DNA of 64,000 nucleotides, taken from positions 56,574 to 120,573 of the IMG/VR virus record IMGVR_UViG_3300046820_002137, one strand, 5' to 3'. How positions within the stretch are numbered: position 1 is the stretch's first letter; each line of letters opens with the position of its first letter. The notes beneath the pieces were generated by a model, which ran no database searches, was not told the DNA's origin, and saw only the letters and a program-made list of their open reading frames with translations. The stretch is from a virus. The position numbers and the translations under genes were made by a program. This document shows positions 1 to 64,000 of this stretch, piece by piece.

Positions 1-303
1 AGCCGCAGTAAAACTACAAACCCAATCAGATGCCGACGACCCAGGGACATCAACATCCGATAATGTAAAAAAATTAAACTTATATACAATTTCACTTAAA
101 TTAATTAATGGTGGAATATCATAATAATCATGACCAAATCTAACAATTTCATAGTCTTTAGGTGAACCGATAATTTCCTCAACCACCTCGTCTTCATAAA
201 TTTCAATACTATCATTTCGGCCATGAAAATCCCATTTAATCTCGATAGGTATATCAATAGATTGGTCTGTTTTTGGTAATATGAATCTATAATTATTATT
301 CAC
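1..303 (-). CDS. hypothetical structural protein, N-terminal part (runs off the window)
   Basis: Own translation: GTG at 303, MNNNYRFILPKTDQSIDIPIEIKWDFHGRNDSIEIYEDEVVEEIIG..., open to base 1; overlaps the stop of the upstream gene. Confidence 0.7.
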   Translation of the reverse strand, partial: MNNNYRFILPKTDQSIDIPIEIKWDFHGRNDSIEIYEDEVVEEIIGSPKDYEIVRFGHDYYDIPPLINLSEIVYKFNFFTLSDVDVPGSSASDWVCSFTAA

Positions 304-2089
304 AGGGGTCTATAAATGGGTCTTCTACATCATTAAATAGTTTATAGTTAGTTCCTTCAGGTATTAATTTAAAAATTAAATTTTTAAATGGATGATGTTT
401 TCCATTCAAAAATGGTTGGTCTACTCCGATTCCGTTGGAATCTATGTAACCATATGAATACAGGTCTCTCCAAACAAAGGTATTTCTATTCTCAGAAAAT
501 GTTGCATAGTTAGGAATATCAACAACATTTCTTGGGTCACCTTCCTCTAAATAATCTGAAAAAGCCCTAATTGGTATAGAATATAACGGTTGATAGAAAT
601 AACCCGGATTAAACTGAAATCCGTTGTCATTTTGCAACACACATGAAAAATTATTATTATTAAACTTAATTTTGTGATATCTATGTGAAATTACTCTTTC
701 GGTTTGTTCATAATCATTCCATTCACATAGGTCACCGTCTATAGTATCACCACTAACAAGAGGATTTGTATATATAAAATCGAATGGAGCCCCACCGGCG
801 TTATTAACATATGGATATGGATTTAAATTATTATAAGTTGTTGTATTTAAATATGTGTTAGAGTTTGGGGATGCCCACCATGTTGATGGTACCCCTGCCA
901 TTGGAACTAATGGTAGGTTAAAGTCAAACCCCCATCTTAACCCCTCAGTCCACCCCATATATCCTTTCCAAATTACAGTTACGAATAATTCAGATACCGG
1001 TCTTTTTTGATTGTCTATTAATTTATTTAAATCAAAATCTTTATTAAAACTCAACGTATAAGTATCAGAACCTTCTTTCAAAGAAATTCTACCAACATTA
1101 TTTGGGGTTCTTGCAGGATATTCATACTTTTTTTCATTTTTGAATGGATTAGTTTCAAATCCTGAATTTACTAAAACAATATCTTCAGGATTATTCAAAA
1201 TAATGTGTTTTCTTATATAATATTTGGACTTGGATTCTACAGGTGCATTTTGTAAAATAACTCTTTTTGCAGTACCTTGTACTCCTGGATTGAATGTACC
1301 TCCTAAAAACCCAACATTAATTATGTTAAATATATATAAATCACTTTCGTAAGTTCCATCACCTAAAGAATAAACTTGGAATAAATTGTTACCTAAATAA
1401 TCAAAACTTAATTCCACAAATTCACCAACATTAAACCCATGCTTTACAGGACATACAAATGTAATTAACCTCCTACCGCTTAAAGTCGTGTCTCTTATAT
1501 AAAAAGGTATTCCGTCAGCCACGTCCCAATTTAAATTATGAACAGTAGTACCATCATAAAGAATGGCGTTTAATGCTTCATTAACAATATTTTCATAAGG
1601 ATAACTTATATAAAAACTCCAATTATAAGATGATGCACTTTTAGCTTGTAATATTTGATGATATTCAGGTGGCGTTCCTGAATCAGGTGCCGTGTAACCT
1701 AAAAAATTATAATCAGTTCGAATAAAACTAAACTCATCGTACCCAGGAAATCCAGCCCATAAAGTTGGTGATGTGCCTCCCGTACATTGTATTTGAGCAT
1801 CAATATTTCCATTAACATAATACAAACTATTTATAAATGGTTCATATGCACTTACACCTGTGTATGAATTTTTAAATATAAAAGTAAGTTTAGACGCTGG
1901 TCTAAAAGTTGTGGATTTTTGTCTTTCTCTATCAAAAACAATTTGTAAATCAATATCAACACTTCTATCGTATTCCGTTAGTTCTTTAACAGTTTGTACA
2001 AAAGGTACCTTGATTGAAAAATCAACGTCAACGGCACTTTTATATCTCAAAGAACCTAATAAAAGTCTGATTTCTTGTTGATTACCCAT
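296..2089 (-). CDS. hypothetical virion/baseplate-associated protein (597 aa)
   Basis: Long ORF, aromatic/Asn-rich beta-type composition, TAATG-coupled to the upstream gene, in the baseplate operon. Confidence 0.5.
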   Translation of the reverse strand: MGNQQEIRLLLGSLRYKSAVDVDFSIKVPFVQTVKELTEYDRSVDIDLQIVFDRERQKSTTFRPASKLTFIFKNSYTGVSAYEPFINSLYYVNGNIDAQIQCTGGTSPTLWAGFPGYDEFSFIRTDYNFLGYTAPDSGTPPEYHQILQAKSASSYNWSFYISYPYENIVNEALNAILYDGTTVHNLNWDVADGIPFYIRDTTLSGRRLITFVCPVKHGFNVGEFVELSFDYLGNNLFQVYSLGDGTYESDLYIFNIINVGFLGGTFNPGVQGTAKRVILQNAPVESKSKYYIRKHIILNNPEDIVLVNSGFETNPFKNEKKYEYPARTPNNVGRISLKEGSDTYTLSFNKDFDLNKLIDNQKRPVSELFVTVIWKGYMGWTEGLRWGFDFNLPLVPMAGVPSTWWASPNSNTYLNTTTYNNLNPYPYVNNAGGAPFDFIYTNPLVSGDTIDGDLCEWNDYEQTERVISHRYHKIKFNNNNFSCVLQNDNGFQFNPGYFYQPLYSIPIRAFSDYLEEGDPRNVVDIPNYATFSENRNTFVWRDLYSYGYIDSNGIGVDQPFLNGKHHPFKNLIFKLIPEGTNYKLFNDVEDPFIDPCE

Positions 2090-5000
2090 TAAAATTCATA
2101 AACATCAGTTTTTATCCACTTAACCAAAAATCTATCGTAAGCAGTTTTACCTAAGCTTATACCAAAGTAAAAATAATAGGGACCAGATGATGTAAAAGTT
2201 CGGTTACTATTACCTGGTGGTAATGGAGGTTCTGGGTCAATTTCTCCGGCCGGATTTACGTTGAATATATAGGCTTTATTATAAGTATACAGAGTCGGGT
2301 TTTCGGGATGCATAAAATCCGAATCCGGGGAAGATGCACCTAATCTGTCAAATTCTTGATAATACGAATCAAAAAATACGGGAGATGGGTCAGTGGCCCA
2401 ATCATTATCTTGGTCACCAAAAATACTATCGTCATCTGAATTTTGTTTTATTATCCACTGATAAATTGGAACTCTTTGTGAAAATATTGGTATGTCATTG
2501 TATACACATGGATTTGACAAATCACCTGTTGGGGTAACAACCAATCTATGAGGTGAAATCCAATCTCTTAATTGAACTTCTTCTTTATAGAATATTCCAA
2601 AAACGTTATTTCTAGCACCTGAGGAGTTTAAAAAAACCGAACTAGTAGGTACAATTGGAATTGAGTTTGGTTCAGAACCATAGTATTCGTCAGGGTCAAA
2701 TTCTTTAATCCCTATTTGTGAGTTTATGGCAACCATTTGAGCGTAGTCACCATCGACTTTTTTAAACCCTCTATCATTAAATAACCTTTGAATCATGTCG
2801 GTAGCGACCCCTGCAGCCCCGCCACCTAATATAGCCGCAAATTGTTCTAAAATTAAACCCGCAATACTCCTACTAAGTAATCTAGACAAGAAAAATTGAC
2901 TTATTAATTCTGAAACATCTTTAAACGAGGTATGATATAAACGATTCATAACGTATCCATCGTATCTCGGGTCCAAAACCAATTCACTAGTATATTTGGT
3001 TCTAGGTCCCATATCCAAAATTGTAGTTGGATTTTGTAACAATTTAACATTTGCACCAGATGAGTCCTCGAATTCAATATCAAATGGACCAAATCCAAAT
3101 GCGTTTGTTTTTCCAACAAATCCGGTTGGGTGTCTGTATGGTGAAGACCTGTAATATAATACATTGGTTTCGTAATCAGGAAATACTAACTGATTACAAG
3201 AACAAATATATGGTGAATTCTCAGGTGGTGGTGTAAATCTTACTTGATTCCTTACTGGATACATAAATAATGTTCCGTTTATCCACTGATTAGTAAACAT
3301 ATGTCCAAATACGTTTCTACAGGCCGCAAAATTCAATTTAATTCTAGCGGACCACTCAAACACCAAATAGAAATCTAAAGGGATTGTTAACATGGGGGCG
3401 GTTACCAATTTATAACATCCGTTTTCGACTATTAGGTCTCTTTGTGGAGGACTTATACTAATATTACCTAAATTAACAACATTTCGATAACAATCGTTAT
3501 TAGTGTCAGGTTCTAATATTATCATACCATCACTATCGGTACTATAACATCGTAAAGGTGCTAATCCCGCACAATCCAAAGATTCCGCAACATTGTTAGG
3601 TAACGCCGGATTATTTTGTAATTCTGTCAAGTTGTCCGCAGCAGCACCAGCGTCTCCTGTTCCGGGTGGGGATGACGCTGAGGATACTAATCCATTATCA
3701 TTAACAGTGTTAACTGCTAATAAATTATTCGCCATTAAAGGATAACTAATTTCTATATAATGCCCTGTGGGTGTACTTGTACCATCACAATATAACATAG
3801 TACTTGACATAAATAATCTGTCCGACCTCATTACAATCCTTTCTGAATTATCAAAAATCATGTCCTCAATAAACGCAGGGTCATTGTTATATGGAACACA
3901 GTAATATGCCGAAAAAGGTGGACTAGCCTCAAATCCATTAGACCAATTATATATCGGTGGGGTATTGAATACAAAAGTAGTGGCATCAAATGGTGAGTAT
4001 GACGCCGCTAATCTAGAGTCATTAGTATAAACATATGAACCTCCTTCAACTATTTCATTAAGAAAATACCCCTTACAAGCTCTACCATTTGTGGTTGTAT
4101 TATAAAATAAACCATTATTAGAAAATAAATCACCTGTAGTGTAAACGTCAGGTGCTATTGATGGGTAGGAATTGGAGCCACCATAAGGTCGATAGAAAGG
4201 AGAAATTGGTAACGGTTCAACCGAATTCCAAAAATCTCTAGTCATCCTATTATTACTTATAATTCTCAAAGTACCACTAGGTCCTAAAGTCTCAACAGCA
4301 GGGGGCCATCCGTCAATAGTATTTGTATAATATGTAGAATCCATTCTTGAGTAAGTTGTTGTAGCACTAGATGTGAATGTTTGAAATAAACTAGGGTCTA
4401 AGGATAGTTCATATGATGGATGAAACAAATATTCACCAGGTGTATACACATCAGCACTACCATTAGAACCTAAATGTCTAACACACTTAAATCCTCCTTG
4501 GATTGGTATATTTAATTTAAAATTATCTTCAACAATATAAAATGGGTCGGCAGCCCATGCGGAATTAAAATCGGTGTCAACCCCGTACAATCTACTAATA
4601 TCAAATCGGCATCTTTGTCTTGTTGAGTATGGGTCAACCCCTCTTACTAAAAAAATTAATTTCTGTAATGAAAAATCTTTAAGACAAGTAAAACCTAAGT
4701 TACCACTAGCACCGTACGTAGTGAACGGAAAGACCCAAGTAGGGGGATAATCGAACGGGGGAATTGGGGGAATTGTAAACGGATAACTATTATCCACACC
4801 GGCAACATCCGTTCTAAAAAGATACTGGAATGTGGTCATATCACTATTCATTACTCGGTTATATAGTGTTCCAGGAAAAGGGTTACCCACCGCTTGAGCT
4901 CTCGCCATATATTCTCCAACAGTTGTGTTGTGAATAACTTGGAAGTATTCAACATCCATTTGAAATTTAGCATAATTATTGTTAGTTCTTGCAGTCAAGT

Positions 5001-7638
5001 TATAGTAAGTTGGATTATTACCAGTACCATCCGGTCTTGCCCATAATACTTCAGCATTATCTATTTGGTAATATAATATATCATCATCTGTAGGATTTCC
5101 GGGGTCATTAATCTCAATTACCGGAGTTCCTCTTGTTGACCCAGTAATTGCTCTATTATTAAACTGATTATCATTGGTTAGGCCAGTTAAATTTGGGTCT
5201 TGTGAATTTGTAGGTTCAATAAAAGATACCATTTGACCTACATTCCAATTTACAGATGGTTTAGCCATCAATATTATCACATTATCTAAGTGCCATTTAC
5301 TAATACCATTCCCAGGTAAATCAATTGCAAAAGACGCCTTTATTCTATTATACCCTCCTCCAGGATTAAAAGCGCTTTCATCAAAATACTTAGCTTTGGT
5401 ATTTAAAATATTAAGTCTTTCCCAGAAAGGTAAACTTGGAGAGTATATAAATTCAAATCCCGGTTCATCATCAATCTCAAATGGTACAGGATATGGTGCT
5501 CTAGATATTTCACTTCCATTATATGGTCTTCCCGCAATTATTAATCCATATGCGGCATCAGGATTTCCGGCCGGGCAAATTCTCCAATTTGAAGGTTGGA
5601 AAAATGGGGTGATGAAGGTTGATGCTCCTATTTGGTTTGCCGTATTTAATAAGTCAGCTCCTGCCGATGAAACCGAGCCAACACTAGTTTGACTACCACC
5701 ATCTTGTGCCGGTTCATCACATGAGCACATTTCACAATTAGGATAGGTTAACATTGGTAGGTTCATTGACCCATTTCGACATCTATCTTCGAAGTCATCA
5801 GCAATACCTTGGAATTTGTCGCACACCCTAGATAATGTATCACATAATCCACTTAAAAATCCAAATGGGGTTATATTTAAAAAAGAAGTTCCAGCAATAG
5901 AACAAATACCATCCGCAATTGCACATATAAAACCAGCAATACCTTCCATAACCACCCAAAGAATACACACAATCAAACCAACTATATGTTTTAAAAGTAT
6001 TACTGCAAATAATATTGGTGTGAAAATTCCTAATATAAATGTGAACAATATATATATTATATCGTTTTGGAACATACCGTCGTTTGCGGGAAACTTATTG
6101 TGAGTACCCTCACATTCCTCATTCAAAATATCTTTAATCGCAATTATTTTATATCTATTCAAACCACCTCTATGTTCGGAAATCATTTGTGACACAGTAT
6201 AAACTTTACTGTGAATCATTTCATAAAATCTGTCTTCACAATTAACCGCCTCATCAACCATAAGTAATCCGGTTGGAGTTAGGTTACCTCCTGAGTCGGT
6301 CTCTCCATATTCATTCCAATCCAAACTAAAAGCATAAGATGCTCTAACCTGTTTATACTGAGGACTAGCCAATAAAGTAGTTGTTGGTGCAATACACCCT
6401 ACAAAAGCTTCAGTTAAGAAGTTAGCATCTTGTATTGATGGGTCTTGGTCATAAGAATCCCAACCCCATTCTTTAATGTTTGGTACCAAAAAAGCGCCTC
6501 TAATAACTTCATTAGACAGTGAAGGCGCTTGTTCCCATTTAACTTTAAACCTATATTTTCCTTTTGTTGGTATACCTACGTTAGGGTCGTTAGAAATTTG
6601 TCTATTACCAAATTCATCAGTATAAACATAATCTAAATTCATAGGTACATCTATTAACCATGTCCCATTTTCGTCTACACATTTACCTCCATTTTCTAAT
6701 TCATAGGTTTCAAGTACAGGTCTTCCGTCTGAATCTATATTTATAGTTTGTCTTATTGACAATAGTTCCCCAGGACCTGTAATTAAATTACACAAATTTC
6801 CAATTTTTTTTCTAGCCTTACAGTTTCTTTTCACCGCCTCTTTATCAACATTAGAAAATATTGACCCCATAAAAATAGCCGCGGGTTCTATTTTGATACC
6901 AAATTCTTGTGATAAATCAAAATCTATTCTTGTAATACCTAAATAACATATTTCAGGTTGTCCCCATAATGGAACTACTTCAATAGTTCTATTTGATTGT
7001 TTTATTTGTGGTAGTTCTCCTAAATTTGTAGACGCTCTAAATTCAGTTCCTGATACTTGCTGTTCATTAGCTAAATTAAGTCTTATCATATCCTGTGGTG
7101 ATAATGAAAATTCACCAATATCCGATAAGTCAACATCTAAGTGAACTATTTGAGTACCGACAGGTACTCCAAATAACATAAAGTCACCACTATCATTTGT
7201 TTTAGTCGTATATTTATAATATTTTTCAAAAACCTCGGAAACTTCAGGTATAATTAAAACGTCTTCCCTCGATGGAAAAGTACCTGTTGGTATATGACCT
7301 CCGTGTGATTTTTCATAAGGAAGTAAATTATAACGATATCCGTCATCATTTAAGTCATTGAGGGTCTTATATGGATAAATGTCATTGAGCGTAGGATTAT
7401 TTTCATCACTATCTGATAATGGTATAAAGATTGAAACCTTGGCGTTTGGTATTCCAAGTCCATTATTGGCACTTACCCTGCCTACCACAACTCCATAATC
7501 AGAACATTGTCTAGTATAAATTTGACTTTGTAATATTTTTAAAGAAAGAATCTCTAACGACTCAAAATCCTGTTCTAACGCTATGTTTAGTGCTTTGTCA
7601 ACACCAATTTTAGTCCTTAATCTATATGAATTACCCAT
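2089..7638 (-). CDS. large structural protein (1849 aa), N-terminal carboxypeptidase-regulatory-like beta-sandwich and internal hydrophobic helices
   Basis: GVVVGRV..NGLGIPNAKVSIF and TKTNDSGDFMLFGVPVG pattern; hydrophobic run IIYILFTFILGIF...; follows the baseplate wedge gene. Confidence 0.55.
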   Translation of the reverse strand: MGNSYRLRTKIGVDKALNIALEQDFESLEILSLKILQSQIYTRQCSDYGVVVGRVSANNGLGIPNAKVSIFIPLSDSDENNPTLNDIYPYKTLNDLNDDGYRYNLLPYEKSHGGHIPTGTFPSREDVLIIPEVSEVFEKYYKYTTKTNDSGDFMLFGVPVGTQIVHLDVDLSDIGEFSLSPQDMIRLNLANEQQVSGTEFRASTNLGELPQIKQSNRTIEVVPLWGQPEICYLGITRIDFDLSQEFGIKIEPAAIFMGSIFSNVDKEAVKRNCKARKKIGNLCNLITGPGELLSIRQTINIDSDGRPVLETYELENGGKCVDENGTWLIDVPMNLDYVYTDEFGNRQISNDPNVGIPTKGKYRFKVKWEQAPSLSNEVIRGAFLVPNIKEWGWDSYDQDPSIQDANFLTEAFVGCIAPTTTLLASPQYKQVRASYAFSLDWNEYGETDSGGNLTPTGLLMVDEAVNCEDRFYEMIHSKVYTVSQMISEHRGGLNRYKIIAIKDILNEECEGTHNKFPANDGMFQNDIIYILFTFILGIFTPILFAVILLKHIVGLIVCILWVVMEGIAGFICAIADGICSIAGTSFLNITPFGFLSGLCDTLSRVCDKFQGIADDFEDRCRNGSMNLPMLTYPNCEMCSCDEPAQDGGSQTSVGSVSSAGADLLNTANQIGASTFITPFFQPSNWRICPAGNPDAAYGLIIAGRPYNGSEISRAPYPVPFEIDDEPGFEFIYSPSLPFWERLNILNTKAKYFDESAFNPGGGYNRIKASFAIDLPGNGISKWHLDNVIILMAKPSVNWNVGQMVSFIEPTNSQDPNLTGLTNDNQFNNRAITGSTRGTPVIEINDPGNPTDDDILYYQIDNAEVLWARPDGTGNNPTYYNLTARTNNNYAKFQMDVEYFQVIHNTTVGEYMARAQAVGNPFPGTLYNRVMNSDMTTFQYLFRTDVAGVDNSYPFTIPPIPPFDYPPTWVFPFTTYGASGNLGFTCLKDFSLQKLIFLVRGVDPYSTRQRCRFDISRLYGVDTDFNSAWAADPFYIVEDNFKLNIPIQGGFKCVRHLGSNGSADVYTPGEYLFHPSYELSLDPSLFQTFTSSATTTYSRMDSTYYTNTIDGWPPAVETLGPSGTLRIISNNRMTRDFWNSVEPLPISPFYRPYGGSNSYPSIAPDVYTTGDLFSNNGLFYNTTTNGRACKGYFLNEIVEGGSYVYTNDSRLAASYSPFDATTFVFNTPPIYNWSNGFEASPPFSAYYCVPYNNDPAFIEDMIFDNSERIVMRSDRLFMSSTMLYCDGTSTPTGHYIEISYPLMANNLLAVNTVNDNGLVSSASSPPGTGDAGAAADNLTELQNNPALPNNVAESLDCAGLAPLRCYSTDSDGMIILEPDTNNDCYRNVVNLGNISISPPQRDLIVENGCYKLVTAPMLTIPLDFYLVFEWSARIKLNFAACRNVFGHMFTNQWINGTLFMYPVRNQVRFTPPPENSPYICSCNQLVFPDYETNVLYYRSSPYRHPTGFVGKTNAFGFGPFDIEFEDSSGANVKLLQNPTTILDMGPRTKYTSELVLDPRYDGYVMNRLYHTSFKDVSELISQFFLSRLLSRSIAGLILEQFAAILGGGAAGVATDMIQRLFNDRGFKKVDGDYAQMVAINSQIGIKEFDPDEYYGSEPNSIPIVPTSSVFLNSSGARNNVFGIFYKEEVQLRDWISPHRLVVTPTGDLSNPCVYNDIPIFSQRVPIYQWIIKQNSDDDSIFGDQDNDWATDPSPVFFDSYYQEFDRLGASSPDSDFMHPENPTLYTYNKAYIFNVNPAGEIDPEPPLPPGNSNRTFTSSGPYYFYFGISLGKTAYDRFLVKWIKTDVYEF

Positions 7639-7711
7639 TAAACACTTTTTTCATAAATAGTTTATTTGCCACTTTACTAGAAGATAGTTTATTATCGGGC
7701 AAAATAAATTA

Positions 7712-9550
7712 TCAAGAAAAATTGACTGTAGAAAGATTCTTTACTCTAATATTAATATCCTTACTAGGGAATCTAACTTGATACGTCTGACTAGGTTCCG
7801 CAAATATTGTATCATCCACAAGTTCAATCTGTCTTGTTAGACTGTCAGAATATCTCTGAGAGGTTTGAGACGACGAATAAGAACCTCCAACTTTGTTATA
7901 AACAACAATATCAGATAAAGAAATAACTCCATTTTCACTTTGTATCTGTCTTCTTAATTCTGATATATAAACATTCTCTCCCATTTGTCTATTGGATGGG
8001 TCGAAGAAATCAGAAACTAAATTAATTATGGATGAAATAACCGCTCCTTGATTTTGACTACTGTCTAATACAACATCAATTGTCAAAGATAAATCACAAA
8101 CGTTAGCTGTTTCAACTGAAACATAATCATTAATCATTCTATAATTAGACAAATAATTAGCAACATTATTCTTTAAAGTATTTGATACAATTTCTGTCAA
8201 TTTACCGTTGTCATCATATGACAACATCTTTATTCTTATTTTATTATTATCTTCAGTAATTGCCACTTTAGCCGGAGCTCCGAACTGAGATGGCATTGTT
8301 CTTATTATTGAGTCATAATCATTAACCGTAACCGCCCTGTTCTGTGCCGCAAAGTTAAAACTTACTAAGTTTCTAACCTCCTCAGTTGTTGGTGCCGCCG
8401 CACCACCAATAGCCGCAGTAACATTTGTACATCTTAATGAATTAATAACCGTATTATTTATAGAATCTGATGGTCCGTTAACAAAGAATGATACTGTACC
8501 TAATTGTGTAATAACATTAACACCTAAGTTACTATTAGCCCCACCACCAATTCTATATTGTACAAAAATAGTTGAGTTAGATTTCAATGTACTTCCTAAT
8601 GCAAAATTATTCGAGTATTTATACAAATCTAATTTATATCCATTACGGGCGAACTCTCTTAATTGTTCATCCGCAGATTGACTACCTCCACCAAATGTCA
8701 TTTTCAAAAATCCTTCGGGTGTATATTCGGTAATAAATTTACTATTTGTTGTTATATATTTTCCAACTTTAATTCCTGGCCTATCTGTCTTTTTTGTAGG
8801 GTCTTCTATAAAAACTCTATCCTCCGCCAAAGCTTTGACTTCGTACCATCTATTATCAGAACCTAAAAATTCCTGAGCTGACGGTACATTAGCATACTGA
8901 GTACCGTCTTTTAATAATACTGAAGTCACTCCCAATACATTTTTTTCAGGTAAAAATAATTCATAAAATGGTTTTACATCATTAGGTGTTACTACTTTTT
9001 TGAATACTTTGGTTATACCATTAACTACTGTTTCTCTCTTAACAATAGTATAATTAAGTAACTTGTTATTTGCGTCAAATATTGGAATTTTAAGTCGATT
9101 GGGGTACCCATCAGCACTAACAGGGGAAGCGAAATCTATATCGTAAACTGTTTCAAAAACTTGTCCAGCTCCATTAACCTGTGAACCTCTCCTCAAAATA
9201 CCACAGTATCTCAAGTCTTCTTTATCTCCAAATGCCGGAACTGTGATAGAAAAATCAACAAGAGCAACTGATGGTCTCTGTCCGGGTATTTTGAGTCCGT
9301 AAGTTCTAGCTATGTTATATATTGAGGACCTCTGTTGAGCAAATTGTAAAACCGTTTCCTGTATACTTCTGTCTATGTTGAATTGTAAATTATCTGAAAC
9401 AGCGGCATTTAAGTCCAACAACGCCGAAAATACTGACGCGTCGTTAAAATTACTTACCAAATCAGGATAATAGGTTTGTGTGAAATTTATTAACTCAGTC
9501 CTAATTGATTGGAAATCTCTAGTAGTATACGATATTTTTTTATTTGCCAT
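7712..9550 (-). CDS. baseplate wedge subunit (T4 gp6 / baseplate J-like)
   Basis: YTTRDFQSIRTELI N-terminus; FAAQNRAVTVNDY and GGA...EEVR motifs; next to gp25-like gene. Confidence 0.85.
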   Translation of the reverse strand: MANKKISYTTRDFQSIRTELINFTQTYYPDLVSNFNDASVFSALLDLNAAVSDNLQFNIDRSIQETVLQFAQQRSSIYNIARTYGLKIPGQRPSVALVDFSITVPAFGDKEDLRYCGILRRGSQVNGAGQVFETVYDIDFASPVSADGYPNRLKIPIFDANNKLLNYTIVKRETVVNGITKVFKKVVTPNDVKPFYELFLPEKNVLGVTSVLLKDGTQYANVPSAQEFLGSDNRWYEVKALAEDRVFIEDPTKKTDRPGIKVGKYITTNSKFITEYTPEGFLKMTFGGGSQSADEQLREFARNGYKLDLYKYSNNFALGSTLKSNSTIFVQYRIGGGANSNLGVNVITQLGTVSFFVNGPSDSINNTVINSLRCTNVTAAIGGAAAPTTEEVRNLVSFNFAAQNRAVTVNDYDSIIRTMPSQFGAPAKVAITEDNNKIRIKMLSYDDNGKLTEIVSNTLKNNVANYLSNYRMINDYVSVETANVCDLSLTIDVVLDSSQNQGAVISSIINLVSDFFDPSNRQMGENVYISELRRQIQSENGVISLSDIVVYNKVGGSYSSSQTSQRYSDSLTRQIELVDDTIFAEPSQTYQVRFPSKDINIRVKNLSTVNFS

Positions 9551-9555
9551 ATTAT

Positions 9556-10014
9556 TTAAATATTAATTATAACAAAATCACTAGCATTAAAAACATCACT
9601 ATTAATTCTGTAATCAATTTTTATCTTTGCGGTATGTTCCAAAGTACCTATACCCGGAACTCTAAAAACTCTATCATCATTATCATTAATATATGAACCC
9701 TTATCTTCGTCTCCATCTGAAGCGGGTTTAATATCTATTTTAGTTATTGTAATTCCGGGTATGTATTCACCAACTGAATCTCTAATCTCAGATTCTATTT
9801 CTGAAAATGTTGGTCCATCCAACGGTTCAAATAGATATTCGTACAACCTTGTTCCAAAATCAGGTAAAAAATATCTTGTACCTTTTCTTGTTAATATTAA
9901 ATGAACCAAATCAGTTCTAATTTCCTCATCTTTAGTTGTTGATAAATCAAAATAAGTCCCATTAAAAGAATCTCTAAAAGGAAAATTTATACCGTATGTT
10001 TTTCCGTTTGCCAT
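9556..10014 (-). CDS. baseplate wedge / sheath initiator (GPW/gp25 family)
   Basis: LILTRKGTRYFLPDFGTRLYEYLFEP signature. Confidence 0.9.
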   Translation of the reverse strand: MANGKTYGINFPFRDSFNGTYFDLSTTKDEEIRTDLVHLILTRKGTRYFLPDFGTRLYEYLFEPLDGPTFSEIESEIRDSVGEYIPGITITKIDIKPASDGDEDKGSYINDNDDRVFRVPGIGTLEHTAKIKIDYRINSDVFNASDFVIINI

Positions 10015-10026
10015 TTATAATAAATA

Positions 10027-10650
10027 CTATTCAGTTGATTTTATATTATAATAATAACTATCACCATCTTCGGCGACCCATCTATCTGACAAAGTTTCAA
10101 CTGAAGGTAAATCAGTGTCAACTTTAATCTCTTTTGGTTCTATTGGGAATTTGTTTGTAACCCAATTTGAATCCTTCCAATAAATTCTATTATTGGGTTG
10201 GCACAAAAGATAACCGTCATCACCAATTAAAATGTGACCACACTTATAATCTGAAGGTTCATCAGAATATGGATTTCTGTACCAATCAATCGTCATAAGA
10301 TATGTTGCCCAAATTTTTGAGCCATCCCTTAAAACAACCTGACACCTTTTTTCATATAAATAATCATAAGTTGTTACAGTTACGTTTTCAGAAAAACAAT
10401 CCCATAATTGTTTAAAGTGAAACGGTATGTCGTTAGTCGGTTCCTTCATGAATATTTCAGAAATAGGAACCCTTGACCTCATCATTCCATAATCCGTCAT
10501 TACATGGAATGTTAATATTTTTCCAGCAACTGATTGGACGGCAAAAGCGTAAGCCTTGTGGAATTTATTATCATCTTTAGGATTTTTTGTAAAATGTGAT
10601 ACCCTAACTAAACACTTAAACAATTCAATGTTTTCATTATATACCGCCAT
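10027..10650 (-). CDS. hypothetical phage protein (207 aa)
   Basis: Clean ORF with its own TATTTAT element; motif-like QLWDCFS, YKCGHI, QPNNRI segments. Confidence 0.6.
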   Translation of the reverse strand: MAVYNENIELFKCLVRVSHFTKNPKDDNKFHKAYAFAVQSVAGKILTFHVMTDYGMMRSRVPISEIFMKEPTNDIPFHFKQLWDCFSENVTVTTYDYLYEKRCQVVLRDGSKIWATYLMTIDWYRNPYSDEPSDYKCGHILIGDDGYLLCQPNNRIYWKDSNWVTNKFPIEPKEIKVDTDLPSVETLSDRWVAEDGDSYYYNIKSTE

Positions 10651-10668
10651 ATTAATAAATATCTTAAA

Positions 10669-10694
10669 TAAAAAATCCCGATTACTCGGGATTT
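10669..10694 (-). terminator. intrinsic terminator after nrdA
   Basis: aaatcccga-ttac-tcgggattt inverted repeat (GUAA loop on minus strand) followed by a U-run. Confidence 0.8.
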
Positions 10695-10697
10695 ATT

Positions 10698-13130
10698 TTA
10701 TGATGAACAACCAAAACATTCAAACTCAGAATTTGCGGGTTTCGGTGGTAAATTCATGTTACTATAATCAACCTTTGGTGGTTCAGGTGTTACATTTGGT
10801 TTTGATACTTTTGATATATCTACTGCCAAGTGTTTTGCTCCCGTTGAAATTGCCTTTGTTCTAACATAGTAACAAAGTGTTTTCAGTCCCTTTTCCCATC
10901 CATAGAAGTGAGAAGACGATATCTTAGAAAGAGTTGGATTACCCATATAGATATTCATTGATTGTGATTGGTCAATAAAAGGAGCTCTGTCAGCCGCCAT
11001 CTCAATTAATTCCTTTTGTGAAATTTCCCAAATTGTTTTGTATTTTGGGATTAGATGTTCAATTCTTTTAACTTTCTTATTGTATTGTTTGTCCTCGGGG
11101 TCAAGGTAGTTATTGAAATTAATTCCCTGAACTGAACCTTCATTAAGAATAATTTCATTCTTTAGGTCTTCTCCCCAAATACCAAGCTTCTCAAAATCGT
11201 TAATCAAATACTTGTTAACAATCATAATCTCACCACCAACAACTCTTCTATTAAAAATGGCCGAGTGAGCGGGTTCTGTCATTTCATATGACCCTGTAAT
11301 CTTGGCAGATGACGCGACAGGCATTTGAGCGGTGAATAAAGAGTTACAAACACCATACTTACTAACATTCTCCTTCAATATCCCCCAAGGCCATCTTCCT
11401 GACAACTCGTCTTCTTTAAGTCCCCACATATCAAACTGAAATATTCCGTTTGACATTGGTGACCCTTCAAAAAAGTCATACGGTTTATATTCACCATCAA
11501 TACATAGTCTGTTACTTTCAGTGATGGCCGCAAAATAAATTGTTTCAAAAATTTCTTTATTAAGTTTTTTGGCTTCGTCAGATGTAAAGATGTAGTCCAT
11601 CAAATAAAATACATCGGCAAGACCCTGAGTTCCAATGGCAATTGCTCTTTGTTCACGTCCACCCTTGTTTCCTTTTTCAGTTGAATAGTTGTTAATATCT
11701 ACAACTTTGTTTAACGCCCTTACAACTTTACGGGTTTCTTCATACAACAACTGATGATTAAAATCTCCGTCTTTAATGAAGTTCTTTAATACCATTGATG
11801 ACAATGTACAAATCGCAGTTGTATCTTCATCTGTATATTGGTAAATCTCATTACAAAGATTTGACTGTTTGATTACACCGATATTTTGGTGGTTTGTCTT
11901 TTTGTTCGCGTTGTCCTTTGAGCAAAGATATGGAACACCAGTCTCAATTTGAGATTCAATAATCTTGGACCAAATTTCTTGGGCTTTAACTTTTTTACCA
12001 AGTCCTAATTCAACTGCTTTATTATAATTTTCTTCATACTCATCCCCGTAACATTCTTGGAGGGGTTTAACACCCGCTTTCTTAATATCATTCGGACAGA
12101 ACAAATACCAATCACCATTGTTCTTAACAGCTTTCATAAAGTTATCGGGAATCCAAAGAGCCGTAAATAAGTCACGAGCTCTTAATTCTTCAGCACCTGT
12201 ATTCTTTTTAATATCCAAAAGGTCAAAAATATCTTTGTGCCAAGGTTCCAAATAAATTGCCGCTGAACCAGGACGACGACCTTGTTGATTAAAGAAACGA
12301 AGTGATTCATTGACAATCTTCAAATATTTCAAAAGTCCTCCGGCAAATCCACCTGATGATGAGATACGGCTTTCTTTACTACGAATATTTGACATAGAAA
12401 GACCAATACCTGCAGCATCTGATGAATATGTTGAGATGTCTCTCATTGTATTCAAAAGACCTTCTCTTGAGTCCGCATCATTAAAGTGAAGAACACAAGA
12501 GGCGAGTTGTGGAACCTTTGTACCGGCATTAATCATAATTGGTGTTGCCGGTGAAATAAGTTGACTTGAAAGTGATTTGTAGTATTCAACAGCTTGTTCA
12601 AATGATTTAGTTACCCAAATTGCAACACGCATGTACATGTGTTGTGGTCTCTCGATTGTTTTACCACTTGGTAGTTTCAAAAGATACATCTCTTGTAATG
12701 ACCTCCAAGCAAAATAATCAAAATTATAATCATTGTCGTGATTAATAACTTCATCAACATTAGATGGTCCGTAACTGCTAATCATATTTATAAACTCCTC
12801 ATTAACAATTCCTTCTTTGTAAAGTGCCATCATAGTATTTGAGAAACTTGGGTTTGTTTCTTTATGATAAGATGAAATTGCAACAGATGACGCGAGTCTA
12901 GAATAATCGTGGTGACTACCAGTATAAGCGGCGGCTATTTCATAAATTAATTTATCCAAATCTTTGGTCATAATCTCACCTTCGGTTGGTACCGAAGTGA
13001 TTACTTTAATAAAGATTTCGTCCGAATTTACGTTCAAACCTTTCGCCGCTCTTTTAATTCGGTTATATATTTTCTGTGGGTTAAATGACGAGTCCTCCCC
13101 ACTTCTTTTTTTAATTTTTAAAGACATCAT
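10698..13130 (-). CDS. nrdA: ribonucleotide reductase class Ia alpha subunit with ATP cone
   Basis: N-terminal ATP cone (IKKRSG...), ERPQHMYMRVA, QSNLCNEI, FIDQSQSMN, GLKTLCYY, C-terminal CxxC. Confidence 0.97.
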   Translation of the reverse strand: MMSLKIKKRSGEDSSFNPQKIYNRIKRAAKGLNVNSDEIFIKVITSVPTEGEIMTKDLDKLIYEIAAAYTGSHHDYSRLASSVAISSYHKETNPSFSNTMMALYKEGIVNEEFINMISSYGPSNVDEVINHDNDYNFDYFAWRSLQEMYLLKLPSGKTIERPQHMYMRVAIWVTKSFEQAVEYYKSLSSQLISPATPIMINAGTKVPQLASCVLHFNDADSREGLLNTMRDISTYSSDAAGIGLSMSNIRSKESRISSSGGFAGGLLKYLKIVNESLRFFNQQGRRPGSAAIYLEPWHKDIFDLLDIKKNTGAEELRARDLFTALWIPDNFMKAVKNNGDWYLFCPNDIKKAGVKPLQECYGDEYEENYNKAVELGLGKKVKAQEIWSKIIESQIETGVPYLCSKDNANKKTNHQNIGVIKQSNLCNEIYQYTDEDTTAICTLSSMVLKNFIKDGDFNHQLLYEETRKVVRALNKVVDINNYSTEKGNKGGREQRAIAIGTQGLADVFYLMDYIFTSDEAKKLNKEIFETIYFAAITESNRLCIDGEYKPYDFFEGSPMSNGIFQFDMWGLKEDELSGRWPWGILKENVSKYGVCNSLFTAQMPVASSAKITGSYEMTEPAHSAIFNRRVVGGEIMIVNKYLINDFEKLGIWGEDLKNEIILNEGSVQGINFNNYLDPEDKQYNKKVKRIEHLIPKYKTIWEISQKELIEMAADRAPFIDQSQSMNIYMGNPTLSKISSSHFYGWEKGLKTLCYYVRTKAISTGAKHLAVDISKVSKPNVTPEPPKVDYSNMNLPPKPANSEFECFGCSS

Positions 13131-13149
13131 AGTTTTAAAAGATAATCAA

Positions 13150-14097
13150 TTAAAAGTCGTCCGTAAAGGACAATGTTTCGTTCAACTTTGCTTTTTGGTA
13201 CTCAACAGTTCTTGATTCAAAAAAGTTACCTTTTGTTTCAACTGCAATTTGTTCCATGAATTTAAATGGTTGTTCAACATTAAATTGTTTCTTACATCCC
13301 ATCTTAACAAGTAGACCATCGACCACAAACTCAAGATATTGTTTCATAAGGTTTGAATTCATTCCAATAAGTGAAACAGGAAGTGATTCTGTGATAAACT
13401 CTTTTTCAATTTCAAGTGCCGACAACAAAATTTCTTTAATTCTCTTTTCACTTGGTTTATTTTCACAATGGTTATTCAAAAGATGAATTGCAAAATCACA
13501 GTGTAGATTTTCATCCTTAAAAATAAGTGAATTAGCGTTACATAAACCTTGCATAAGTCCTCTTGACTTGAGCCAAAAAATTGAACAGAATGAACCTGAG
13601 AAGAAGATTCCTTCTACCGCCGCAAATGCCACAAGTCTTTCTTGAAACGATGCGTTTGTAATCCAATCAAGAGCCCACTTAGCTTTCTTTTGGACTGCGG
13701 GAAGTCTGTCAATTGCATGGAAACATTCGTCTTTTTCTTTTGGATTTGACACATAGGTATCAATCAAAAGTGAGTACATTAGACTATGAATGTTTTCCAT
13801 TGCAAGTTGGAAACCGTAAAAGAATTTTGCTTCAGGATATTGTACTTCTCGGTAGAAATTTTCAGCCAAGTTTTCGTTAACAATTCCATCTGATGCCGCA
13901 AAGAATGATAGAACATTCTTAACAAAGTATTGTTCATTTTCTGAAAGGTTTTCCCAATCACGAATATCCCCTGATAAATCAACTTCTTCTGCCGTCCAAA
14001 ATGCCGCTTGATGCATTTTATAAAATTCCCATATATCGTTATGTTCGATAGGAAATATTACAAACCTATTTGGGTTTTCTACTAAAATCTTTTCCAT
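13150..14097 (-). CDS. nrdB: ribonucleotide reductase class Ia beta subunit
   Basis: [43 protein letters not shown] diiron motifs. Confidence 0.97.
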
Positions 14098-14102
14098 ATT
14101 TA

Positions 14103-15485
14103 TTAATTATTTTGTTGTTCTCTTTGTTTTCTTCTTTCGAGTAAATCTTTTACTCGTTGTCTCTGTTGTTCTTCTTTCTGCTCCTCAAGTCCTAAGAATG
14201 TTACTGAACTTTCGGTATCTATTTCTAACATACCGTTATCGAACTTACAATTTTCAAATACAATACCGTCATCACCAATTCTTGATTTGGTTATGGCAAT
14301 TGTAGCAAGTTTCATCTCTTTTTGTTGTAATGTTTTAGCAACAGAGATAATAACGTGACCAACTTGAGCTTTCTTAATTGACCCTCCCATTTGGTCTGTT
14401 GTTACAACCTCAGAAGAGATTGAACTTCTATTACCCTGTGTTGCCGTCCATCCAACTAAATTTAACTCGTGACACATCGCCTCGAAACCTCTCATAACCG
14501 AACCTTCACTCTTCCACTCATCACCCAAATTTTTATCAGGCACAATACAGTCGATATAATCTAATACAATCATATCTAATTTAACACCATCTGCAATCAT
14601 CTTACGAATTTGATTTTTGATTTGCAGTATTGTTAAAGTATCAGATGGTAGTTTCTTTAAGATGAGTCGATTTTCCATCTTACTCTGTACCTCTCTAACC
14701 TTATCCATTACCTCATCTTTCTTATTTGATAACTCATCAGGGTGAACCTTTGTCCAAAGTGTGATGTGTTTACGTTGGATAATTTTAGGGTTATCCTCGA
14801 AGAATATTTGAAGTACGTTATATCCCAAATTAAATGCGTGGTTTGATATTTTGGTTAAGAATGTAGATTTACCTACACCTGTAGGGGCTAAGATAACACC
14901 TAATTCCCCTTTTGCCAAACCTCCCTTCAAAAGTCTATCGATTCCCGGTATTCCCATTGGAATCGGGTGACGATAATCCTCATTAAGTACATCATCCAAA
15001 TTAGAGAATACGTCCGACATCCCATCCTCTCGTTCCCCAACTTGAAGGGCCTCTCTAACTAATTCTTCGAGTTTATCATAACTTTCAAACTCACCACCAT
15101 CAATAACTTTTTGAGCTTTAGTAATGGCTTTCTGTAGTTCTTGTTGTTTACAAAACTTGAGAGCCTTTTCTTGAATGAAACCACTACCTTCAATTGGTGA
15201 ATCTTTAATTTTTGTGATGGTATCCAACACAATCTTAGACGCCAATTCTTGTTGTAGTTCCGACTTAGTTATCTGTTCTAATGTATCAAAAGTTGGTACG
15301 TGTTCGTATTTGGAATAGTACTCCTTAATCATTTGCAAGATGATTTTGAAGTACTTATTTTCAAAATATTGTTGTTCTATAACGTCAATTATGGACCTTC
15401 CGAACTCTTTATCAATAATGATTTGATTCAATAATTGTATTTGAAAAGAAGACCCTAAATAATCGAAATTTTTGTTTGACGCCAT
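14103..15485 (-). CDS. dnaB: replicative helicase, DnaB / T4 gp41 family
   Basis: Walker [30 protein letters not shown]. Confidence 0.92.
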
Positions 15486-15514
15486 AGTAAATTTTTGTTC
15501 GTTTTTGATAAATA

Positions 15515-15967
15515 TTATCGCTTAGTACTAATTCCCGCGAATTCAAAAGTTAAATTTTTCGCTGAAAAAATGTCAGTAAGTGATGAAAGCAAACTTTTTA
15601 TATGAGGGCGGATATCTACGGTGTATCTTATTTTAGGAGGGAAAATCTTAGCATCAATCTGACGATGACAAATTGTCATGTCCCCATGTTTAATAAAGAT
15701 GTTAAAGTGTTCTGGTCCGTCGGTATATGACGTATCCAAAATAGATGGATTACCCTGAATCTCATAAGAATTTTCAAGCATATAATCCACAGTTTTCATT
15801 TTCAAACGATGCATGAGAGTATTTTTAAATTCTAAAATAAACTCATAAAGTTCGGATGAGTATTTCGCTTCGGGGTTGTAATCACGAACATTAAAATACC
15901 TCTGAACGATGATGTTATCGTTAACCATCATCAAAAACTCAAGTTTTGTTAAATCTTGCTCTTTCAT
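15515..15967 (-). CDS. hypothetical protein (150 aa) in replication operon
   Basis: ORF fills the gap between the 5' nuclease and the helicase. Confidence 0.65.
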   Translation of the reverse strand: MKEQDLTKLEFLMMVNDNIIVQRYFNVRDYNPEAKYSSELYEFILEFKNTLMHRLKMKTVDYMLENSYEIQGNPSILDTSYTDGPEHFNIFIKHGDMTICHRQIDAKIFPPKIRYTVDIRPHIKSLLSSLTDIFSAKNLTFEFAGISTKR

Positions 15968-15973
15968 AAAAAA

Positions 15974-16978
15974 TTACTTTTTGGTTTTAAATTGTTTTTT
16001 TTCTTTTCTTGTTAATTTCATAAACGGTTTTACGAAGTTTACCCACGCTTCATCATGTTTTGGGAGAAATTTGAAGAACCCGTCCTCCATCATCATACGG
16101 ATTAGGTTTCTATGTCCTCTCCCCTCGGGGTCTAATGTTTCACTATAATATAATTCGACTATTTCCTTACCTTCCTCTGTGATTAACGGATTAGACAAAT
16201 CCACGATTTTGTTGTTAATCTCAAAAAATTCATTTCCATAGATACCTGATTTTGTTTTACCTGAAAGTAAGTTTTGTAATATTTTGTTCTCTTTGTCCTC
16301 GGTAAGTAATACCTCGGCTCTTGTTAAAATATCGTTAAAAGAAACCTCATGGTCAAGTATCTCGGGAAATAATTTGACTAAAGTTTTTTCACCCAAATAA
16401 TATATACCATCAATATTGTCCGATTTATCACCTGACAATATTTTATATGTTTTTACATTATAGTGTGGAATTTCAACCTCATGTAGTTTGATAAAATCAC
16501 CTTTCTTATATGTTAATCTCTTACTAGGTGAGTATATAGAAACGTTCTCAGATATTAGCTGGGTTAGGTCCTTATCACTCGAGAAAATGGTTATATTCTC
16601 GTTGTTTGCAATTTGACAATAATACGCAATAAGGTCATCCGCCTCATTGTTGTTAATATCAACTTGACGAACAAACATCTCTTCAAGATATTGTTTTACC
16701 CTATGTTTTTGTTGGTAAAACGACTCTTCTTTAAAGTCATATCCAGGTTTTCTGTTCTCCTTGTATTGGGGGTAGATTATTTTTCTTGTAAGGGAACTAC
16801 CTTCTCCATCCCAAAACACAACTACTTTATCAAAGTTTTCTTCTTCGATAAATCGTCGGGTAGTATTTAGAAAATGCCAAATACCCCCAACGTGTTTACC
16901 TTCGTGAAAGAAATCTTTCACACCATGAAATCCAATTTTTAATAAATTGTTTCCGTCAATTAATAATGTTTTGGTCAC
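15974..16978 (-). CDS. 5'-3' exonuclease / flap endonuclease (PolI 5' nuclease, T4 RNase H-like)
   Basis: LLIDGNNL, YKENR, EADDLIA, SSDKDLTQL, GDKSDNIDG; GTG start. Confidence 0.92.
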   Translation of the reverse strand: MTKTLLIDGNNLLKIGFHGVKDFFHEGKHVGGIWHFLNTTRRFIEEENFDKVVVFWDGEGSSLTRKIIYPQYKENRKPGYDFKEESFYQQKHRVKQYLEEMFVRQVDINNNEADDLIAYYCQIANNENITIFSSDKDLTQLISENVSIYSPSKRLTYKKGDFIKLHEVEIPHYNVKTYKILSGDKSDNIDGIYYLGEKTLVKLFPEILDHEVSFNDILTRAEVLLTEDKENKILQNLLSGKTKSGIYGNEFFEINNKIVDLSNPLITEEGKEIVELYYSETLDPEGRGHRNLIRMMMEDGFFKFLPKHDEAWVNFVKPFMKLTRKEKKQFKTKK

Positions 16979-16989
16979 CTTTTATTTAA

Positions 16990-18000
16990 TTAAGGTTCGA
17001 CTTCTTCTTTCAAATCAAAATCCAAATCAGACACACCCAAAATATCTTTCCAATATTCCGCATGTTCTTTTTTGTAACTTTCAATGGATGCCTTTTCTTC
17101 GGCTGGTTCTTTACCCGCCATAAATCCATGTGGTGTAACTATAATTTTACCATCCTCATAACCTAATCCATTGATGTGGTTTTTAAGTACAGATACTTTG
17201 GTACGAACCGCAAATTTAACAGTTCTCTTATCTTTTGTGGCGGTAATCTTTGTAGTACCAGCACCTTTTTGATTACCAAACAAAAATACCAAAGATGAGT
17301 TCAACCAAATCGCTTCACCACCTTTTGCCTTAATTTTTGGTTGTCCAAAAGGATTATCAGGAAGTTCAACCCAAGGCTGATTAACAATAACGAGTGTGTT
17401 TTCAAACTTTGAGTCAGCTTTACGACTACCTGAAATTCGTTGGTTAATACCCATACCAATCTTGTCGGCAAGAACCGAGGCATTGTGTTGTTTACCACCT
17501 TTACCTTCAAAGGTCATCTTACAAGGAACTGAACCAACAGAATCCCAAAGGAATAATAAACTATAGTCCAACTCACCTTTTTCTTGAGCGTCCAACAAGT
17601 TGTTTATATATTCTGTGATTTGTTCAATATAATCGAAGTTATTATTAAATAGATAAAATCCATCCCAATCAATCTCACCTGTTGATTCATCAACAACTTC
17701 TTCACATTGAAAACCCATAATGCGAGCGTGTTCAAATGACCACTTTTGTTCGGTAATAATGAACACAGGAAGAATTCCTTTTTTCTGAGCGTCAACCGCG
17801 GCCTTTACAAGTGCGGTAGTTTTACCTGTGTCTGAGTGACCTAAGAACATATTAATATGTCCTATGGCCGGTCCAGGAATTCCAACCGCATCCAAAAATT
17901 CTGTACCCAAGTCAAAATACCTTTGAGGTTTGTATTTTGCTGAAGTAGAGAACTTAGATTTGATTGAATCTAAACCTAATTCTTTTTTCTTAATTGCCAT
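16990..18000 (-). CDS. recA: RecA/UvsX-type recombinase
   Basis: Walker A GHSDTGKTT, LWDSVG, VNQ, KGGEA, KNHI; ATG at 18000 preferred to the track's 18051 because it avoids overlap. Confidence 0.9.
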   Translation of the reverse strand: MAIKKKELGLDSIKSKFSTSAKYKPQRYFDLGTEFLDAVGIPGPAIGHINMFLGHSDTGKTTALVKAAVDAQKKGILPVFIITEQKWSFEHARIMGFQCEEVVDESTGEIDWDGFYLFNNNFDYIEQITEYINNLLDAQEKGELDYSLLFLWDSVGSVPCKMTFEGKGGKQHNASVLADKIGMGINQRISGSRKADSKFENTLVIVNQPWVELPDNPFGQPKIKAKGGEAIWLNSSLVFLFGNQKGAGTTKITATKDKRTVKFAVRTKVSVLKNHINGLGYEDGKIIVTPHGFMAGKEPAEEKASIESYKKEHAEYWKDILGVSDLDFDLKEEVEP

Positions 18001-18001
18001 A

Positions 18002-18226
18002 TTAACTATATTTCTTAAATTGTTGTAGAGCATCCAGCTTATCTTTAGCACTAGCCAATTGGTCTACGAATTTATCCATCTCCTCTAAGTGTTGGGGATG
18101 TTCTCCGATACCCACAGGATTATTAAGATAAATCATGAGAGTTGCCTCGGCTTCTGAAATTTGGGCGGAGTACTTATTGGTCAACGCCTCATACAATTTT
18201 TGAGTAATTTTTTCTTGATTTGACAT
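18002..18226 (-). CDS. small helical hypothetical protein (74 aa)
   Basis: YLNNPVGIGEHPQ turn between two amphipathic helices; tightly packed in the operon. Confidence 0.7.
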   Translation of the reverse strand: MSNQEKITQKLYEALTNKYSAQISEAEATLMIYLNNPVGIGEHPQHLEEMDKFVDQLASAKDKLDALQQFKKYS

Positions 18227-18240
18227 TTTTAAAAGGTATT

Positions 18241-18269
18241 AAAACTACCCCATATTTCAGGGGTAGTTT
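18241..18269 (-). terminator. hairpin / probable terminator after SSB gene
   Basis: aaactacccc-N8-ggggtagttt inverted repeat. Confidence 0.65.
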
Positions 18270-18287
18270 GATTAATATTTTTTTTTA

Positions 18288-19139
18288 TTAGAAAGGTAGG
18301 TCGTCAGAAGGTTCGTCTTCAGATTGTGGGTCAACAATTGTTTTCTTTCCACCCATAGACATGGTTTCCTCTAGTTCACTTCCGTAGATGTACTTACCTG
18401 CGTCAGAATCCCAACGTGGAACTTCACCACGAGCAATTGCCTCGAGATATTCAGCCGGCTTCTTAGAATATACATCACTCCAACCCAACTCATCATTCAC
18501 CCATGTTTCTTTGGTTTCCTTATCATCATGAAGTGGTGATGGGTCGTCGTGCATAATTGTTTGAATAACTGTATACGTTGCGCCTTTTGGAGTTTTCGCT
18601 TTAGTCAACTCAAGAATAATATCTCTACCATTTTCAGGGTCAGTGATATCTCCCTTTTGACGGAAAATTGGAATGATTTTATCCAAAATACCTTCGTTCT
18701 TATAGTTGTGCTTAAAACGCCAGAACTTAACACCATCTTGTTCGTTGTCACGGTCGATTACCTTAACAATATAGAATTTACGTGGTTTATACTGTTTTGC
18801 AAGCTCCTTATCAGACTCTTTTCCCGTTGACATGAGTTCTTCATAAACTTCTGACAATGGAGAACGCTCGTTGTCATTTTTACCTGGGTCGAAAAACTTT
18901 TGCCATTTTCCATCAACTTGAACTTCGTGAAACCATACTTCTTTGAATGGTGAACTTCCATCTTTTGTTGGGAGGATTCGGAGTCGTTTTTGACCTTGTT
19001 TCTCGTTATCCTTAAGGATAGCCGCGAAATACTTTTTCATTCTTTCATCTTGAGACATTTTTGAGGAGTTAGATGAACCTCCTTGTTTTGAATTTTCGTA
19101 CTGCGAAAGAATCGCATCTAAAGAATTGTTTGTCGCCAT
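18288..19139 (-). CDS. single-stranded DNA-binding protein, gp32-like
   Basis: LRILP, FKEVWFH, GDITDPENGRDI motifs; acidic tail ending DDLPF. Confidence 0.85.
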   Translation of the reverse strand: MATNNSLDAILSQYENSKQGGSSNSSKMSQDERMKKYFAAILKDNEKQGQKRLRILPTKDGSSPFKEVWFHEVQVDGKWQKFFDPGKNDNERSPLSEVYEELMSTGKESDKELAKQYKPRKFYIVKVIDRDNEQDGVKFWRFKHNYKNEGILDKIIPIFRQKGDITDPENGRDIILELTKAKTPKGATYTVIQTIMHDDPSPLHDDKETKETWVNDELGWSDVYSKKPAEYLEAIARGEVPRWDSDAGKYIYGSELEETMSMGGKKTIVDPQSEDEPSDDLPF

Positions 19140-19167
19140 AATAATTAAAATTTAAAATTGTTTATTA

Positions 19168-19196
19168 ATAATAAGTGTCAGCCTTTGTTTTGTCAA
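19168..19196 (-). promoter_or_regulatory. sigma70-like promoter for the replication operon
   Basis: TTGACA (19196-19191), 17 nt spacer, TATTAT (19173-19168), just downstream of a terminator and 28 nt before the SSB start. Confidence 0.7.
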
Positions 19197-19199
19197 ATT

Positions 19200-19224
19200 A
19201 AAAAGGGGTCATTTGACCCCTTTT
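19200..19224. terminator. bidirectional intrinsic terminator
   Basis: aaaaggggtca-tt-tgacccctttt. Confidence 0.8.
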
Positions 19225-19225
19225 A

Positions 19226-19891
19226 TTATCTTACCTCGGTGAAGTCTCCCGATTCCTCATCTCCAAAATCTCTAAAACTTTTTTTGATATCTATAGGTGA
19301 ATAACCTTCAACATCATCCTGTGTTAGAATATAATCATTTTTTCCTGATTTTTCCAAATCAATTTCTTTATCCTCAAAAAAATCACTTAGTTTTTGGTTA
19401 AACGGTCCTGAATCTAAACTACGTAATTCAAGTTTTTCCTCAGGAGTTTTTGTTCTATATTTTTCAACTTTAGCCTCTAAATCATTTAATTTGGTAACGA
19501 TAGAATCCATATTAGATAGTTTACTTTCTAACTCTTCTAAGTGTTTGAATAAGTTATCAAAGTATTCTTCTTGTTTTGTTTCAATATTTTTTTGTGACTT
19601 AACTAAATCTGTTATTTCAAGTTCTTCTCCTTTTGCTTTACCTTCCTCATCTCCAATTTTTTCAACATCTGGGTCGGTTGCAACATCCACAGGTTGTGGA
19701 GCCGCGGTTTCAGGTGCTGCCGGAGGTGGTGGAGCCGCACCTTCTGCGGGTGGTAATGCTCCCGGGTCACCAGGTGGTGGGGGAACCGCACCTGGGTCCG
19801 CTGGTGGTGGAGGTACATCCTGTTCAGTGATATAATTATTTATTTCGTTATATCTTTTAATTTCATTTAAAATTTTTAAATCTACTCTCAT
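19226..19891 (-). CDS. proline-rich acidic coiled-coil protein (possible head core/scaffold protein)
   Basis: PPPPADPGAVPPPPGDPGALPP segment followed by a heptad region; N-terminal I-x-E motifs. Confidence 0.55.
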   Translation of the reverse strand: MRVDLKILNEIKRYNEINNYITEQDVPPPPADPGAVPPPPGDPGALPPAEGAAPPPPAAPETAAPQPVDVATDPDVEKIGDEEGKAKGEELEITDLVKSQKNIETKQEEYFDNLFKHLEELESKLSNMDSIVTKLNDLEAKVEKYRTKTPEEKLELRSLDSGPFNQKLSDFFEDKEIDLEKSGKNDYILTQDDVEGYSPIDIKKSFRDFGDEESGDFTEVR

Positions 19892-19895
19892 TTGT

Positions 19896-20120
19896 TTAAC
19901 CGTTTAAAAGTTGTTTAACTCCATGTAAAGTTTCTACTTGGATTTTTTTATTAATATTCATGGTATTATCTACTCTCTCGATTAGACCATCTTTCATTCT
20001 CACGGTGTAACAATCACCAGTGTCTAAATCACATACCTCTTTGAATCCGCCGCCAGCGTCTCTTTCGGTTATTCTAGTATTTTTTCCCAAATACCTGTCT
20101 AAAATTTCTTTAGTATTCAT
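19896..20120 (-). CDS. hypothetical protein (74 aa)
   Basis: ORF with TATTTAT element upstream; EVCDLDTGDCYTV. Confidence 0.65.
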   Translation of the reverse strand: MNTKEILDRYLGKNTRITERDAGGGFKEVCDLDTGDCYTVRMKDGLIERVDNTMNINKKIQVETLHGVKQLLNG

Positions 20121-20164
20121 GGTTTTTTATTTATAAATATCTTTATTATGATAAAAATTGTTAC

Positions 20165-23100
20165 TTAAATAACAGTCTCATCCATTAAACTTATAGCATC
20201 AGATACCTCAGTAATTATGTTATTTTTTTGAGTTTCACTCATTTCGTCCCAAACATTAGACTCAAGCTGTTTTGCTTCAGAATTTAAAACTATAAATTTC
20301 TCATATTCTCCATCTTCCGCCAAATTTGGAGTAATTCTTTGCGCCCATCTTTGTGTTAATATTTTAACAGAATCTTCTAAACTATTAAATGACACGTATG
20401 GTTTATTATTAGATGTACAATAAAATAATCCATTACCATTAGAATCTACTTTAAAATAATTAGCCGACCCACCCCAGTCTCCTGAAATATCAATACCGGC
20501 AAAATTATTATTATACGTTTCAAAGTTCGGATTAGAGAACGTACTCGTATATAATTTAGCAAAAACAATTTGACTTAGTATTGTTGACCTTTCAATATCA
20601 TTTGGTATTGCCTCTAATGATAATCTTATAACCACCTCTTTAACTTCTTTAGGTGTTGCGGTTGATTTAACTGGTTCTTCTTTTAAGTATTGAGAATACT
20701 TAGTATTTGCACTACAAGTTTGATTTTCAGAGAAAGTATTTGCGGGATTTGAATTTATATTATCGTAACTTTCTTGAGTTTGTGATTTAACATTTGTTGC
20801 CGAACCTTGTTCAGTATCGGTTTCTTGTTTCATCCTATCTTGTATTTTCTTTATTAAATTAGTCTTTAATGTTTGAATAAATTGGTCAACTTTAGGTAAC
20901 GCCGCAGTTGGTTGTCTTACTCCCGTTAATCTTGTTTCAAACATACCAGGTGCTATTGCATGTGTAACTTCCAATATCATGTAAGGACCACTAAACATAG
21001 GTACATATCTTAAATTAAAATACATTGTAGGTTGAATAAGTGCGTTACCCATCATGTTTATAGTACAGTTGTAACTTCTATTTTTATATATGTTATATAA
21101 CGATGTGCTTTGTGTTGCTCCTCCTCTGTTTCCAGCCTGATTTGCCATACTATTAATCACTTGGAGTGACTCAGCGGTAGAAGTACCAGATTCTTGGGAT
21201 ACTTCAAATGATTTAAATATAGATTGATTTTGAGTTCCTATATCCACATTAAATCCAACCACTTTATTAGATTTATCCCAGTCAGTTTTATTTGTTTGGT
21301 TCTCGACAAGAGGATTATCAGAAGCTCTTCTCAAGTCAAACGCGTCGTCTCTAAACCTATAATCGACATTATTTTTCATGTCAACGTGTTCAGACGCTTT
21401 AGTTGAATACATACAAACCATCTTAGCTGAAGAATCTCTATAATCCACATTCAAAAATGTACCAAATAATGTGTTACCAAATTCTAGAGTACCTTCAGGT
21501 TTAGGTTTAGGATTTTTTCCAGCATCTTGTACGTTATAAAAATTAACATAAGATGGCATATTCATTATGACAAAATTGTTTTCAATCAATATAGATTGGA
21601 AAAACGTGAATACTGTCATTTTTGGATTTATGTTCACCAGTTTATCTTTAAGTTTAAAGATATCAATTAATACTTTATCTCCAACATTTCTACTCGCTCT
21701 ATCCAACATTAACAAATCCTCAAACAGTGTCTTTTCTTTAAAATTAGCACCCGCTATCCATTTATCGTTGGTTGCCTTAAATGATTCCCATAGTTCTACT
21801 TTTGTTTGTTTACCATCTAATTCAGATGGTTTTGGTGGTTTGTTTTGGGAACTTGTAACATTAGCCAAAGCACTTCTAATTCTTAACATTAAGTTATTTA
21901 CTGTATCGGATTGAAAACTATCAACTTGATTCAAATACTCATCCATAGAATTAACTAACGTAACATTACCCCATTTAGAATTAGCATCAGGAACTGTAGG
22001 GTATTGTGGTTCTGGTGGTGTTTCGATATTTGTAACGTATTGTTCATCATCAGAATTTTGAGATACAAACCCATAAACTGTTTCAATGGCTTGATTAACA
22101 ATAACCGTATTATTGGTTGGGTCATCAATATCAACTTGTTCCCCTGTAAATTCAGAATCACCATTCTCATTCTTTAAAACAACAAATTTTTTTTGGTTAT
22201 TTTTATACACGGTTACAGTAGATGCGTCATTAAGTGTATATATCTGTAGAATTTGACCAGGAAAATTAGTTGTGGGTAAAGAAGGACTAACACCTGTTTG
22301 TTCTTGTGTTAATTTTTGAGTTGCATATATTTTAATTATTGGTGCTAAATTTTCTATATTTTTCTCAGTAAATTCAACATTTAAATCAACAAAAAAATCA
22401 GTAATATATGAACCATTGTCAGTATAACTTAACTCAGGTATTTCTGAAAACCCTACATATAATTCTAAAGCCTTCCAAGCGTCTAGGTTATTAGTAGACG
22501 AAGTAGTTAATGTTGTGGTTCCTCCATTTGTTGGTAATGAGTTTTGAACATAACTACCCCAACTATACGGGTCCTTAATATCTCTATTTGAAAAAGTATA
22601 AAACAATCTTTTATCAAACCCTGAAGGATTACCTAATTTAAAAACTATGTCGTAATTTAAAAATTCTTTTAAATAACTATTAACTTGGGTAGCTTGGGTT
22701 TGTTGTATATTAGAGACGATATCTGTTGCCGATAAATCTGCCGGAGTATTTTTAGGCACCTTCATCATTTCCCTCATCATCATTTGGAAATTTTTAAATG
22801 ATTTCTTAGGTATTGATTCCCCTTCTGTTGATGTTGATGACTGATAGTTAGTCACTGACTGTGAGAAATTTAAAAATTCCTTTTCAAAACTATCTAAGGC
22901 ATTTTTATCAAAAGCGCTAAATAATTCTGAAATTAAATCATACCCTAGTTCATCAGAGTTAAGGGAATAATTTTCTTGCTCTTCGGAATCATTATTAACG
23001 TATTTTATATATTTATTAGGTCCTGGTTTAGATAATTTACTGATATCAAAATAACCATAATTAGGACACGCCCACATTCCTCTAACCGAACCATCATACA

Positions 23101-26100
23101 TAGCATAGTTACCACTAACTTCAATGACTAACTTAGCATTATCTGTGTCACCTTCAAAACATTCATTAAATGTTTGATTAATTAAACTACCATTAGATGG
23201 GATTGGATATTCAAAATTTCCGTCTGAAGTATCTACTGTTACAGACCAAGGAGTTAGACTTAAACTCCTACTAGAATTAGCAGGGTCAAAACCTAAATTA
23301 CCATTTATTATTGCGTCACTTACAACATTTAAATTTACCCCTGAATCAATCCCACTTTGGATATCGGAACTAGTATATCCATTAAAAACTTCAGAACCTT
23401 GATAGAAAACATTAAAGTCGTTAATTAATTTAGGATAAAAACCTGTGTTAATTACAGTTTGGGTTGGTCCTCCTATTGTGAAATTAACATCCTGTTCTAG
23501 TACTATTTCCACACTTTCACCGTTAACAGTTAAATTATATGCGGTTGTTGGGTCTGAATTTACTGGGTCATAGTTTTCAATATATTCAAAATTATTCCAA
23601 ACACCGTCCATAATATCTACGTTGTTTTGAATATCGTTTTTGTATCTATACCATATCGAACCTATTTTTAAAACCCAAGCATACGGAACTTTATGAATCG
23701 CACTGAACTTTTTTAACGTGGCCAATATATAATCTAAATCATTAGTTGTATTATTAGACTGACTTGAATTATAAGTTTTATATTTTTCTCTTAGGGTACA
23801 TAATGGTAGACTGTTAATAAACAAGTAAGCCGCAGTAACAAATGGAGAGTCTTCCCCATTAGTTTGTTTTAATACACCCTCTTGAATCGCGTTTATAAAC
23901 ATAGGAGTATTCAACATAGAATTAACTTGGTCTGCCGATACCCCAGCATCGTAATTTTTATATCTAATATTACCTTCAGTTAAAAACTGAGTTTGGTAGG
24001 TTCTATTATTAAAAAATTCAATTAAGTCAGTTTCTTTGTTTACGTTTGGTACCTGAGCGTTTTCATAAATGAAATTTGTTATAGGTCTTTTTGTTAATGT
24101 AGTATCAGTGTTGTTAAAATTAGAAATAATTTTATTACTCCTGTTATATGTTATTATCTTAGTAGTATTAAACGCAGCCTTAGCGTCAGAAACCGCAGCA
24201 CCATTAGCCAAAGAGTTCTTAACCCAATCTGTATTAGTTATCGGATATGTGTCTAATAAATCAAATTCATTTGTCTCAGAATTACCAGTTATAAAATTTT
24301 CGAATTCTGTTTCATTTTCCAATGAAACCAATGGATTTGATTTTGTTGCCGCCACTGTACGTACATCCAAAAATTGGAACCCACCGCTTTCAGTTTGATT
24401 CTTGATATATTCAGTGTTGAATATACCCCTTATAAAGTTTTGCCAACTTTTACCCATACCTGAATTTGATATGTGTTTAAGTGTTGGTACAAAATTTTCA
24501 GAATTTAACCCGTAGTTTTTCAATTTTTCAATCAAAAATCCACTATCAGTTCCTAATCCGTTAACCATATTTATTTTTTCGGCATCCGATATAGTACTAG
24601 CCACAGAATCTCTACTTTGTGTAGATGAAGCGGCTCTAGAAAGTCTAGAATAATTTGAGGTATAAAATAATCTTTCATATATTTCATAGAAAAATTTAAC
24701 CTCATCTTTATTTGAAAAAATTTCGTTGGTTACAGGAAATTCCATTCCATTCATTGAAACTCTTTTGACATCAGTTTCCTCGTTAAAATTAGGTTGCCCG
24801 TTTTTAGTATCTCCCGCTCTTTCAGTATACCCTCTTAAAAACTCTTCTAAAAATTCAACTTCAGGCCATACATCATATTGATTCCCTTTTGTTTGACTAA
24901 CATAATCAGGGTCTCCAGGGTATGCTATTACATACTTTTCCTCTCCATTTTCTCCATTAGTTTCAACAATAAATTGAGGCCATGGATATATCGGTAAAGT
25001 TTCGTTATTACCTGATGATATATTATCGGCACAAGCACTTGAAGTTGATGAGTTTAAAATACAATTTTTTCTTACTTTATCATCTCTCTTGTCCCAAGCT
25101 CTAGTATGAACATCATCCATCATTCTTAAAAATGCCTCTGAATTTGCAAAAATAACCGCCATAATATTCCTAGCAGTTGGTACGAATCCAAGTCCTGTAC
25201 TTTTACTTTGTAACTTTTCTGCAAGAGCCTTTGTTATGTCATCTTGAATTTTTTCTCGATAAGCAATTAAATCTTTACTCATTCTATTAGTCTCACTTAA
25301 AAAAGTCTGAGTTAGAACTTTAGTTTCCTTATTAATATTAGTGTTGTTTAAATTACCAAATTTATAATATGTGTATTTAGGGACGGGTTCTCCATCTTTA
25401 AGAGTTATATTTCCCGCATTAAAATTCATATTTTCAGATAATTCTTTACCCAACGCATTTAAATCTTCAGTAGTTGGTTCTTGATTACCCTTTCTCTGTT
25501 TAAATGTTTCTGTTAAGTTAATTTCACTAGGATTAGTTAATTCTTGGTAAAATAATTCAATTTTTATATTATTTGGTATACTACTTCGTTGTTTTTTACC
25601 GTTTATTTCATAAAACCCGTTTTCTCCTACTGTTTTATTACTATTTAATATTGTGTTATATTCGGTAATAAGTTTTTTTAGATTTGTAAGAGCCTCTTCT
25701 TTCTTTTTCTCATCCGAAAATTCTTTTTTGAATGAATACAATTTCATGTCGTCTGAGACCGAAACAAAATAATTTTGTTTGTCCATGTATGTTTCAAACC
25801 AAGATTCATTTAAAATGTAAAAAACTTTGTTTTGATACTCTTTTAACTTTTTTTCATAAAATTCCAAGTCATTAAGTGGGGCCATATTTTGTTGTATGAA
25901 AGACTCCAAATAATTTTTTATAAAAAATTCCAATCTATAATACATTTGCATTATAGTAATCTCTGGAAAATCATCAGGTATTAAACCTTTATTTTTGTAC
26001 TCACTATATAGTTCTTTAATTTTTTGTGTTCCCTTTTGAACCGGTAAATCGTTAACTGTTGTAGATTGTGACGGACCTCCTTCATTACCCTTAACAGGTA

Positions 26101-26869
26101 AGTTATTACTATACATGTGAGGAGTTGCCAGAGCCGCCGCCATTGTAACCTCATTAAGCACGTTGTACTTATAAGTTATCATTTTTAATGTTATATGAAA
26201 ATTACCGCTCGATGTACTATATCGACTAGTAAAATTCTCTAACATCAATGAATACCTAACCGCCTTACCAAAAAATCCTTTTATTGTTAAATAAAATATC
26301 GGATACGGTAAGTTAAAGAACACCGCATATGGTGAATTGTCACCTCCTTCAAATAAAGCCCTGCCTTTTACATCCTCTAATTCAATAGTTACTGTTGGGG
26401 TAAAAGAAGTATTTTGTTTTATATTAATTGATACGATTCCAAGTAACCCGTTATCTACCGCCCCTTGTTTACCATTAGATAATAAGGTTTGTCTAGTATA
26501 GAAATCATCATCTTTATCAGGATTTTTAAATGTGTCTACCTTTACTTGGTTATCACCCAACCCTTTTAAAGTATTTTTACCTGTAATTTCATCAGTATAA
26601 CTGTTATCTAAAAATTCTTTACCACCAGGTTTTAAAAAATTAATGGCGGCTATCGATGTATTTCTGATAATATCGTTATTATCAGAACCTAAAGCTAGTT
26701 TTGTTCTCGGTATTGGTTTACACTCTAAATTAGCATACATCACCAAATTTTCATGGTTGATGAGCCTTTCTTTTGAGTTACCCTCATCATCAATTACTTT
26801 ATTTGGGTCAACAATAACTATATTATTATAATCAAATTCAACTAATATGTTTTCTGAGTTATCTACCAT
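20165..26869 (-). CDS. large baseplate hub-like protein (2234 aa), C-terminal degenerate muramidase-like domain
   Basis: GIVSINIK...VTIELEDVKG N-terminal and MMGNALIQP...GPYMILEVTHAI...FETRLTGVR C-terminal gp27/gpD-like hub patterns; follows the LysM-like gene. Confidence 0.6.
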   Translation of the reverse strand: MVDNSENILVEFDYNNIVIVDPNKVIDDEGNSKERLINHENLVMYANLECKPIPRTKLALGSDNNDIIRNTSIAAINFLKPGGKEFLDNSYTDEITGKNTLKGLGDNQVKVDTFKNPDKDDDFYTRQTLLSNGKQGAVDNGLLGIVSINIKQNTSFTPTVTIELEDVKGRALFEGGDNSPYAVFFNLPYPIFYLTIKGFFGKAVRYSLMLENFTSRYSTSSGNFHITLKMITYKYNVLNEVTMAAALATPHMYSNNLPVKGNEGGPSQSTTVNDLPVQKGTQKIKELYSEYKNKGLIPDDFPEITIMQMYYRLEFFIKNYLESFIQQNMAPLNDLEFYEKKLKEYQNKVFYILNESWFETYMDKQNYFVSVSDDMKLYSFKKEFSDEKKKEEALTNLKKLITEYNTILNSNKTVGENGFYEINGKKQRSSIPNNIKIELFYQELTNPSEINLTETFKQRKGNQEPTTEDLNALGKELSENMNFNAGNITLKDGEPVPKYTYYKFGNLNNTNINKETKVLTQTFLSETNRMSKDLIAYREKIQDDITKALAEKLQSKSTGLGFVPTARNIMAVIFANSEAFLRMMDDVHTRAWDKRDDKVRKNCILNSSTSSACADNISSGNNETLPIYPWPQFIVETNGENGEEKYVIAYPGDPDYVSQTKGNQYDVWPEVEFLEEFLRGYTERAGDTKNGQPNFNEETDVKRVSMNGMEFPVTNEIFSNKDEVKFFYEIYERLFYTSNYSRLSRAASSTQSRDSVASTISDAEKINMVNGLGTDSGFLIEKLKNYGLNSENFVPTLKHISNSGMGKSWQNFIRGIFNTEYIKNQTESGGFQFLDVRTVAATKSNPLVSLENETEFENFITGNSETNEFDLLDTYPITNTDWVKNSLANGAAVSDAKAAFNTTKIITYNRSNKIISNFNNTDTTLTKRPITNFIYENAQVPNVNKETDLIEFFNNRTYQTQFLTEGNIRYKNYDAGVSADQVNSMLNTPMFINAIQEGVLKQTNGEDSPFVTAAYLFINSLPLCTLREKYKTYNSSQSNNTTNDLDYILATLKKFSAIHKVPYAWVLKIGSIWYRYKNDIQNNVDIMDGVWNNFEYIENYDPVNSDPTTAYNLTVNGESVEIVLEQDVNFTIGGPTQTVINTGFYPKLINDFNVFYQGSEVFNGYTSSDIQSGIDSGVNLNVVSDAIINGNLGFDPANSSRSLSLTPWSVTVDTSDGNFEYPIPSNGSLINQTFNECFEGDTDNAKLVIEVSGNYAMYDGSVRGMWACPNYGYFDISKLSKPGPNKYIKYVNNDSEEQENYSLNSDELGYDLISELFSAFDKNALDSFEKEFLNFSQSVTNYQSSTSTEGESIPKKSFKNFQMMMREMMKVPKNTPADLSATDIVSNIQQTQATQVNSYLKEFLNYDIVFKLGNPSGFDKRLFYTFSNRDIKDPYSWGSYVQNSLPTNGGTTTLTTSSTNNLDAWKALELYVGFSEIPELSYTDNGSYITDFFVDLNVEFTEKNIENLAPIIKIYATQKLTQEQTGVSPSLPTTNFPGQILQIYTLNDASTVTVYKNNQKKFVVLKNENGDSEFTGEQVDIDDPTNNTVIVNQAIETVYGFVSQNSDDEQYVTNIETPPEPQYPTVPDANSKWGNVTLVNSMDEYLNQVDSFQSDTVNNLMLRIRSALANVTSSQNKPPKPSELDGKQTKVELWESFKATNDKWIAGANFKEKTLFEDLLMLDRASRNVGDKVLIDIFKLKDKLVNINPKMTVFTFFQSILIENNFVIMNMPSYVNFYNVQDAGKNPKPKPEGTLEFGNTLFGTFLNVDYRDSSAKMVCMYSTKASEHVDMKNNVDYRFRDDAFDLRRASDNPLVENQTNKTDWDKSNKVVGFNVDIGTQNQSIFKSFEVSQESGTSTAESLQVINSMANQAGNRGGATQSTSLYNIYKNRSYNCTINMMGNALIQPTMYFNLRYVPMFSGPYMILEVTHAIAPGMFETRLTGVRQPTAALPKVDQFIQTLKTNLIKKIQDRMKQETDTEQGSATNVKSQTQESYDNINSNPANTFSENQTCSANTKYSQYLKEEPVKSTATPKEVKEVVIRLSLEAIPNDIERSTILSQIVFAKLYTSTFSNPNFETYNNNFAGIDISGDWGGSANYFKVDSNGNGLFYCTSNNKPYVSFNSLEDSVKILTQRWAQRITPNLAEDGEYEKFIVLNSEAKQLESNVWDEMSETQKNNIITEVSDAISLMDETVI

Positions 26870-27185
26870 AATAAAAGAAATGATTATCTAATTGATTCTT
26901 ATAATCCTGTAATGAAGTTACAAGTGGAAATGGAATTGTCAATACACTACCGTCAACTATATTCCATTCTTGTCCTCCAAACTTAGGGTTAGCTTGTAAA
27001 ATTAACCATCCAAAAAATGGCGAACCATAATACTGTTGTGAAACTTTATCAAGTCTAGATTGTCCAACCTTATAGATATATCTTTTATCTGTGCTTTTAC
27101 TAGGTAAATCCACATAAGTAACGACAGTTTGTTGTCCGTTAACTATAAATTCAGTATATCTATTATAATATTGTTTTTTTGCCAT
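26859..27185 (-). CDS. LysM / tail protein X-like baseplate protein
   Basis: SRLDKVSQQYYGSPFFGWLILQANP...GSVLTIP. Confidence 0.8.
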   Translation of the reverse strand: MAKKQYYNRYTEFIVNGQQTVVTYVDLPSKSTDKRYIYKVGQSRLDKVSQQYYGSPFFGWLILQANPKFGGQEWNIVDGSVLTIPFPLVTSLQDYKNQLDNHFFYYGR

Positions 27186-27187
27186 TG

Positions 27188-30100
27188 TTAGAAATTAAAC
27201 TTAGCGTTATCTAAATAAGTAGTGTTAGGTCCATGATTTTGACCGTCATATAGTTTTTTAATATCCTCTGATTGTGTTGCATTATCTACACCCGGAACCG
27301 TTGTATAATTGAACTTTCTTGTTTTACCTTTTGGGTACATTTTCTCATCTAAATCATCAACAAAATCTTTATAGTCATTACTGTCTTTGAAGTCGGTGTA
27401 AAGTTCTTCTTCGTATTCAAGTTCTTTAGTATACTCCTTGGCCAAATCATCAACAATACCATCAAATTTATTTTTCAAATTGGTTGGGTCACTAACACTT
27501 ACAAGGTCTCCTTTTATAATTGAATTTTTAAAACTTTCTCTTTTATTACTGTCTTGTAAAACTCTTGAAATAATTAAGAAGAAATGTTTTTCGGGACTAT
27601 CCACACTGTTTCCTCCGATAAAGTTATCATACACTGGTATAAAATTACCAACTTCATCATAAGGTTCTTCAGTTATCTTATTATCAGTTAATAGTGTTTG
27701 ATAATCAATCAAAGTATTTGACGCTCTATTTAAATCATCCCAAAGTTCATCATCCGTGGAGCTAATTGAAGGGTTTACAGTTGTGGTTGTTGTACTAACT
27801 TCACTAGTTCCATTAATAGTATATACTATCGGTAGATTCTTATCTCCAATTTTACCGTCAGTTAGGGTGGCAACAAGATTTAATTTTCTTATAATCCTAC
27901 TATAATCCTGTTGGAAAGTTACCATTTCTTGTGATGTTGTATATAAAACATTTGAAAAATTGTTATATAGGTCACTAACATAAGATATCATATTTTCGGT
28001 AATAGTATCCATTACATTTGACTGCCAACTAAATTTATCCAATTCTTTCATGATTGGATTCGTTCTATCTGTTATTTCACTCTTAACTAAATCAAAAATA
28101 TCCTTTGTAAACGAGTCGATATTTGATGGTGCCCCATATATTGGAGCATCGACTTGACTAGTTGTACTGATATTTAATCCACCTTCGTTATATAATCTGT
28201 CTTTGTTCATGAATTGAACAATTCCGTGATTAGTATTCAACATTACTTTTTCTAACAGATTAGGAATCGTTTCCATATATGTTTTAGTACTTCCCTGAAG
28301 TTCGTCCATAACTTTTTGGTAACTTATGTCACCAGTTTGTCCACTTTCTACCGGATTTGTACTTAATATTTCTCCGATGGTATTACCACCATCATTTGTT
28401 GGTTGATTATCAACATTATTGACTGTTGAATTTTCTTCTCCTAATTCAAGAGCGTCAATAAATTTCTTATCCAAAGCTTTCCAAGAATCATCGGTCCATG
28501 TTGACCTTTCATCATATATTTCAGTGTTAGCGTAATAGTTAAATGATAGTGCGTTTTGTAACTGTTCAACCGGTTTTGCAAGTCCATGACCACCAATCAT
28601 ATCAAAACTTAATGATATTTTGGCAATCATAGGTTGTACACCAATACCCTCAGGGTTCATATCAAAAAGTGGTGACTCATAAGTTATACCTAATTCTCTT
28701 GGGATTATTTTACAGTTATAGAAATCACCGATTCTAAGTATCAAAACCGGAGGTGCTCCAAATGATGTATTAACAGCATCATTTGATTTAGGTTTACCAT
28801 CAGAACCTATCACAGGTATAGTTTCACCAGGTCTAACACATTGATTTAAGAAAGTTAATCTAGCATTTAAACCTTCAGGTGTCATAGAATGGAACGCCGG
28901 GTTGAAGTACTTAATCTTTTCTTTTATTGAATCGTAAACCATTGGGGCGTTTTCTTTTATAACCTCGAAATAATCACACTCAGTTAATAAATTTCTAACT
29001 ATCTGTTTACTAATACCTTCTTTGAGTTTTTTTTCAATTGTTACATTATCTTTTGGTTGTGGTTTTTGTGGTACAATTCCTTGTTCTGAGGTGGAACTAC
29101 TTGGTGGGTTAAAAAGAACACCCGGATTTTCTTCTAAATTATCGGGTATAGTTCCAGCGTCAGATGGTTTATCGTTTATAACTATGGTACTTATTCTAAG
29201 TCTTCTACATGCCATAACACTAACAGAATAAATCTGAGAACCGTTGTTTGTTGCCCCATTTTTATCCTCAACAGGTGTCGTACAATTTACGGTATCTTGC
29301 ATAACCCCTCCTTGTGCTATAGGGTTAGTAAAAGATTCTCCTGACCCTCCACCAAAACTTATTTTTAAGCTTCCATTATCAATATACTTACCTAAACTAA
29401 CACCACCTGATGTAAAGTTTCTAAAGTACTCAACAATAGAATCACTTCTTTTTTGGTTTATTGTCTCATTAAAATTAGAACTAACTGTAAAAGATTCACC
29501 ACCCTCTAAAACTATTGATATTGTTTTTTTCTCGGTAGTTAGAATACTAAACGCATCTTGAACCATTGAGTTTCCTCCGTCATTAATTAAAGAAAAATTA
29601 TCTTTAATAACTTGGTCAAAAAATTCATTAACATTTCTATTAAAATCATCCTCATTAAACAATTGTTCGGCGTTAGATACATATTCAGAAGACTTACTAA
29701 TATATTGATTATATAAAACATCATAAGAATCTACCGTTCCGTTAACCGATGGTGAATTATCATCAAAATAGAATGATAAATTTTCATATTTGTTTACAAA
29801 ATCATCAACACTTGGTTCATTAGTTACAATAGAACTAGTTGAACTATCCGCATAGTTTCCACTAGTATTAGTTTGCGAGTCTTTTCCAATTGAATTAATA
29901 ATATTTGTGACATCTTCTTGACTACTTTGTGGGTTGTTTAAAATTTCTTGATAGGTATATAAGTCTTTGGTAGGTAAGGTATTAAATTTTTGAGCTAATG
30001 TGTAGATATCATACTTCACACATCCTGCGAAAAATGAATCAATTATAGAGTCAACTCTTTCTTTAGCAACTCCTTTTAATTGTTTATCAACAATTAAATT

Positions 30101-32233
30101 CATTACCGAAGGACTATCAACTATTATTTTCCAACTAATTGTTCCCTTTCTACTACTCTCTTTATATGTGAAAACAGGTTCAGGTCTTCCTAAAAAACTA
30201 GTAGGATTCCAATTCGCAGAACTACTATCGCTAAATGTTAAATCATATGGCGGAAACCACATTACTCTACCACCATTGGGTCCTTTTTCACAAGTAGGTA
30301 ATTCATCATAGGTGTATCCAGGTCTACTTGAGGTCCTCCATGCTAAATTTTCAATAGAGAACATATATTTTTTAGCGTATCCACCTTTTCCGTTGTCATC
30401 ATCTTTAATAATATTTGTAGAACCAGGATTTTTAGTTGGTGAAATATTCAAATTATATGTGTTATCAAGTACAGAATATGAAAATCTTCTACCTGATTTA
30501 GTTATACCATCAGTTTTTTGTAAATCATTATAAGCATAATATGGAGTATCCTTAGCAAAGACTCTACAGTATTCAATTCCGGCCTCAGCACCTGTTGCGT
30601 TATCAACATAAGATAATACTTGAGAACCTTTTGTTATTTCTTTGTAACCGTCATTGAATACTTTACTAACTTGATTTATTGCATTACCTACGTGTTTTAG
30701 ACGACTAATTCCTTCTACCAAATCTCCTGAATCAATTAATCTTTGAGTTTGGTCTAATATTGAATTATCTCTAAAGTTTACATTTGTTGAAGAATTTTTA
30801 GTGAAATTTGAACTAACTAAATTAAAATCTTCGTCAATTTGTCCCGCACCTCCTCCTGGTGTTGGTTTGTACCCGGCATTCTTTTTATATTTAGGAGATG
30901 TCCAAACAAATTGACCGTCAATACCTCCACCATCAGATAGGGATTTTGCTGCGAGTCCAAAATTTAATACATCTTGATTACCTTCATACAATATACCCAA
31001 TTCTGATGGACCATAAACAGGTGATGCAACTTGTTGTCCATATGGGTTAATCGGTAATTGGTTTGGTGGAGAATTTATCTGAGATGGCTCAGCGGTTCTA
31101 CCACCAACATAATATCCACCAACCAGTGTTCCATTATTTGGGTCTATTATACCTGATACAATATTAATCAGTCCTTGGACAAGGTTACCTAATAATCCTC
31201 TATCATATGCAGGACGATACCTGTTATAATCAATGTTATTAAATAATGCAGACCTTTGACCATTACCTGTATTTGCTAGAAAAATTTCAGATGGGTTTCT
31301 GGTTAGATTAAGTATAGGCCCTAAAAACCCTCCAGTTACGTTATTTAAAACATTTAACGCAATTGATGTTTGTTGAGTTTGTAATCCAAGAAACGTATTT
31401 TCATTAAAGTAATCACCCGGAATAGGTGATACAGGCCAATAAGCACCTGCCAGTCTTGTAGCAAAATCAACCGCCGCCAGTATAGGACTTTCAGGTACCG
31501 TAATTCTCCAATTTCTATAAACTAAAGGTTGTTGTCCTGTTATTAATAAACTAGCTTCAAATGGGTCTTGTAGACTCGCTAAGTTTACCGCACCAACAGT
31601 ATTTTGATAAATCTCAAGATTAATTCTTTCGATGAATAAATTTTTTAGATATTCCGCACCTAATCTAGCTATAAATGAATCTTGTGATAACGGACCCACA
31701 GAACCTTGGGGATTAGATGAAAACAGGATTTCATATGGAGAATAAAACGAAGGTACGAACGTAGGTGGGTCCCAATATGGACCAAAATACTTATTTAAAT
31801 TAGGTAAGTCTTCAGTTGAATATAAAAGAATGTATTTGTTATCAGGTATATAGGAGTTTAAATTCGCCGGTGAATACTTTTCTTCATTTAGGTAAAATGT
31901 ACTGTTTGCGGCTAAAACACTTTCGGTTAAGGGATAATAAGGTTCTCCGCTAGGTTTAACAGGTACTAACGCTCCGTTATAATTTATTGATAAATTATAA
32001 CCTCCAGATGGTCCGTATTCGTTTAAAGGGTATAATGTATTTGGATATGGTGACTGCCCAATCAAATTGTCCGGTGAGTTAATGACCGAACTATCTGTCA
32101 ATTGAGTTTCATAAGCAACATTAGATACTGGCGGAACGTATGAACCAACAACGGTGTACGGTGATAAATTTCTAGCTAAAAGTGAGTCTCTAAAAGATTG
32201 ACTAGACGCAAAGGATAAAATACTATCTGCCAT
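27188..32233 (-). CDS. large baseplate / tube-initiator-like protein (1681 aa) with OmpA-like insert
   Basis: FSDSSSANWNPTSFLGRPEPVFTY and APPVLILRIGD...PMIAKISLSF tube-initiator halves flank an FYFDD...N..NQKRSDSI...RRLRI segment. Confidence 0.6.
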   Translation of the reverse strand: MADSILSFASSQSFRDSLLARNLSPYTVVGSYVPPVSNVAYETQLTDSSVINSPDNLIGQSPYPNTLYPLNEYGPSGGYNLSINYNGALVPVKPSGEPYYPLTESVLAANSTFYLNEEKYSPANLNSYIPDNKYILLYSTEDLPNLNKYFGPYWDPPTFVPSFYSPYEILFSSNPQGSVGPLSQDSFIARLGAEYLKNLFIERINLEIYQNTVGAVNLASLQDPFEASLLITGQQPLVYRNWRITVPESPILAAVDFATRLAGAYWPVSPIPGDYFNENTFLGLQTQQTSIALNVLNNVTGGFLGPILNLTRNPSEIFLANTGNGQRSALFNNIDYNRYRPAYDRGLLGNLVQGLINIVSGIIDPNNGTLVGGYYVGGRTAEPSQINSPPNQLPINPYGQQVASPVYGPSELGILYEGNQDVLNFGLAAKSLSDGGGIDGQFVWTSPKYKKNAGYKPTPGGGAGQIDEDFNLVSSNFTKNSSTNVNFRDNSILDQTQRLIDSGDLVEGISRLKHVGNAINQVSKVFNDGYKEITKGSQVLSYVDNATGAEAGIEYCRVFAKDTPYYAYNDLQKTDGITKSGRRFSYSVLDNTYNLNISPTKNPGSTNIIKDDDNGKGGYAKKYMFSIENLAWRTSSRPGYTYDELPTCEKGPNGGRVMWFPPYDLTFSDSSSANWNPTSFLGRPEPVFTYKESSRKGTISWKIIVDSPSVMNLIVDKQLKGVAKERVDSIIDSFFAGCVKYDIYTLAQKFNTLPTKDLYTYQEILNNPQSSQEDVTNIINSIGKDSQTNTSGNYADSSTSSIVTNEPSVDDFVNKYENLSFYFDDNSPSVNGTVDSYDVLYNQYISKSSEYVSNAEQLFNEDDFNRNVNEFFDQVIKDNFSLINDGGNSMVQDAFSILTTEKKTISIVLEGGESFTVSSNFNETINQKRSDSIVEYFRNFTSGGVSLGKYIDNGSLKISFGGGSGESFTNPIAQGGVMQDTVNCTTPVEDKNGATNNGSQIYSVSVMACRRLRISTIVINDKPSDAGTIPDNLEENPGVLFNPPSSSTSEQGIVPQKPQPKDNVTIEKKLKEGISKQIVRNLLTECDYFEVIKENAPMVYDSIKEKIKYFNPAFHSMTPEGLNARLTFLNQCVRPGETIPVIGSDGKPKSNDAVNTSFGAPPVLILRIGDFYNCKIIPRELGITYESPLFDMNPEGIGVQPMIAKISLSFDMIGGHGLAKPVEQLQNALSFNYYANTEIYDERSTWTDDSWKALDKKFIDALELGEENSTVNNVDNQPTNDGGNTIGEILSTNPVESGQTGDISYQKVMDELQGSTKTYMETIPNLLEKVMLNTNHGIVQFMNKDRLYNEGGLNISTTSQVDAPIYGAPSNIDSFTKDIFDLVKSEITDRTNPIMKELDKFSWQSNVMDTITENMISYVSDLYNNFSNVLYTTSQEMVTFQQDYSRIIRKLNLVATLTDGKIGDKNLPIVYTINGTSEVSTTTTTVNPSISSTDDELWDDLNRASNTLIDYQTLLTDNKITEEPYDEVGNFIPVYDNFIGGNSVDSPEKHFFLIISRVLQDSNKRESFKNSIIKGDLVSVSDPTNLKNKFDGIVDDLAKEYTKELEYEEELYTDFKDSNDYKDFVDDLDEKMYPKGKTRKFNYTTVPGVDNATQSEDIKKLYDGQNHGPNTTYLDNAKFNF

Positions 32234-32272
32234 TTACCTGATTTAATATATAAATACCAAAGACTTATTTTT

Positions 32273-34081
32273 TTACTCTTTCTTCTTAAAGTCTTTACCC
32301 ATTTCTTCAAATATTTTATATATTCTTTCTTTAATTTCTTGAATATTAAGAGCATCCATAACTTGTTGAGTGGACATACTAGAAGGAGCGGTTACATTAA
32401 TGTTAATATCCATTTTAGACTCTTCAGAAGTTTTAACTTCGGTGGTCTTTGACTTTTCTGTTCCTGGGGTAACTTCACCTGTTTCAACTGGTTGTACAGT
32501 TTGTGCTTGGGATTTAAAATCAATTCCTGTTACATCTTTTAGTTGGGTTTTTAGTGTCTCAGGCATTTCAGTACCATATGTACTAAACAATTGTGCAAAT
32601 CCTTCAGCATTTTGATTAATAATTCCACTTTGTTCATTAGCCGTTTTAGTAATTAACTCCAATAATTTATCACCTTCCTCCGTGAAATCAAAATTACCAG
32701 CCATCATTTTTTCAAACATTGATTTTAGTTCCCCACTTGAGCTATCTATCAATTCTCTAACAGCTCCTGTACCTAAAGCCCCTCCTTCTGTTATAACATT
32801 GGTCCCTTCTCTTGTAATTTTTGTAGCACCTTTAATCATATCATCAACAAGTTTAGTACTTGCAATACCTCTGGCGGCTCTACCTTCCAATTTTTTTAGA
32901 CTAGACGCCATACTTTTTTGTAAATCTAATTGTTCAGCAGCTAAATCCTCCATAGCCTTTGGTTTTGACGATTCTATTAACTTATCAAGTTGTTCTTTAT
33001 TGTTAGTGTCCGCTAAAACATCCGCTAACTTTTGTTCTTTACCATCTACCGTAATAACATACTCACCATCTTTCATTTCCGCTAAATTAGCAACCATTTT
33101 TTGTTGCTCTTCAGACATAAAATCAGGAAATTTAATTTTCCTCATTTTATCTTCTAACTCCGCAGAACCCATTGCCATTTTTGTTAGTTCGTCATAAGCA
33201 ATACCTGTTGCTTTAGAAATCTCTCTGAGTTGTAATTTACCTTGTGGCGCAATTTCAAACTGACCTTTCTCATTTAATTGAACAAATTGTTCTGTCATTT
33301 GTACAAGTTGATTCTGTAATTCAGTAGGGTCATTAAGTGAAAGGTCCATCAATCTTAACGGGTCTAATAAGTCAGATTGTGTAACTCCTAATCGTTGTAA
33401 TGCTGACGACATCTCTATCGCTTTTTCAGGATTATATAGATTATCTGCAAAACTCAAAGTAGTCTTCATGTCAATCCTCATACTTGATGCTTGAGCTGCC
33501 ATCTTAGCTAAACCATCAACACCACCCGCAAAATTATACTTATTCATGGAATCCATGTTAGCAACCGCTTGTTCACTAACCGCCTTGACACTTAATCCTT
33601 GTTGTCGAGCCACGTCAACAATTTTTTGCATACCTTCAGCAACACCATATGCAGAAACACCAACATTTTTAAATGCCGGTAATAATTCTTTAGCTTCTTT
33701 ACCAGTTACAGTAGCTGCCGCATAAATATCTTTGTAAACATCTCCACCTAAAATAACATTTCGTCTAAGGTCAGCAGCAGCCGCTAATTGAATTTTTGTA
33801 ACATCCTCATAAGAACCACCTAAACCCAAGACCTCGGCTGAGGCATCTGCCATTGCTGCTTTTATTTGTTGAATATTCTCTCTACCTTGTCCAAAAAGAT
33901 TGGTTACTTTTGTTGCTTCAACGTCTAGTCTTTGTATTTCTTTAATTACCGTAGGAAAACTAACGTCAATCATGCTGTTGAAGGACTCCTCGATTTTTTT
34001 CCCGAATGATTTAAAATAAACATCCGCAGCCTCTACGGAGGCTTTTGATATATCATCTGTTGATGGAGTTCCGTCTTGCAT
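32273..34081 (-). CDS. tape measure protein (602 aa)
   Basis: Ala/Met/Gln-rich all-helical sequence; located between gp26-like and baseplate genes; length similar to T4 gp29. Confidence 0.75.
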   Translation of the reverse strand: MQDGTPSTDDISKASVEAADVYFKSFGKKIEESFNSMIDVSFPTVIKEIQRLDVEATKVTNLFGQGRENIQQIKAAMADASAEVLGLGGSYEDVTKIQLAAAADLRRNVILGGDVYKDIYAAATVTGKEAKELLPAFKNVGVSAYGVAEGMQKIVDVARQQGLSVKAVSEQAVANMDSMNKYNFAGGVDGLAKMAAQASSMRIDMKTTLSFADNLYNPEKAIEMSSALQRLGVTQSDLLDPLRLMDLSLNDPTELQNQLVQMTEQFVQLNEKGQFEIAPQGKLQLREISKATGIAYDELTKMAMGSAELEDKMRKIKFPDFMSEEQQKMVANLAEMKDGEYVITVDGKEQKLADVLADTNNKEQLDKLIESSKPKAMEDLAAEQLDLQKSMASSLKKLEGRAARGIASTKLVDDMIKGATKITREGTNVITEGGALGTGAVRELIDSSSGELKSMFEKMMAGNFDFTEEGDKLLELITKTANEQSGIINQNAEGFAQLFSTYGTEMPETLKTQLKDVTGIDFKSQAQTVQPVETGEVTPGTEKSKTTEVKTSEESKMDININVTAPSSMSTQQVMDALNIQEIKERIYKIFEEMGKDFKKKE

Positions 34082-34111
34082 TTTTTACAGTATTACAATA
34101 AATACCGTCTA

Positions 34112-34240
34112 TTAAGAATTTTGACTATTACCTTCATTTAATTTACCAATAATATACTTTCTTAAGTAAGTGGGCATCAATAAAAAGTCAGAATAAGACG
34201 TATTTAAATTTTTTGCGAGTACTATATACTCGTTCGCCAT
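34112..34240 (-). CDS. gp51-like baseplate hub assembly peptide (42 aa from ATG; frame open further upstream, possibly reached by +1 frameshift)
   Basis: Own translation MANEYIVLAKNLNTSYSDFLLMPTYLRKYIIGKLNEGNSQNS; S..D...MP...R.Y pattern recalls gp51 / tail chaperone C-terminal extensions. Confidence 0.65.
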   Translation of the reverse strand: MANEYIVLAKNLNTSYSDFLLMPTYLRKYIIGKLNEGNSQNS

Positions 34241-34253
34241 ATATTCTCTGTGG

Positions 34254-35009
34254 TTAGAAGAAAGGCCGAAAAAATTCAACCCCAAAAACGATATCGACTT
34301 TCGTTTCTTCTCCTGATGGGGCTATTACTCTTTTTGTTAAATCTAATGATGGAACGTTGTCCTTTAAAAAATTTCTAATGAATTTGGAATCCGCAATTGG
34401 AAGTTGTTCTACAAATATTGCAATTTTTCCTTTATCGGTATCACCATCTAATTCAACTATTTGTTTTTGTAGCTTAATAGTAACTTTAGGAGCAACTCTT
34501 CCTTGTGGATAATTTTCAATGATTCTATCAATTTCCTGTAGTTCACCAAAATTTATAGGTTTCAATTTAACTTTAGCACCTGTCTTTGGAAGTTCCACTG
34601 AAAATGTTCCGTCTTCATTTGGTCTACTTTGTCCTTGTTTTACATTTAATTCGTCTAAAACAAGTGTTTTCTCAAATAATTTACCGGTTTTAGGGTCTTC
34701 AAGTCTTACGACATACTCAGGTCCAAACGCCGTATTTCTTAAAAACAATAATATAGCTTGGATATCTTCGTCTAACAATTCCTCAGGTCTTAAATCATGT
34801 TCATAAATTTTATTTCTTAAAAGAGACATTACAACACTATCCTTATTACTTAATCCTGATAATAAAAAGTTTTCATCTGTAGCAGTCAGATAACCTACTT
34901 TTATTGATTTTTTCTTAGATTTGTAAAAAATTCCACCTGTTGGTAGTATGACCACATCATGTGGTAGAGTAAAATTTTCAGTTGCCGCGTTTAAAAGTGA
35001 AGAATCCAT
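34254..35009 (-). CDS. baseplate hub assembly chaperone, T4 gp26-like
   Basis: LPTGG..Y, LTATDE..L, D..AILLFLR..AFG..Y, ELPKTG, C-terminal GVEFF. Confidence 0.75.
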   Translation of the reverse strand: MDSSLLNAATENFTLPHDVVILPTGGIFYKSKKKSIKVGYLTATDENFLLSGLSNKDSVVMSLLRNKIYEHDLRPEELLDEDIQAILLFLRNTAFGPEYVVRLEDPKTGKLFEKTLVLDELNVKQGQSRPNEDGTFSVELPKTGAKVKLKPINFGELQEIDRIIENYPQGRVAPKVTIKLQKQIVELDGDTDKGKIAIFVEQLPIADSKFIRNFLKDNVPSLDLTKRVIAPSGEETKVDIVFGVEFFRPFF

Positions 35010-35010
35010 T

Positions 35011-35148
35011 TTATTCTTTTTTTAAATTTTCATTAGTTTGATTTTGGGAATCTTTTTTTGTATTTTTCTTATGTCGGTTAAGGAACTCCTCTTCCGTTTC
35101 AAAAACTTTCCCACAAGTATTACAAGTAAATCCAGTTTGAGTTTCCAT
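35011..35148 (-). CDS. small zinc-finger-like protein (45 aa)
   Basis: Own translation METQTGFTCNTCGKVFETEEEFLNRHKKNTKKDSQNQTNENLKKE; stop 1 nt before the next ATG. Confidence 0.6.
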   Translation of the reverse strand: METQTGFTCNTCGKVFETEEEFLNRHKKNTKKDSQNQTNENLKKE

Positions 35149-35154
35149 AATAAC

Positions 35155-35184
35155 AAAAAATCCCATATTAATAATATGGGATTT
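35155..35184 (-). terminator. terminator after tail tube gene
   Basis: aaatcccatatta-a-taatatgggattt inverted repeat with U-run on the minus strand. Confidence 0.75.
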
Positions 35185-35207
35185 ATATAATATTGTAAAG
35201 ATTTATT

Positions 35208-35696
35208 TTAGTAAACTAAAATACAACGGTCCATTCTTAAAGTAGCCTGTATAGTCGCAACTTTATCATCAGTATAACTTAATGAATCAAAGTTAACATC
35301 CGATAAAAATGTCCCCTCAAGAATCCATTTTTCAACAACTACACCTGTAGGGTCTAACATCTCAAGGTCAACATTCTTTTTATAACCCGCCGCATAACCC
35401 ATACGACCTGTTACTGATTCCGCACATAAACGAACCCATTCCATTAAAGCTTGTGATGCAGAAGGCCCTATTGGGTCTCTAAAGGTTACGTTGATTGTAC
35501 CCCACGTAAATCTTCCCGCAACATATGTTTCAGTGTTTAAGAAAGGAATGGCCACTGGAGTAATTGTAATTTTGGGTCTTGAAGTACCCTCAACAAACCA
35601 TTCATTTATACCTAATGTAGAAGGAAAACGCATAATAAATCGGTTTTTCCTTTTTGGTTCATAAGGTATGGGCATTTTCATTAGTAAATCAGCCAT
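35208..35696 (-). CDS. tail tube protein (T4 gp19-like)
   Basis: YEPKRKNRF, GRFTWGTINVTF, YKKNVDLEMLDPTG..VEKWILEG. Confidence 0.9.
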   Translation of the reverse strand: MADLLMKMPIPYEPKRKNRFIMRFPSTLGINEWFVEGTSRPKITITPVAIPFLNTETYVAGRFTWGTINVTFRDPIGPSASQALMEWVRLCAESVTGRMGYAAGYKKNVDLEMLDPTGVVVEKWILEGTFLSDVNFDSLSYTDDKVATIQATLRMDRCILVY

Positions 35697-35731
35697 CGTA
35701 TTTTTGTTTTAATTTTTTATTCTTTTTATTT

Positions 35732-35738
35732 ATAAATA
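35732..35738 (-). promoter_or_regulatory. TATTTAT putative late promoter element (tail tube; representative of 16 sites)
   Basis: Same heptamer on the coding strand 4-35 nt upstream of 16 start codons. Confidence 0.65.
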
Positions 35739-35812
35739 TCTATTAATAATTTTTTTCTCTTTACTTTTACTTTTTTAGAGATAAATTACATATTAATATT
35801 ACTAGTTAATTA

Positions 35813-36631
35813 TTAATAAGGTTTCTTTACTCCTCCTGCGGTTGAAATTGTTTTAATTATGTTGTCTGGTTTGTTTTCAAAATGACTCTTAACTTTTTCT
35901 AAATTTCTTAAATCATCATCTGAAAATCCTATTGTTGGTATAAAATTATTTGAAACTATGTTCTTGAAATACGCTTTTTTCTGAATGTGTTTTGAAATTC
36001 TTTTAACATATCCCACAAAATCATTTAAAGCTTTAATTTTACCTTCTTCGGGACTAGCAGCACTTCCTTTTCCATAAGTTACAGGATAGAATCTACACAT
36101 ATTAAGATACTCCCTAATCATGTCTTTTTTAGATGACTCACCTAAACCTTCGATTTCTCTATACTTTTCTAAATTTTTAATCAATTCATTAGAATCAATA
36201 CCCATATGATTTGAAATTATCATATTGTAAACAGATTCTTTCATAACACTTGGAGTGTGCCCTCTAGCCGTGACTATTGAAAATATCGACCCATTATTAA
36301 TGGCTTCGACAAAATCACCCCAAGCAGGTCCTGGTTTTCCAAGTAAAGAATCAATTATAAATTGTTTATCACCCTCTACACCAAAATACCTAAACGGGTT
36401 TTCTGCAAAACCAACAATTTCATGTCCATCATAATCAAACGGTTCTTTTCCAATTTTCATACGATATTCGGCAAAATCTTCTGTAGACATTCCAACCTCA
36501 TCACCATCATTATCCTTAAGTATTATTTTGGTTGGCATAACTAATATGTTATCATCCCAATCAAACGCATAATACTTCATATCAGGAGTTCCTGAATCTG
36601 TCACACCTTCGTTAATCTTTTTAAATTTCAT
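35813..36631 (-). CDS. HAD-superfamily phosphatase-like protein
   Basis: Motif I FDWDDN, motif II IVTARG, motif III K, motif IV FSDDD..N. Confidence 0.7.
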   Translation of the reverse strand: MKFKKINEGVTDSGTPDMKYYAFDWDDNILVMPTKIILKDNDGDEVGMSTEDFAEYRMKIGKEPFDYDGHEIVGFAENPFRYFGVEGDKQFIIDSLLGKPGPAWGDFVEAINNGSIFSIVTARGHTPSVMKESVYNMIISNHMGIDSNELIKNLEKYREIEGLGESSKKDMIREYLNMCRFYPVTYGKGSAASPEEGKIKALNDFVGYVKRISKHIQKKAYFKNIVSNNFIPTIGFSDDDLRNLEKVKSHFENKPDNIIKTISTAGGVKKPY

Positions 36632-36647
36632 ATTTGATTATAAATAT

Positions 36648-36678
36648 AAAGACAGACCGACTTTTGCCGGTCTGTCTT
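36648..36678 (-). terminator. terminator after tail sheath gene
   Basis: aagacagaccg-N8-cggtctgtctt inverted repeat. Confidence 0.75.
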
Positions 36679-36688
36679 ATATTAATGT

Positions 36689-39600
36689 TTAGATATTTTC
36701 AAACGAAGCTCCTGTTGGAGTTATATAGAATGTGATATCTATAAATTCAAGAGCCTTTGTTGGTTTAATATAAATTTTACCAGTCATTTGATTTCTATCT
36801 AAGTCAGCCACATCTGAAGAAACTGTTACACGGAAATCGTATAAACCTCTATCTCTTCTGATAGCGTCTAAGATTGGGTTAACGGCATCCAAGAAGTCTT
36901 GTCTAACTTTTTGGTCGTTTTGTTCAAACAACAATCTTACAGAAACCGCCGAAATCAACTTACGAGCTTGTAACAACAATCTTCTAACGTTAATTCTGTC
37001 AAGAGCTGACTGTCTAATTTGTAAAGTTTTATTACCCCAAATTACAGTTCCTACATCAGAGAAGGTTGCAATTGGGTTAATTCTACCTTGATAAAGAGTG
37101 TCTCTATCTTCTTGAGTCAGTTTCTTACGAGCCTTAATTGCATTTACAATACCACGAGTATAACCAGCAGCTGCGAACCAAGGGAACGCGATGTTATCGG
37201 TTAATGCTAAGTTTCTTGTTACCTCAGCTGTAGGTGGAATGTAAATTTGAGTGTTGTTTACACTATCACGAGTTAATACCCATGGGTAGTAAGTACATGT
37301 ATAGTTAGAATCAATACCTGTGGTATCCAAGTTATCAACCGCCTCTTGTGGATAGATTAAATCTTGGGAATCACCAAGTTGTGGAACAAACATATTATAG
37401 TCAGGAGTAGTTGTTATATACAATGAATCCGCTCTGTCATATTCCACCATTTCTATGGCTGATTCAACAAGATTTGAATGGTTAACATAATCAATACCTG
37501 GAGTAACAAATACGTTAATGTTAACAGACTCAGGATTAGAGAATGTCTTCTGTCCTAATAAATAAGCATAATAGTCGGTGTTAGCCCAGTCAACTGAATT
37601 ATCACCTACAGTTATTTGCTTAAATGCGCCCCATCCTGTTGCGTTTGGATATCTAATATCCGCACAAGCACCTTTTAAATAACCACTTCTACCTAAAATA
37701 AATCTGTCACTATTTGTTCTATACTCTCTATAGATGTCCCATCCGTCGAAACCTCCTTGACATAAGAAAGTAAATTTACGAGCATAAATTCTATAGTACG
37801 GATTCGTCTCTTCATCAGGGTCAGATGTAAATGGAGCGGCTCCAACATCAAATGCCGCGCTTCCTGAGGTTGTGTATGAATTAGGTATTGTAATTCCAGA
37901 TGCGTTTATATCCATATGGAATCCCTTAGTTTGATAATCCCAATCTGAAGCCGTTGTAGAGTTACAAACTGAAAATACCGGTAATTGTTTACCCTTATAT
38001 TGATAAAAATCTAAATCAATACCTATTGTATCTGAAATACCCAAGTAAGTTCTACGTACATTATCACCAGGACTTGCTACTGAATCATTTCCACCTGTAG
38101 CCAAACCAAATGGTGGGTCATAAATTATTTCACCTGGGTAATCGTATTTAGTCTTATATACAGGGAACGGAGGATTAATAGAATCACCATAACTTCTCAT
38201 TGTATATCCTACGAAACCACAAGGTAAAGAATCTATTGGAGCATCTTCATTAATTTCAATCATTATGTATTTAGAATTTAATGCGTATTCACCGTCTTTA
38301 GTTCCTATTTTTTTAGCAATAAATGAATTATCACTTGGGTCCATACTACAATTAGTAAATTTCTCTAAAACTACCGGATTAGCATCTGAATCAAAGAAAT
38401 CTCTAACTAATACATCAAAAGTTCCGTTATTAAATGAAATGTTCACAATAGAAATTTTAACTTCGGTGTTTGCCGCATTACCATCAGAAATTGTGGTAAA
38501 CTTAAATAAGTTATACACTTTGTTACCCCTCAATTCAGAAACAACCCATGGAGATGCGGGTGATTGATACTGGTCTAAATACCAAGCAATTGATGATGGG
38601 TCGCTATCTTGTCTTGCATTTGGTAAAGCAATTAAATCACAATTTAAACCTCTAATATAACCTTTTCTATATGCGTAGTTTAAAAGAGATTGATATCTTT
38701 CCTCTACGAATAAAGGTACTAATGTCCTTGGTTTTGCGAAATTACTAGAACCAAAAACCTTACTTATATATTTAGGGTCCGAATTTGTTAATGAAGTTTC
38801 AAAGAAGAAATTTTCTCCATCTTTATTAGTCACATTTAATCCAAAAGTTGCATATGGATTTTTACTCACACCTGAATAAGGTCCTGTACAATCCATAGAT
38901 ACATCTGTTAATCCTGAAACTTCATAAACAGGTCCATCGTCAGATGAATAAGTTGCCAAACCTCTAGAACGAAGAGTTGCGATAACTAAATTATCATACA
39001 ATACATAAGATTGACCAGACCAAGTAAAAATAGCACCGCCAACAGAACCACTATAACATGTTAAAACCGAACCAACGTTACCTGAACCTGTTGTTCCTGT
39101 TGGACTTAAAGGAGTACAAGGGTCTTGTATTGTTACTGACACAGTCCAGTTTGTTGTTACTGAAGAATCATTTGAAACTAACACATATGTTAATGAGCCG
39201 GCATCAAAGTTATTTGTTGTTACATTACTTTCTTGAGGATTACTATCTACAGTTATAGTAGTAGTACAAGAACTAAATATACTAGTTACTTGAGTTAGGT
39301 CGGCACCCGCAAATGACGCGTAGGGTAATACAACTGTAATTGTATTTGTGTTATAATTTATACTTCCTGAAATACCTGAAACTGAATAATTATAAAATGT
39401 TGCACAATTGTTTGATGTTGATGTTTGTTCTATTTGAGTCATGTAAGAATAAAAAGACGTACCTGTATAACCTGAATTACCAATACCGTCAAACAACGCA
39501 TAATACCAAGGGTCGTTATTTGAATCTGAAAGATTAATTTCTGAAGTACTTAAATAATCCAAACCAAAAACATTAGTACTGGCAGTTAAAGTTGATGCAG

Positions 39601-40297
39601 TTAATGACTGATATATATCGGATTGTATTGCCCCGTAATAATAAATTGAGTTTGTTATTTGTTCATTACCTAATATAATGTCATAAATTTGTTGTCTAAA
39701 ATCCGCTCCAATACTTGAAACACTACCGTCAAACTTTTCATACGGAATGTTTAATTTTTGAGAAATTAAATCCCATCTATTACCTGGAGGTGGTGAAGCT
39801 GACTCAACAAATGTGATTGAATTAATACTAGAATTACATCCAGTAAAATCTATTGCAAATGGGAACGCCTCAAACTCAATACAAACTTGACTACATCCTG
39901 ATGGGTCCGCTGAAAAAGTTATACAGTTTTGACCAACCGTTGAAGGATTAACATTAGCAACCGTTGATAAAGACCAAGAAGGTCCTGCGTCGTATCCTGA
40001 TAAACCTAAGATTCTTGTTACAAACAATTGATTAGACTGTTGTAAGTAAGATTTAGCAATATAAGCCGCTTCATACTTTGGGATTTGTGTGTTTATAAAT
40101 TTTTCAGGAGATGTGTCCCCGAAATAAGATGAAAATTCATCAAAGTTGGTAATAAAGATTGGCTCAAAAGCCGGACCCTTTAAAGTTTCACCAACAATAC
40201 CTAGAGTTGTAACACCAACACTTTGTGATACAAAACTCAAGTCGACCTCAGAGGTGTAAACCCCAGGAGATACAAATACTTTACTGTTAGAAGCCAT
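36689..40297 (-). CDS. tail sheath protein (1202 aa) with large insertions
   Basis: VSPGVYTSEVDLS, PWFAAAGYTRG, LYQGRINPI, WGNKTLQ, RINVRRLL, PTKALEFI. Confidence 0.95.
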   Translation of the reverse strand: MASNSKVFVSPGVYTSEVDLSFVSQSVGVTTLGIVGETLKGPAFEPIFITNFDEFSSYFGDTSPEKFINTQIPKYEAAYIAKSYLQQSNQLFVTRILGLSGYDAGPSWSLSTVANVNPSTVGQNCITFSADPSGCSQVCIEFEAFPFAIDFTGCNSSINSITFVESASPPPGNRWDLISQKLNIPYEKFDGSVSSIGADFRQQIYDIILGNEQITNSIYYYGAIQSDIYQSLTASTLTASTNVFGLDYLSTSEINLSDSNNDPWYYALFDGIGNSGYTGTSFYSYMTQIEQTSTSNNCATFYNYSVSGISGSINYNTNTITVVLPYASFAGADLTQVTSIFSSCTTTITVDSNPQESNVTTNNFDAGSLTYVLVSNDSSVTTNWTVSVTIQDPCTPLSPTGTTGSGNVGSVLTCYSGSVGGAIFTWSGQSYVLYDNLVIATLRSRGLATYSSDDGPVYEVSGLTDVSMDCTGPYSGVSKNPYATFGLNVTNKDGENFFFETSLTNSDPKYISKVFGSSNFAKPRTLVPLFVEERYQSLLNYAYRKGYIRGLNCDLIALPNARQDSDPSSIAWYLDQYQSPASPWVVSELRGNKVYNLFKFTTISDGNAANTEVKISIVNISFNNGTFDVLVRDFFDSDANPVVLEKFTNCSMDPSDNSFIAKKIGTKDGEYALNSKYIMIEINEDAPIDSLPCGFVGYTMRSYGDSINPPFPVYKTKYDYPGEIIYDPPFGLATGGNDSVASPGDNVRRTYLGISDTIGIDLDFYQYKGKQLPVFSVCNSTTASDWDYQTKGFHMDINASGITIPNSYTTSGSAAFDVGAAPFTSDPDEETNPYYRIYARKFTFLCQGGFDGWDIYREYRTNSDRFILGRSGYLKGACADIRYPNATGWGAFKQITVGDNSVDWANTDYYAYLLGQKTFSNPESVNINVFVTPGIDYVNHSNLVESAIEMVEYDRADSLYITTTPDYNMFVPQLGDSQDLIYPQEAVDNLDTTGIDSNYTCTYYPWVLTRDSVNNTQIYIPPTAEVTRNLALTDNIAFPWFAAAGYTRGIVNAIKARKKLTQEDRDTLYQGRINPIATFSDVGTVIWGNKTLQIRQSALDRINVRRLLLQARKLISAVSVRLLFEQNDQKVRQDFLDAVNPILDAIRRDRGLYDFRVTVSSDVADLDRNQMTGKIYIKPTKALEFIDITFYITPTGASFENI

Positions 40298-40332
40298 TAT
40301 TAATTTTTTTGTTAGTTAATTTATTTTTATAG

Positions 40333-40383
40333 ATAAATATTTGAGAAAAAACCAAAATTCTTGACTTTGTATCAAGTATTTAT
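40333..40383. promoter_or_regulatory. divergent pair of TATTTAT elements (sheath on minus, RHH gene on plus)
   Basis: ataaata at 40333-40339 and tatttat at 40377-40383. Confidence 0.6.
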
Positions 40384-40389
40384 AAATTG

Positions 40390-40413
40390 GGCAGACTATT
40401 TTCTGCCTTTTTT
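40390..40413 (+). terminator. terminator-like hairpin in the leader of a small DNA-binding gene
   Basis: ggcaga-ctattt-tctgcc followed by tttttt. Confidence 0.55.
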
Positions 40414-40418
40414 ATCTT

Positions 40419-40583
40419 ATGTTGCAGAATGGTCGAGAAATAAAGAATTTAAAGATATCAAAAGATGTTCACAAACTATTAAAAGATTATTGTGACAAGA
40501 AAGGAGTAAAAATTTATAGGTTTTTAGAAAAACTTATAACTGAAACCTGTAAAGAAAAAAAGGATATCTACGGTGAGGATTAA
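40419..40583 (+). CDS. ribbon-helix-helix-like DNA-binding protein (54 aa)
   Basis: Own translation MLQNGREIKNLKISKDVHKLLKDYCDKKGVKIYRFLEKLITETCKEKKDIYGED: alternating beta strand, helix, G turn, helix. Confidence 0.65.
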   Translation: MLQNGREIKNLKISKDVHKLLKDYCDKKGVKIYRFLEKLITETCKEKKDIYGED

Positions 40584-41617
40584 ACTAATGTATTGTTAAA
40601 ATTCATAGTTGTTTCAGAATAGTAATCATTTTTTACAACTACAATTTTTAACTCATCATTTGTGTTAAGTTGTATTAGATTAACATCATCACCAAAATAA
40701 TTACCGTTAACAAACACTGAAAAAGATGATATATTTACAGTTTCTCCTAAAGACATGTTTATTGAGTAATCAAATTTTTTAATAAACTCATCAACTCCCT
40801 CGTCAAATGTTATGTTCAATTCTGTACTAGCAGGATTTGAATTTTTTTTACGACCTCTCTTAATTTTTTTATCATCCGATTCCTGTAACTGTAATAATCT
40901 ATTGATGGCCGGTGACACCTCAAATTCATTTTCATCAATTAAAAAACCTAACATTGTAAAAGAATAACTTTGTATGTAGAATTTTCTTTTTTCTAAATCC
41001 ATAACTGATTCGTCACTTATTTCTCCCATTACTATTGGAATATAATGACCTTTGATAACTTGGTATGCTTGTTTTGATGCAAATTTTTCTATTACGTTTT
41101 TATTGAATGAATTTAATTCTCTCATTCTATTACAGATTATTTTTACCGAATATGTAATATCGACAGGAACTGGTTGCGGTATTTTATAAACGTCATATCC
41201 GTTCCTATTACCATCCCATGTCGGTACCTGAGCATAAAAATAAAGTCGTCTATTCGGTATGTTATACATTAAAGACGGATTTGAGCCGAATTTAACCTCA
41301 GGAGTTCTAATAACCGTGATGAATGGAGGTTCAACATTTTTATCTAGATTTTGAAAATTCCATGTCTCTGTAAACTGAGACCAATTTTGTGTAGTAATAA
41401 GTATGTCAACCATTGGAACTACCTTACCATCAACAACAGTTTTTAACTCATCTTTTACAAAATCTAAAAACCCCTTATCCAAATCGGCATGTAATAATGA
41501 TTTAGGTAAAAAAGTGCCGTCTTTAGATATCTTTTCAGCAAGTTCGTACCTTCTAGCCAATAAAGTTTTAGACTCGGTTAAAGGGATATGTTTTTTTATT
41601 TTTTTAGGTAAAGCCAT
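40580..41617 (-). CDS. tail terminator / sheath stabiliser-like protein (gp15-like)
   Basis: Position between neck and sheath genes; PFITVIR and PVPVDITYSVKI patterns. Confidence 0.6.
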   Translation of the reverse strand: MALPKKIKKHIPLTESKTLLARRYELAEKISKDGTFLPKSLLHADLDKGFLDFVKDELKTVVDGKVVPMVDILITTQNWSQFTETWNFQNLDKNVEPPFITVIRTPEVKFGSNPSLMYNIPNRRLYFYAQVPTWDGNRNGYDVYKIPQPVPVDITYSVKIICNRMRELNSFNKNVIEKFASKQAYQVIKGHYIPIVMGEISDESVMDLEKRKFYIQSYSFTMLGFLIDENEFEVSPAINRLLQLQESDDKKIKRGRKKNSNPASTELNITFDEGVDEFIKKFDYSINMSLGETVNISSFSVFVNGNYFGDDVNLIQLNTNDELKIVVVKNDYYSETTMNFNNTLV

Positions 41618-41772
41618 TACTCTTCATTATTTTTACCACAATTATGACAAATAAATGGGTCGTCACCACCCTCAGATAATTTCCAAGACCATCCACATTC
41701 GCAAACCACTTTTTTAGTATCAACCATTTCAGTCAATCTTTGTAATTGTTCGTCAGTTATTTTAATTTTCAT
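41617..41772 (-). CDS. small zinc-ribbon protein (51 aa)
   Basis: Own translation MKIKITDEQLQRLTEMVDTKKVVCECGWSWKLSEGGDDPFICHNCGKNNEE; ATGA and TAATG overlaps with both neighbours. Confidence 0.75.
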   Translation of the reverse strand: MKIKITDEQLQRLTEMVDTKKVVCECGWSWKLSEGGDDPFICHNCGKNNEE

Positions 41773-42284
41773 AGACCTCTAAATTCGTTATTTGTTACAG
41801 GTGAAGCCGTTATTGTTCTGTAAAACGGTAAATAACCTGCATAGGTATGTTTATTATCGGAAGTTACACGACCGTCATTATTTACTGTATAATATCTAAC
41901 TCTTGTTTCAGTTTCATAATATCCAATATAATCACCAAAGTTAATTTCAATATCTAATTCTTCTAAATGTTTTTGATATACAGATACTCTAATGTTACCT
42001 GGCTCAAGATTTTCTATTTTAGAATTACCAAGATTTTTGTTTTCAGGTGCCATAACTTGTACAAAAGCTTTAAATTCTACAGGAGGTAAAAACTTTATAC
42101 CGTCAGTTAGAGTCTCTCCATAAACATCATCGGTCTTAGTCTTATATCTATCCACTCTATATAAAACCAATGTGAAATTCATGTCACCATGTAACCATTC
42201 CTCCCCCATTGATATATCAAGGTTATAATCCTCCGCTCCGAAAAATTTACCTATTCTTGAAATCGGTACTCTTGGTTGTCCCAT
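41769..42284 (-). CDS. neck / head-closure protein (gp14-like)
   Basis: TDDVYGE and INFGDYI...YYTV patterns; position. Confidence 0.65.
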   Translation of the reverse strand: MGQPRVPISRIGKFFGAEDYNLDISMGEEWLHGDMNFTLVLYRVDRYKTKTDDVYGETLTDGIKFLPPVEFKAFVQVMAPENKNLGNSKIENLEPGNIRVSVYQKHLEELDIEINFGDYIGYYETETRVRYYTVNNDGRVTSDNKHTYAGYLPFYRTITASPVTNNEFRGL

Positions 42285-42356
42285 ATTGATAAATATCTAA
42301 TTTTTACTATTTTTATAATATCAAACGTTGTTTTGGAAACAGGACAGGTAGAAAAT

Positions 42357-44096
42357 ATGATTGAAAGTAAAGCTCTTAATATTTTAGAGTCGTATTCGGG
42401 TGCAAACAATTATATTTTGAGATTAAAAACTCAAAAAGAATCAAATAAAAAGTTTTACCCTACAAGGTCACAGTCGGAATATATTACAACTTATCATGAA
42501 GTGACTCCGAAAGTTGCTAAAAAGTGGGTTGATTTGGACCCGTATTTTGCTAAGAAAATTGCCGACGAAAAACTTTATTCTGAAATACCTACTGAATTGT
42601 GGATTGAGAAGTTATTGGTGGAAAAAGAAAAATCGTATCATGTTTGGGGTAAAGTTTTTTCAGGGGAGACTCTTCATGATTTTTGGTTACCTAAAGGCGC
42701 CATAATTAAAACACATGTCATTAAAGATGTTAAGGTAGACTATGAAAAATACAGACATAGGCCCCCACTTGAACATCAAAAAATTGCAATAGAAAAATTA
42801 GTTGGTAGTACAAGATTTATACTGGCTGATGATATGGGTTTAGGAAAAACAACCTCAACAATTATCGCCGCTTTAGAGACAGGAATTCAAAAAGTTTTAA
42901 TAATATGTCCGGCGTCTCTCAAAATAAATTGGATGAGAGAGATTCAAAACTATACGGACAGGAGCGTGTTTATTGCCGAGGGTAAAAACTTTTCTCTCGA
43001 ACATGATTTTGTGATTGTAAACTATGATATCATAAAAAATTTCTACGATTTAAAAGACAAAAAAAATTCACTAATTTCACAAGGTAATTTTGATTTAATT
43101 ATTATTGACGAAGCTCACTATGTTCAAAATGTTCAAGCTCAGCGTACCAAATTAATAAATAGTTTTGCAAAAAACACAAAAAGATTGTGGTTGTTAACGG
43201 GAACTCCTATGACATCACGACCAATGAATTATTTTAATTTGTTGAGTTTAATTGATAGTCCTGTTGCTCAAAATTGGATGGCCTACGCCATAAGATATTG
43301 TCAAGGATACCAATTTAAGGCAGGAAATAGAAAAGTTTGGAACGTAACAGGGGCCTCAAATTTAGAAGAATTGAGAGATAGGACTTCTCGTCAGGTTCTC
43401 AGGAGATTAAAGACAGAAGTTTTAGATTTACCTGATAAAATTATCTCACCTGTATATCTTAGATTAAAGTCAAAAGTTTATGAGGAACTGATGGGGGATT
43501 ATTACAATTGGTATGAGAATAGAAAGGACGAATCATCATCATTAACTGTCCAATTTAACAAGTTAATGAAGGTGAGACAAACAATTGCGGATGAAAAAGT
43601 ATCGGATACCATAGAACTAATTCAAAATATTATCGACCAAGATAAAAAAGTTATCGTGTTCACTAATTTTACTGACACCTTAAATAAAATTGCGGACCAT
43701 TTTGGTAAACAGGCGGTTCGTTTAGATGGGTCAACAAGTAAACCAATGAGACAACATGCGGTTGATGAGTTTCAAGAAAACGATAAAATTAAAGTGTTTG
43801 TTGGTAATCTGTTGGCGGCTGGTGTTGGGTTAACATTAACAGCAGGAGAAGCGGTTATATTCAATGACCTATCTTTTGTACCGGCCCACCACCAACAAGC
43901 GGAGGATAGAGCATATAGGTATGGTCAAAAGAATTCTGTGTCGGTTTATTATCCAATATTTGACAATACAATCGAGGGTATTATCTATGATATGTTATCA
44001 AAAAAGAAAAATATAATCGACACTGTAATGGGTGATAATTTGGATAAGGCAGATTTCATAGAAGAATTGATGAATAGAATAAACTCTCGTTTATAA
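42357..44096 (+). CDS. SNF2-family helicase (HARP/SMARCAL1-like)
   Basis: ILADDMGLGKT, ICPASLKINW, DEAH, LTGTP, GVGLTLT, QAEDRAYRYGQ; ATG at 42357 chosen to avoid overlap (start uncertain). Confidence 0.93.
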   Translation: MIESKALNILESYSGANNYILRLKTQKESNKKFYPTRSQSEYITTYHEVTPKVAKKWVDLDPYFAKKIADEKLYSEIPTELWIEKLLVEKEKSYHVWGKVFSGETLHDFWLPKGAIIKTHVIKDVKVDYEKYRHRPPLEHQKIAIEKLVGSTRFILADDMGLGKTTSTIIAALETGIQKVLIICPASLKINWMREIQNYTDRSVFIAEGKNFSLEHDFVIVNYDIIKNFYDLKDKKNSLISQGNFDLIIIDEAHYVQNVQAQRTKLINSFAKNTKRLWLLTGTPMTSRPMNYFNLLSLIDSPVAQNWMAYAIRYCQGYQFKAGNRKVWNVTGASNLEELRDRTSRQVLRRLKTEVLDLPDKIISPVYLRLKSKVYEELMGDYYNWYENRKDESSSLTVQFNKLMKVRQTIADEKVSDTIELIQNIIDQDKKVIVFTNFTDTLNKIADHFGKQAVRLDGSTSKPMRQHAVDEFQENDKIKVFVGNLLAAGVGLTLTAGEAVIFNDLSFVPAHHQQAEDRAYRYGQKNSVSVYYPIFDNTIEGIIYDMLSKKKNIIDTVMGDNLDKADFIEELMNRINSRL

Positions 44097-44133
44097 GTCT
44101 AAAATGAGATATTTATATCTATAAAATATCTTG

Positions 44134-44907
44134 ATGAAAAACTTAGAGTCTAAAGCCGAATTACTTAAAGAAGAAATTATTTTACAAGAAAAGAAAGATA
44201 ACCAAAACTTTCTTATAACTGAAATGAAACGAATTGGTATCGATAAACTACCATATTCATATTCTTCTTTAAAAAATTTCATTGATTCTAAAACAATGGA
44301 TGTACATTATAACAATCACTACAAAACATATGTCAAAAAATTAAATGACGCATTATCAAAAAAAGATTATGGTGATATTGAACTCGAGGAAATTGTTAAA
44401 TCTATAAGTAAATATAATACCAAAATTAGAAACAATGCTGGCGGGGCCTTTAATCATGCAATGTTTTGGAAAATGTTATCACCAAAAAAACAAAAAATTC
44501 AGGGTGAAATTGTAGAAAAAATTAAAAAACATTTTGGTAGTGTTAATGAGTTCAAACAAGAATTTGAGGAAACTGCTAAAGATAGATTTGGTTCGGGATG
44601 GGTTTGGTTAGTTTTAACCAAAAATAATAAATTAAAGATTATGTCAACCGCTAATCAAGATAATCCACTTATGAATGTTATTGATGGAGGCTATCCTCTA
44701 TTAGGATTAGACTTATGGGAACATGCTTACTATTTAAAATACCAAAGTAAAAGAGACGAGTACATTAAAAATTTTTGGGATGTGGTTAATTGGGAATTTG
44801 TTAATGAACTTTATAATTTAAAAATAAAAAAAGAAACTAACGAATCTGTTAGAACTACAAAAAACCAAATTTTAGAGAGTATTAAGGGTCCGATAAAACA
44901 CGGTTAA
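44134..44907 (+). CDS. sod: Fe/Mn superoxide dismutase with N- and C-terminal extensions
   Basis: LPYSY..L, HYNNH, GG.FNH..FW, FGSGWVWL, NQDNP, DLWEHAYY; GG and NQD pattern suggests Mn-type. Confidence 0.95.
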   Translation: MKNLESKAELLKEEIILQEKKDNQNFLITEMKRIGIDKLPYSYSSLKNFIDSKTMDVHYNNHYKTYVKKLNDALSKKDYGDIELEEIVKSISKYNTKIRNNAGGAFNHAMFWKMLSPKKQKIQGEIVEKIKKHFGSVNEFKQEFEETAKDRFGSGWVWLVLTKNNKLKIMSTANQDNPLMNVIDGGYPLLGLDLWEHAYYLKYQSKRDEYIKNFWDVVNWEFVNELYNLKIKKETNESVRTTKNQILESIKGPIKHG

Positions 44908-44949
44908 AATAATTCTATTTAGGGAAATATTTATATAATAAACAAATCA

Positions 44950-46071
44950 ATGGCAATAATTGAAGAACCATATAGAAGTAGTTTATACACTAAGCTTCGT
45001 CACTTATTAGGGGCGCCACTTAGAAGCGTTGAGTTAGAGGACGAACAATTGGATTCATTATTGGAGTTATCGATAGATGATTATTCTCAATACATTCAAG
45101 ATTGGTTAATCGAATCTCAATGGTCTTCATTATATGGACTTAATTTAGACACCGAATCATTATCTAAAGCCTTTATTACTAAGAGTTTAGATTTTGAAGA
45201 AAGGTACACATATGCATATTCTAAAATAGTTGGTTTACAGGCCGGAGGAGACTCTGTTTTAAAGAAAGATTACATTCAGTTACAACCTGGTCAACAAATA
45301 TATGAAATTCCGGCAAATAGAGAACTTAATGAACTATTATGGTTTACTCCCGCAGAGTTAAATAATTTATTGTTTGACCCATGGTCATTTGGAGCATTAG
45401 GTGGTGTTGGATTAGGTGGACCCGCCGGATACTCTCAGATGGGTTATTCAGGTTCATATTTTATGATGCCAGCATTTGATATGTTGTTGAGGATGCAAGA
45501 AATTAATATTCAGAGAAGAATTATTGCCGGAGATTTAACTTACAGAGTAACAGCGTTACCTGATGGTAAAAAGGCAGTTCACCTTATGAATACTCCAGGA
45601 GGTAAGTTTGATTTTGGTAACGCTACTTTGATGAGAGGTAAAGTATGGTATTGGTATTATGATGTTGAGGGTAAAGATAGAGATGATTGTTTGAGAAATA
45701 ATCCAGATATAATTAAACTACCTTCAGATGTTCCTTTTAATAAAATTAATTGGACTGATTTAAACAACCCATCTCAAATATGGGTTCGTCGTTGGTTTTT
45801 TGCGTATGCAAAAGAAACTCTATCTAGAGTTAGAGGTAAGTTTAGTGGTAATATTAAAACACCTGATTCTGAATTGACTATGGATTACCAATCATTGGCC
45901 ACTGAGGCTAAAGATGAAAAATCAAAATTAATTGAAGAATTAATTGGAGCTGAAGGTCGTTTAACCAGATTAAAACCTGAGAAGGTAATGGAACGAGAAT
46001 CATTAATTGCGGAAAATTTAAATAAACAAAAGAAGTTTACCGCGATGCCTCGTCAGATATATGTTATTTAA
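44950..46071 (+). CDS. neck / head-tail adaptor protein (gp13-like)
   Basis: LGAPLRSVELEDEQLD and WVRRW..A.AKETL.RVRGKF patterns. Confidence 0.8.
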   Translation: MAIIEEPYRSSLYTKLRHLLGAPLRSVELEDEQLDSLLELSIDDYSQYIQDWLIESQWSSLYGLNLDTESLSKAFITKSLDFEERYTYAYSKIVGLQAGGDSVLKKDYIQLQPGQQIYEIPANRELNELLWFTPAELNNLLFDPWSFGALGGVGLGGPAGYSQMGYSGSYFMMPAFDMLLRMQEINIQRRIIAGDLTYRVTALPDGKKAVHLMNTPGGKFDFGNATLMRGKVWYWYYDVEGKDRDDCLRNNPDIIKLPSDVPFNKINWTDLNNPSQIWVRRWFFAYAKETLSRVRGKFSGNIKTPDSELTMDYQSLATEAKDEKSKLIEELIGAEGRLTRLKPEKVMERESLIAENLNKQKKFTAMPRQIYVI

Positions 46072-46073
46072 TT

Positions 46074-46391
46074 ATGGAAACAAAACTTATAAAAAAACAA
46101 ATAGGTCAGAAAAATTATAATATAAAGAAAATAATAACTGACCCTGAGTATATCACATCTGATGAAGAATTTTTATTAGTTCAAAACACCGTTAAAAAAG
46201 TTATATTAAATAACTCATTAACTAATCATATAACCATTAAATCTTTATCTAAAATAACAGTTACTTGTACTGAAAATAAAATAGATGAAGAATATGATGA
46301 GGTTGTACTTTATAAAGGTTCATGTATACAGTTAATAAAGGTCAATAATATTTGGTATATTATTGGCTCAGACGGACTCAAATTGAATTAA
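46074..46391 (+). CDS. hypothetical protein (105 aa), fibre-domain-like
   Basis: EKID.Y..V.L..GSCIQL....WYI-type C-terminal pattern recalled from fibre modules. Confidence 0.5.
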   Translation: METKLIKKQIGQKNYNIKKIITDPEYITSDEEFLLVQNTVKKVILNNSLTNHITIKSLSKITVTCTENKIDEEYDEVVLYKGSCIQLIKVNNIWYIIGSDGLKLN

Positions 46392-49307
46392 TTTATCTTC
46401 CCACCCATCATCGGCCAATTCGTACATGTAATCAGGATGTAATCCTCTTTTTTCCCAATATCTCATTTCAGGTTCTGATATTGTCAAAACTTCCTCTAAT
46501 GTATCTTGGTCTCCCTTCTCAAACGGTAAACCATTAATCAATTCTGATTGGTCTTTGGTAAAGAACATTCTGTCCTCAGGATTATCCACAATCAAACCAT
46601 CACGTACTTCTTCTTTAAAAACAACCAACAACGGTTCGATACGTTTGTTAAATGTTGCTATCGCTCTCGGTACATTATAATCACCTGTCATTTCAGGATT
46701 GTTTTCTAATTCACTTGGGTCGAGACGATAACAATTAAGTTGAACTACTGAACCAACGATATCTGAAAACGCTATTTGATATGCCAAGTCTGTTGGTCTT
46801 CCTGTATTGGCTTCCTTATTTGTTGCATCGCTACGGACCCAGTTATCCTCACCCCAAGATTGTTCCCATCCATTTTTTTGTAAAAATTTTACCTTTTCTT
46901 TTCTATTTTCATTAGTTTTGAAATGTAAATCTAATTGTTCTTGGGACCACCCTTTTTTAGGTTTATTGACCTTTTGAACATCCCCGTGTGACGCTTTTAA
47001 TCCATTATTAACATAATAAATTACATCACCAAGATTAACCGCAATCCCATCTCGGATTGCAAGTTCCATATGGGCCATTCTTGAGTTTTCATTACCCGCC
47101 TTTGTTTTTTCTTTAGAACGTTTGATATAATCCTCAATACTCAACTTAACTTTGGCTCGTTGAGCAATTTTCATGAGTGGAATTTGTTTGTCATAAATTT
47201 TCTGAACATATTCATAATACCACTCGATAAACTCCTGACCCTTACCTTCGAGTAACTGTTTAACTCCTTTATCCAAAAATGTCTCAATATAAAGTGGGAG
47301 TTTCTTTGACTTAATTGTGTTACCCGTGAGTTTAATCTTACCCTTGGCATCCATAACCGCATAATTCTTACGAGCGAGATTAATACAAGATGGCCAAGTA
47401 CCGTCAGTATCTAATGCCATTTCACCTCTCATGAATGTATCGTTAAACTCGGCAACATCCGCATCGTCTCCACGATATTCTTTACCTTCCTTAACTTTCC
47501 AGTTTAAACCTTTACCGATATAAACTCTATCCTCCACACCATCAGGTTTTGAAAAGTTTACACCATCCGTATCCATTACAAGTGGGGTATAACCTTTCTT
47601 CATAAAGAACTTAATCATCATACGAAGATATTGTCTACCTGTACAAGTAATTTGTTCTCCCATGTACATATCACCCCATGCAAATACTTGTGGGGCCGAC
47701 AAAGCTCCGAACATTGAGTTGATGAAAATCTTAATCGGAAGTTGTTTACGGTCATACTTTAAAGATGTTTTTTTATCTTTATCATACCACTCGGCCGCCA
47801 AGTTCTTATACATGATACGAGAATTACGGAAGTAAGATAACATACCCTTCATTGCGCCTGTAATATCACAATCAGGAAACACATCGTGAACAAGTTGGAT
47901 TGAAGGATAAAGTGACGAGTAGTCAAGCTTTAATACTTTTGTAGAATAACCAACCTTTAAAAGTCGAGACAATCCGCCAACAAAGTCCGTCTTTGATTGT
48001 TTCTTTGGAATTGCAAGTTTGTATTTATAACTCCACGCGAGCATAAGCATTTTCCAAAGTGTTGCTGTACCCATAGTGGATACCCTCTCATATGTTGTTG
48101 GTACAAGGGATGCAAGTAGGAATGTACCCTGATTAAATTCTTCATCAACAAGTAGAGTTTCCTCCAAGTCATCATCGAGATATCTCTCTACAATATCATC
48201 ACCTGTTGTCTTAATATAAACACCAGGAAATCTTGTGTCTAAATTATCGAACTCAGGATTATTTGCTTTCTTGTATTTTCCGTTTTTAATGTTTAACCAA
48301 TATTCTTCCTTTTTGGCATACATCGGACCAATCTCAGTATGGTCAATATAAACTCGGTCTTCGGATTCGGCATCAATATATTGGGTAATATATTTCAAAC
48401 CAGCTGACTTGATACTTGAATTAATGGCTTGAGCTCTCCTTACCGAGTGGATAATATCAATTACATTATAACCCCACATTCCAACTTGGTTATACCTCTC
48501 AACTTCGTTGGCAAGTTTAAGTAAGTTCTCACTTTCTTTAATTGTATGTTTTGGGTTAAGTGTTTTACAAATTCTTTTAATATCAAGATTAAGAGCCTTA
48601 CATCTCTCAAATATCCAATACCAGTCGAAGTTCGCGGAATTGTAACCTCCTAAAATACTTGGTTTTAATTCATCTATAATGTTGAAGAACTCTACAAGTC
48701 CTCGTCTCTCCTCGTCCTCATTAGAACACTCAATTACTTTTTGGTATCCTTTATTTGTCTTAATACCTATCATGAAGATACGACCGTCTTTTGGTTCGAG
48801 TGCGGTCGTCTCTAAGTCGAATACAAACCTAGTGATGTCATTGTATTCGTCGTATCCTTTGAATAATCTTTTTTCTCGTGAGATAAGATACTGTTCGGTG
48901 GGAGGTAATACTAAAATTAGGTCTTTTGTCCTTTCACCCCAAGGGTCAGCACCTCCGTCACGAAAGAACTGTATTAAAGAACGATAACCCTTTAAGGATT
49001 TGACCATATACTTTAATCCTTCTTCCATTCGGTCATTATCACCCGTCTCAAGTTTTTCAATCATAATTCCATACTTGGACATGGCTTCTTTCTGTAAAGC
49101 CTTTGATGATTGATAAAAATTTAAACCTCGTAAATCTCCTACCCACGCAAACGCAACGAATGTGTCTTTTTTGATTTCTTTACCTTTACCAGGTACTTCT
49201 TTGATTTTGTATATAGAATCTGAAACATAATCAAATTCTATGGCAACGATGTGCTCTTCGGGGTCGTTTCCTTCTAGAAACGATTTGATTTCTTCTTGAC
49301 TTGTCAT
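46368..49307 (-). CDS. DNA polymerase family B with 3'-5' exonuclease
   Basis: ExoI FDLET, ExoII GYNSANFD, region II DYSSLYPS, region III K.FINSMFG, region I MDTDG. Confidence 0.95.
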   Translation of the reverse strand: MTSQEEIKSFLEGNDPEEHIVAIEFDYVSDSIYKIKEVPGKGKEIKKDTFVAFAWVGDLRGLNFYQSSKALQKEAMSKYGIMIEKLETGDNDRMEEGLKYMVKSLKGYRSLIQFFRDGGADPWGERTKDLILVLPPTEQYLISREKRLFKGYDEYNDITRFVFDLETTALEPKDGRIFMIGIKTNKGYQKVIECSNEDEERRGLVEFFNIIDELKPSILGGYNSANFDWYWIFERCKALNLDIKRICKTLNPKHTIKESENLLKLANEVERYNQVGMWGYNVIDIIHSVRRAQAINSSIKSAGLKYITQYIDAESEDRVYIDHTEIGPMYAKKEEYWLNIKNGKYKKANNPEFDNLDTRFPGVYIKTTGDDIVERYLDDDLEETLLVDEEFNQGTFLLASLVPTTYERVSTMGTATLWKMLMLAWSYKYKLAIPKKQSKTDFVGGLSRLLKVGYSTKVLKLDYSSLYPSIQLVHDVFPDCDITGAMKGMLSYFRNSRIMYKNLAAEWYDKDKKTSLKYDRKQLPIKIFINSMFGALSAPQVFAWGDMYMGEQITCTGRQYLRMMIKFFMKKGYTPLVMDTDGVNFSKPDGVEDRVYIGKGLNWKVKEGKEYRGDDADVAEFNDTFMRGEMALDTDGTWPSCINLARKNYAVMDAKGKIKLTGNTIKSKKLPLYIETFLDKGVKQLLEGKGQEFIEWYYEYVQKIYDKQIPLMKIAQRAKVKLSIEDYIKRSKEKTKAGNENSRMAHMELAIRDGIAVNLGDVIYYVNNGLKASHGDVQKVNKPKKGWSQEQLDLHFKTNENRKEKVKFLQKNGWEQSWGEDNWVRSDATNKEANTGRPTDLAYQIAFSDIVGSVVQLNCYRLDPSELENNPEMTGDYNVPRAIATFNKRIEPLLVVFKEEVRDGLIVDNPEDRMFFTKDQSELINGLPFEKGDQDTLEEVLTISEPEMRYWEKRGLHPDYMYELADDGWEDKLIQFESV

Positions 49308-49384
49308 AATTGATTGGTTTATTGGCTGCCGCGAAATTACGACATTTACCTTTGTATCAATTATAAGTATTTCTTAATTAAAAA

Positions 49385-50014
49385 TCAAAGTTGTTGGAAA
49401 TACTTTTGTATTCTTTGACTTAATCTAACTCTTGGGTCATTTTCATTTCGACCCGTGACATTATACGGAACAATAAAACCAAAACTTAAAAAAACTCTTC
49501 TTGAATTAAATTCATTTGTCCAATGTTTGTAAAGAGAAGCTTCAAATCCATAAAGGTCTCGTTGTTCAACGGGGACATATGTTTTATCAATGTGTAGATT
49601 ATAATCTTCAGATAAAACACTAACATTACATTTGTAATTTATATGTCCTTCGATTGATGCATCGTAATGTGGGTCAATTTTTCCACCCTTATTCATATCA
49701 ACCGCCTGTAAGAACATATGTTCTTTTGGTAATTTAATTGTTTTAGAAATTCTATCTATGATATTAATAATAAAGTCGGGGACGGGTTCTTTTTTAACCT
49801 CACCCACCGACTGAAAATTTGTTATATAATTTGTATATTCTGTTTGAGAAATATCAAAAATATATGAATTACCATTAAGGGTTTTTGAAAGTTCTGCCAA
49901 ATGGTGATTTGCTTTAAATTCTTGATTATTTAAAGTATCAATCCATTTTAATATGTCATTAACTTCTTTATGACTTATAAAATTTTTAATTATTTTATAA
50001 TCTTCAGACCCCAT
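49385..50014 (-). CDS. 2OG-Fe(II) dioxygenase (prolyl-hydroxylase-like fold)
   Basis: IIKNFIS..E N-terminus, GGKIDPHYD (HxD), distal KH, RRVFLSFG (2OG-binding R). Confidence 0.75.
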   Translation of the reverse strand: MGSEDYKIIKNFISHKEVNDILKWIDTLNNQEFKANHHLAELSKTLNGNSYIFDISQTEYTNYITNFQSVGEVKKEPVPDFIINIIDRISKTIKLPKEHMFLQAVDMNKGGKIDPHYDASIEGHINYKCNVSVLSEDYNLHIDKTYVPVEQRDLYGFEASLYKHWTNEFNSRRVFLSFGFIVPYNVTGRNENDPRVRLSQRIQKYFQQL

Positions 50015-50238
50015 TTGTTAAGAAACTCTTTTGGACCTATTTCTAATTCCATAATAGATAAGTTTTTCTTATCGTAAATGGCTCTCATCTTTGATTCCTC
50101 TCCCGCCATTGAACAAAACCAATGTGTTGCCGGTTCTTCCCCTGTTGGGGATACTGGAATTTTCATTACGTTTTTAGTAACCCAAGATTCTCTTACTTGT
50201 TCTACTTTATCATTTTCTGTTAAAATATTAATTCTCAT
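49990..50238 (-). CDS. hypothetical protein (82 aa)
   Basis: Tightly packed between fibre and oxygenase genes; SPTGEEPATHW segment. Confidence 0.6.
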   Translation of the reverse strand: MRINILTENDKVEQVRESWVTKNVMKIPVSPTGEEPATHWFCSMAGEESKMRAIYDKKNLSIMELEIGPKEFLNKWGLKIIK

Positions 50239-50242
50239 TTTA

Positions 50243-52726
50243 TTATGGATTATATGGTCCGTTTATGTTTGTTGAGACGTACCAAGTTACTGTGTCCCAA
50301 TCTAAAGTTGTTATAACATCATATCCGTCTCTTGTTTTTTGGATTGTGCAATTTGCCGTTGTATAAACAAGTGGTTCATCTGAAACAGAATCGACTGTTA
50401 TTACTAAATCTTCCGCTCCGTCAAACTGAACCGCACTTATAGTAATTTGGTCTCCAACTAAATATTCAGTTCCCGCAGATAATATTGTTACAGTAGTTAC
50501 AATATTACCTGAAACAGTTACCTCAAATTCCGCACCTGTTCCGTGACCTGTTGTAGTTGTTTGCGTCACAGAAAAAGTTGAATCTGTTGCCCCACTTGGA
50601 GTGGTATTAGAAATTGTTACTACGTTTCCTTGAAGGGTTGTGAAATTAATATTGTTAAGTCCGTTAACCTTAACATCGTTTAATTGAAAATAGTATCCGA
50701 CCGTATTATTTGCAAAATTATCCTCAACGTAGTTATTATAAAAATACTCACCAATATTGTTGTCATAGAAATTATTTCCGATTCTATTACCTCTATAACT
50801 TCCTCCACCAAAACCAAATCCATCCCCAACTTCATTACTAAAAAAACCAATTCCAATAGTATTGTATCTAAATTGTCCTTTACAAGTATTCAGAGCGAAA
50901 AAATCACCGAAAGTATTATTCGTTACATCTCCACTAAAAACGTTAGCGGCACATCCGAATGCGACGTTATTATTGTCAAAATCAGCAAAAGTTTCGTTTC
51001 CTTTAAAATCGGTTTTAATTGTGTTATTCTGAAAACCTTTACGAATATTGTTACCTTTAAAATTGTTCATTATTTCGTTACTTACGAAATTATTATCCCC
51101 CATATCCTCAGAGTTACCTATAGTACAAGTATTGAAATCATTCATTATTGTATTGTTAGCAAAAACACTGTAAATGTTATTTTGATAAAAATCATTTAAA
51201 ATGTTATTATTATTAAATGTTACTCTAATTGTATTACTATTAAAATTATACCCGATTCTATTAAACTCAAAATCTCCTGACCCAATATTCGTACTATCAC
51301 CTATTGTACTATTCTCAAAATAGTCACCAATAATATTGTTTTCAAATCTTGCATATGTTGTAATACCATTATATCCGTTTCCGATTAAATTACCAATAAA
51401 GTTTGAATAAACATTATTATTATTATATCCGTTTCCAATATCGTTTTTATAGAAATCATCATAAATGTTATTATTATTAAATTGATTTCCTATCTCATTA
51501 TTTTGAAAGTCTCCATTAGTCCAAACATTATTTTGAAAGTCATTTCCAATATTGTTTCTGTAAAAAGACCCTCCGAGTAAAATATTAAAATCAAAATCAC
51601 TACCAATTCTATTATTGTTAAAATTAGCCGTGATATAATTGTTATTAAAAAAATCTCCAATTATATTTCCATCAAAATCATCATTTGTTGAGTTATTATA
51701 AAATCTATCACCTATTTGATTACTGTCACAATCATCATTAAATGTGTTATTATAAGAACCATTTCCAATTCTGTTATTAAGGAATGAACCCGATATAAAC
51801 ACATTATTTGCCAATAAAAATTCTCCGGTATTGTTTTCTAAATATAGATTGGCTTGGTCACCGATATAGTTATTTACTACAGAACTATCCACCAATGCAT
51901 CTCCAAATGTTGTGTATTCATTAAATTCATTTGCTCTTACATTTGGTTGGTGATAACTCATTATACCATCGTCAGATGCGGAATAATAAGGAGCACTATC
52001 AGTTCCACTTATTGTTACACCTGATATAATTGCTAAAGAATCACTATCAACTGATATAACTTCGAAAAACGCGGGATTTAAATTTGGTATCGCAATAATT
52101 GACCCGCTTGAAATATTAGAATTAAATGTAGTACCTGTGTTACCGTACAATATACCAGTAGTTCCTGTAATACCACTTATTCCTATAAGTCCCGCTAGTG
52201 GACTATTTTCATTATATGAATATCCTCGATATCTTTTGAACAAAATAGTTCTGTGGTCATAGTCAGTTCTGTTATTAAAATTATCAATTCTTTCAGTAAT
52301 TCTACCAAATGCAGGTCCCGCAGTATGTTCAGTTGAGTTAAAACTATAGTCGTATTTTATTTTATCAAATGGAAATTCAGGTTGGAATGCATCTATAGAT
52401 ATAGTATTTGCAGACGTTGCCAAAACAACAATAGGTGATACAGTATCGGCGCTTTTATATATTCCCGTAGTAATTGGGTCTTTTACATTATTATAATCTG
52501 GCTGGTCATAACAAGTTCTAAAGTCGGTTATGACATAATAACTTCCCGTGTTTAATGTCTCACCAGTAATTTTATCAACAAATTCAGAGTAAGTTACCTC
52601 AACTGTTGAGTTAGAAGTTATAGCCGAAATTGCTCCTTGATATGTTGTCCCTTCATCAACAAATGGAAATATACTTGTTGAATTTGGGGTACCTAAAGGT
52701 AATTCTGAAATTTTTACGTTAGCCAT
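50243..52726 (-). CDS. tail fibre/spike-like protein with Asn-rich beta-solenoid repeats (827 aa)
   Basis: MANVKISELP N-terminus; many F-x-x-N-x-I-G-N repeats of about 9 aa; C-terminal GTGAEFEVTV...G..Y.VGD.ITI module. Confidence 0.7.
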   Translation of the reverse strand: MANVKISELPLGTPNSTSIFPFVDEGTTYQGAISAITSNSTVEVTYSEFVDKITGETLNTGSYYVITDFRTCYDQPDYNNVKDPITTGIYKSADTVSPIVVLATSANTISIDAFQPEFPFDKIKYDYSFNSTEHTAGPAFGRITERIDNFNNRTDYDHRTILFKRYRGYSYNENSPLAGLIGISGITGTTGILYGNTGTTFNSNISSGSIIAIPNLNPAFFEVISVDSDSLAIISGVTISGTDSAPYYSASDDGIMSYHQPNVRANEFNEYTTFGDALVDSSVVNNYIGDQANLYLENNTGEFLLANNVFISGSFLNNRIGNGSYNNTFNDDCDSNQIGDRFYNNSTNDDFDGNIIGDFFNNNYITANFNNNRIGSDFDFNILLGGSFYRNNIGNDFQNNVWTNGDFQNNEIGNQFNNNNIYDDFYKNDIGNGYNNNNVYSNFIGNLIGNGYNGITTYARFENNIIGDYFENSTIGDSTNIGSGDFEFNRIGYNFNSNTIRVTFNNNNILNDFYQNNIYSVFANNTIMNDFNTCTIGNSEDMGDNNFVSNEIMNNFKGNNIRKGFQNNTIKTDFKGNETFADFDNNNVAFGCAANVFSGDVTNNTFGDFFALNTCKGQFRYNTIGIGFFSNEVGDGFGFGGGSYRGNRIGNNFYDNNIGEYFYNNYVEDNFANNTVGYYFQLNDVKVNGLNNINFTTLQGNVVTISNTTPSGATDSTFSVTQTTTTGHGTGAEFEVTVSGNIVTTVTILSAGTEYLVGDQITISAVQFDGAEDLVITVDSVSDEPLVYTTANCTIQKTRDGYDVITTLDWDTVTWYVSTNINGPYNP
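50680..51810 (-). repeat. coding tandem repeat, about 9/18-aa N-x-I-G-N/D-x-F units
   Basis: For example FNNNRIGSDFDFN, FYRNNIGNDFQNN, FQNNEIGNQFNNN. Confidence 0.8.
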
Positions 52727-52775
52727 TTTTAATTTTATTTATAAATATCTTTTATTTTTTTGATTAATTTTTTAT

Positions 52776-55085
52776 TTAACAAGGTCCTGTAAATGTGAGA
52801 GGGAAGTCACAATCGAATGCTACTGAACCACCAGGTCCTGTTAATACGTATGTGTAAGTTCCGTTAGATGACACTTGACCAACAATACTTGTTGCAAGAT
52901 GAATATCTGTAATAGTATCACCAACCTGTATTTGTAAAGTTTCTGAAGTTTCGGTTAATTGTAATGTGTTAGAATTTATGGATGTTCCTCCATCCCACAG
53001 AGTTGGAACAACAATATTTCTTTGACAATTAGGGGTTATTGTTGGTGTTGGAGTTATTGTAGGTGTCACTGTTTCGGTTGGTGTTGGAGTTGGAGTTGGT
53101 GACGGTGGGGGTGGAGTTGGCCATGAACGAACATTTGTTAATAAAATTTGTATTTTTGCCGTCTGACTAGCTGAATCAGTTTCAAACCAAGTTGTTCCAC
53201 TATTAGGCGTTTGCCATCCATATGTGTTTGGAACCGCATTTGGATAAGCCGGTGATATAAAATTAAGAACAGGGTATAAATCTTGGCTGGCAGGGGAACC
53301 CTCAACTCCATAAGGTCTCTTTCTAACATAATAACTTCTTGTTCCCGCATCAACACTAGGGGAGTTTCCGAAATATGTTGGACCACCAGTGTGGAATGTT
53401 GTTGTATATCCCAACTGAACTTGTCCAACTTGATTCCAAGATTCTGCAATAAATCCTACCACGTAATAACCTGTCGGTATTGTTAAAGGAGTATTCGCAT
53501 CCACAGTTCCAAAAGTTGTAGTTAAGAAACCTGTTGCCAAATCTCTAGTGTTAATCTGATTATCATCGTTACCAATTTTTATAACACCATCCACATTATC
53601 AAAAACTGAATCATATTCTTCTTTTGTAATTTTAACCCAATCATTTTCGGTCGCTGCGGTATATTGACTAAAATTTGTAGTCATTTGGTCTTCTAAGGCA
53701 TCATAGGTTGGGTCAACATCATAAGACGGAGCTATGTTTGCCCCTGAATCCAAGAATACACTAATTGATGATGTTGCAGCGGTTGAGGTAAATGACGCAC
53801 CATAATAATTCCAACCAGCAAAAGTATATCCAGGTTGTGGAACTGCCGTAATATCATAATTTTGATTCTTAACAAGATTTACAGTTGTCTGTGAAGTATA
53901 TGTAACCCCGTCAAGTATAATTGATTGTCCTCCACTAATTTCTTGAATATAGAGTGTAAGCGGTACAGGAGGAATCGGAGAAGTTGATGGAGTTACTGTT
54001 GGTGTTGGTGTCGGTGTTTCTGTATTTGTAGGAGTTTGAGTTGGTGTTTCGCTACTTGTTGGCGATGGAGTTTCAGTATTTGTAGGAGTTGGGGTTAGTG
54101 TACTAGTTATTGATGGTGTTGGAGTTGGGGTTACACAAGGATTAAACTCAGAAACAATATAATTTCCATCCTCTGTAATTATTAAATTACCTATTTCATC
54201 TGTTAAAAACTCAGCACATGGATTTGTTGGGGTGATAGTTGGAGTTGGTGTTGTAGTCGGTGTTGGAGTTATTTTAAAAATAACGCTTTCATTTGTTGTA
54301 AAAAACGAAGAGTATTGTGGTGGGTTTACTGAAATTCCACTAAAATATGTCTGTGTCGTTAATGTACTAAAATCATCATCTAATGTTATTGTTAATATAC
54401 TTGAAGTTGAACCTTGGTTCAGTGTTAGACCTGTTGTGATTATTATTGGACTTCCTGTTGTTTCTAAAATATGGTTAAAATCCATATTTATTTCGGTAAA
54501 CACGGGAATATTAGATACTAAATTATATGTAACAACTATGGAGCCACTAGATATTACTGAAAATAAATTCAAGTCAATAACCAAATTAGGTGTTAAACTT
54601 GGTGTTATTGTTGGCGTTGGGCTCGGTTCAAAAGAAGGACACGGTGGACAAATAGAATTCGTAGGAAAATCAACACAACATGGAAAATCAGATACGTAAC
54701 AGTTATTATATAATAAATCATCCGCAATAAATGATTCTTGTATATTAATAAATAACTTTTCTCTAATTGGTAAAATTAGAACCCCTTCAGAGCTTCGGAC
54801 CATAAATTGGCCCTCATATCTACCCTCGTCTTTAGTATCGGTTGAAGTGAATTGATAATATATATAGTATTCGGGTTCCGCATTAGGGTCATCAAATGTT
54901 TTTTCGACAATTCCTGCCGGTCTTGAGGTAAACTTAGGAATTCCAGTTTCCGTGTCCACCATTGAGAAATAAAGTGACGCAACCTCAATTAATTTCATGA
55001 AGTTGTTATAGTCACTTCTACCGTCTTTAACAACTTGTAATTTTAAAAGTGGAAGGGTTGCGTTTTTCTTTATAAAGAATTCCAT
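52776..55085 (-). CDS. virion protein with BppU-like N-terminal domain and Pro/Thr mucin-like linkers (769 aa)
   Basis: FFIKKNATLP...YIYYQF..TDT..GRYEGQF anchor domain; four (PT)n tracts separating globular domains. Confidence 0.7.
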   Translation of the reverse strand: MEFFIKKNATLPLLKLQVVKDGRSDYNNFMKLIEVASLYFSMVDTETGIPKFTSRPAGIVEKTFDDPNAEPEYYIYYQFTSTDTKDEGRYEGQFMVRSSEGVLILPIREKLFINIQESFIADDLLYNNCYVSDFPCCVDFPTNSICPPCPSFEPSPTPTITPSLTPNLVIDLNLFSVISSGSIVVTYNLVSNIPVFTEINMDFNHILETTGSPIIITTGLTLNQGSTSSILTITLDDDFSTLTTQTYFSGISVNPPQYSSFFTTNESVIFKITPTPTTTPTPTITPTNPCAEFLTDEIGNLIITEDGNYIVSEFNPCVTPTPTPSITSTLTPTPTNTETPSPTSSETPTQTPTNTETPTPTPTVTPSTSPIPPVPLTLYIQEISGGQSIILDGVTYTSQTTVNLVKNQNYDITAVPQPGYTFAGWNYYGASFTSTAATSSISVFLDSGANIAPSYDVDPTYDALEDQMTTNFSQYTAATENDWVKITKEEYDSVFDNVDGVIKIGNDDNQINTRDLATGFLTTTFGTVDANTPLTIPTGYYVVGFIAESWNQVGQVQLGYTTTFHTGGPTYFGNSPSVDAGTRSYYVRKRPYGVEGSPASQDLYPVLNFISPAYPNAVPNTYGWQTPNSGTTWFETDSASQTAKIQILLTNVRSWPTPPPPSPTPTPTPTETVTPTITPTPTITPNCQRNIVVPTLWDGGTSINSNTLQLTETSETLQIQVGDTITDIHLATSIVGQVSSNGTYTYVLTGPGGSVAFDCDFPLTFTGPC
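53965..54272 (-). repeat. Pro/Thr low-complexity coding repeats (TPTPTNTETP units); further tracts at about 53030-53120 and 54585-54630
   Basis: Repeated ggtgttggagtt-type hexamers. Confidence 0.9.
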
Positions 55086-55131
55086 TAATCTATTTTACTT
55101 TATAAATATTTCTTTTTATAAAATAGATTAA

Positions 55132-56811
55132 TTAACTTTCTTTTCTTAATTCTTTACTGTAGTGTTCAAATCTATTGTGTTCCGTTGGAGTCATTAGTAG
55201 AAGTCCTCCTTTAATATTACCTTTTTTTGTTTCTTGGAACATATAACTCATCCATGTTTGCTCAAAGGGGTGGGCCCATGTTGTTTCTAAGAACATTTTT
55301 TCATTTCCTTTTTTAGAAACTATTTGGGGCCAATTACAATAATAAACTTCACCAGTCACATATGGAACACCTTCTACTGACCTAACACTATCATACTTAG
55401 CTTTAGGGGCATTTGGGTCTAATCCAATTTGAGGTAATTGTTTATTATTTGGCCAAAACTCTTCTCTAACATTTTGAGGTACATTATACCAACTCCACTG
55501 TGTTGAGTTATCCCCGAAAAATTCAGAAAAATTAAGTTTTAAAAAATCAAAACTTTCATTTTTAATTATTTTGATAGTTTTGTTGTAAAGGTCATCGACA
55601 TATCTATTAAATCCATTTCTACAAACTTCCCCCTTTTTTGGATAAAAGAACATATCATCTTCGAAGAAAAACATAAAATCTTGTTCTGTTTTTTTGAAAT
55701 GTTCCGCAATATACTGTCTTCCCCCGCATATACCTAAATTTTCTCCAGGATTTATTATTTCGAAATCATAAGCTTTACATAATTCTTCGTATCCTTCATC
55801 AGTTGACCTGTCAGTTGAATTGTTTAAAAGATATTTTTTTGGTTTTTTAATAAAATTTTCATCATAATCAATCATAGATTGGATTAAAGTGGAAAATTGT
55901 TTAGGACTATTAAACCCTATAACGTATAGTGATACTTTTGGATTTACGATTGTAGGTTGTGTTGATTTTTTACCCTCTTCTGTAAGAACCTTTATTGAAT
56001 CATTTTTTAAATCTTCGAAGAATTTACCAATTAGTCCGTTCCCATCAATCAAAGAATAACTAATTAACTCAGGATTTTTATAAGTCATAATGGTAAACAG
56101 ACTTTCTTCTGTTCCCATATACCCGTTAGTTAAAGTTTCAATAAGTAATTGATAATATATATTATTAAGTTGTGATATGGAAGACTTTTTTCCTCCGAAA
56201 AATCCACCTCTAGCCACCTTATTAACCTCAGTAGAATTACAATATGTCTTTATTTTATTATACTCAAAACCATGAATTTCAGTAGTTGTTTCATAAGGGA
56301 AACATATAAAATGAAAATTTTCAACGTAATTAGGTAGTTTTTCTAAAACATTATCATGAGTAAAGTAACCCAAATGAACTGTATTTGTAATACCAGCATC
56401 TATCCAAAATAGATAATCAGAATCAAATTTATCTAAAATTTTTGCATCGTGCAACAGGAAAAATTTTGACATAACAATTGGATTGTACATTTCCAATTTA
56501 GATTGAGTAGATTCTGAAAGCCACCCTACTTGGTTTGACCAATCACTATTATTTCGTATTTTCTGAATTTTATCAAAATATTCGTTATCTTTAAACCATT
56601 TTAAATCTCTTCTTAAGAATTGTGTGTTATCAGATTTTCTATTTTGAGAGACAAACTTTTCTAATTCTTCATCACCAAAAATTATTAAATTAGTATCAAT
56701 TTTTAATAATTCTGATAATTTTTGTAAATAATGTTCGTAATTTCTAGACCAACCTTCATTTAATTGGTCTCTACCTATGTTCCATAATCCTGTGACTAAT
56801 GTTATTTTCAT
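55132..56811 (-). CDS. two-domain glycosyltransferase: HtrL/YibB-like plus GT-A fold
   Basis: ITLVTGLWNIGR, Y...VMSK, FWIDAG, GGFFGG; second domain NLGICGGRQ, FFEDD. Confidence 0.7.
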   Translation of the reverse strand: MKITLVTGLWNIGRDQLNEGWSRNYEHYLQKLSELLKIDTNLIIFGDEELEKFVSQNRKSDNTQFLRRDLKWFKDNEYFDKIQKIRNNSDWSNQVGWLSESTQSKLEMYNPIVMSKFFLLHDAKILDKFDSDYLFWIDAGITNTVHLGYFTHDNVLEKLPNYVENFHFICFPYETTTEIHGFEYNKIKTYCNSTEVNKVARGGFFGGKKSSISQLNNIYYQLLIETLTNGYMGTEESLFTIMTYKNPELISYSLIDGNGLIGKFFEDLKNDSIKVLTEEGKKSTQPTIVNPKVSLYVIGFNSPKQFSTLIQSMIDYDENFIKKPKKYLLNNSTDRSTDEGYEELCKAYDFEIINPGENLGICGGRQYIAEHFKKTEQDFMFFFEDDMFFYPKKGEVCRNGFNRYVDDLYNKTIKIIKNESFDFLKLNFSEFFGDNSTQWSWYNVPQNVREEFWPNNKQLPQIGLDPNAPKAKYDSVRSVEGVPYVTGEVYYCNWPQIVSKKGNEKMFLETTWAHPFEQTWMSYMFQETKKGNIKGGLLLMTPTEHNRFEHYSKELRKES

Positions 56812-56823
56812 AATTAAAATTTT

Positions 56824-58326
56824 CTAAAATCTTATTAATGGTGTATATGAGCTATTAGAATAAAACATAAAACAAGAGTTTAAAAAGTAAAACCCGTCCC
56901 AACTAAACTTCATTTCGGCATCAATTGATGACATACCTATCTCTAAACCTTCCGCAAATGGCCATATATTATTTTCCACAGAAAATTTATCTCTATTACC
57001 CCACGCCTCTGTAAAAATTTTTAATTTATCGTTATTTTTAAATGCTAAAAATTGTTCGTTACAAACGTGACCAAAATCATATTTATCGGTTTCCATTAAT
57101 TTATATGGCTCAATTTTGTGACGCCAAAAACAAGTATTCCAATCGTGTTTTCCTAGAATATAATGAGGTCTTTCAAATAAAAAATCAAACTCTGAAGTGA
57201 TGAAAAAATCAATAAATGATTCTATTTTTGACTCTTTATAATCCGGACCAATTATCCAATCGGCATCAAAATAAATTATTACTTCATTTTGACTCTCCGA
57301 TGCCAATTTAATAGGGTAATATTTTAAATTATAATTAAAACACCCGTTTGGATAAAATAAAGTTAGTTCTTTTGGGACTTTTTGAATATTACAATTTTTT
57401 ATTTTTTTTGGTTTTTGGTCAGTTACGATTAAAACTTGGTGGTTCTTTGATACTTTATTTAATTTTTTGGCAAATTCAACGGAGATGTCGTAATATTTTT
57501 TACCTATTGCTATAGTACAATAAATGTATTTTATATTATTTTTTTTTTTACAGGTAGTTACAACAGGATAATCAATAACACTAGAATAAGTTGTCGCATA
57601 TTGAATTCCCTTTTCAGGTATTAGGTCAAACTTTTCCATATTTTCATAGAAATCTATGCTAGGATTTCTTTCAAACCTACTATAGTCCAACCCAATTGGT
57701 TTAGTGTGATTCATTACTACTTTGTCAATAATAGCGATTTTATCTTCAGGATAATTTAATATTTTAGGCCAAATAAAATCCAACCCTGCTGCGGAATAGG
57801 TTAACTTAAACGTAAACATTAAATTATAAAATATTTCAGTTTTGAATAAAGGGGCAACAATCTCAACAAAACTTGTAAACCTAAGTAAATTTCCTCTATG
57901 TTGGGTGGTTATTAAATGAGAAATGTGTCCAGTTTGAGCTGGTTGGGATAAGTATAACTCAAAGTTTTTAGATATTTCAAAAAACTCATTTAGGTCATTA
58001 ACACCAATCGATATGTCACAATCCGGAACCCATATATACTCGTAGTTATCAAAAATTGTTTTATTATCCGAAACAATATCAAAAACCATATTGAGTTTTT
58101 CTCCTTTTTTTTCAATAAAAAAATCGGAACTTTTTTTAAACTTATTTGAAATATCACGGTTATTACCGTAATACACAACACATAAATCATAGTTTTTTTT
58201 ATCGGAATACCATTCAAGATGAAGGGAATCATCAGCAGCACAACAAATTATTATAGTACTTACTGACTTTTCACCACTATCGATGGTTTTGTTAATATAT
58301 AGTGAATTTTCTTTTTTATTTTTCAT
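56824..58326 (-). CDS. DUF707-like domain fused to a second DxD glycosyltransferase-like domain
   Basis: YEYIWVPDCD, LSQPA, FVEIVAPLF, GLDFIW, IAIID...H; C-terminal YFDAD. Confidence 0.65.
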   Translation of the reverse strand: MKNKKENSLYINKTIDSGEKSVSTIIICCAADDSLHLEWYSDKKNYDLCVVYYGNNRDISNKFKKSSDFFIEKKGEKLNMVFDIVSDNKTIFDNYEYIWVPDCDISIGVNDLNEFFEISKNFELYLSQPAQTGHISHLITTQHRGNLLRFTSFVEIVAPLFKTEIFYNLMFTFKLTYSAAGLDFIWPKILNYPEDKIAIIDKVVMNHTKPIGLDYSRFERNPSIDFYENMEKFDLIPEKGIQYATTYSSVIDYPVVTTCKKKNNIKYIYCTIAIGKKYYDISVEFAKKLNKVSKNHQVLIVTDQKPKKIKNCNIQKVPKELTLFYPNGCFNYNLKYYPIKLASESQNEVIIYFDADWIIGPDYKESKIESFIDFFITSEFDFLFERPHYILGKHDWNTCFWRHKIEPYKLMETDKYDFGHVCNEQFLAFKNNDKLKIFTEAWGNRDKFSVENNIWPFAEGLEIGMSSIDAEMKFSWDGFYFLNSCFMFYSNSSYTPLIRF

Positions 58327-58329
58327 TTT

Positions 58330-58860
58330 TTATTTTATTGCTTCCAGATTTAAACTCATTAACATTCCACTATCTTTATCCATGTGAGGTAAATATGATT
58401 GACTATAATCATCAATCTTAGAATGTTCTGTTTTTCTCCAATCATATTCTTTAACCGATTTAAATCCGATATTAATTAAATCTTCAGACAATGATTTAAA
58501 GTCCCAAGCACAATAGTGGTAATTTTCGTTGTATGTTTGACCTCCATATAGTAACCCAAGTAAAGGTTTAATATCTTTATATTTATTATAATATTCAACC
58601 ACAGATTCAAAATTTGGTACTGCAATTCTAAGAATACCATCTGGTTTTAATTTTTCATACCAGTTTTCTAAAACTTTTTTATAAACATTCCTACCAAAAT
58701 GCTCTAGTACGTGAGAACAATAAATAAGTTCAACTGAGTTATCCTCAATAGTTTCTAATTTTGTTATGTCAGTAACTATATCAACACCATTTAATTTTCT
58801 AACATCAATATTAATAAATCCTTCTAAAATTTTATCACCACAACCTAAATGTAATTTCAT
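58330..58860 (-). CDS. class I SAM-dependent methyltransferase
   Basis: KLHLGCG, SHVLEH, LKPDGILRIAVP. Confidence 0.88.
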   Translation of the reverse strand: MKLHLGCGDKILEGFINIDVRKLNGVDIVTDITKLETIEDNSVELIYCSHVLEHFGRNVYKKVLENWYEKLKPDGILRIAVPNFESVVEYYNKYKDIKPLLGLLYGGQTYNENYHYCAWDFKSLSEDLINIGFKSVKEYDWRKTEHSKIDDYSQSYLPHMDKDSGMLMSLNLEAIK

Positions 58861-59828
58861 ATATTTAATGTTTTTAAAATATTATCTATAAAAGTAAAAA
58901 TGTAATCATCTTCGTAATATTCTGGTAATTTATTATCAATGAATATAGGTTCTGATAACATTTTTTTATACTTATTGTCATCAGAATCTATTTCAATTAT
59001 TTTATCAACTACCTCATCAATAGAGTTAAAATCATGACAATTTATAAAAGAGTTTGGGTTATATCCATCCTCAAGTATATTTGGATTACCCCAAAATATT
59101 GGAATTGTGTTTGACGCAAATCCTTGTACTAATTTTTCCTGCGAGAAATACGGGGCGCAAGTTGATTGTATTTGTAGTGAAAATTTAGATTCCGATTGAA
59201 ATAATATTTTATTTGTGTAATCATTTTTTTCAGAATGTGCTCTAGCTACTCGATAACACTCAACATCATTAGTTTCAAACCCACCGCAAGACACAACTTT
59301 TTTATAATCATTTAATTTTTCAAAAATTTCCCTTCTATACGGATTTGTTGATGTCTGTATTACCGTAGCGAATTTATTTTTTGATTCTATTATTTTATTA
59401 ACGTCTTTTTTATCAGTCATCCACTTAAAAGGTTCATCGTATAATTTACATTCATCATATAATTGCCATGTTGTTGAAACTAAGAAAAATGGCATATTCA
59501 ACAGTCTCTCATGTTTAAATTCAGGATTTATCCTACCAATAACATAGTGTTGTTCTCCTTTGTTAACATAAAATCCCATGTCACTGTATTCAGAATCTAA
59601 ATATATTTTTACAGAATTAGGAAAGTCATCTTCACTTTTTCCATTTTCGTTTGTAAAATAATCAATTTCATTTTTATTAGTTGAGTGGTTAGCATAAAAA
59701 ACTATATCAGGAGAATCATTAGTAATTACTATATTATATTTTTTACTTAATATACTAATAACATAGTTTACCATGTAATAACTACAATTGTTCCAGAAAT
59801 TGGCCCTTGTTATTCTGAGTGTCTTCAT
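58857..59828 (-). CDS. GT10 family (alpha-1,3/4-fucosyltransferase-like) glycosyltransferase
   Basis: KFSLQIQS...YFSQEKL..F...TIPIFWG, NPNSFINCHDF; the usual FEN motif is altered to IQS. Confidence 0.8.
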   Translation of the reverse strand: MKTLRITRANFWNNCSYYMVNYVISILSKKYNIVITNDSPDIVFYANHSTNKNEIDYFTNENGKSEDDFPNSVKIYLDSEYSDMGFYVNKGEQHYVIGRINPEFKHERLLNMPFFLVSTTWQLYDECKLYDEPFKWMTDKKDVNKIIESKNKFATVIQTSTNPYRREIFEKLNDYKKVVSCGGFETNDVECYRVARAHSEKNDYTNKILFQSESKFSLQIQSTCAPYFSQEKLVQGFASNTIPIFWGNPNILEDGYNPNSFINCHDFNSIDEVVDKIIEIDSDDNKYKKMLSEPIFIDNKLPEYYEDDYIFTFIDNILKTLNI

Positions 59829-61240
59829 ACAAAAAATTCTAAAAGTTTAGTTGTTTCTTCATTATACCCTCCATTATCGTGTACAAAAATTGGTGGTGTT
59901 TTTTCAAAATTGACCTCCATCCTTTCTATACTAATGTTGGTTTTAGTGTTAAAAGTATTAAGTACTAATAAACACTCAGTATCAATTTCAACTCCATCAC
60001 CCGTTAGATATTCTATTTGCCAATTACCTTGGTCACATAACCATTTATTATCTCTAATAATAATTCTATCTAATATATTTAAATAATCTAATGGTTTTGC
60101 ACAATGTACTCCCGCATTTAAAAATTTAAAATCGGATTCAACACCTTTAGTTTCATATAAATGACTAACTTCAGTATTAGGCCATAAATTTTTTTCGGCC
60201 CCAAATAATACATTAGTTTTATAATTTTCCATAATTTCAGGTATCCTATGTATCCCACCAACATATCCAACATCAGTCGCGTCAAGTAATACAAAATAGT
60301 CGTATTTGTTTAAAATTTCATTTTTAATAAATTCATAAAATTTATAAATTCTATAATAAGTGAATTTAAAATAATAACTTTCATCAAGAATATTTTCTTT
60401 TATAGAACAAAACCTCAAACAATAATAATCATTTTTATCAATATCATTAAGTAATTTTCTTTCAAATGTTGGATTAAAATGTTCCGATAGGTCATATAGA
60501 AAAGTAATTACTGCAATTTTTTTATCTATTTCTACGTTGTTTATCTCTGGTAACATCATTTGTTTAATAGAATTTTTTGTGTCGGTTAATCCAGCAACAG
60601 TAGTACCGTAATTGATTAACTGTTTATAAAAATTATGTATTAATTCATTATCCGATTTGTAAGGTATTCCATGACCAAAAATTTTTACTGGAATTTTTGT
60701 GTCCCAAAAAAAAGTTAATTCTCTACCTTTCATATTTTTTATAATTTCGTCACTTCTATTATCCTTTTCTATAAACGGAAATTTAGGAAATATAGTTAAT
60801 TCATCATTAATAAAATCAAAAAACTGCTTGTGGTGAGCATTACCTCTATATTTATTTTCATATAAAAATGAAAATTCATCATATTTTGATGGGATTGAAA
60901 TAAATCCTGAATTTGAAATTTGCTCTAAAAAATAAATTAAATCCAAAGGATTAAATACATCTTCTAAAGTATGCGAACATATTGAAAAATCAAATTTTCC
61001 GTTTGTTTCCACAAAAGATAATAACTCATCCCATGAGTTTTTATCTTCTAAATTAATATTAAAAAACTTAACTCCATCTATTGATAATTCTACAGAATCA
61101 GCAGCATATTTACATTCAGGGTAAGACCAAAAGTTAGCAGATGCCCCGACATCAATTGATTTTAGATTATTATTTTTTATGTAATTTTTTACATAATCTC
61201 TTTTACCTCCCAGGTCATTGTATTCCCAATTTTTTATCAT
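59825..61240 (-). CDS. methyltransferase-like domain fused to a PLOD/LH3-type glycosyltransferase domain
   Basis: N-terminal IDVGA, FDFSICSHTLED; C-terminal LLDATDV, FGAEKNLWP, FLNAG, DQ, ID..C, PIFVHDNG. Confidence 0.72.
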   Translation of the reverse strand: MIKNWEYNDLGGKRDYVKNYIKNNNLKSIDVGASANFWSYPECKYAADSVELSIDGVKFFNINLEDKNSWDELLSFVETNGKFDFSICSHTLEDVFNPLDLIYFLEQISNSGFISIPSKYDEFSFLYENKYRGNAHHKQFFDFINDELTIFPKFPFIEKDNRSDEIIKNMKGRELTFFWDTKIPVKIFGHGIPYKSDNELIHNFYKQLINYGTTVAGLTDTKNSIKQMMLPEINNVEIDKKIAVITFLYDLSEHFNPTFERKLLNDIDKNDYYCLRFCSIKENILDESYYFKFTYYRIYKFYEFIKNEILNKYDYFVLLDATDVGYVGGIHRIPEIMENYKTNVLFGAEKNLWPNTEVSHLYETKGVESDFKFLNAGVHCAKPLDYLNILDRIIIRDNKWLCDQGNWQIEYLTGDGVEIDTECLLVLNTFNTKTNISIERMEVNFEKTPPIFVHDNGGYNEETTKLLEFFV

Positions 61241-61246
61241 GTTTAA

Positions 61247-62191
61247 TTAAATATTTATTAAATTTATAGTGTGTCTAACTCTAGATTCTCTTGATAGGTA
61301 GGTCTCATAATATTCTCTAGCATTTTTAGATATAAAGTTTAGAAAATTTTTATTATTTATTACCTCCAAAAATCTTTTTTCAAGTAATTTTGCATGAGAT
61401 TCATTACCTAATCTATCCTTATATACATCTCTTTGTTTTGGTAAATCTAGTTGTAACGGAACAGAAATATAATGATAGTTAGGAATTAAAGCCGGATTTA
61501 ATGTTGTTACAAAATCAAATCTTAAAATAGGTATACCCATAGCCATACACTCAATATCTCTATAACATAAGTCACCATTTGCAACACCACCAATAGATAA
61601 ACAAACCTCATGTTCAGATAAAAAATCAAAATATTCTGACGGTTCTATTTTTCTAGTATCTGAAAGTACGTCAGGACTTATATAATTAACTATTGGTCTA
61701 TATTCAGTATTACCTCTAAAAAACAACTTAGGTATTAATTCTGCCTTTTCTTGTCTTTTACGATAGTAACTTTCTAAGTCTACAACGTCTTGTGGGAAAA
61801 ATATCCATGGAATATATTTGTTAGCATTTTCTCTAGCATGATGGGATATTTGGTCAGGTATGTATTGGGAATAAAGAACTTTTTTTAAATGAGGATTATT
61901 CTGTTCTAATAAAATTCCACCTGTTAATTGTTCGGCCACCGATAATATCCAAAAATCACCTGAATCTGTATCTTCTATCACATATTCACATTCCATTAAT
62001 TCCAAATGTTCATATTGTCTTTTTTGTAATTGTATTTTCATTCTACTGTAGTGAGCCCCTTCATAATATCTATTCTCACTAACGTTATGACTTTTTTTCA
62101 ATTCGTCTGTTAAATCATCCCAAAATAAATTATAGTCTCTATAATATCTTGTTTGTTCGTTACATGGATTATGAATTAAAAGATTTCTCAT
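61247..62191 (-). CDS. GT-B-type glycosyltransferase (GT90/GT47/CgeB-like)
   Basis: KLFFRGN, CYRDIECMAMG.P, LIPNYHYISV, ISKNAREYY. Confidence 0.6.
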   Translation of the reverse strand: MRNLLIHNPCNEQTRYYRDYNLFWDDLTDELKKSHNVSENRYYEGAHYSRMKIQLQKRQYEHLELMECEYVIEDTDSGDFWILSVAEQLTGGILLEQNNPHLKKVLYSQYIPDQISHHARENANKYIPWIFFPQDVVDLESYYRKRQEKAELIPKLFFRGNTEYRPIVNYISPDVLSDTRKIEPSEYFDFLSEHEVCLSIGGVANGDLCYRDIECMAMGIPILRFDFVTTLNPALIPNYHYISVPLQLDLPKQRDVYKDRLGNESHAKLLEKRFLEVINNKNFLNFISKNAREYYETYLSRESRVRHTINLINI

Positions 62192-63284
62192 TTTTTATTA
62201 TTTCTTTAACTTTATTTAATGCCGATTCTATAACTTGGTGCATATCATAATATTTGTACTCTGCAAGTCTACCTCCAAAAATTATGTTTGACTCAATTTC
62301 TGATAACCTCTTATATTCGTTATATTTTAAATTATTTAATTCATCATTTACGGGATAATAAGGTTCAGTGTATTCGGATTTATATTCTGTAGGATATTCC
62401 CAAGTTATCCAAGTAAATTCTGATTCTATATTTTCAAAATGTTTATGTTCAATGCACCTGGTAAATGGAGTCTCAACATCGGTATAATTCATCATAACGG
62501 TGCCTTGATAATTTCTAACATTTTTAAACTCATGAACAAATTTTGTTGTCTTATATTCTAATTCTCCAAATTTGTAATTAAAATAAGCGTCAATCGGACC
62601 TGTGTAAATTACTTTTTTGGATTTGGAACTCCAGTAATCTCTATCTTTAAGGAAATCTATCCCTAATTTTATTTCAATACCATCTAATAATTTTTCAAAT
62701 ATTTGAGTATATCCTCCAATTGGAATACCTTGGTACTTGTCTTTAAAATAATTATTATCGTAATCAAGTCTAACCGGTAACCTCTTAATGATTTCTTTTG
62801 GTAAGTGTTTTGGTTCCTTTCTCCATTGTTTTGTAGTATACCCTTTTATCAATTTTTCGTACACGTCTTTACCAACTAACTTTATTGATTGTTCTTCTAA
62901 ATTAGTTGGCTCACCTATTTCAATACTTTGATTTTCTATTATTTTTTTAGCATCATCAGGATGTGTAATATTCCAAAGTTTAGAAAAAGTCCACATGTTG
63001 AATGGTAAAGAATATATTTCTCCTTTATAATTAGCCACAGGTCTTAATGTAAAATTATTGAAAGAAACAAATTGATTTATCCATAACCACACCTCTTCAT
63101 TAGAGGTGTGAAATATATGGGGTCCATATGAATGGATATGTATACCATCTCTATTTTCAGTATAACAATTACCACCAATATGGTTTCTTTTTTCTAAAAT
63201 CAAACATTTATACCCGAGTTTATTTAACTCATACGCACATATTGAACCAAAAAAACCTGAGCCAACTATTAAAAAATCATACAT
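62169..63284 (-). CDS. glf: UDP-galactopyranose mutase
   Basis: IVGSGFFG FAD motif, HIGGNCY, YGPHIFHT, GYTTKQW, EPYYP, GRLAEYKYYDM. Confidence 0.97.
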   Translation of the reverse strand: MYDFLIVGSGFFGSICAYELNKLGYKCLILEKRNHIGGNCYTENRDGIHIHSYGPHIFHTSNEEVWLWINQFVSFNNFTLRPVANYKGEIYSLPFNMWTFSKLWNITHPDDAKKIIENQSIEIGEPTNLEEQSIKLVGKDVYEKLIKGYTTKQWRKEPKHLPKEIIKRLPVRLDYDNNYFKDKYQGIPIGGYTQIFEKLLDGIEIKLGIDFLKDRDYWSSKSKKVIYTGPIDAYFNYKFGELEYKTTKFVHEFKNVRNYQGTVMMNYTDVETPFTRCIEHKHFENIESEFTWITWEYPTEYKSEYTEPYYPVNDELNNLKYNEYKRLSEIESNIIFGGRLAEYKYYDMHQVIESALNKVKEIIKNEKSFNS

Positions 63285-63287
63285 AGA

Positions 63288-64000
63288 TTAATACAAATCA
63301 CCAGTTAATCTTTCGCACCACCCCTTAGAGGATGAGTGAGGCCATACGACCCAATATTTAGGTTTTTTGGCAGTTTCGAATGAACGCCATACTTTGCAGT
63401 ACCCATCAGGGTCATGCATCATCATATTAATTTCACCTGGGTCCGCGTCTTTTCTATAAATTGTTTCATCATTTTCATCATGGAAAGCAACCACCCAAAA
63501 ATCATAATCTTTCTCTGGTACCTGTGTATAACCAACGTCGATACAATGTTTAAAAATTGATGCAAAATCGTTTTTCCAATCCTCTTCAGTTTCATAATTA
63601 TATGGATTTGGCGGATATTCTTTATCTAAAGTATACTGTTGAACCGCCCTTCTTTCAAATAATATTCCAGCATATTTTTCATAATCCCTTAATGTTCTTT
63701 CGGTACCAAATCCATACTTTCCATGGTCCATTGACTCCTCACCATCCATACCAAACAATGAACGATTTTTCTTATGTGAATATTCATTTCTCTTGCCCCA
63801 CTGTTTATCATCATCCCACTGTTTTGTTCTACCCTTTCTTGTATATTCATGCCATACAAGAACTTTATGGGGGTGAAATAAATCATAACCATGAGTATAC
63901 GCTCTAGCGGCAATAGAAATTTCTTCGCCATGAAAGTAGAACTCAGGGTCATGTTGAACTTCTTCCGAGAAAGAACCAACTGTAAAACAGAAATGAGCTG
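63288..64000 (-). CDS. GT60 family GlcNAc transferase (Skp1-hydroxyproline GlcNAc-transferase Gnt1-like), C-terminal part
   Basis: Frame stays open to the window edge: AHFCF...EVQHDPEFYFHGEEISIAARAYTHGYDLFHP...WHEY, then YGFGTERTLRDYE; the track's 156-aa ORF is only the tail of this gene. Confidence 0.8.
   Translation of the reverse strand, partial: AHFCFTVGSFSEEVQHDPEFYFHGEEISIAARAYTHGYDLFHPHKVLVWHEYTRKGRTKQWDDDKQWGKRNEYSHKKNRSLFGMDGEESMDHGKYGFGTERTLRDYEKYAGILFERRAVQQYTLDKEYPPNPYNYETEEDWKNDFASIFKHCIDVGYTQVPEKDYDFWVVAFHDENDETIYRKDADPGEINMMMHDPDGYCKVWRSFETAKKPKYWVVWPHSSSKGWCERLTGDLY

Follow-up and report, generated by a model that had tools for sequence, protein, structure and literature searches.

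To our knowledge, mycobacteriophages are so far the only phages shown to glycosylate their own particles. A 2023 study by Freeman et al., cited in PMC12619734, is said to have dealt with the mycobacteriophages Che8, Corndog and Myrna, in which phage transferases are thought to glycosylate the terminal tails of the phage's own structural proteins. Giant viruses also glycosylate autonomously (excerpts of PMC4691112 and PMC7019647). Examples are the capsid glycans of the chlorovirus PBCV-1, and the fibril glycans and PLOD-like L230 protein of Mimivirus. In protists, GT60 polypeptide alpha-GlcNAc-transferases are found in the Golgi of Dictyostelium and Trypanosoma cruzi and as cytoplasmic Gnt1, which acts on hydroxyproline of Skp1; these enzymes share the Pfam family PF11397 with the phage enzyme described here. 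An excerpt of PMC8724618 describes characterised GT60 members as polypeptide GlcNAc-transferases which initiate mucin-type O-glycans on domains rich in Ser/Thr. A GT60 orthologue is also carried by the Xanthomonas and Stenotrophomonas jumbo phages XacN1, Xoo-sp13, CM1 and RAS14 (47-50% identical to the 236-aa fragment of this study; 49% in the cultured phage XacN1), and the accessible part of PMC5852040 reports at least two glycoproteins in XacN1 virions.

The window analysed here (64,000 nt) forms the last 64 kb of a contig (120,573 bp) that belongs to a giant uncultured lake phage, whose host is probably a Bacteroidota bacterium. Positions 49385-64000 contain eleven co-oriented, tightly packed minus-strand genes, in which neighbours overlap by 25 nt at most and are at most 77 nt apart; all eleven were found where the first-pass annotation of this DNA had placed its run of co-oriented, closely spaced genes. 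That annotation had read the locus as a hydroxylation and O-glycosylation system for a mucin-like virion coat, and nine of its 14 domain calls were verified, three are leads and two found no support. We lean slightly towards the view that this phage glycosylates an appendage of its own virion. Soluble sugar-transferring enzymes adjoin a predicted tail-appendage protein with Thr/Pro-rich stalks, so the phage probably sugar-coats its own appendages. With a similarly small preference, we read the locus as two adjacent and separable modules, one for appendage O-glycosylation and one comprising a fibre gene, an 82-aa open reading frame (ORF) and an oxygenase gene.

Comparison with the known systems revealed both likenesses and differences. 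As with protist GT60 targets, the candidate acceptors in the phage carry mucin-like Thr/Pro tracts, and the phage GT60 resembles cytoplasmic Gnt1 in that a membrane anchor is absent. In contrast to the protist systems, the setting is a phage that assembles in the bacterial cytoplasm, where a Skp1-type acceptor is not expected, the extending enzymes vary between strains and the GT60 activity is a prediction from sequence. The likeness to the mycobacteriophages lies in phage homologues that carry a Thr-rich tract as a C-terminal tail; the differences are the GT60 with its large variable island and an acceptor that would be a baseplate-type appendage rather than capsid or tail tube, in a system known from its genes alone. 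Giant viruses likewise encode soluble glycosyltransferases that are clustered with sugar methyltransferases or joined to them in one protein, as well as a PLOD-type glycosyltransferase and clade-specific gene sets, but they are eukaryotic viruses with capsid or fibril targets, whereas the present locus belongs to a tailed phage in which the hydroxylase is unlinked to the glycosyltransferase genes. XacN1, Xoo-sp13, CM1 and RAS14 share a GT60 gene near polB and a giant Pro/Thr-tract protein (approximately 9 kb from GT60 in XacN1); their island, however, is a compact one headed by GT60 and a carbamoyltransferase.

The first gene of the island (63288..64000, minus strand) encodes the C-terminal 236 aa of a GT60-family glycosyltransferase, and is broken off at position 64000 because the window ends with the contig. 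The fragment matched PF11397 in Pfam (E 2.4e-27, 96.8 bits, cut-off 21) and phrog_24687 in PHROG (1.7e-85), and a full-length orthologue of 415 aa scored 235.7 bits against PF11397. GT60 was present as a single copy in 10/10 large relatives. A D-S-H signature, which may correspond to the metal-site (DxH/DxD-type) GT-A catalytic motif, was invariant in 10 phage orthologues; in the window, this region falls beyond the contig end. The GT60 fragment had no hydrophobic segment, and no polytopic membrane protein was identified in the cluster. Comparative genomics supported the claim of a protein-type initiator, with GT60 at the head of a block of soluble glycan-building enzymes. An observation against appendage glycosylation is that, among bacterial GT60 homologues, a Thr-rich ORF lay at most three ORFs away in only 9/63 loci, a raw count made without a background set.

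The remaining island genes, all on the minus strand, were examined individually and against a comparison set of 80 related phage loci anchored on polB. The UDP-galactopyranose mutase gene glf (62169..63284) matched PF03275 (3.9e-71) and the TIGR00031 equivalog (404.7 bits, cut-off 303.75), with an FAD-binding NAD_binding_8 match at the N-terminus (2e-22); its product supplies UDP-galactofuranose. The adjacent 314-aa protein (61247..62191), previously called GT90/47-like, is a possible GT-B/GT90-like transferase and is retained as a lead: Pfam, PHROG, NCBIfam and PDB sequence searches gave no match, its Atlas neighbours carry Glyco_trans_1_2 or Glyco_transf_90 (score 0.95-0.96), and homologues occur in 6/80 related loci. 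A 471-aa two-part protein (59825..61240) contains a C-terminal PLOD-type glycosyltransferase, as called (PF25342 at residues 316-460; 30.2 bits, cut-off 27); its N-terminal half, described as a methyltransferase, had no Pfam match, and in the related locus L055 each half has a gene of its own. The GT10-family (fucosyltransferase-type) enzyme (58857..59828; PF00852, 9e-12) and the 176-aa class I SAM-dependent methyltransferase (58330..58860; Methyltransf_11, 1.4e-7, and related models) were both confirmed, as were the Pfam assignments of GT60 and glf. The 500-aa protein (56824..58326) had been called DUF707 plus glycosyltransferase. Its N-terminal part is DUF707-like, a borderline call because PF05212 scored 24.7 bits, barely above the cut-off of 24.1, and the transferase call failed for the C-terminal half, which had no Pfam match and resembles a stand-alone ORF in three related loci. 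The island ends with a conserved gene (55132..56811) for a 559-aa HtrL/YibB-family protein (PF09612, 1.9e-17, 64.2 bits) with homologues in 47/80 related loci (referred to here as HtrL-GT); the transferase call for its C-terminal half is kept as a lead, the GT2-like Pfam match being weak and below cut-off (E 0.012).

Across the relatives, the conserved frame consists of GT60, a hypervariable island, HtrL-GT and a gene with an Ig-like N-terminal domain (N-domain), and the HtrL-GT stop codon lies within 100 nt of the start of the N-domain gene in 31/42 loci. Island length ranged from 1759 to 7935 nt. A census of 30 loci identified 115 island ORFs in 53 protein families, nearly all of them sugar enzymes; among 52/53 family representatives, Pfam revealed glycosyltransferases of the GT34, GT77, GT25, GT32, GT31, GT10, GT2, PLOD-GT and RXYLT1_C types, and the other families included carbamoyltransferase, sugar methyltransferases, DegT, NTP-transferase, GNAT and epimerase. 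No homologue of glf or of the 176-aa methyltransferase was found in the 80 related loci and GT10 had a homologue in 1/80, so the island is a variable kit rather than a single pathway, and the specific Gal/Fuc/methyl glycan put forward in the first-pass annotation is not conserved. Because the island varies among close relatives much as O-antigen loci do, its glycan product probably lies exposed and is subject to diversifying selection. Bacterial O-antigen and capsule loci are also alike in having conserved flanks around variable transferases together with sugar-nucleotide and decorating enzymes; in contrast, the phage-borne island lies beside fibre genes and lacks lipid-carrier machinery.

An unlikely alternative is remodelling of the host surface, in which the soluble transferases would modify lipid-linked LPS, capsule or O-glycan precursors at the inner membrane face; with the same low probability, the changed cell surface would, for example, block superinfection or keep progeny from being trapped, and the fibre genes would be mere neighbours. 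Loci for LOS, LPS and capsule typically contain the families HtrL/YibB, GT25, Caps_synth, GT32 and GT10, and hypervariability would suit tracking of host serotypes. However, flippase, polymerase, ligase and initiating phosphoglycosyl transferase genes were all absent from 144 island ORFs, which also contained no polytopic membrane protein (two ORFs had one hydrophobic window and the rest had none); the missing membrane segments do not exclude host-surface enzymes, many of which are peripheral and have no such segment. In five records, a search confined to tyrosine integrases found none, whereas its positive control was detected in 14/14 genomes, so classical lysogenic serotype conversion is unlikely. 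The conserved core is GT60, a family whose characterised members act on polypeptides in the excerpt of PMC8724618, and host-surface remodelling gives no part to the retained adjacency of proteins made of an anchor and poly-Thr.

These proteins are the candidate acceptors. The gene straight after the island encodes a putative appendage protein of 769 aa (52776..55085, minus strand). It has an Ig-like domain as its N-terminal anchor (residues 1-120, nt 54726-55085), variable middle and C-terminal domains, and the four Pro/Thr tracts that had been noted earlier, at residues 154-167, 273-290, 319-378 and 654-686 (nt 54585-54626, 54216-54269, 53952-54131 and 53028-53126). Pfam and PDB sequence searches with the N-domain gave no match. 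Its structure model (pLDDT 79) had as best solved matches a baseplate chain of 80alpha (Z 8.3), the TP901-1 baseplate (8.2) and the TP901-1 ORF48 N-domain (7.8), close above the Z of 6.5-7 obtained for generic Ig domains, and its BFVD matches were named as BppU, minor-tail and tail-fibre N-termini. Homologues of the N-domain were found in 56/80 related loci. A Thr/Pro-rich tract was present in 28/41 distinct homologues compared with 66/803 background ORFs; the other 13/41 lacked a tract despite intact islands. Among representatives of the best 150 of 640 clusters, a tract followed the N-domain in 89/117 that were at least 160 aa long, and it started at residues 130-170 in 57. The minimal homologues, of 169-196 aa, consist of the anchor and a poly-Thr tail alone. 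Pro/Thr tracts may also be mere linkers, and the contig holds four more Pro/Thr-tract proteins. Taken together, these data support the claim of an adjacent acceptor candidate, with a putative baseplate-type Ig anchor and Thr/Pro stalks across relatives, and the proposed synteny of GT60 with Pro/Thr-repeat genes, since the order from GT60 through HtrL-GT to the N-domain gene is kept. The term virion coat was an overstatement; the candidate acceptors resemble appendages, not capsid.

Downstream of the appendage gene lies an 827-aa fibre-like receptor-binding protein (50243..52726, minus strand). We treat the fibre call as a lead: the N-terminal 340 aa of the protein are conserved, its C-terminus varies, Asn-rich repeats are present, and Pfam and PHROG gave no match. 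Its N-terminal part has 1135 homologues, with lengths of 580-1224 aa among the matches listed, some ending in PA14 or LRR domains. The following 82-aa ORF (49990..50238, minus strand), also without a Pfam or PHROG match, overlaps the start of the oxygenase gene by 25 nt and is its constant partner, lying directly upstream in 77/80 oxygenase-anchored loci; our guess is that it serves as a fibre chaperone. The 209-aa protein encoded at 49385..50014 (minus strand) had no Pfam match, and the call of a 2OG-Fe(II) oxygenase was substantiated by its AlphaFold model (pLDDT 82.7, pTM 0.84), which has a double-stranded beta-helix fold, and by residues H116, D118, H164 and R173, which were invariant in 24 sequences and include the HxD...H triad; R173 would be the 2OG-binding residue. 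The model matched prolyl hydroxylases and AlkB homologues alike (Z 13.3-14.7), with ALKBH6, ALKBH5, ALKBH7 and ALKBH3 and the algal P4H, vCPH (5c5t), PPHD, PHD2 and DdPhyA all within 1.4 Z units. The presence of the viral prolyl hydroxylase vCPH among the best fold matches is a further likeness to the giant viruses. Assignment as a prolyl hydroxylase was unsupported, as the fold scores tie P4H with AlkB enzymes.

The first-pass annotation had coupled hydroxylation to GT60 in the manner of PhyA and Gnt1. This coupling was not supported by the distribution of the oxygenase, which tracks the fibre gene and the 82-aa ORF. The oxygenase was present in 2/5 relatives, compared with 10/10 large relatives for GT60, lay 27 kb away from GT60 in one relative and was absent genome-wide from a complete 308,574-bp relative that retains GT60; the obligatory co-occurrence of a prolyl 4-hydroxylase that marks the Skp1 PhyA-Gnt1 system was not found in the phages. 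The oxygenase thus appears to belong to a separate fibre gene cassette and not to the glycosylation island. A rather doubtful alternative for the oxygenase only is AlkB-like repair or demethylation of nucleic acid, or an unrelated rider behind fibre genes at a recombination-prone spot, in either case acting neither on the fibre nor on Pro/Thr tracts. Besides the tied fold scores of the ALKBH proteins, this would fit the 77-nt distance to polB in the window and seven polB-anchored loci in which a fibre homologue has no adjacent oxygenase. On the other side, a fibre gene lies upstream of the oxygenase in 56/59 loci that have at least 3 kb of upstream sequence, so that the neighbourhood of fibre and 82-aa ORF is kept wherever the cassette sits, and in the complete relative without the oxygenase (L058) a fibre homologue was likewise absent from the 10 kb that precede polB. 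The distal His and the Arg are also nine residues apart, which would fit the pattern of HIF prolyl hydroxylases rather than that of AlkB. No description of fibre hydroxylation as a modification of phage appendages was found in the literature searched.

Glycosylation of DNA has precedents in the T-even phages and in the recently described poly-arabinosylated cytosines. A very improbable reading of the locus is DNA hypermodification, in which the island would glycosylate hydroxylated phage bases against restriction and the oxygenase would make or edit the base. Phage glycosyltransferase clusters that make di- and trisaccharides on DNA are described in excerpts of PMC13326640 and 10.1101/2023.12.21.572611. 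A few kb separate the island from polB, one weak PHROG match was to the T-even glucosyl-HMC glucosyltransferase (phrog_842, 1.6e-4), and the oxygenase fold ties with AlkB homologues. However, the oxygenase is missing from the complete genome and follows the fibre gene, not polB, and the sole thymidylate-synthase homologue occurs in the complete relative, approximately 160 kb from the island, and retains an Asn that presumably marks specificity for uracil rather than cytosine. Neither the Tet/JBP family nor a C5-cytosine methyltransferase was found in five records, a blank that is weak for Tet/JBP because the Tet control was detected in no genome. The island also encodes sugar methyl-, carbamoyl-, amino- and acetyl-transferases, which we do not know from DNA glycans.

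A promoter-like TATTTAT motif on the coding strand links the candidate acceptor and the fibre to particle genes. It lies 16 nt before the 769-aa gene (55102..55108, minus strand) and 14 nt upstream of the fibre gene (52741-52747), and was found within 42 nt of 26/106 ORFs, including tail sheath and baseplate genes. No copy directly preceded a glycosyltransferase gene in the window; upstream of GT60 it was present in 16/24 relatives, yet 40-55 nt ahead of the start codon.

The gene content, folds, synteny and Thr/Pro-stalk enrichment seen here suggest how self-glycosylation of the appendage may proceed. The soluble phage enzymes would work in the cytoplasm of the infected cell, where GT60 would add the first sugar, a HexNAc by analogy with its family, to Thr/Ser in the Thr/Pro-rich stalks. 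In this phage the 769-aa protein would be the acceptor, perhaps along with the contig's four further Pro/Thr-tract proteins. Extension and capping would then fall to enzymes that differ from strain to strain, here glf, the 314-aa protein, the PLOD-type transferase, GT10, the methyltransferase, the DUF707-like protein and HtrL-GT, and the Ig-like N-domain, putatively of the baseplate type, would fix the appendage protein to the virion. In the second module, the oxygenase most likely modifies the fibre or aids its maturation. A more tentative and less probable proposal takes both modules together: a widespread lineage of freshwater jumbo phages would carry a hypervariable, O-antigen-like 'glyco-serotype' island beside the separate fibre cassette, in which case GT60 would start mucin-type O-glycans on baseplate-anchored whiskers and the oxygenase would hydroxylate the receptor-binding fibre; equally tentatively, the particle might then bear a strain-specific glycan brush, with whiskers of poly-Thr or Thr/Pro on a small Ig anchor, which would amount to mucin-type glycosylation in a bacterial virus.

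XacN1 makes the idea of self-glycosylation directly testable, as a cultured phage with a GT60 orthologue and virion glycoproteins reported in the accessible part of its description. If correct, lake phages of a large and abundant group would glycosylate themselves by an initiator unlike that of the mycobacteriophages, of eukaryote-like type, and a swappable kit of extenders. Glyco-engineering would gain a natural library of soluble glycosyltransferases, paired with an acceptor protein of very small size. Through the fibre-linked oxygenase, protein hydroxylation would join the known routes by which receptor-binding proteins mature. Self-glycosylation would bear on the adhesion of phages to hosts and particles, on evasion of recognition and on how mucin-type glycosylation enzymes arose in evolution.

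The first-pass annotation had described a tightly packed run of glycan-enzyme genes leading into a Pro/Thr-rich structural gene, a fibre gene and an oxygenase gene, and this description proved largely right. Eleven minus-strand genes were placed from position 64000 down to 49385, neighbours overlapping by no more than 25 nt or standing 3-77 nt apart. Family searches confirmed GT60 (PF11397), recovered as a C-terminal fragment only because the contig ends within the gene; UDP-galactopyranose mutase (glf), at equivalog level; and the PLOD-type glycosyltransferase (GT) domain, GT10, the small methyltransferase and HtrL/YibB. The match to DUF707 was barely above the cut-off, the C-terminal half of the HtrL protein matched GT2 below threshold, and the 314-aa protein had language-model neighbours only, of GT-B/GT90 families. 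Pfam searches with the isolated halves of the 471-aa (PLOD-type), 500-aa (DUF707) and 559-aa (HtrL) proteins returned nothing but one sub-threshold GT2 match; the N-terminal half of the 471-aa protein and the C-terminal half of the 500-aa protein had no Pfam match. When the PDB was searched by sequence, the oxygenase, the 314-aa protein and a profile of the N-terminal domain of the 769-aa structural protein (N-domain) drew no match, while the fibre and a GT60 orthologue drew chance-level matches only (E 0.04 or worse). In one relative (L055, 2252-3587), the two parts of the 471-aa protein are encoded apart, by genes for 210 aa and 233 aa; fusion and fission of island enzymes are therefore ongoing.

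The source contig (120,573 bp, judged 41% complete) derives from an uncultured virus, and the window, which is its last 64 kb, has a G+C content of 27-36%. The genes are those of a contractile-tail phage and encode a 1202-aa tail sheath, baseplate J, a family-B DNA polymerase, an SNF2 helicase and an Fe/Mn superoxide dismutase. The fibre genes contain SprB repeats and an M43 peptidase, a hint that the host belongs to Bacteroidota. A megablast search of cultured phages with the region gave no match and the polymerase was at most 25% identical to those of cultured phages; on sequence comparison, the phage has no close cultured relative. IMG/VR contained 280 relatives of the polymerase, and the 80 retained for analysis were 74-91% identical to it. 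Among the relatives is G001, a 308,574-bp genome with terminal repeats that was judged complete. A 2025 study describes 'moraphages', jumbo phages from freshwater that infect Bacteroidota, reach 307 kb and have four core glycosyltransferase families (PMC12619734), and these may be the lineage of the present phage. Beside the polymerase, the superoxide dismutase (44131-44907, plus strand; 258 aa with an N-terminal extension of ~35 aa) is its neighbour in 72/80 relatives. A 373-aa protein (44950-46071, plus strand) is kept there in 78/80 loci; in PHROGs it weakly matched the end of a family of head-tail adaptors (1.7e-9).

To examine the gene run across relatives, the 80 polymerase-anchored loci were searched with the proteins of the window. 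This analysis revealed matches to the N-terminal ~140 aa of the 769-aa protein in 56 loci, to HtrL-GT in 47 and to GT60 in 32, the last count being limited by the 10-kb flank used. The fibre was matched in 15 loci, the 314-aa protein and the oxygenase in six each, an 82-aa ORF in five, the PLOD and DUF707 proteins in three each and GT10 in one; glf and the 176-aa methyltransferase were matched in none. When whole records were searched, 10/10 large relatives each had a single GT60 gene, which precedes the polymerase by 4-26 kb. In the 30 loci showing both ends, the stretch from GT60 to the N-domain gene measured 1.8-7.9 kb (median 4.1 kb) and held 115 ORFs in 53 families. A Pfam census of 52 of the 53 family representatives, leaving out the HtrL-GT family itself, named nearly all as glycan enzymes: glycosyltransferases (GT34, DUF273, GT77, GT25, GT32, GT31, GT10, GT2, PLOD-GT, RXYLT1_C, DUF3431 and Caps_synth), modifying enzymes (carbamoyltransferase, FkbM/CmcI-type and other methyltransferases, GNAT acetyltransferase) and sugar-nucleotide supply (DegT aminotransferase, nucleotidyl transferase, HAD phosphatase, epimerase). 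G001 retains GT60 and HtrL-GT, along with a GT25-type protein and a Pro/Thr protein of 1103 aa. Directly upstream of its GT60 (L090, 13761-16706) lies a gene for a 981-aa DUF285 (BspA-like repeat) protein, so adhesin- or fibre-like genes flank the G001 island on both sides. Judged from gene content, the island is a fixed frame, with GT60 first and HtrL-GT last, enclosing a strain-specific kit. Thus, the galactofuranose, fucose and methyl set of the present phage is one variant of many.

Two other targets for these enzymes were considered. Remodelling of host-surface sugars by the transferases would suit the families of LPS or capsule type, but it leaves GT60 unexplained, as well as the gene for an anchor with a poly-Thr tract that adjoins the island. 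It also leaves unexplained the missing lipid-carrier machinery: a single hydrophobic window was present in each of 2/144 island ORFs and none of the 144 was polytopic, with the same result for the window cluster, and the island therefore lacks a flippase, a polymerase, a ligase and an initiating phosphoglycosyl transferase. A search of five records for a tyrosine integrase, with a control that matched in 14/14 genomes, also gave none. Glycosylation of the phage's own DNA has a real precedent in phage GT clusters (PMC13326640), yet no C5-methyltransferase was detected in five records and the sole thymidylate-synthase homologue belongs to the complete relative G001, at a long distance from its island. 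Tet/JBP was likewise absent from the five records, although the Tet search gave no match even in controls and so proves little. The G001 thymidylate-synthase homologue (L089, contig 48000-51500) keeps an Asn that we take to be a marker of uracil specificity. It is split into 109-aa and 312-aa pieces with a 240-aa ORF between them, like the intron-plus-homing-endonuclease layout of T4 td.

The candidate acceptor for a virion glycan is the 769-aa protein, which has four Pro/Thr tracts; four other ORFs of the 106 in the contig also carry such tracts. The start of the N-domain gene lies within 100 nt of the HtrL-GT stop codon in 31/42 loci. Residues 1-120 were predicted to form an Ig-like sandwich (pLDDT 79), and in an all-against-all structural search the top matches were phage chains, from 80alpha (Z 8.3), the TP901-1 baseplate (8.2), NF5 (7.8) and the TP901-1 ORF48 N-domain (7.8), with generic Ig domains below these baseplate chains at Z 6.5-7. 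Named matches in a viral model library were BppU-domain, minor tail, tail fibre, tailspike and baseplate proteins, and Pfam gave nothing consistent for the family. By a small Z margin, the predicted model suggests a baseplate-type anchor. Among 41 distinct homologues, from which those shorter than 100 aa had been dropped, 28 have a Thr/Pro/Ser-rich tract from about residue 140-155, against a background of 66/803 distinct ORFs of the same loci that includes these 28. The 13 tract-less homologues are mostly reduced to the anchor alone (122-143 aa), and several others, 169-196 aa long, have nothing beyond the anchor except a brief Cys-rich segment and Thr runs (5-8) or Thr-Pro repeats to the C-terminus. 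A profile search of 1.84 billion representatives recovered 640 clusters. In nearly all of the best 150 of these the domain is N-terminal, and 89 of the 117 representatives of at least 160 aa among the same best 150 have a tract, which starts at residues 130-170 in 57/89.

We also examined GT60 outside this lineage. The cultured phage XacN1 encodes an orthologue, ORF334, which shares 48.6% identity with the fragment and adjoins a carbamoyltransferase gene, and a giant protein with Pro/Thr tracts lies ~9 kb from GT60 in both XacN1 and Xoo-sp13. At least two virion glycoproteins were detected in XacN1, and that study suggests that the phage's own transferases make them (PMC5852040). A short acidic mini-module lies between Cys residues and Pro/Thr linkers (53900-54250 in the 769-aa protein; L002, 21589-24726; L003, 20905-24636). 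Its recurrence both in stalk proteins of the present lineage and in the giant XacN1 and Xoo-sp13 proteins hints at a stalk 'bead' common to distant jumbo phages. The proposed synteny of GT60 with Pro/Thr genes held for relatives, where the anchor-plus-tract gene follows the island, but not for bacteria in general: a Thr-rich ORF lay within three ORFs of GT60 in 9/63 bacterial loci, a raw count without background comparison, and a general pairing was dropped. Four short low-G+C contigs (L172-L175), binned as Bacteroidota, Saprospiraceae, Melainabacteria and Ginsengibacter MAGs, carry GT60 59-84% identical to the phage enzyme and are probably mis-binned phage contigs.

The first-pass annotation had further coupled the oxygenase to GT60, by analogy with the protist PhyA-Gnt1 pathway. 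The 209-aa protein was modelled as a double-stranded beta-helix (pLDDT 82.7; 24-sequence alignment) with an invariant H-x-D...H...R and had no Pfam match. Solved prolyl hydroxylases (algal P4H, chlorovirus vCPH, Pseudomonas P4H, PHD2 and Dictyostelium PhyA) and ALKBH3/5/6/7 tied as structural matches at Z 13.3-14.7; the fold and motif thus indicate an oxygenase, of a class that they do not separate between prolyl hydroxylase and AlkB. With 1922 homologues at ~68% identity, the enzyme is widespread. The PhyA-Gnt1 analogy fails on its defining feature, co-occurrence, since the oxygenase is missing from G001, which keeps GT60, and is tied to the fibre instead; a partnership with GT60 is thus not supported and was dropped. 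Of 80 oxygenase-anchored loci, drawn from 156 relatives, 77 have the 82-aa ORF immediately ahead of the oxygenase. Upstream sequence of at least 3 kb was available for 59, and 56 of these carry a full-length fibre homologue (of the 827-aa protein) there, on the same strand. Fibre, 82-aa ORF and oxygenase therefore form a cassette of their own. The polymerase is downstream in just 41 of these loci, and in one 215-kb relative distances of 27 kb and 43 kb separate the cassette from GT60 and the polymerase, respectively. In seven polymerase-anchored loci the fibre stands without an adjacent oxygenase, so the association holds strongly only one way. Pro/Thr proteins were rejected as constant neighbours, a Thr-rich ORF being present within five upstream ORFs in just 31/53 loci. 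Neither the oxygenase nor the 82-aa ORF matched PHROGs. The fibre has an N-terminus of 340 aa conserved across 1135 proteins (580-1224 aa among the matches listed) and variable C-termini, some with PA14 or LRR domains, in sequence the usual layout of a receptor-binding protein. A literature search found no report of prolyl hydroxylases acting on phage fibres. The hydroxylation coupling, which these comparisons do not support, gives way to this fibre-linked oxygenase cassette.

Upstream sequences were examined for a shared motif. The promoter-like TATTTAT occurs on the coding strand within 42 nt upstream of 26/106 ORFs; most of these are structural, with the sheath, baseplate, 769-aa and fibre genes among them, but the superoxide dismutase gene is another; sites in the window include 40333-40339, 36640-36646, 32250-32256, 55102-55108 and 52741-52747. 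Its abundance is not above chance (44 in the window versus 52.6 expected); its placement stands out. The motif precedes none of the GT genes in the window and lies upstream of GT60 in 16/24 relatives, farther from the start codon, which is weak promoter evidence for late GT-gene expression.

Mycobacteriophages already provide known cases of virion glycosylation by phage-encoded enzymes. Our literature searches found no report of GT60 in phages or of Thr-rich tail-fibre O-glycosylation by phage enzymes, the nearest work being on mycobacteriophages, giant viruses, XacN1 and DNA glycosylation only. Characterised protist GT60 enzymes initiate mucin-type glycans on Ser/Thr-rich domains (PMC8724618). 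Of the original glycosylation claim, the part that is supported, without the hydroxylation step, is a GT60-led island with an adjoining candidate Thr/Pro acceptor; on synteny and the architecture of the acceptor family, we give this reading slightly better than an even chance. A protein made up of just an anchor and a poly-Thr tail is best read as the carrier of something joined to threonine, and its fixed place after a GT60-led island makes an O-glycan the obvious candidate cargo of the poly-Thr tail.
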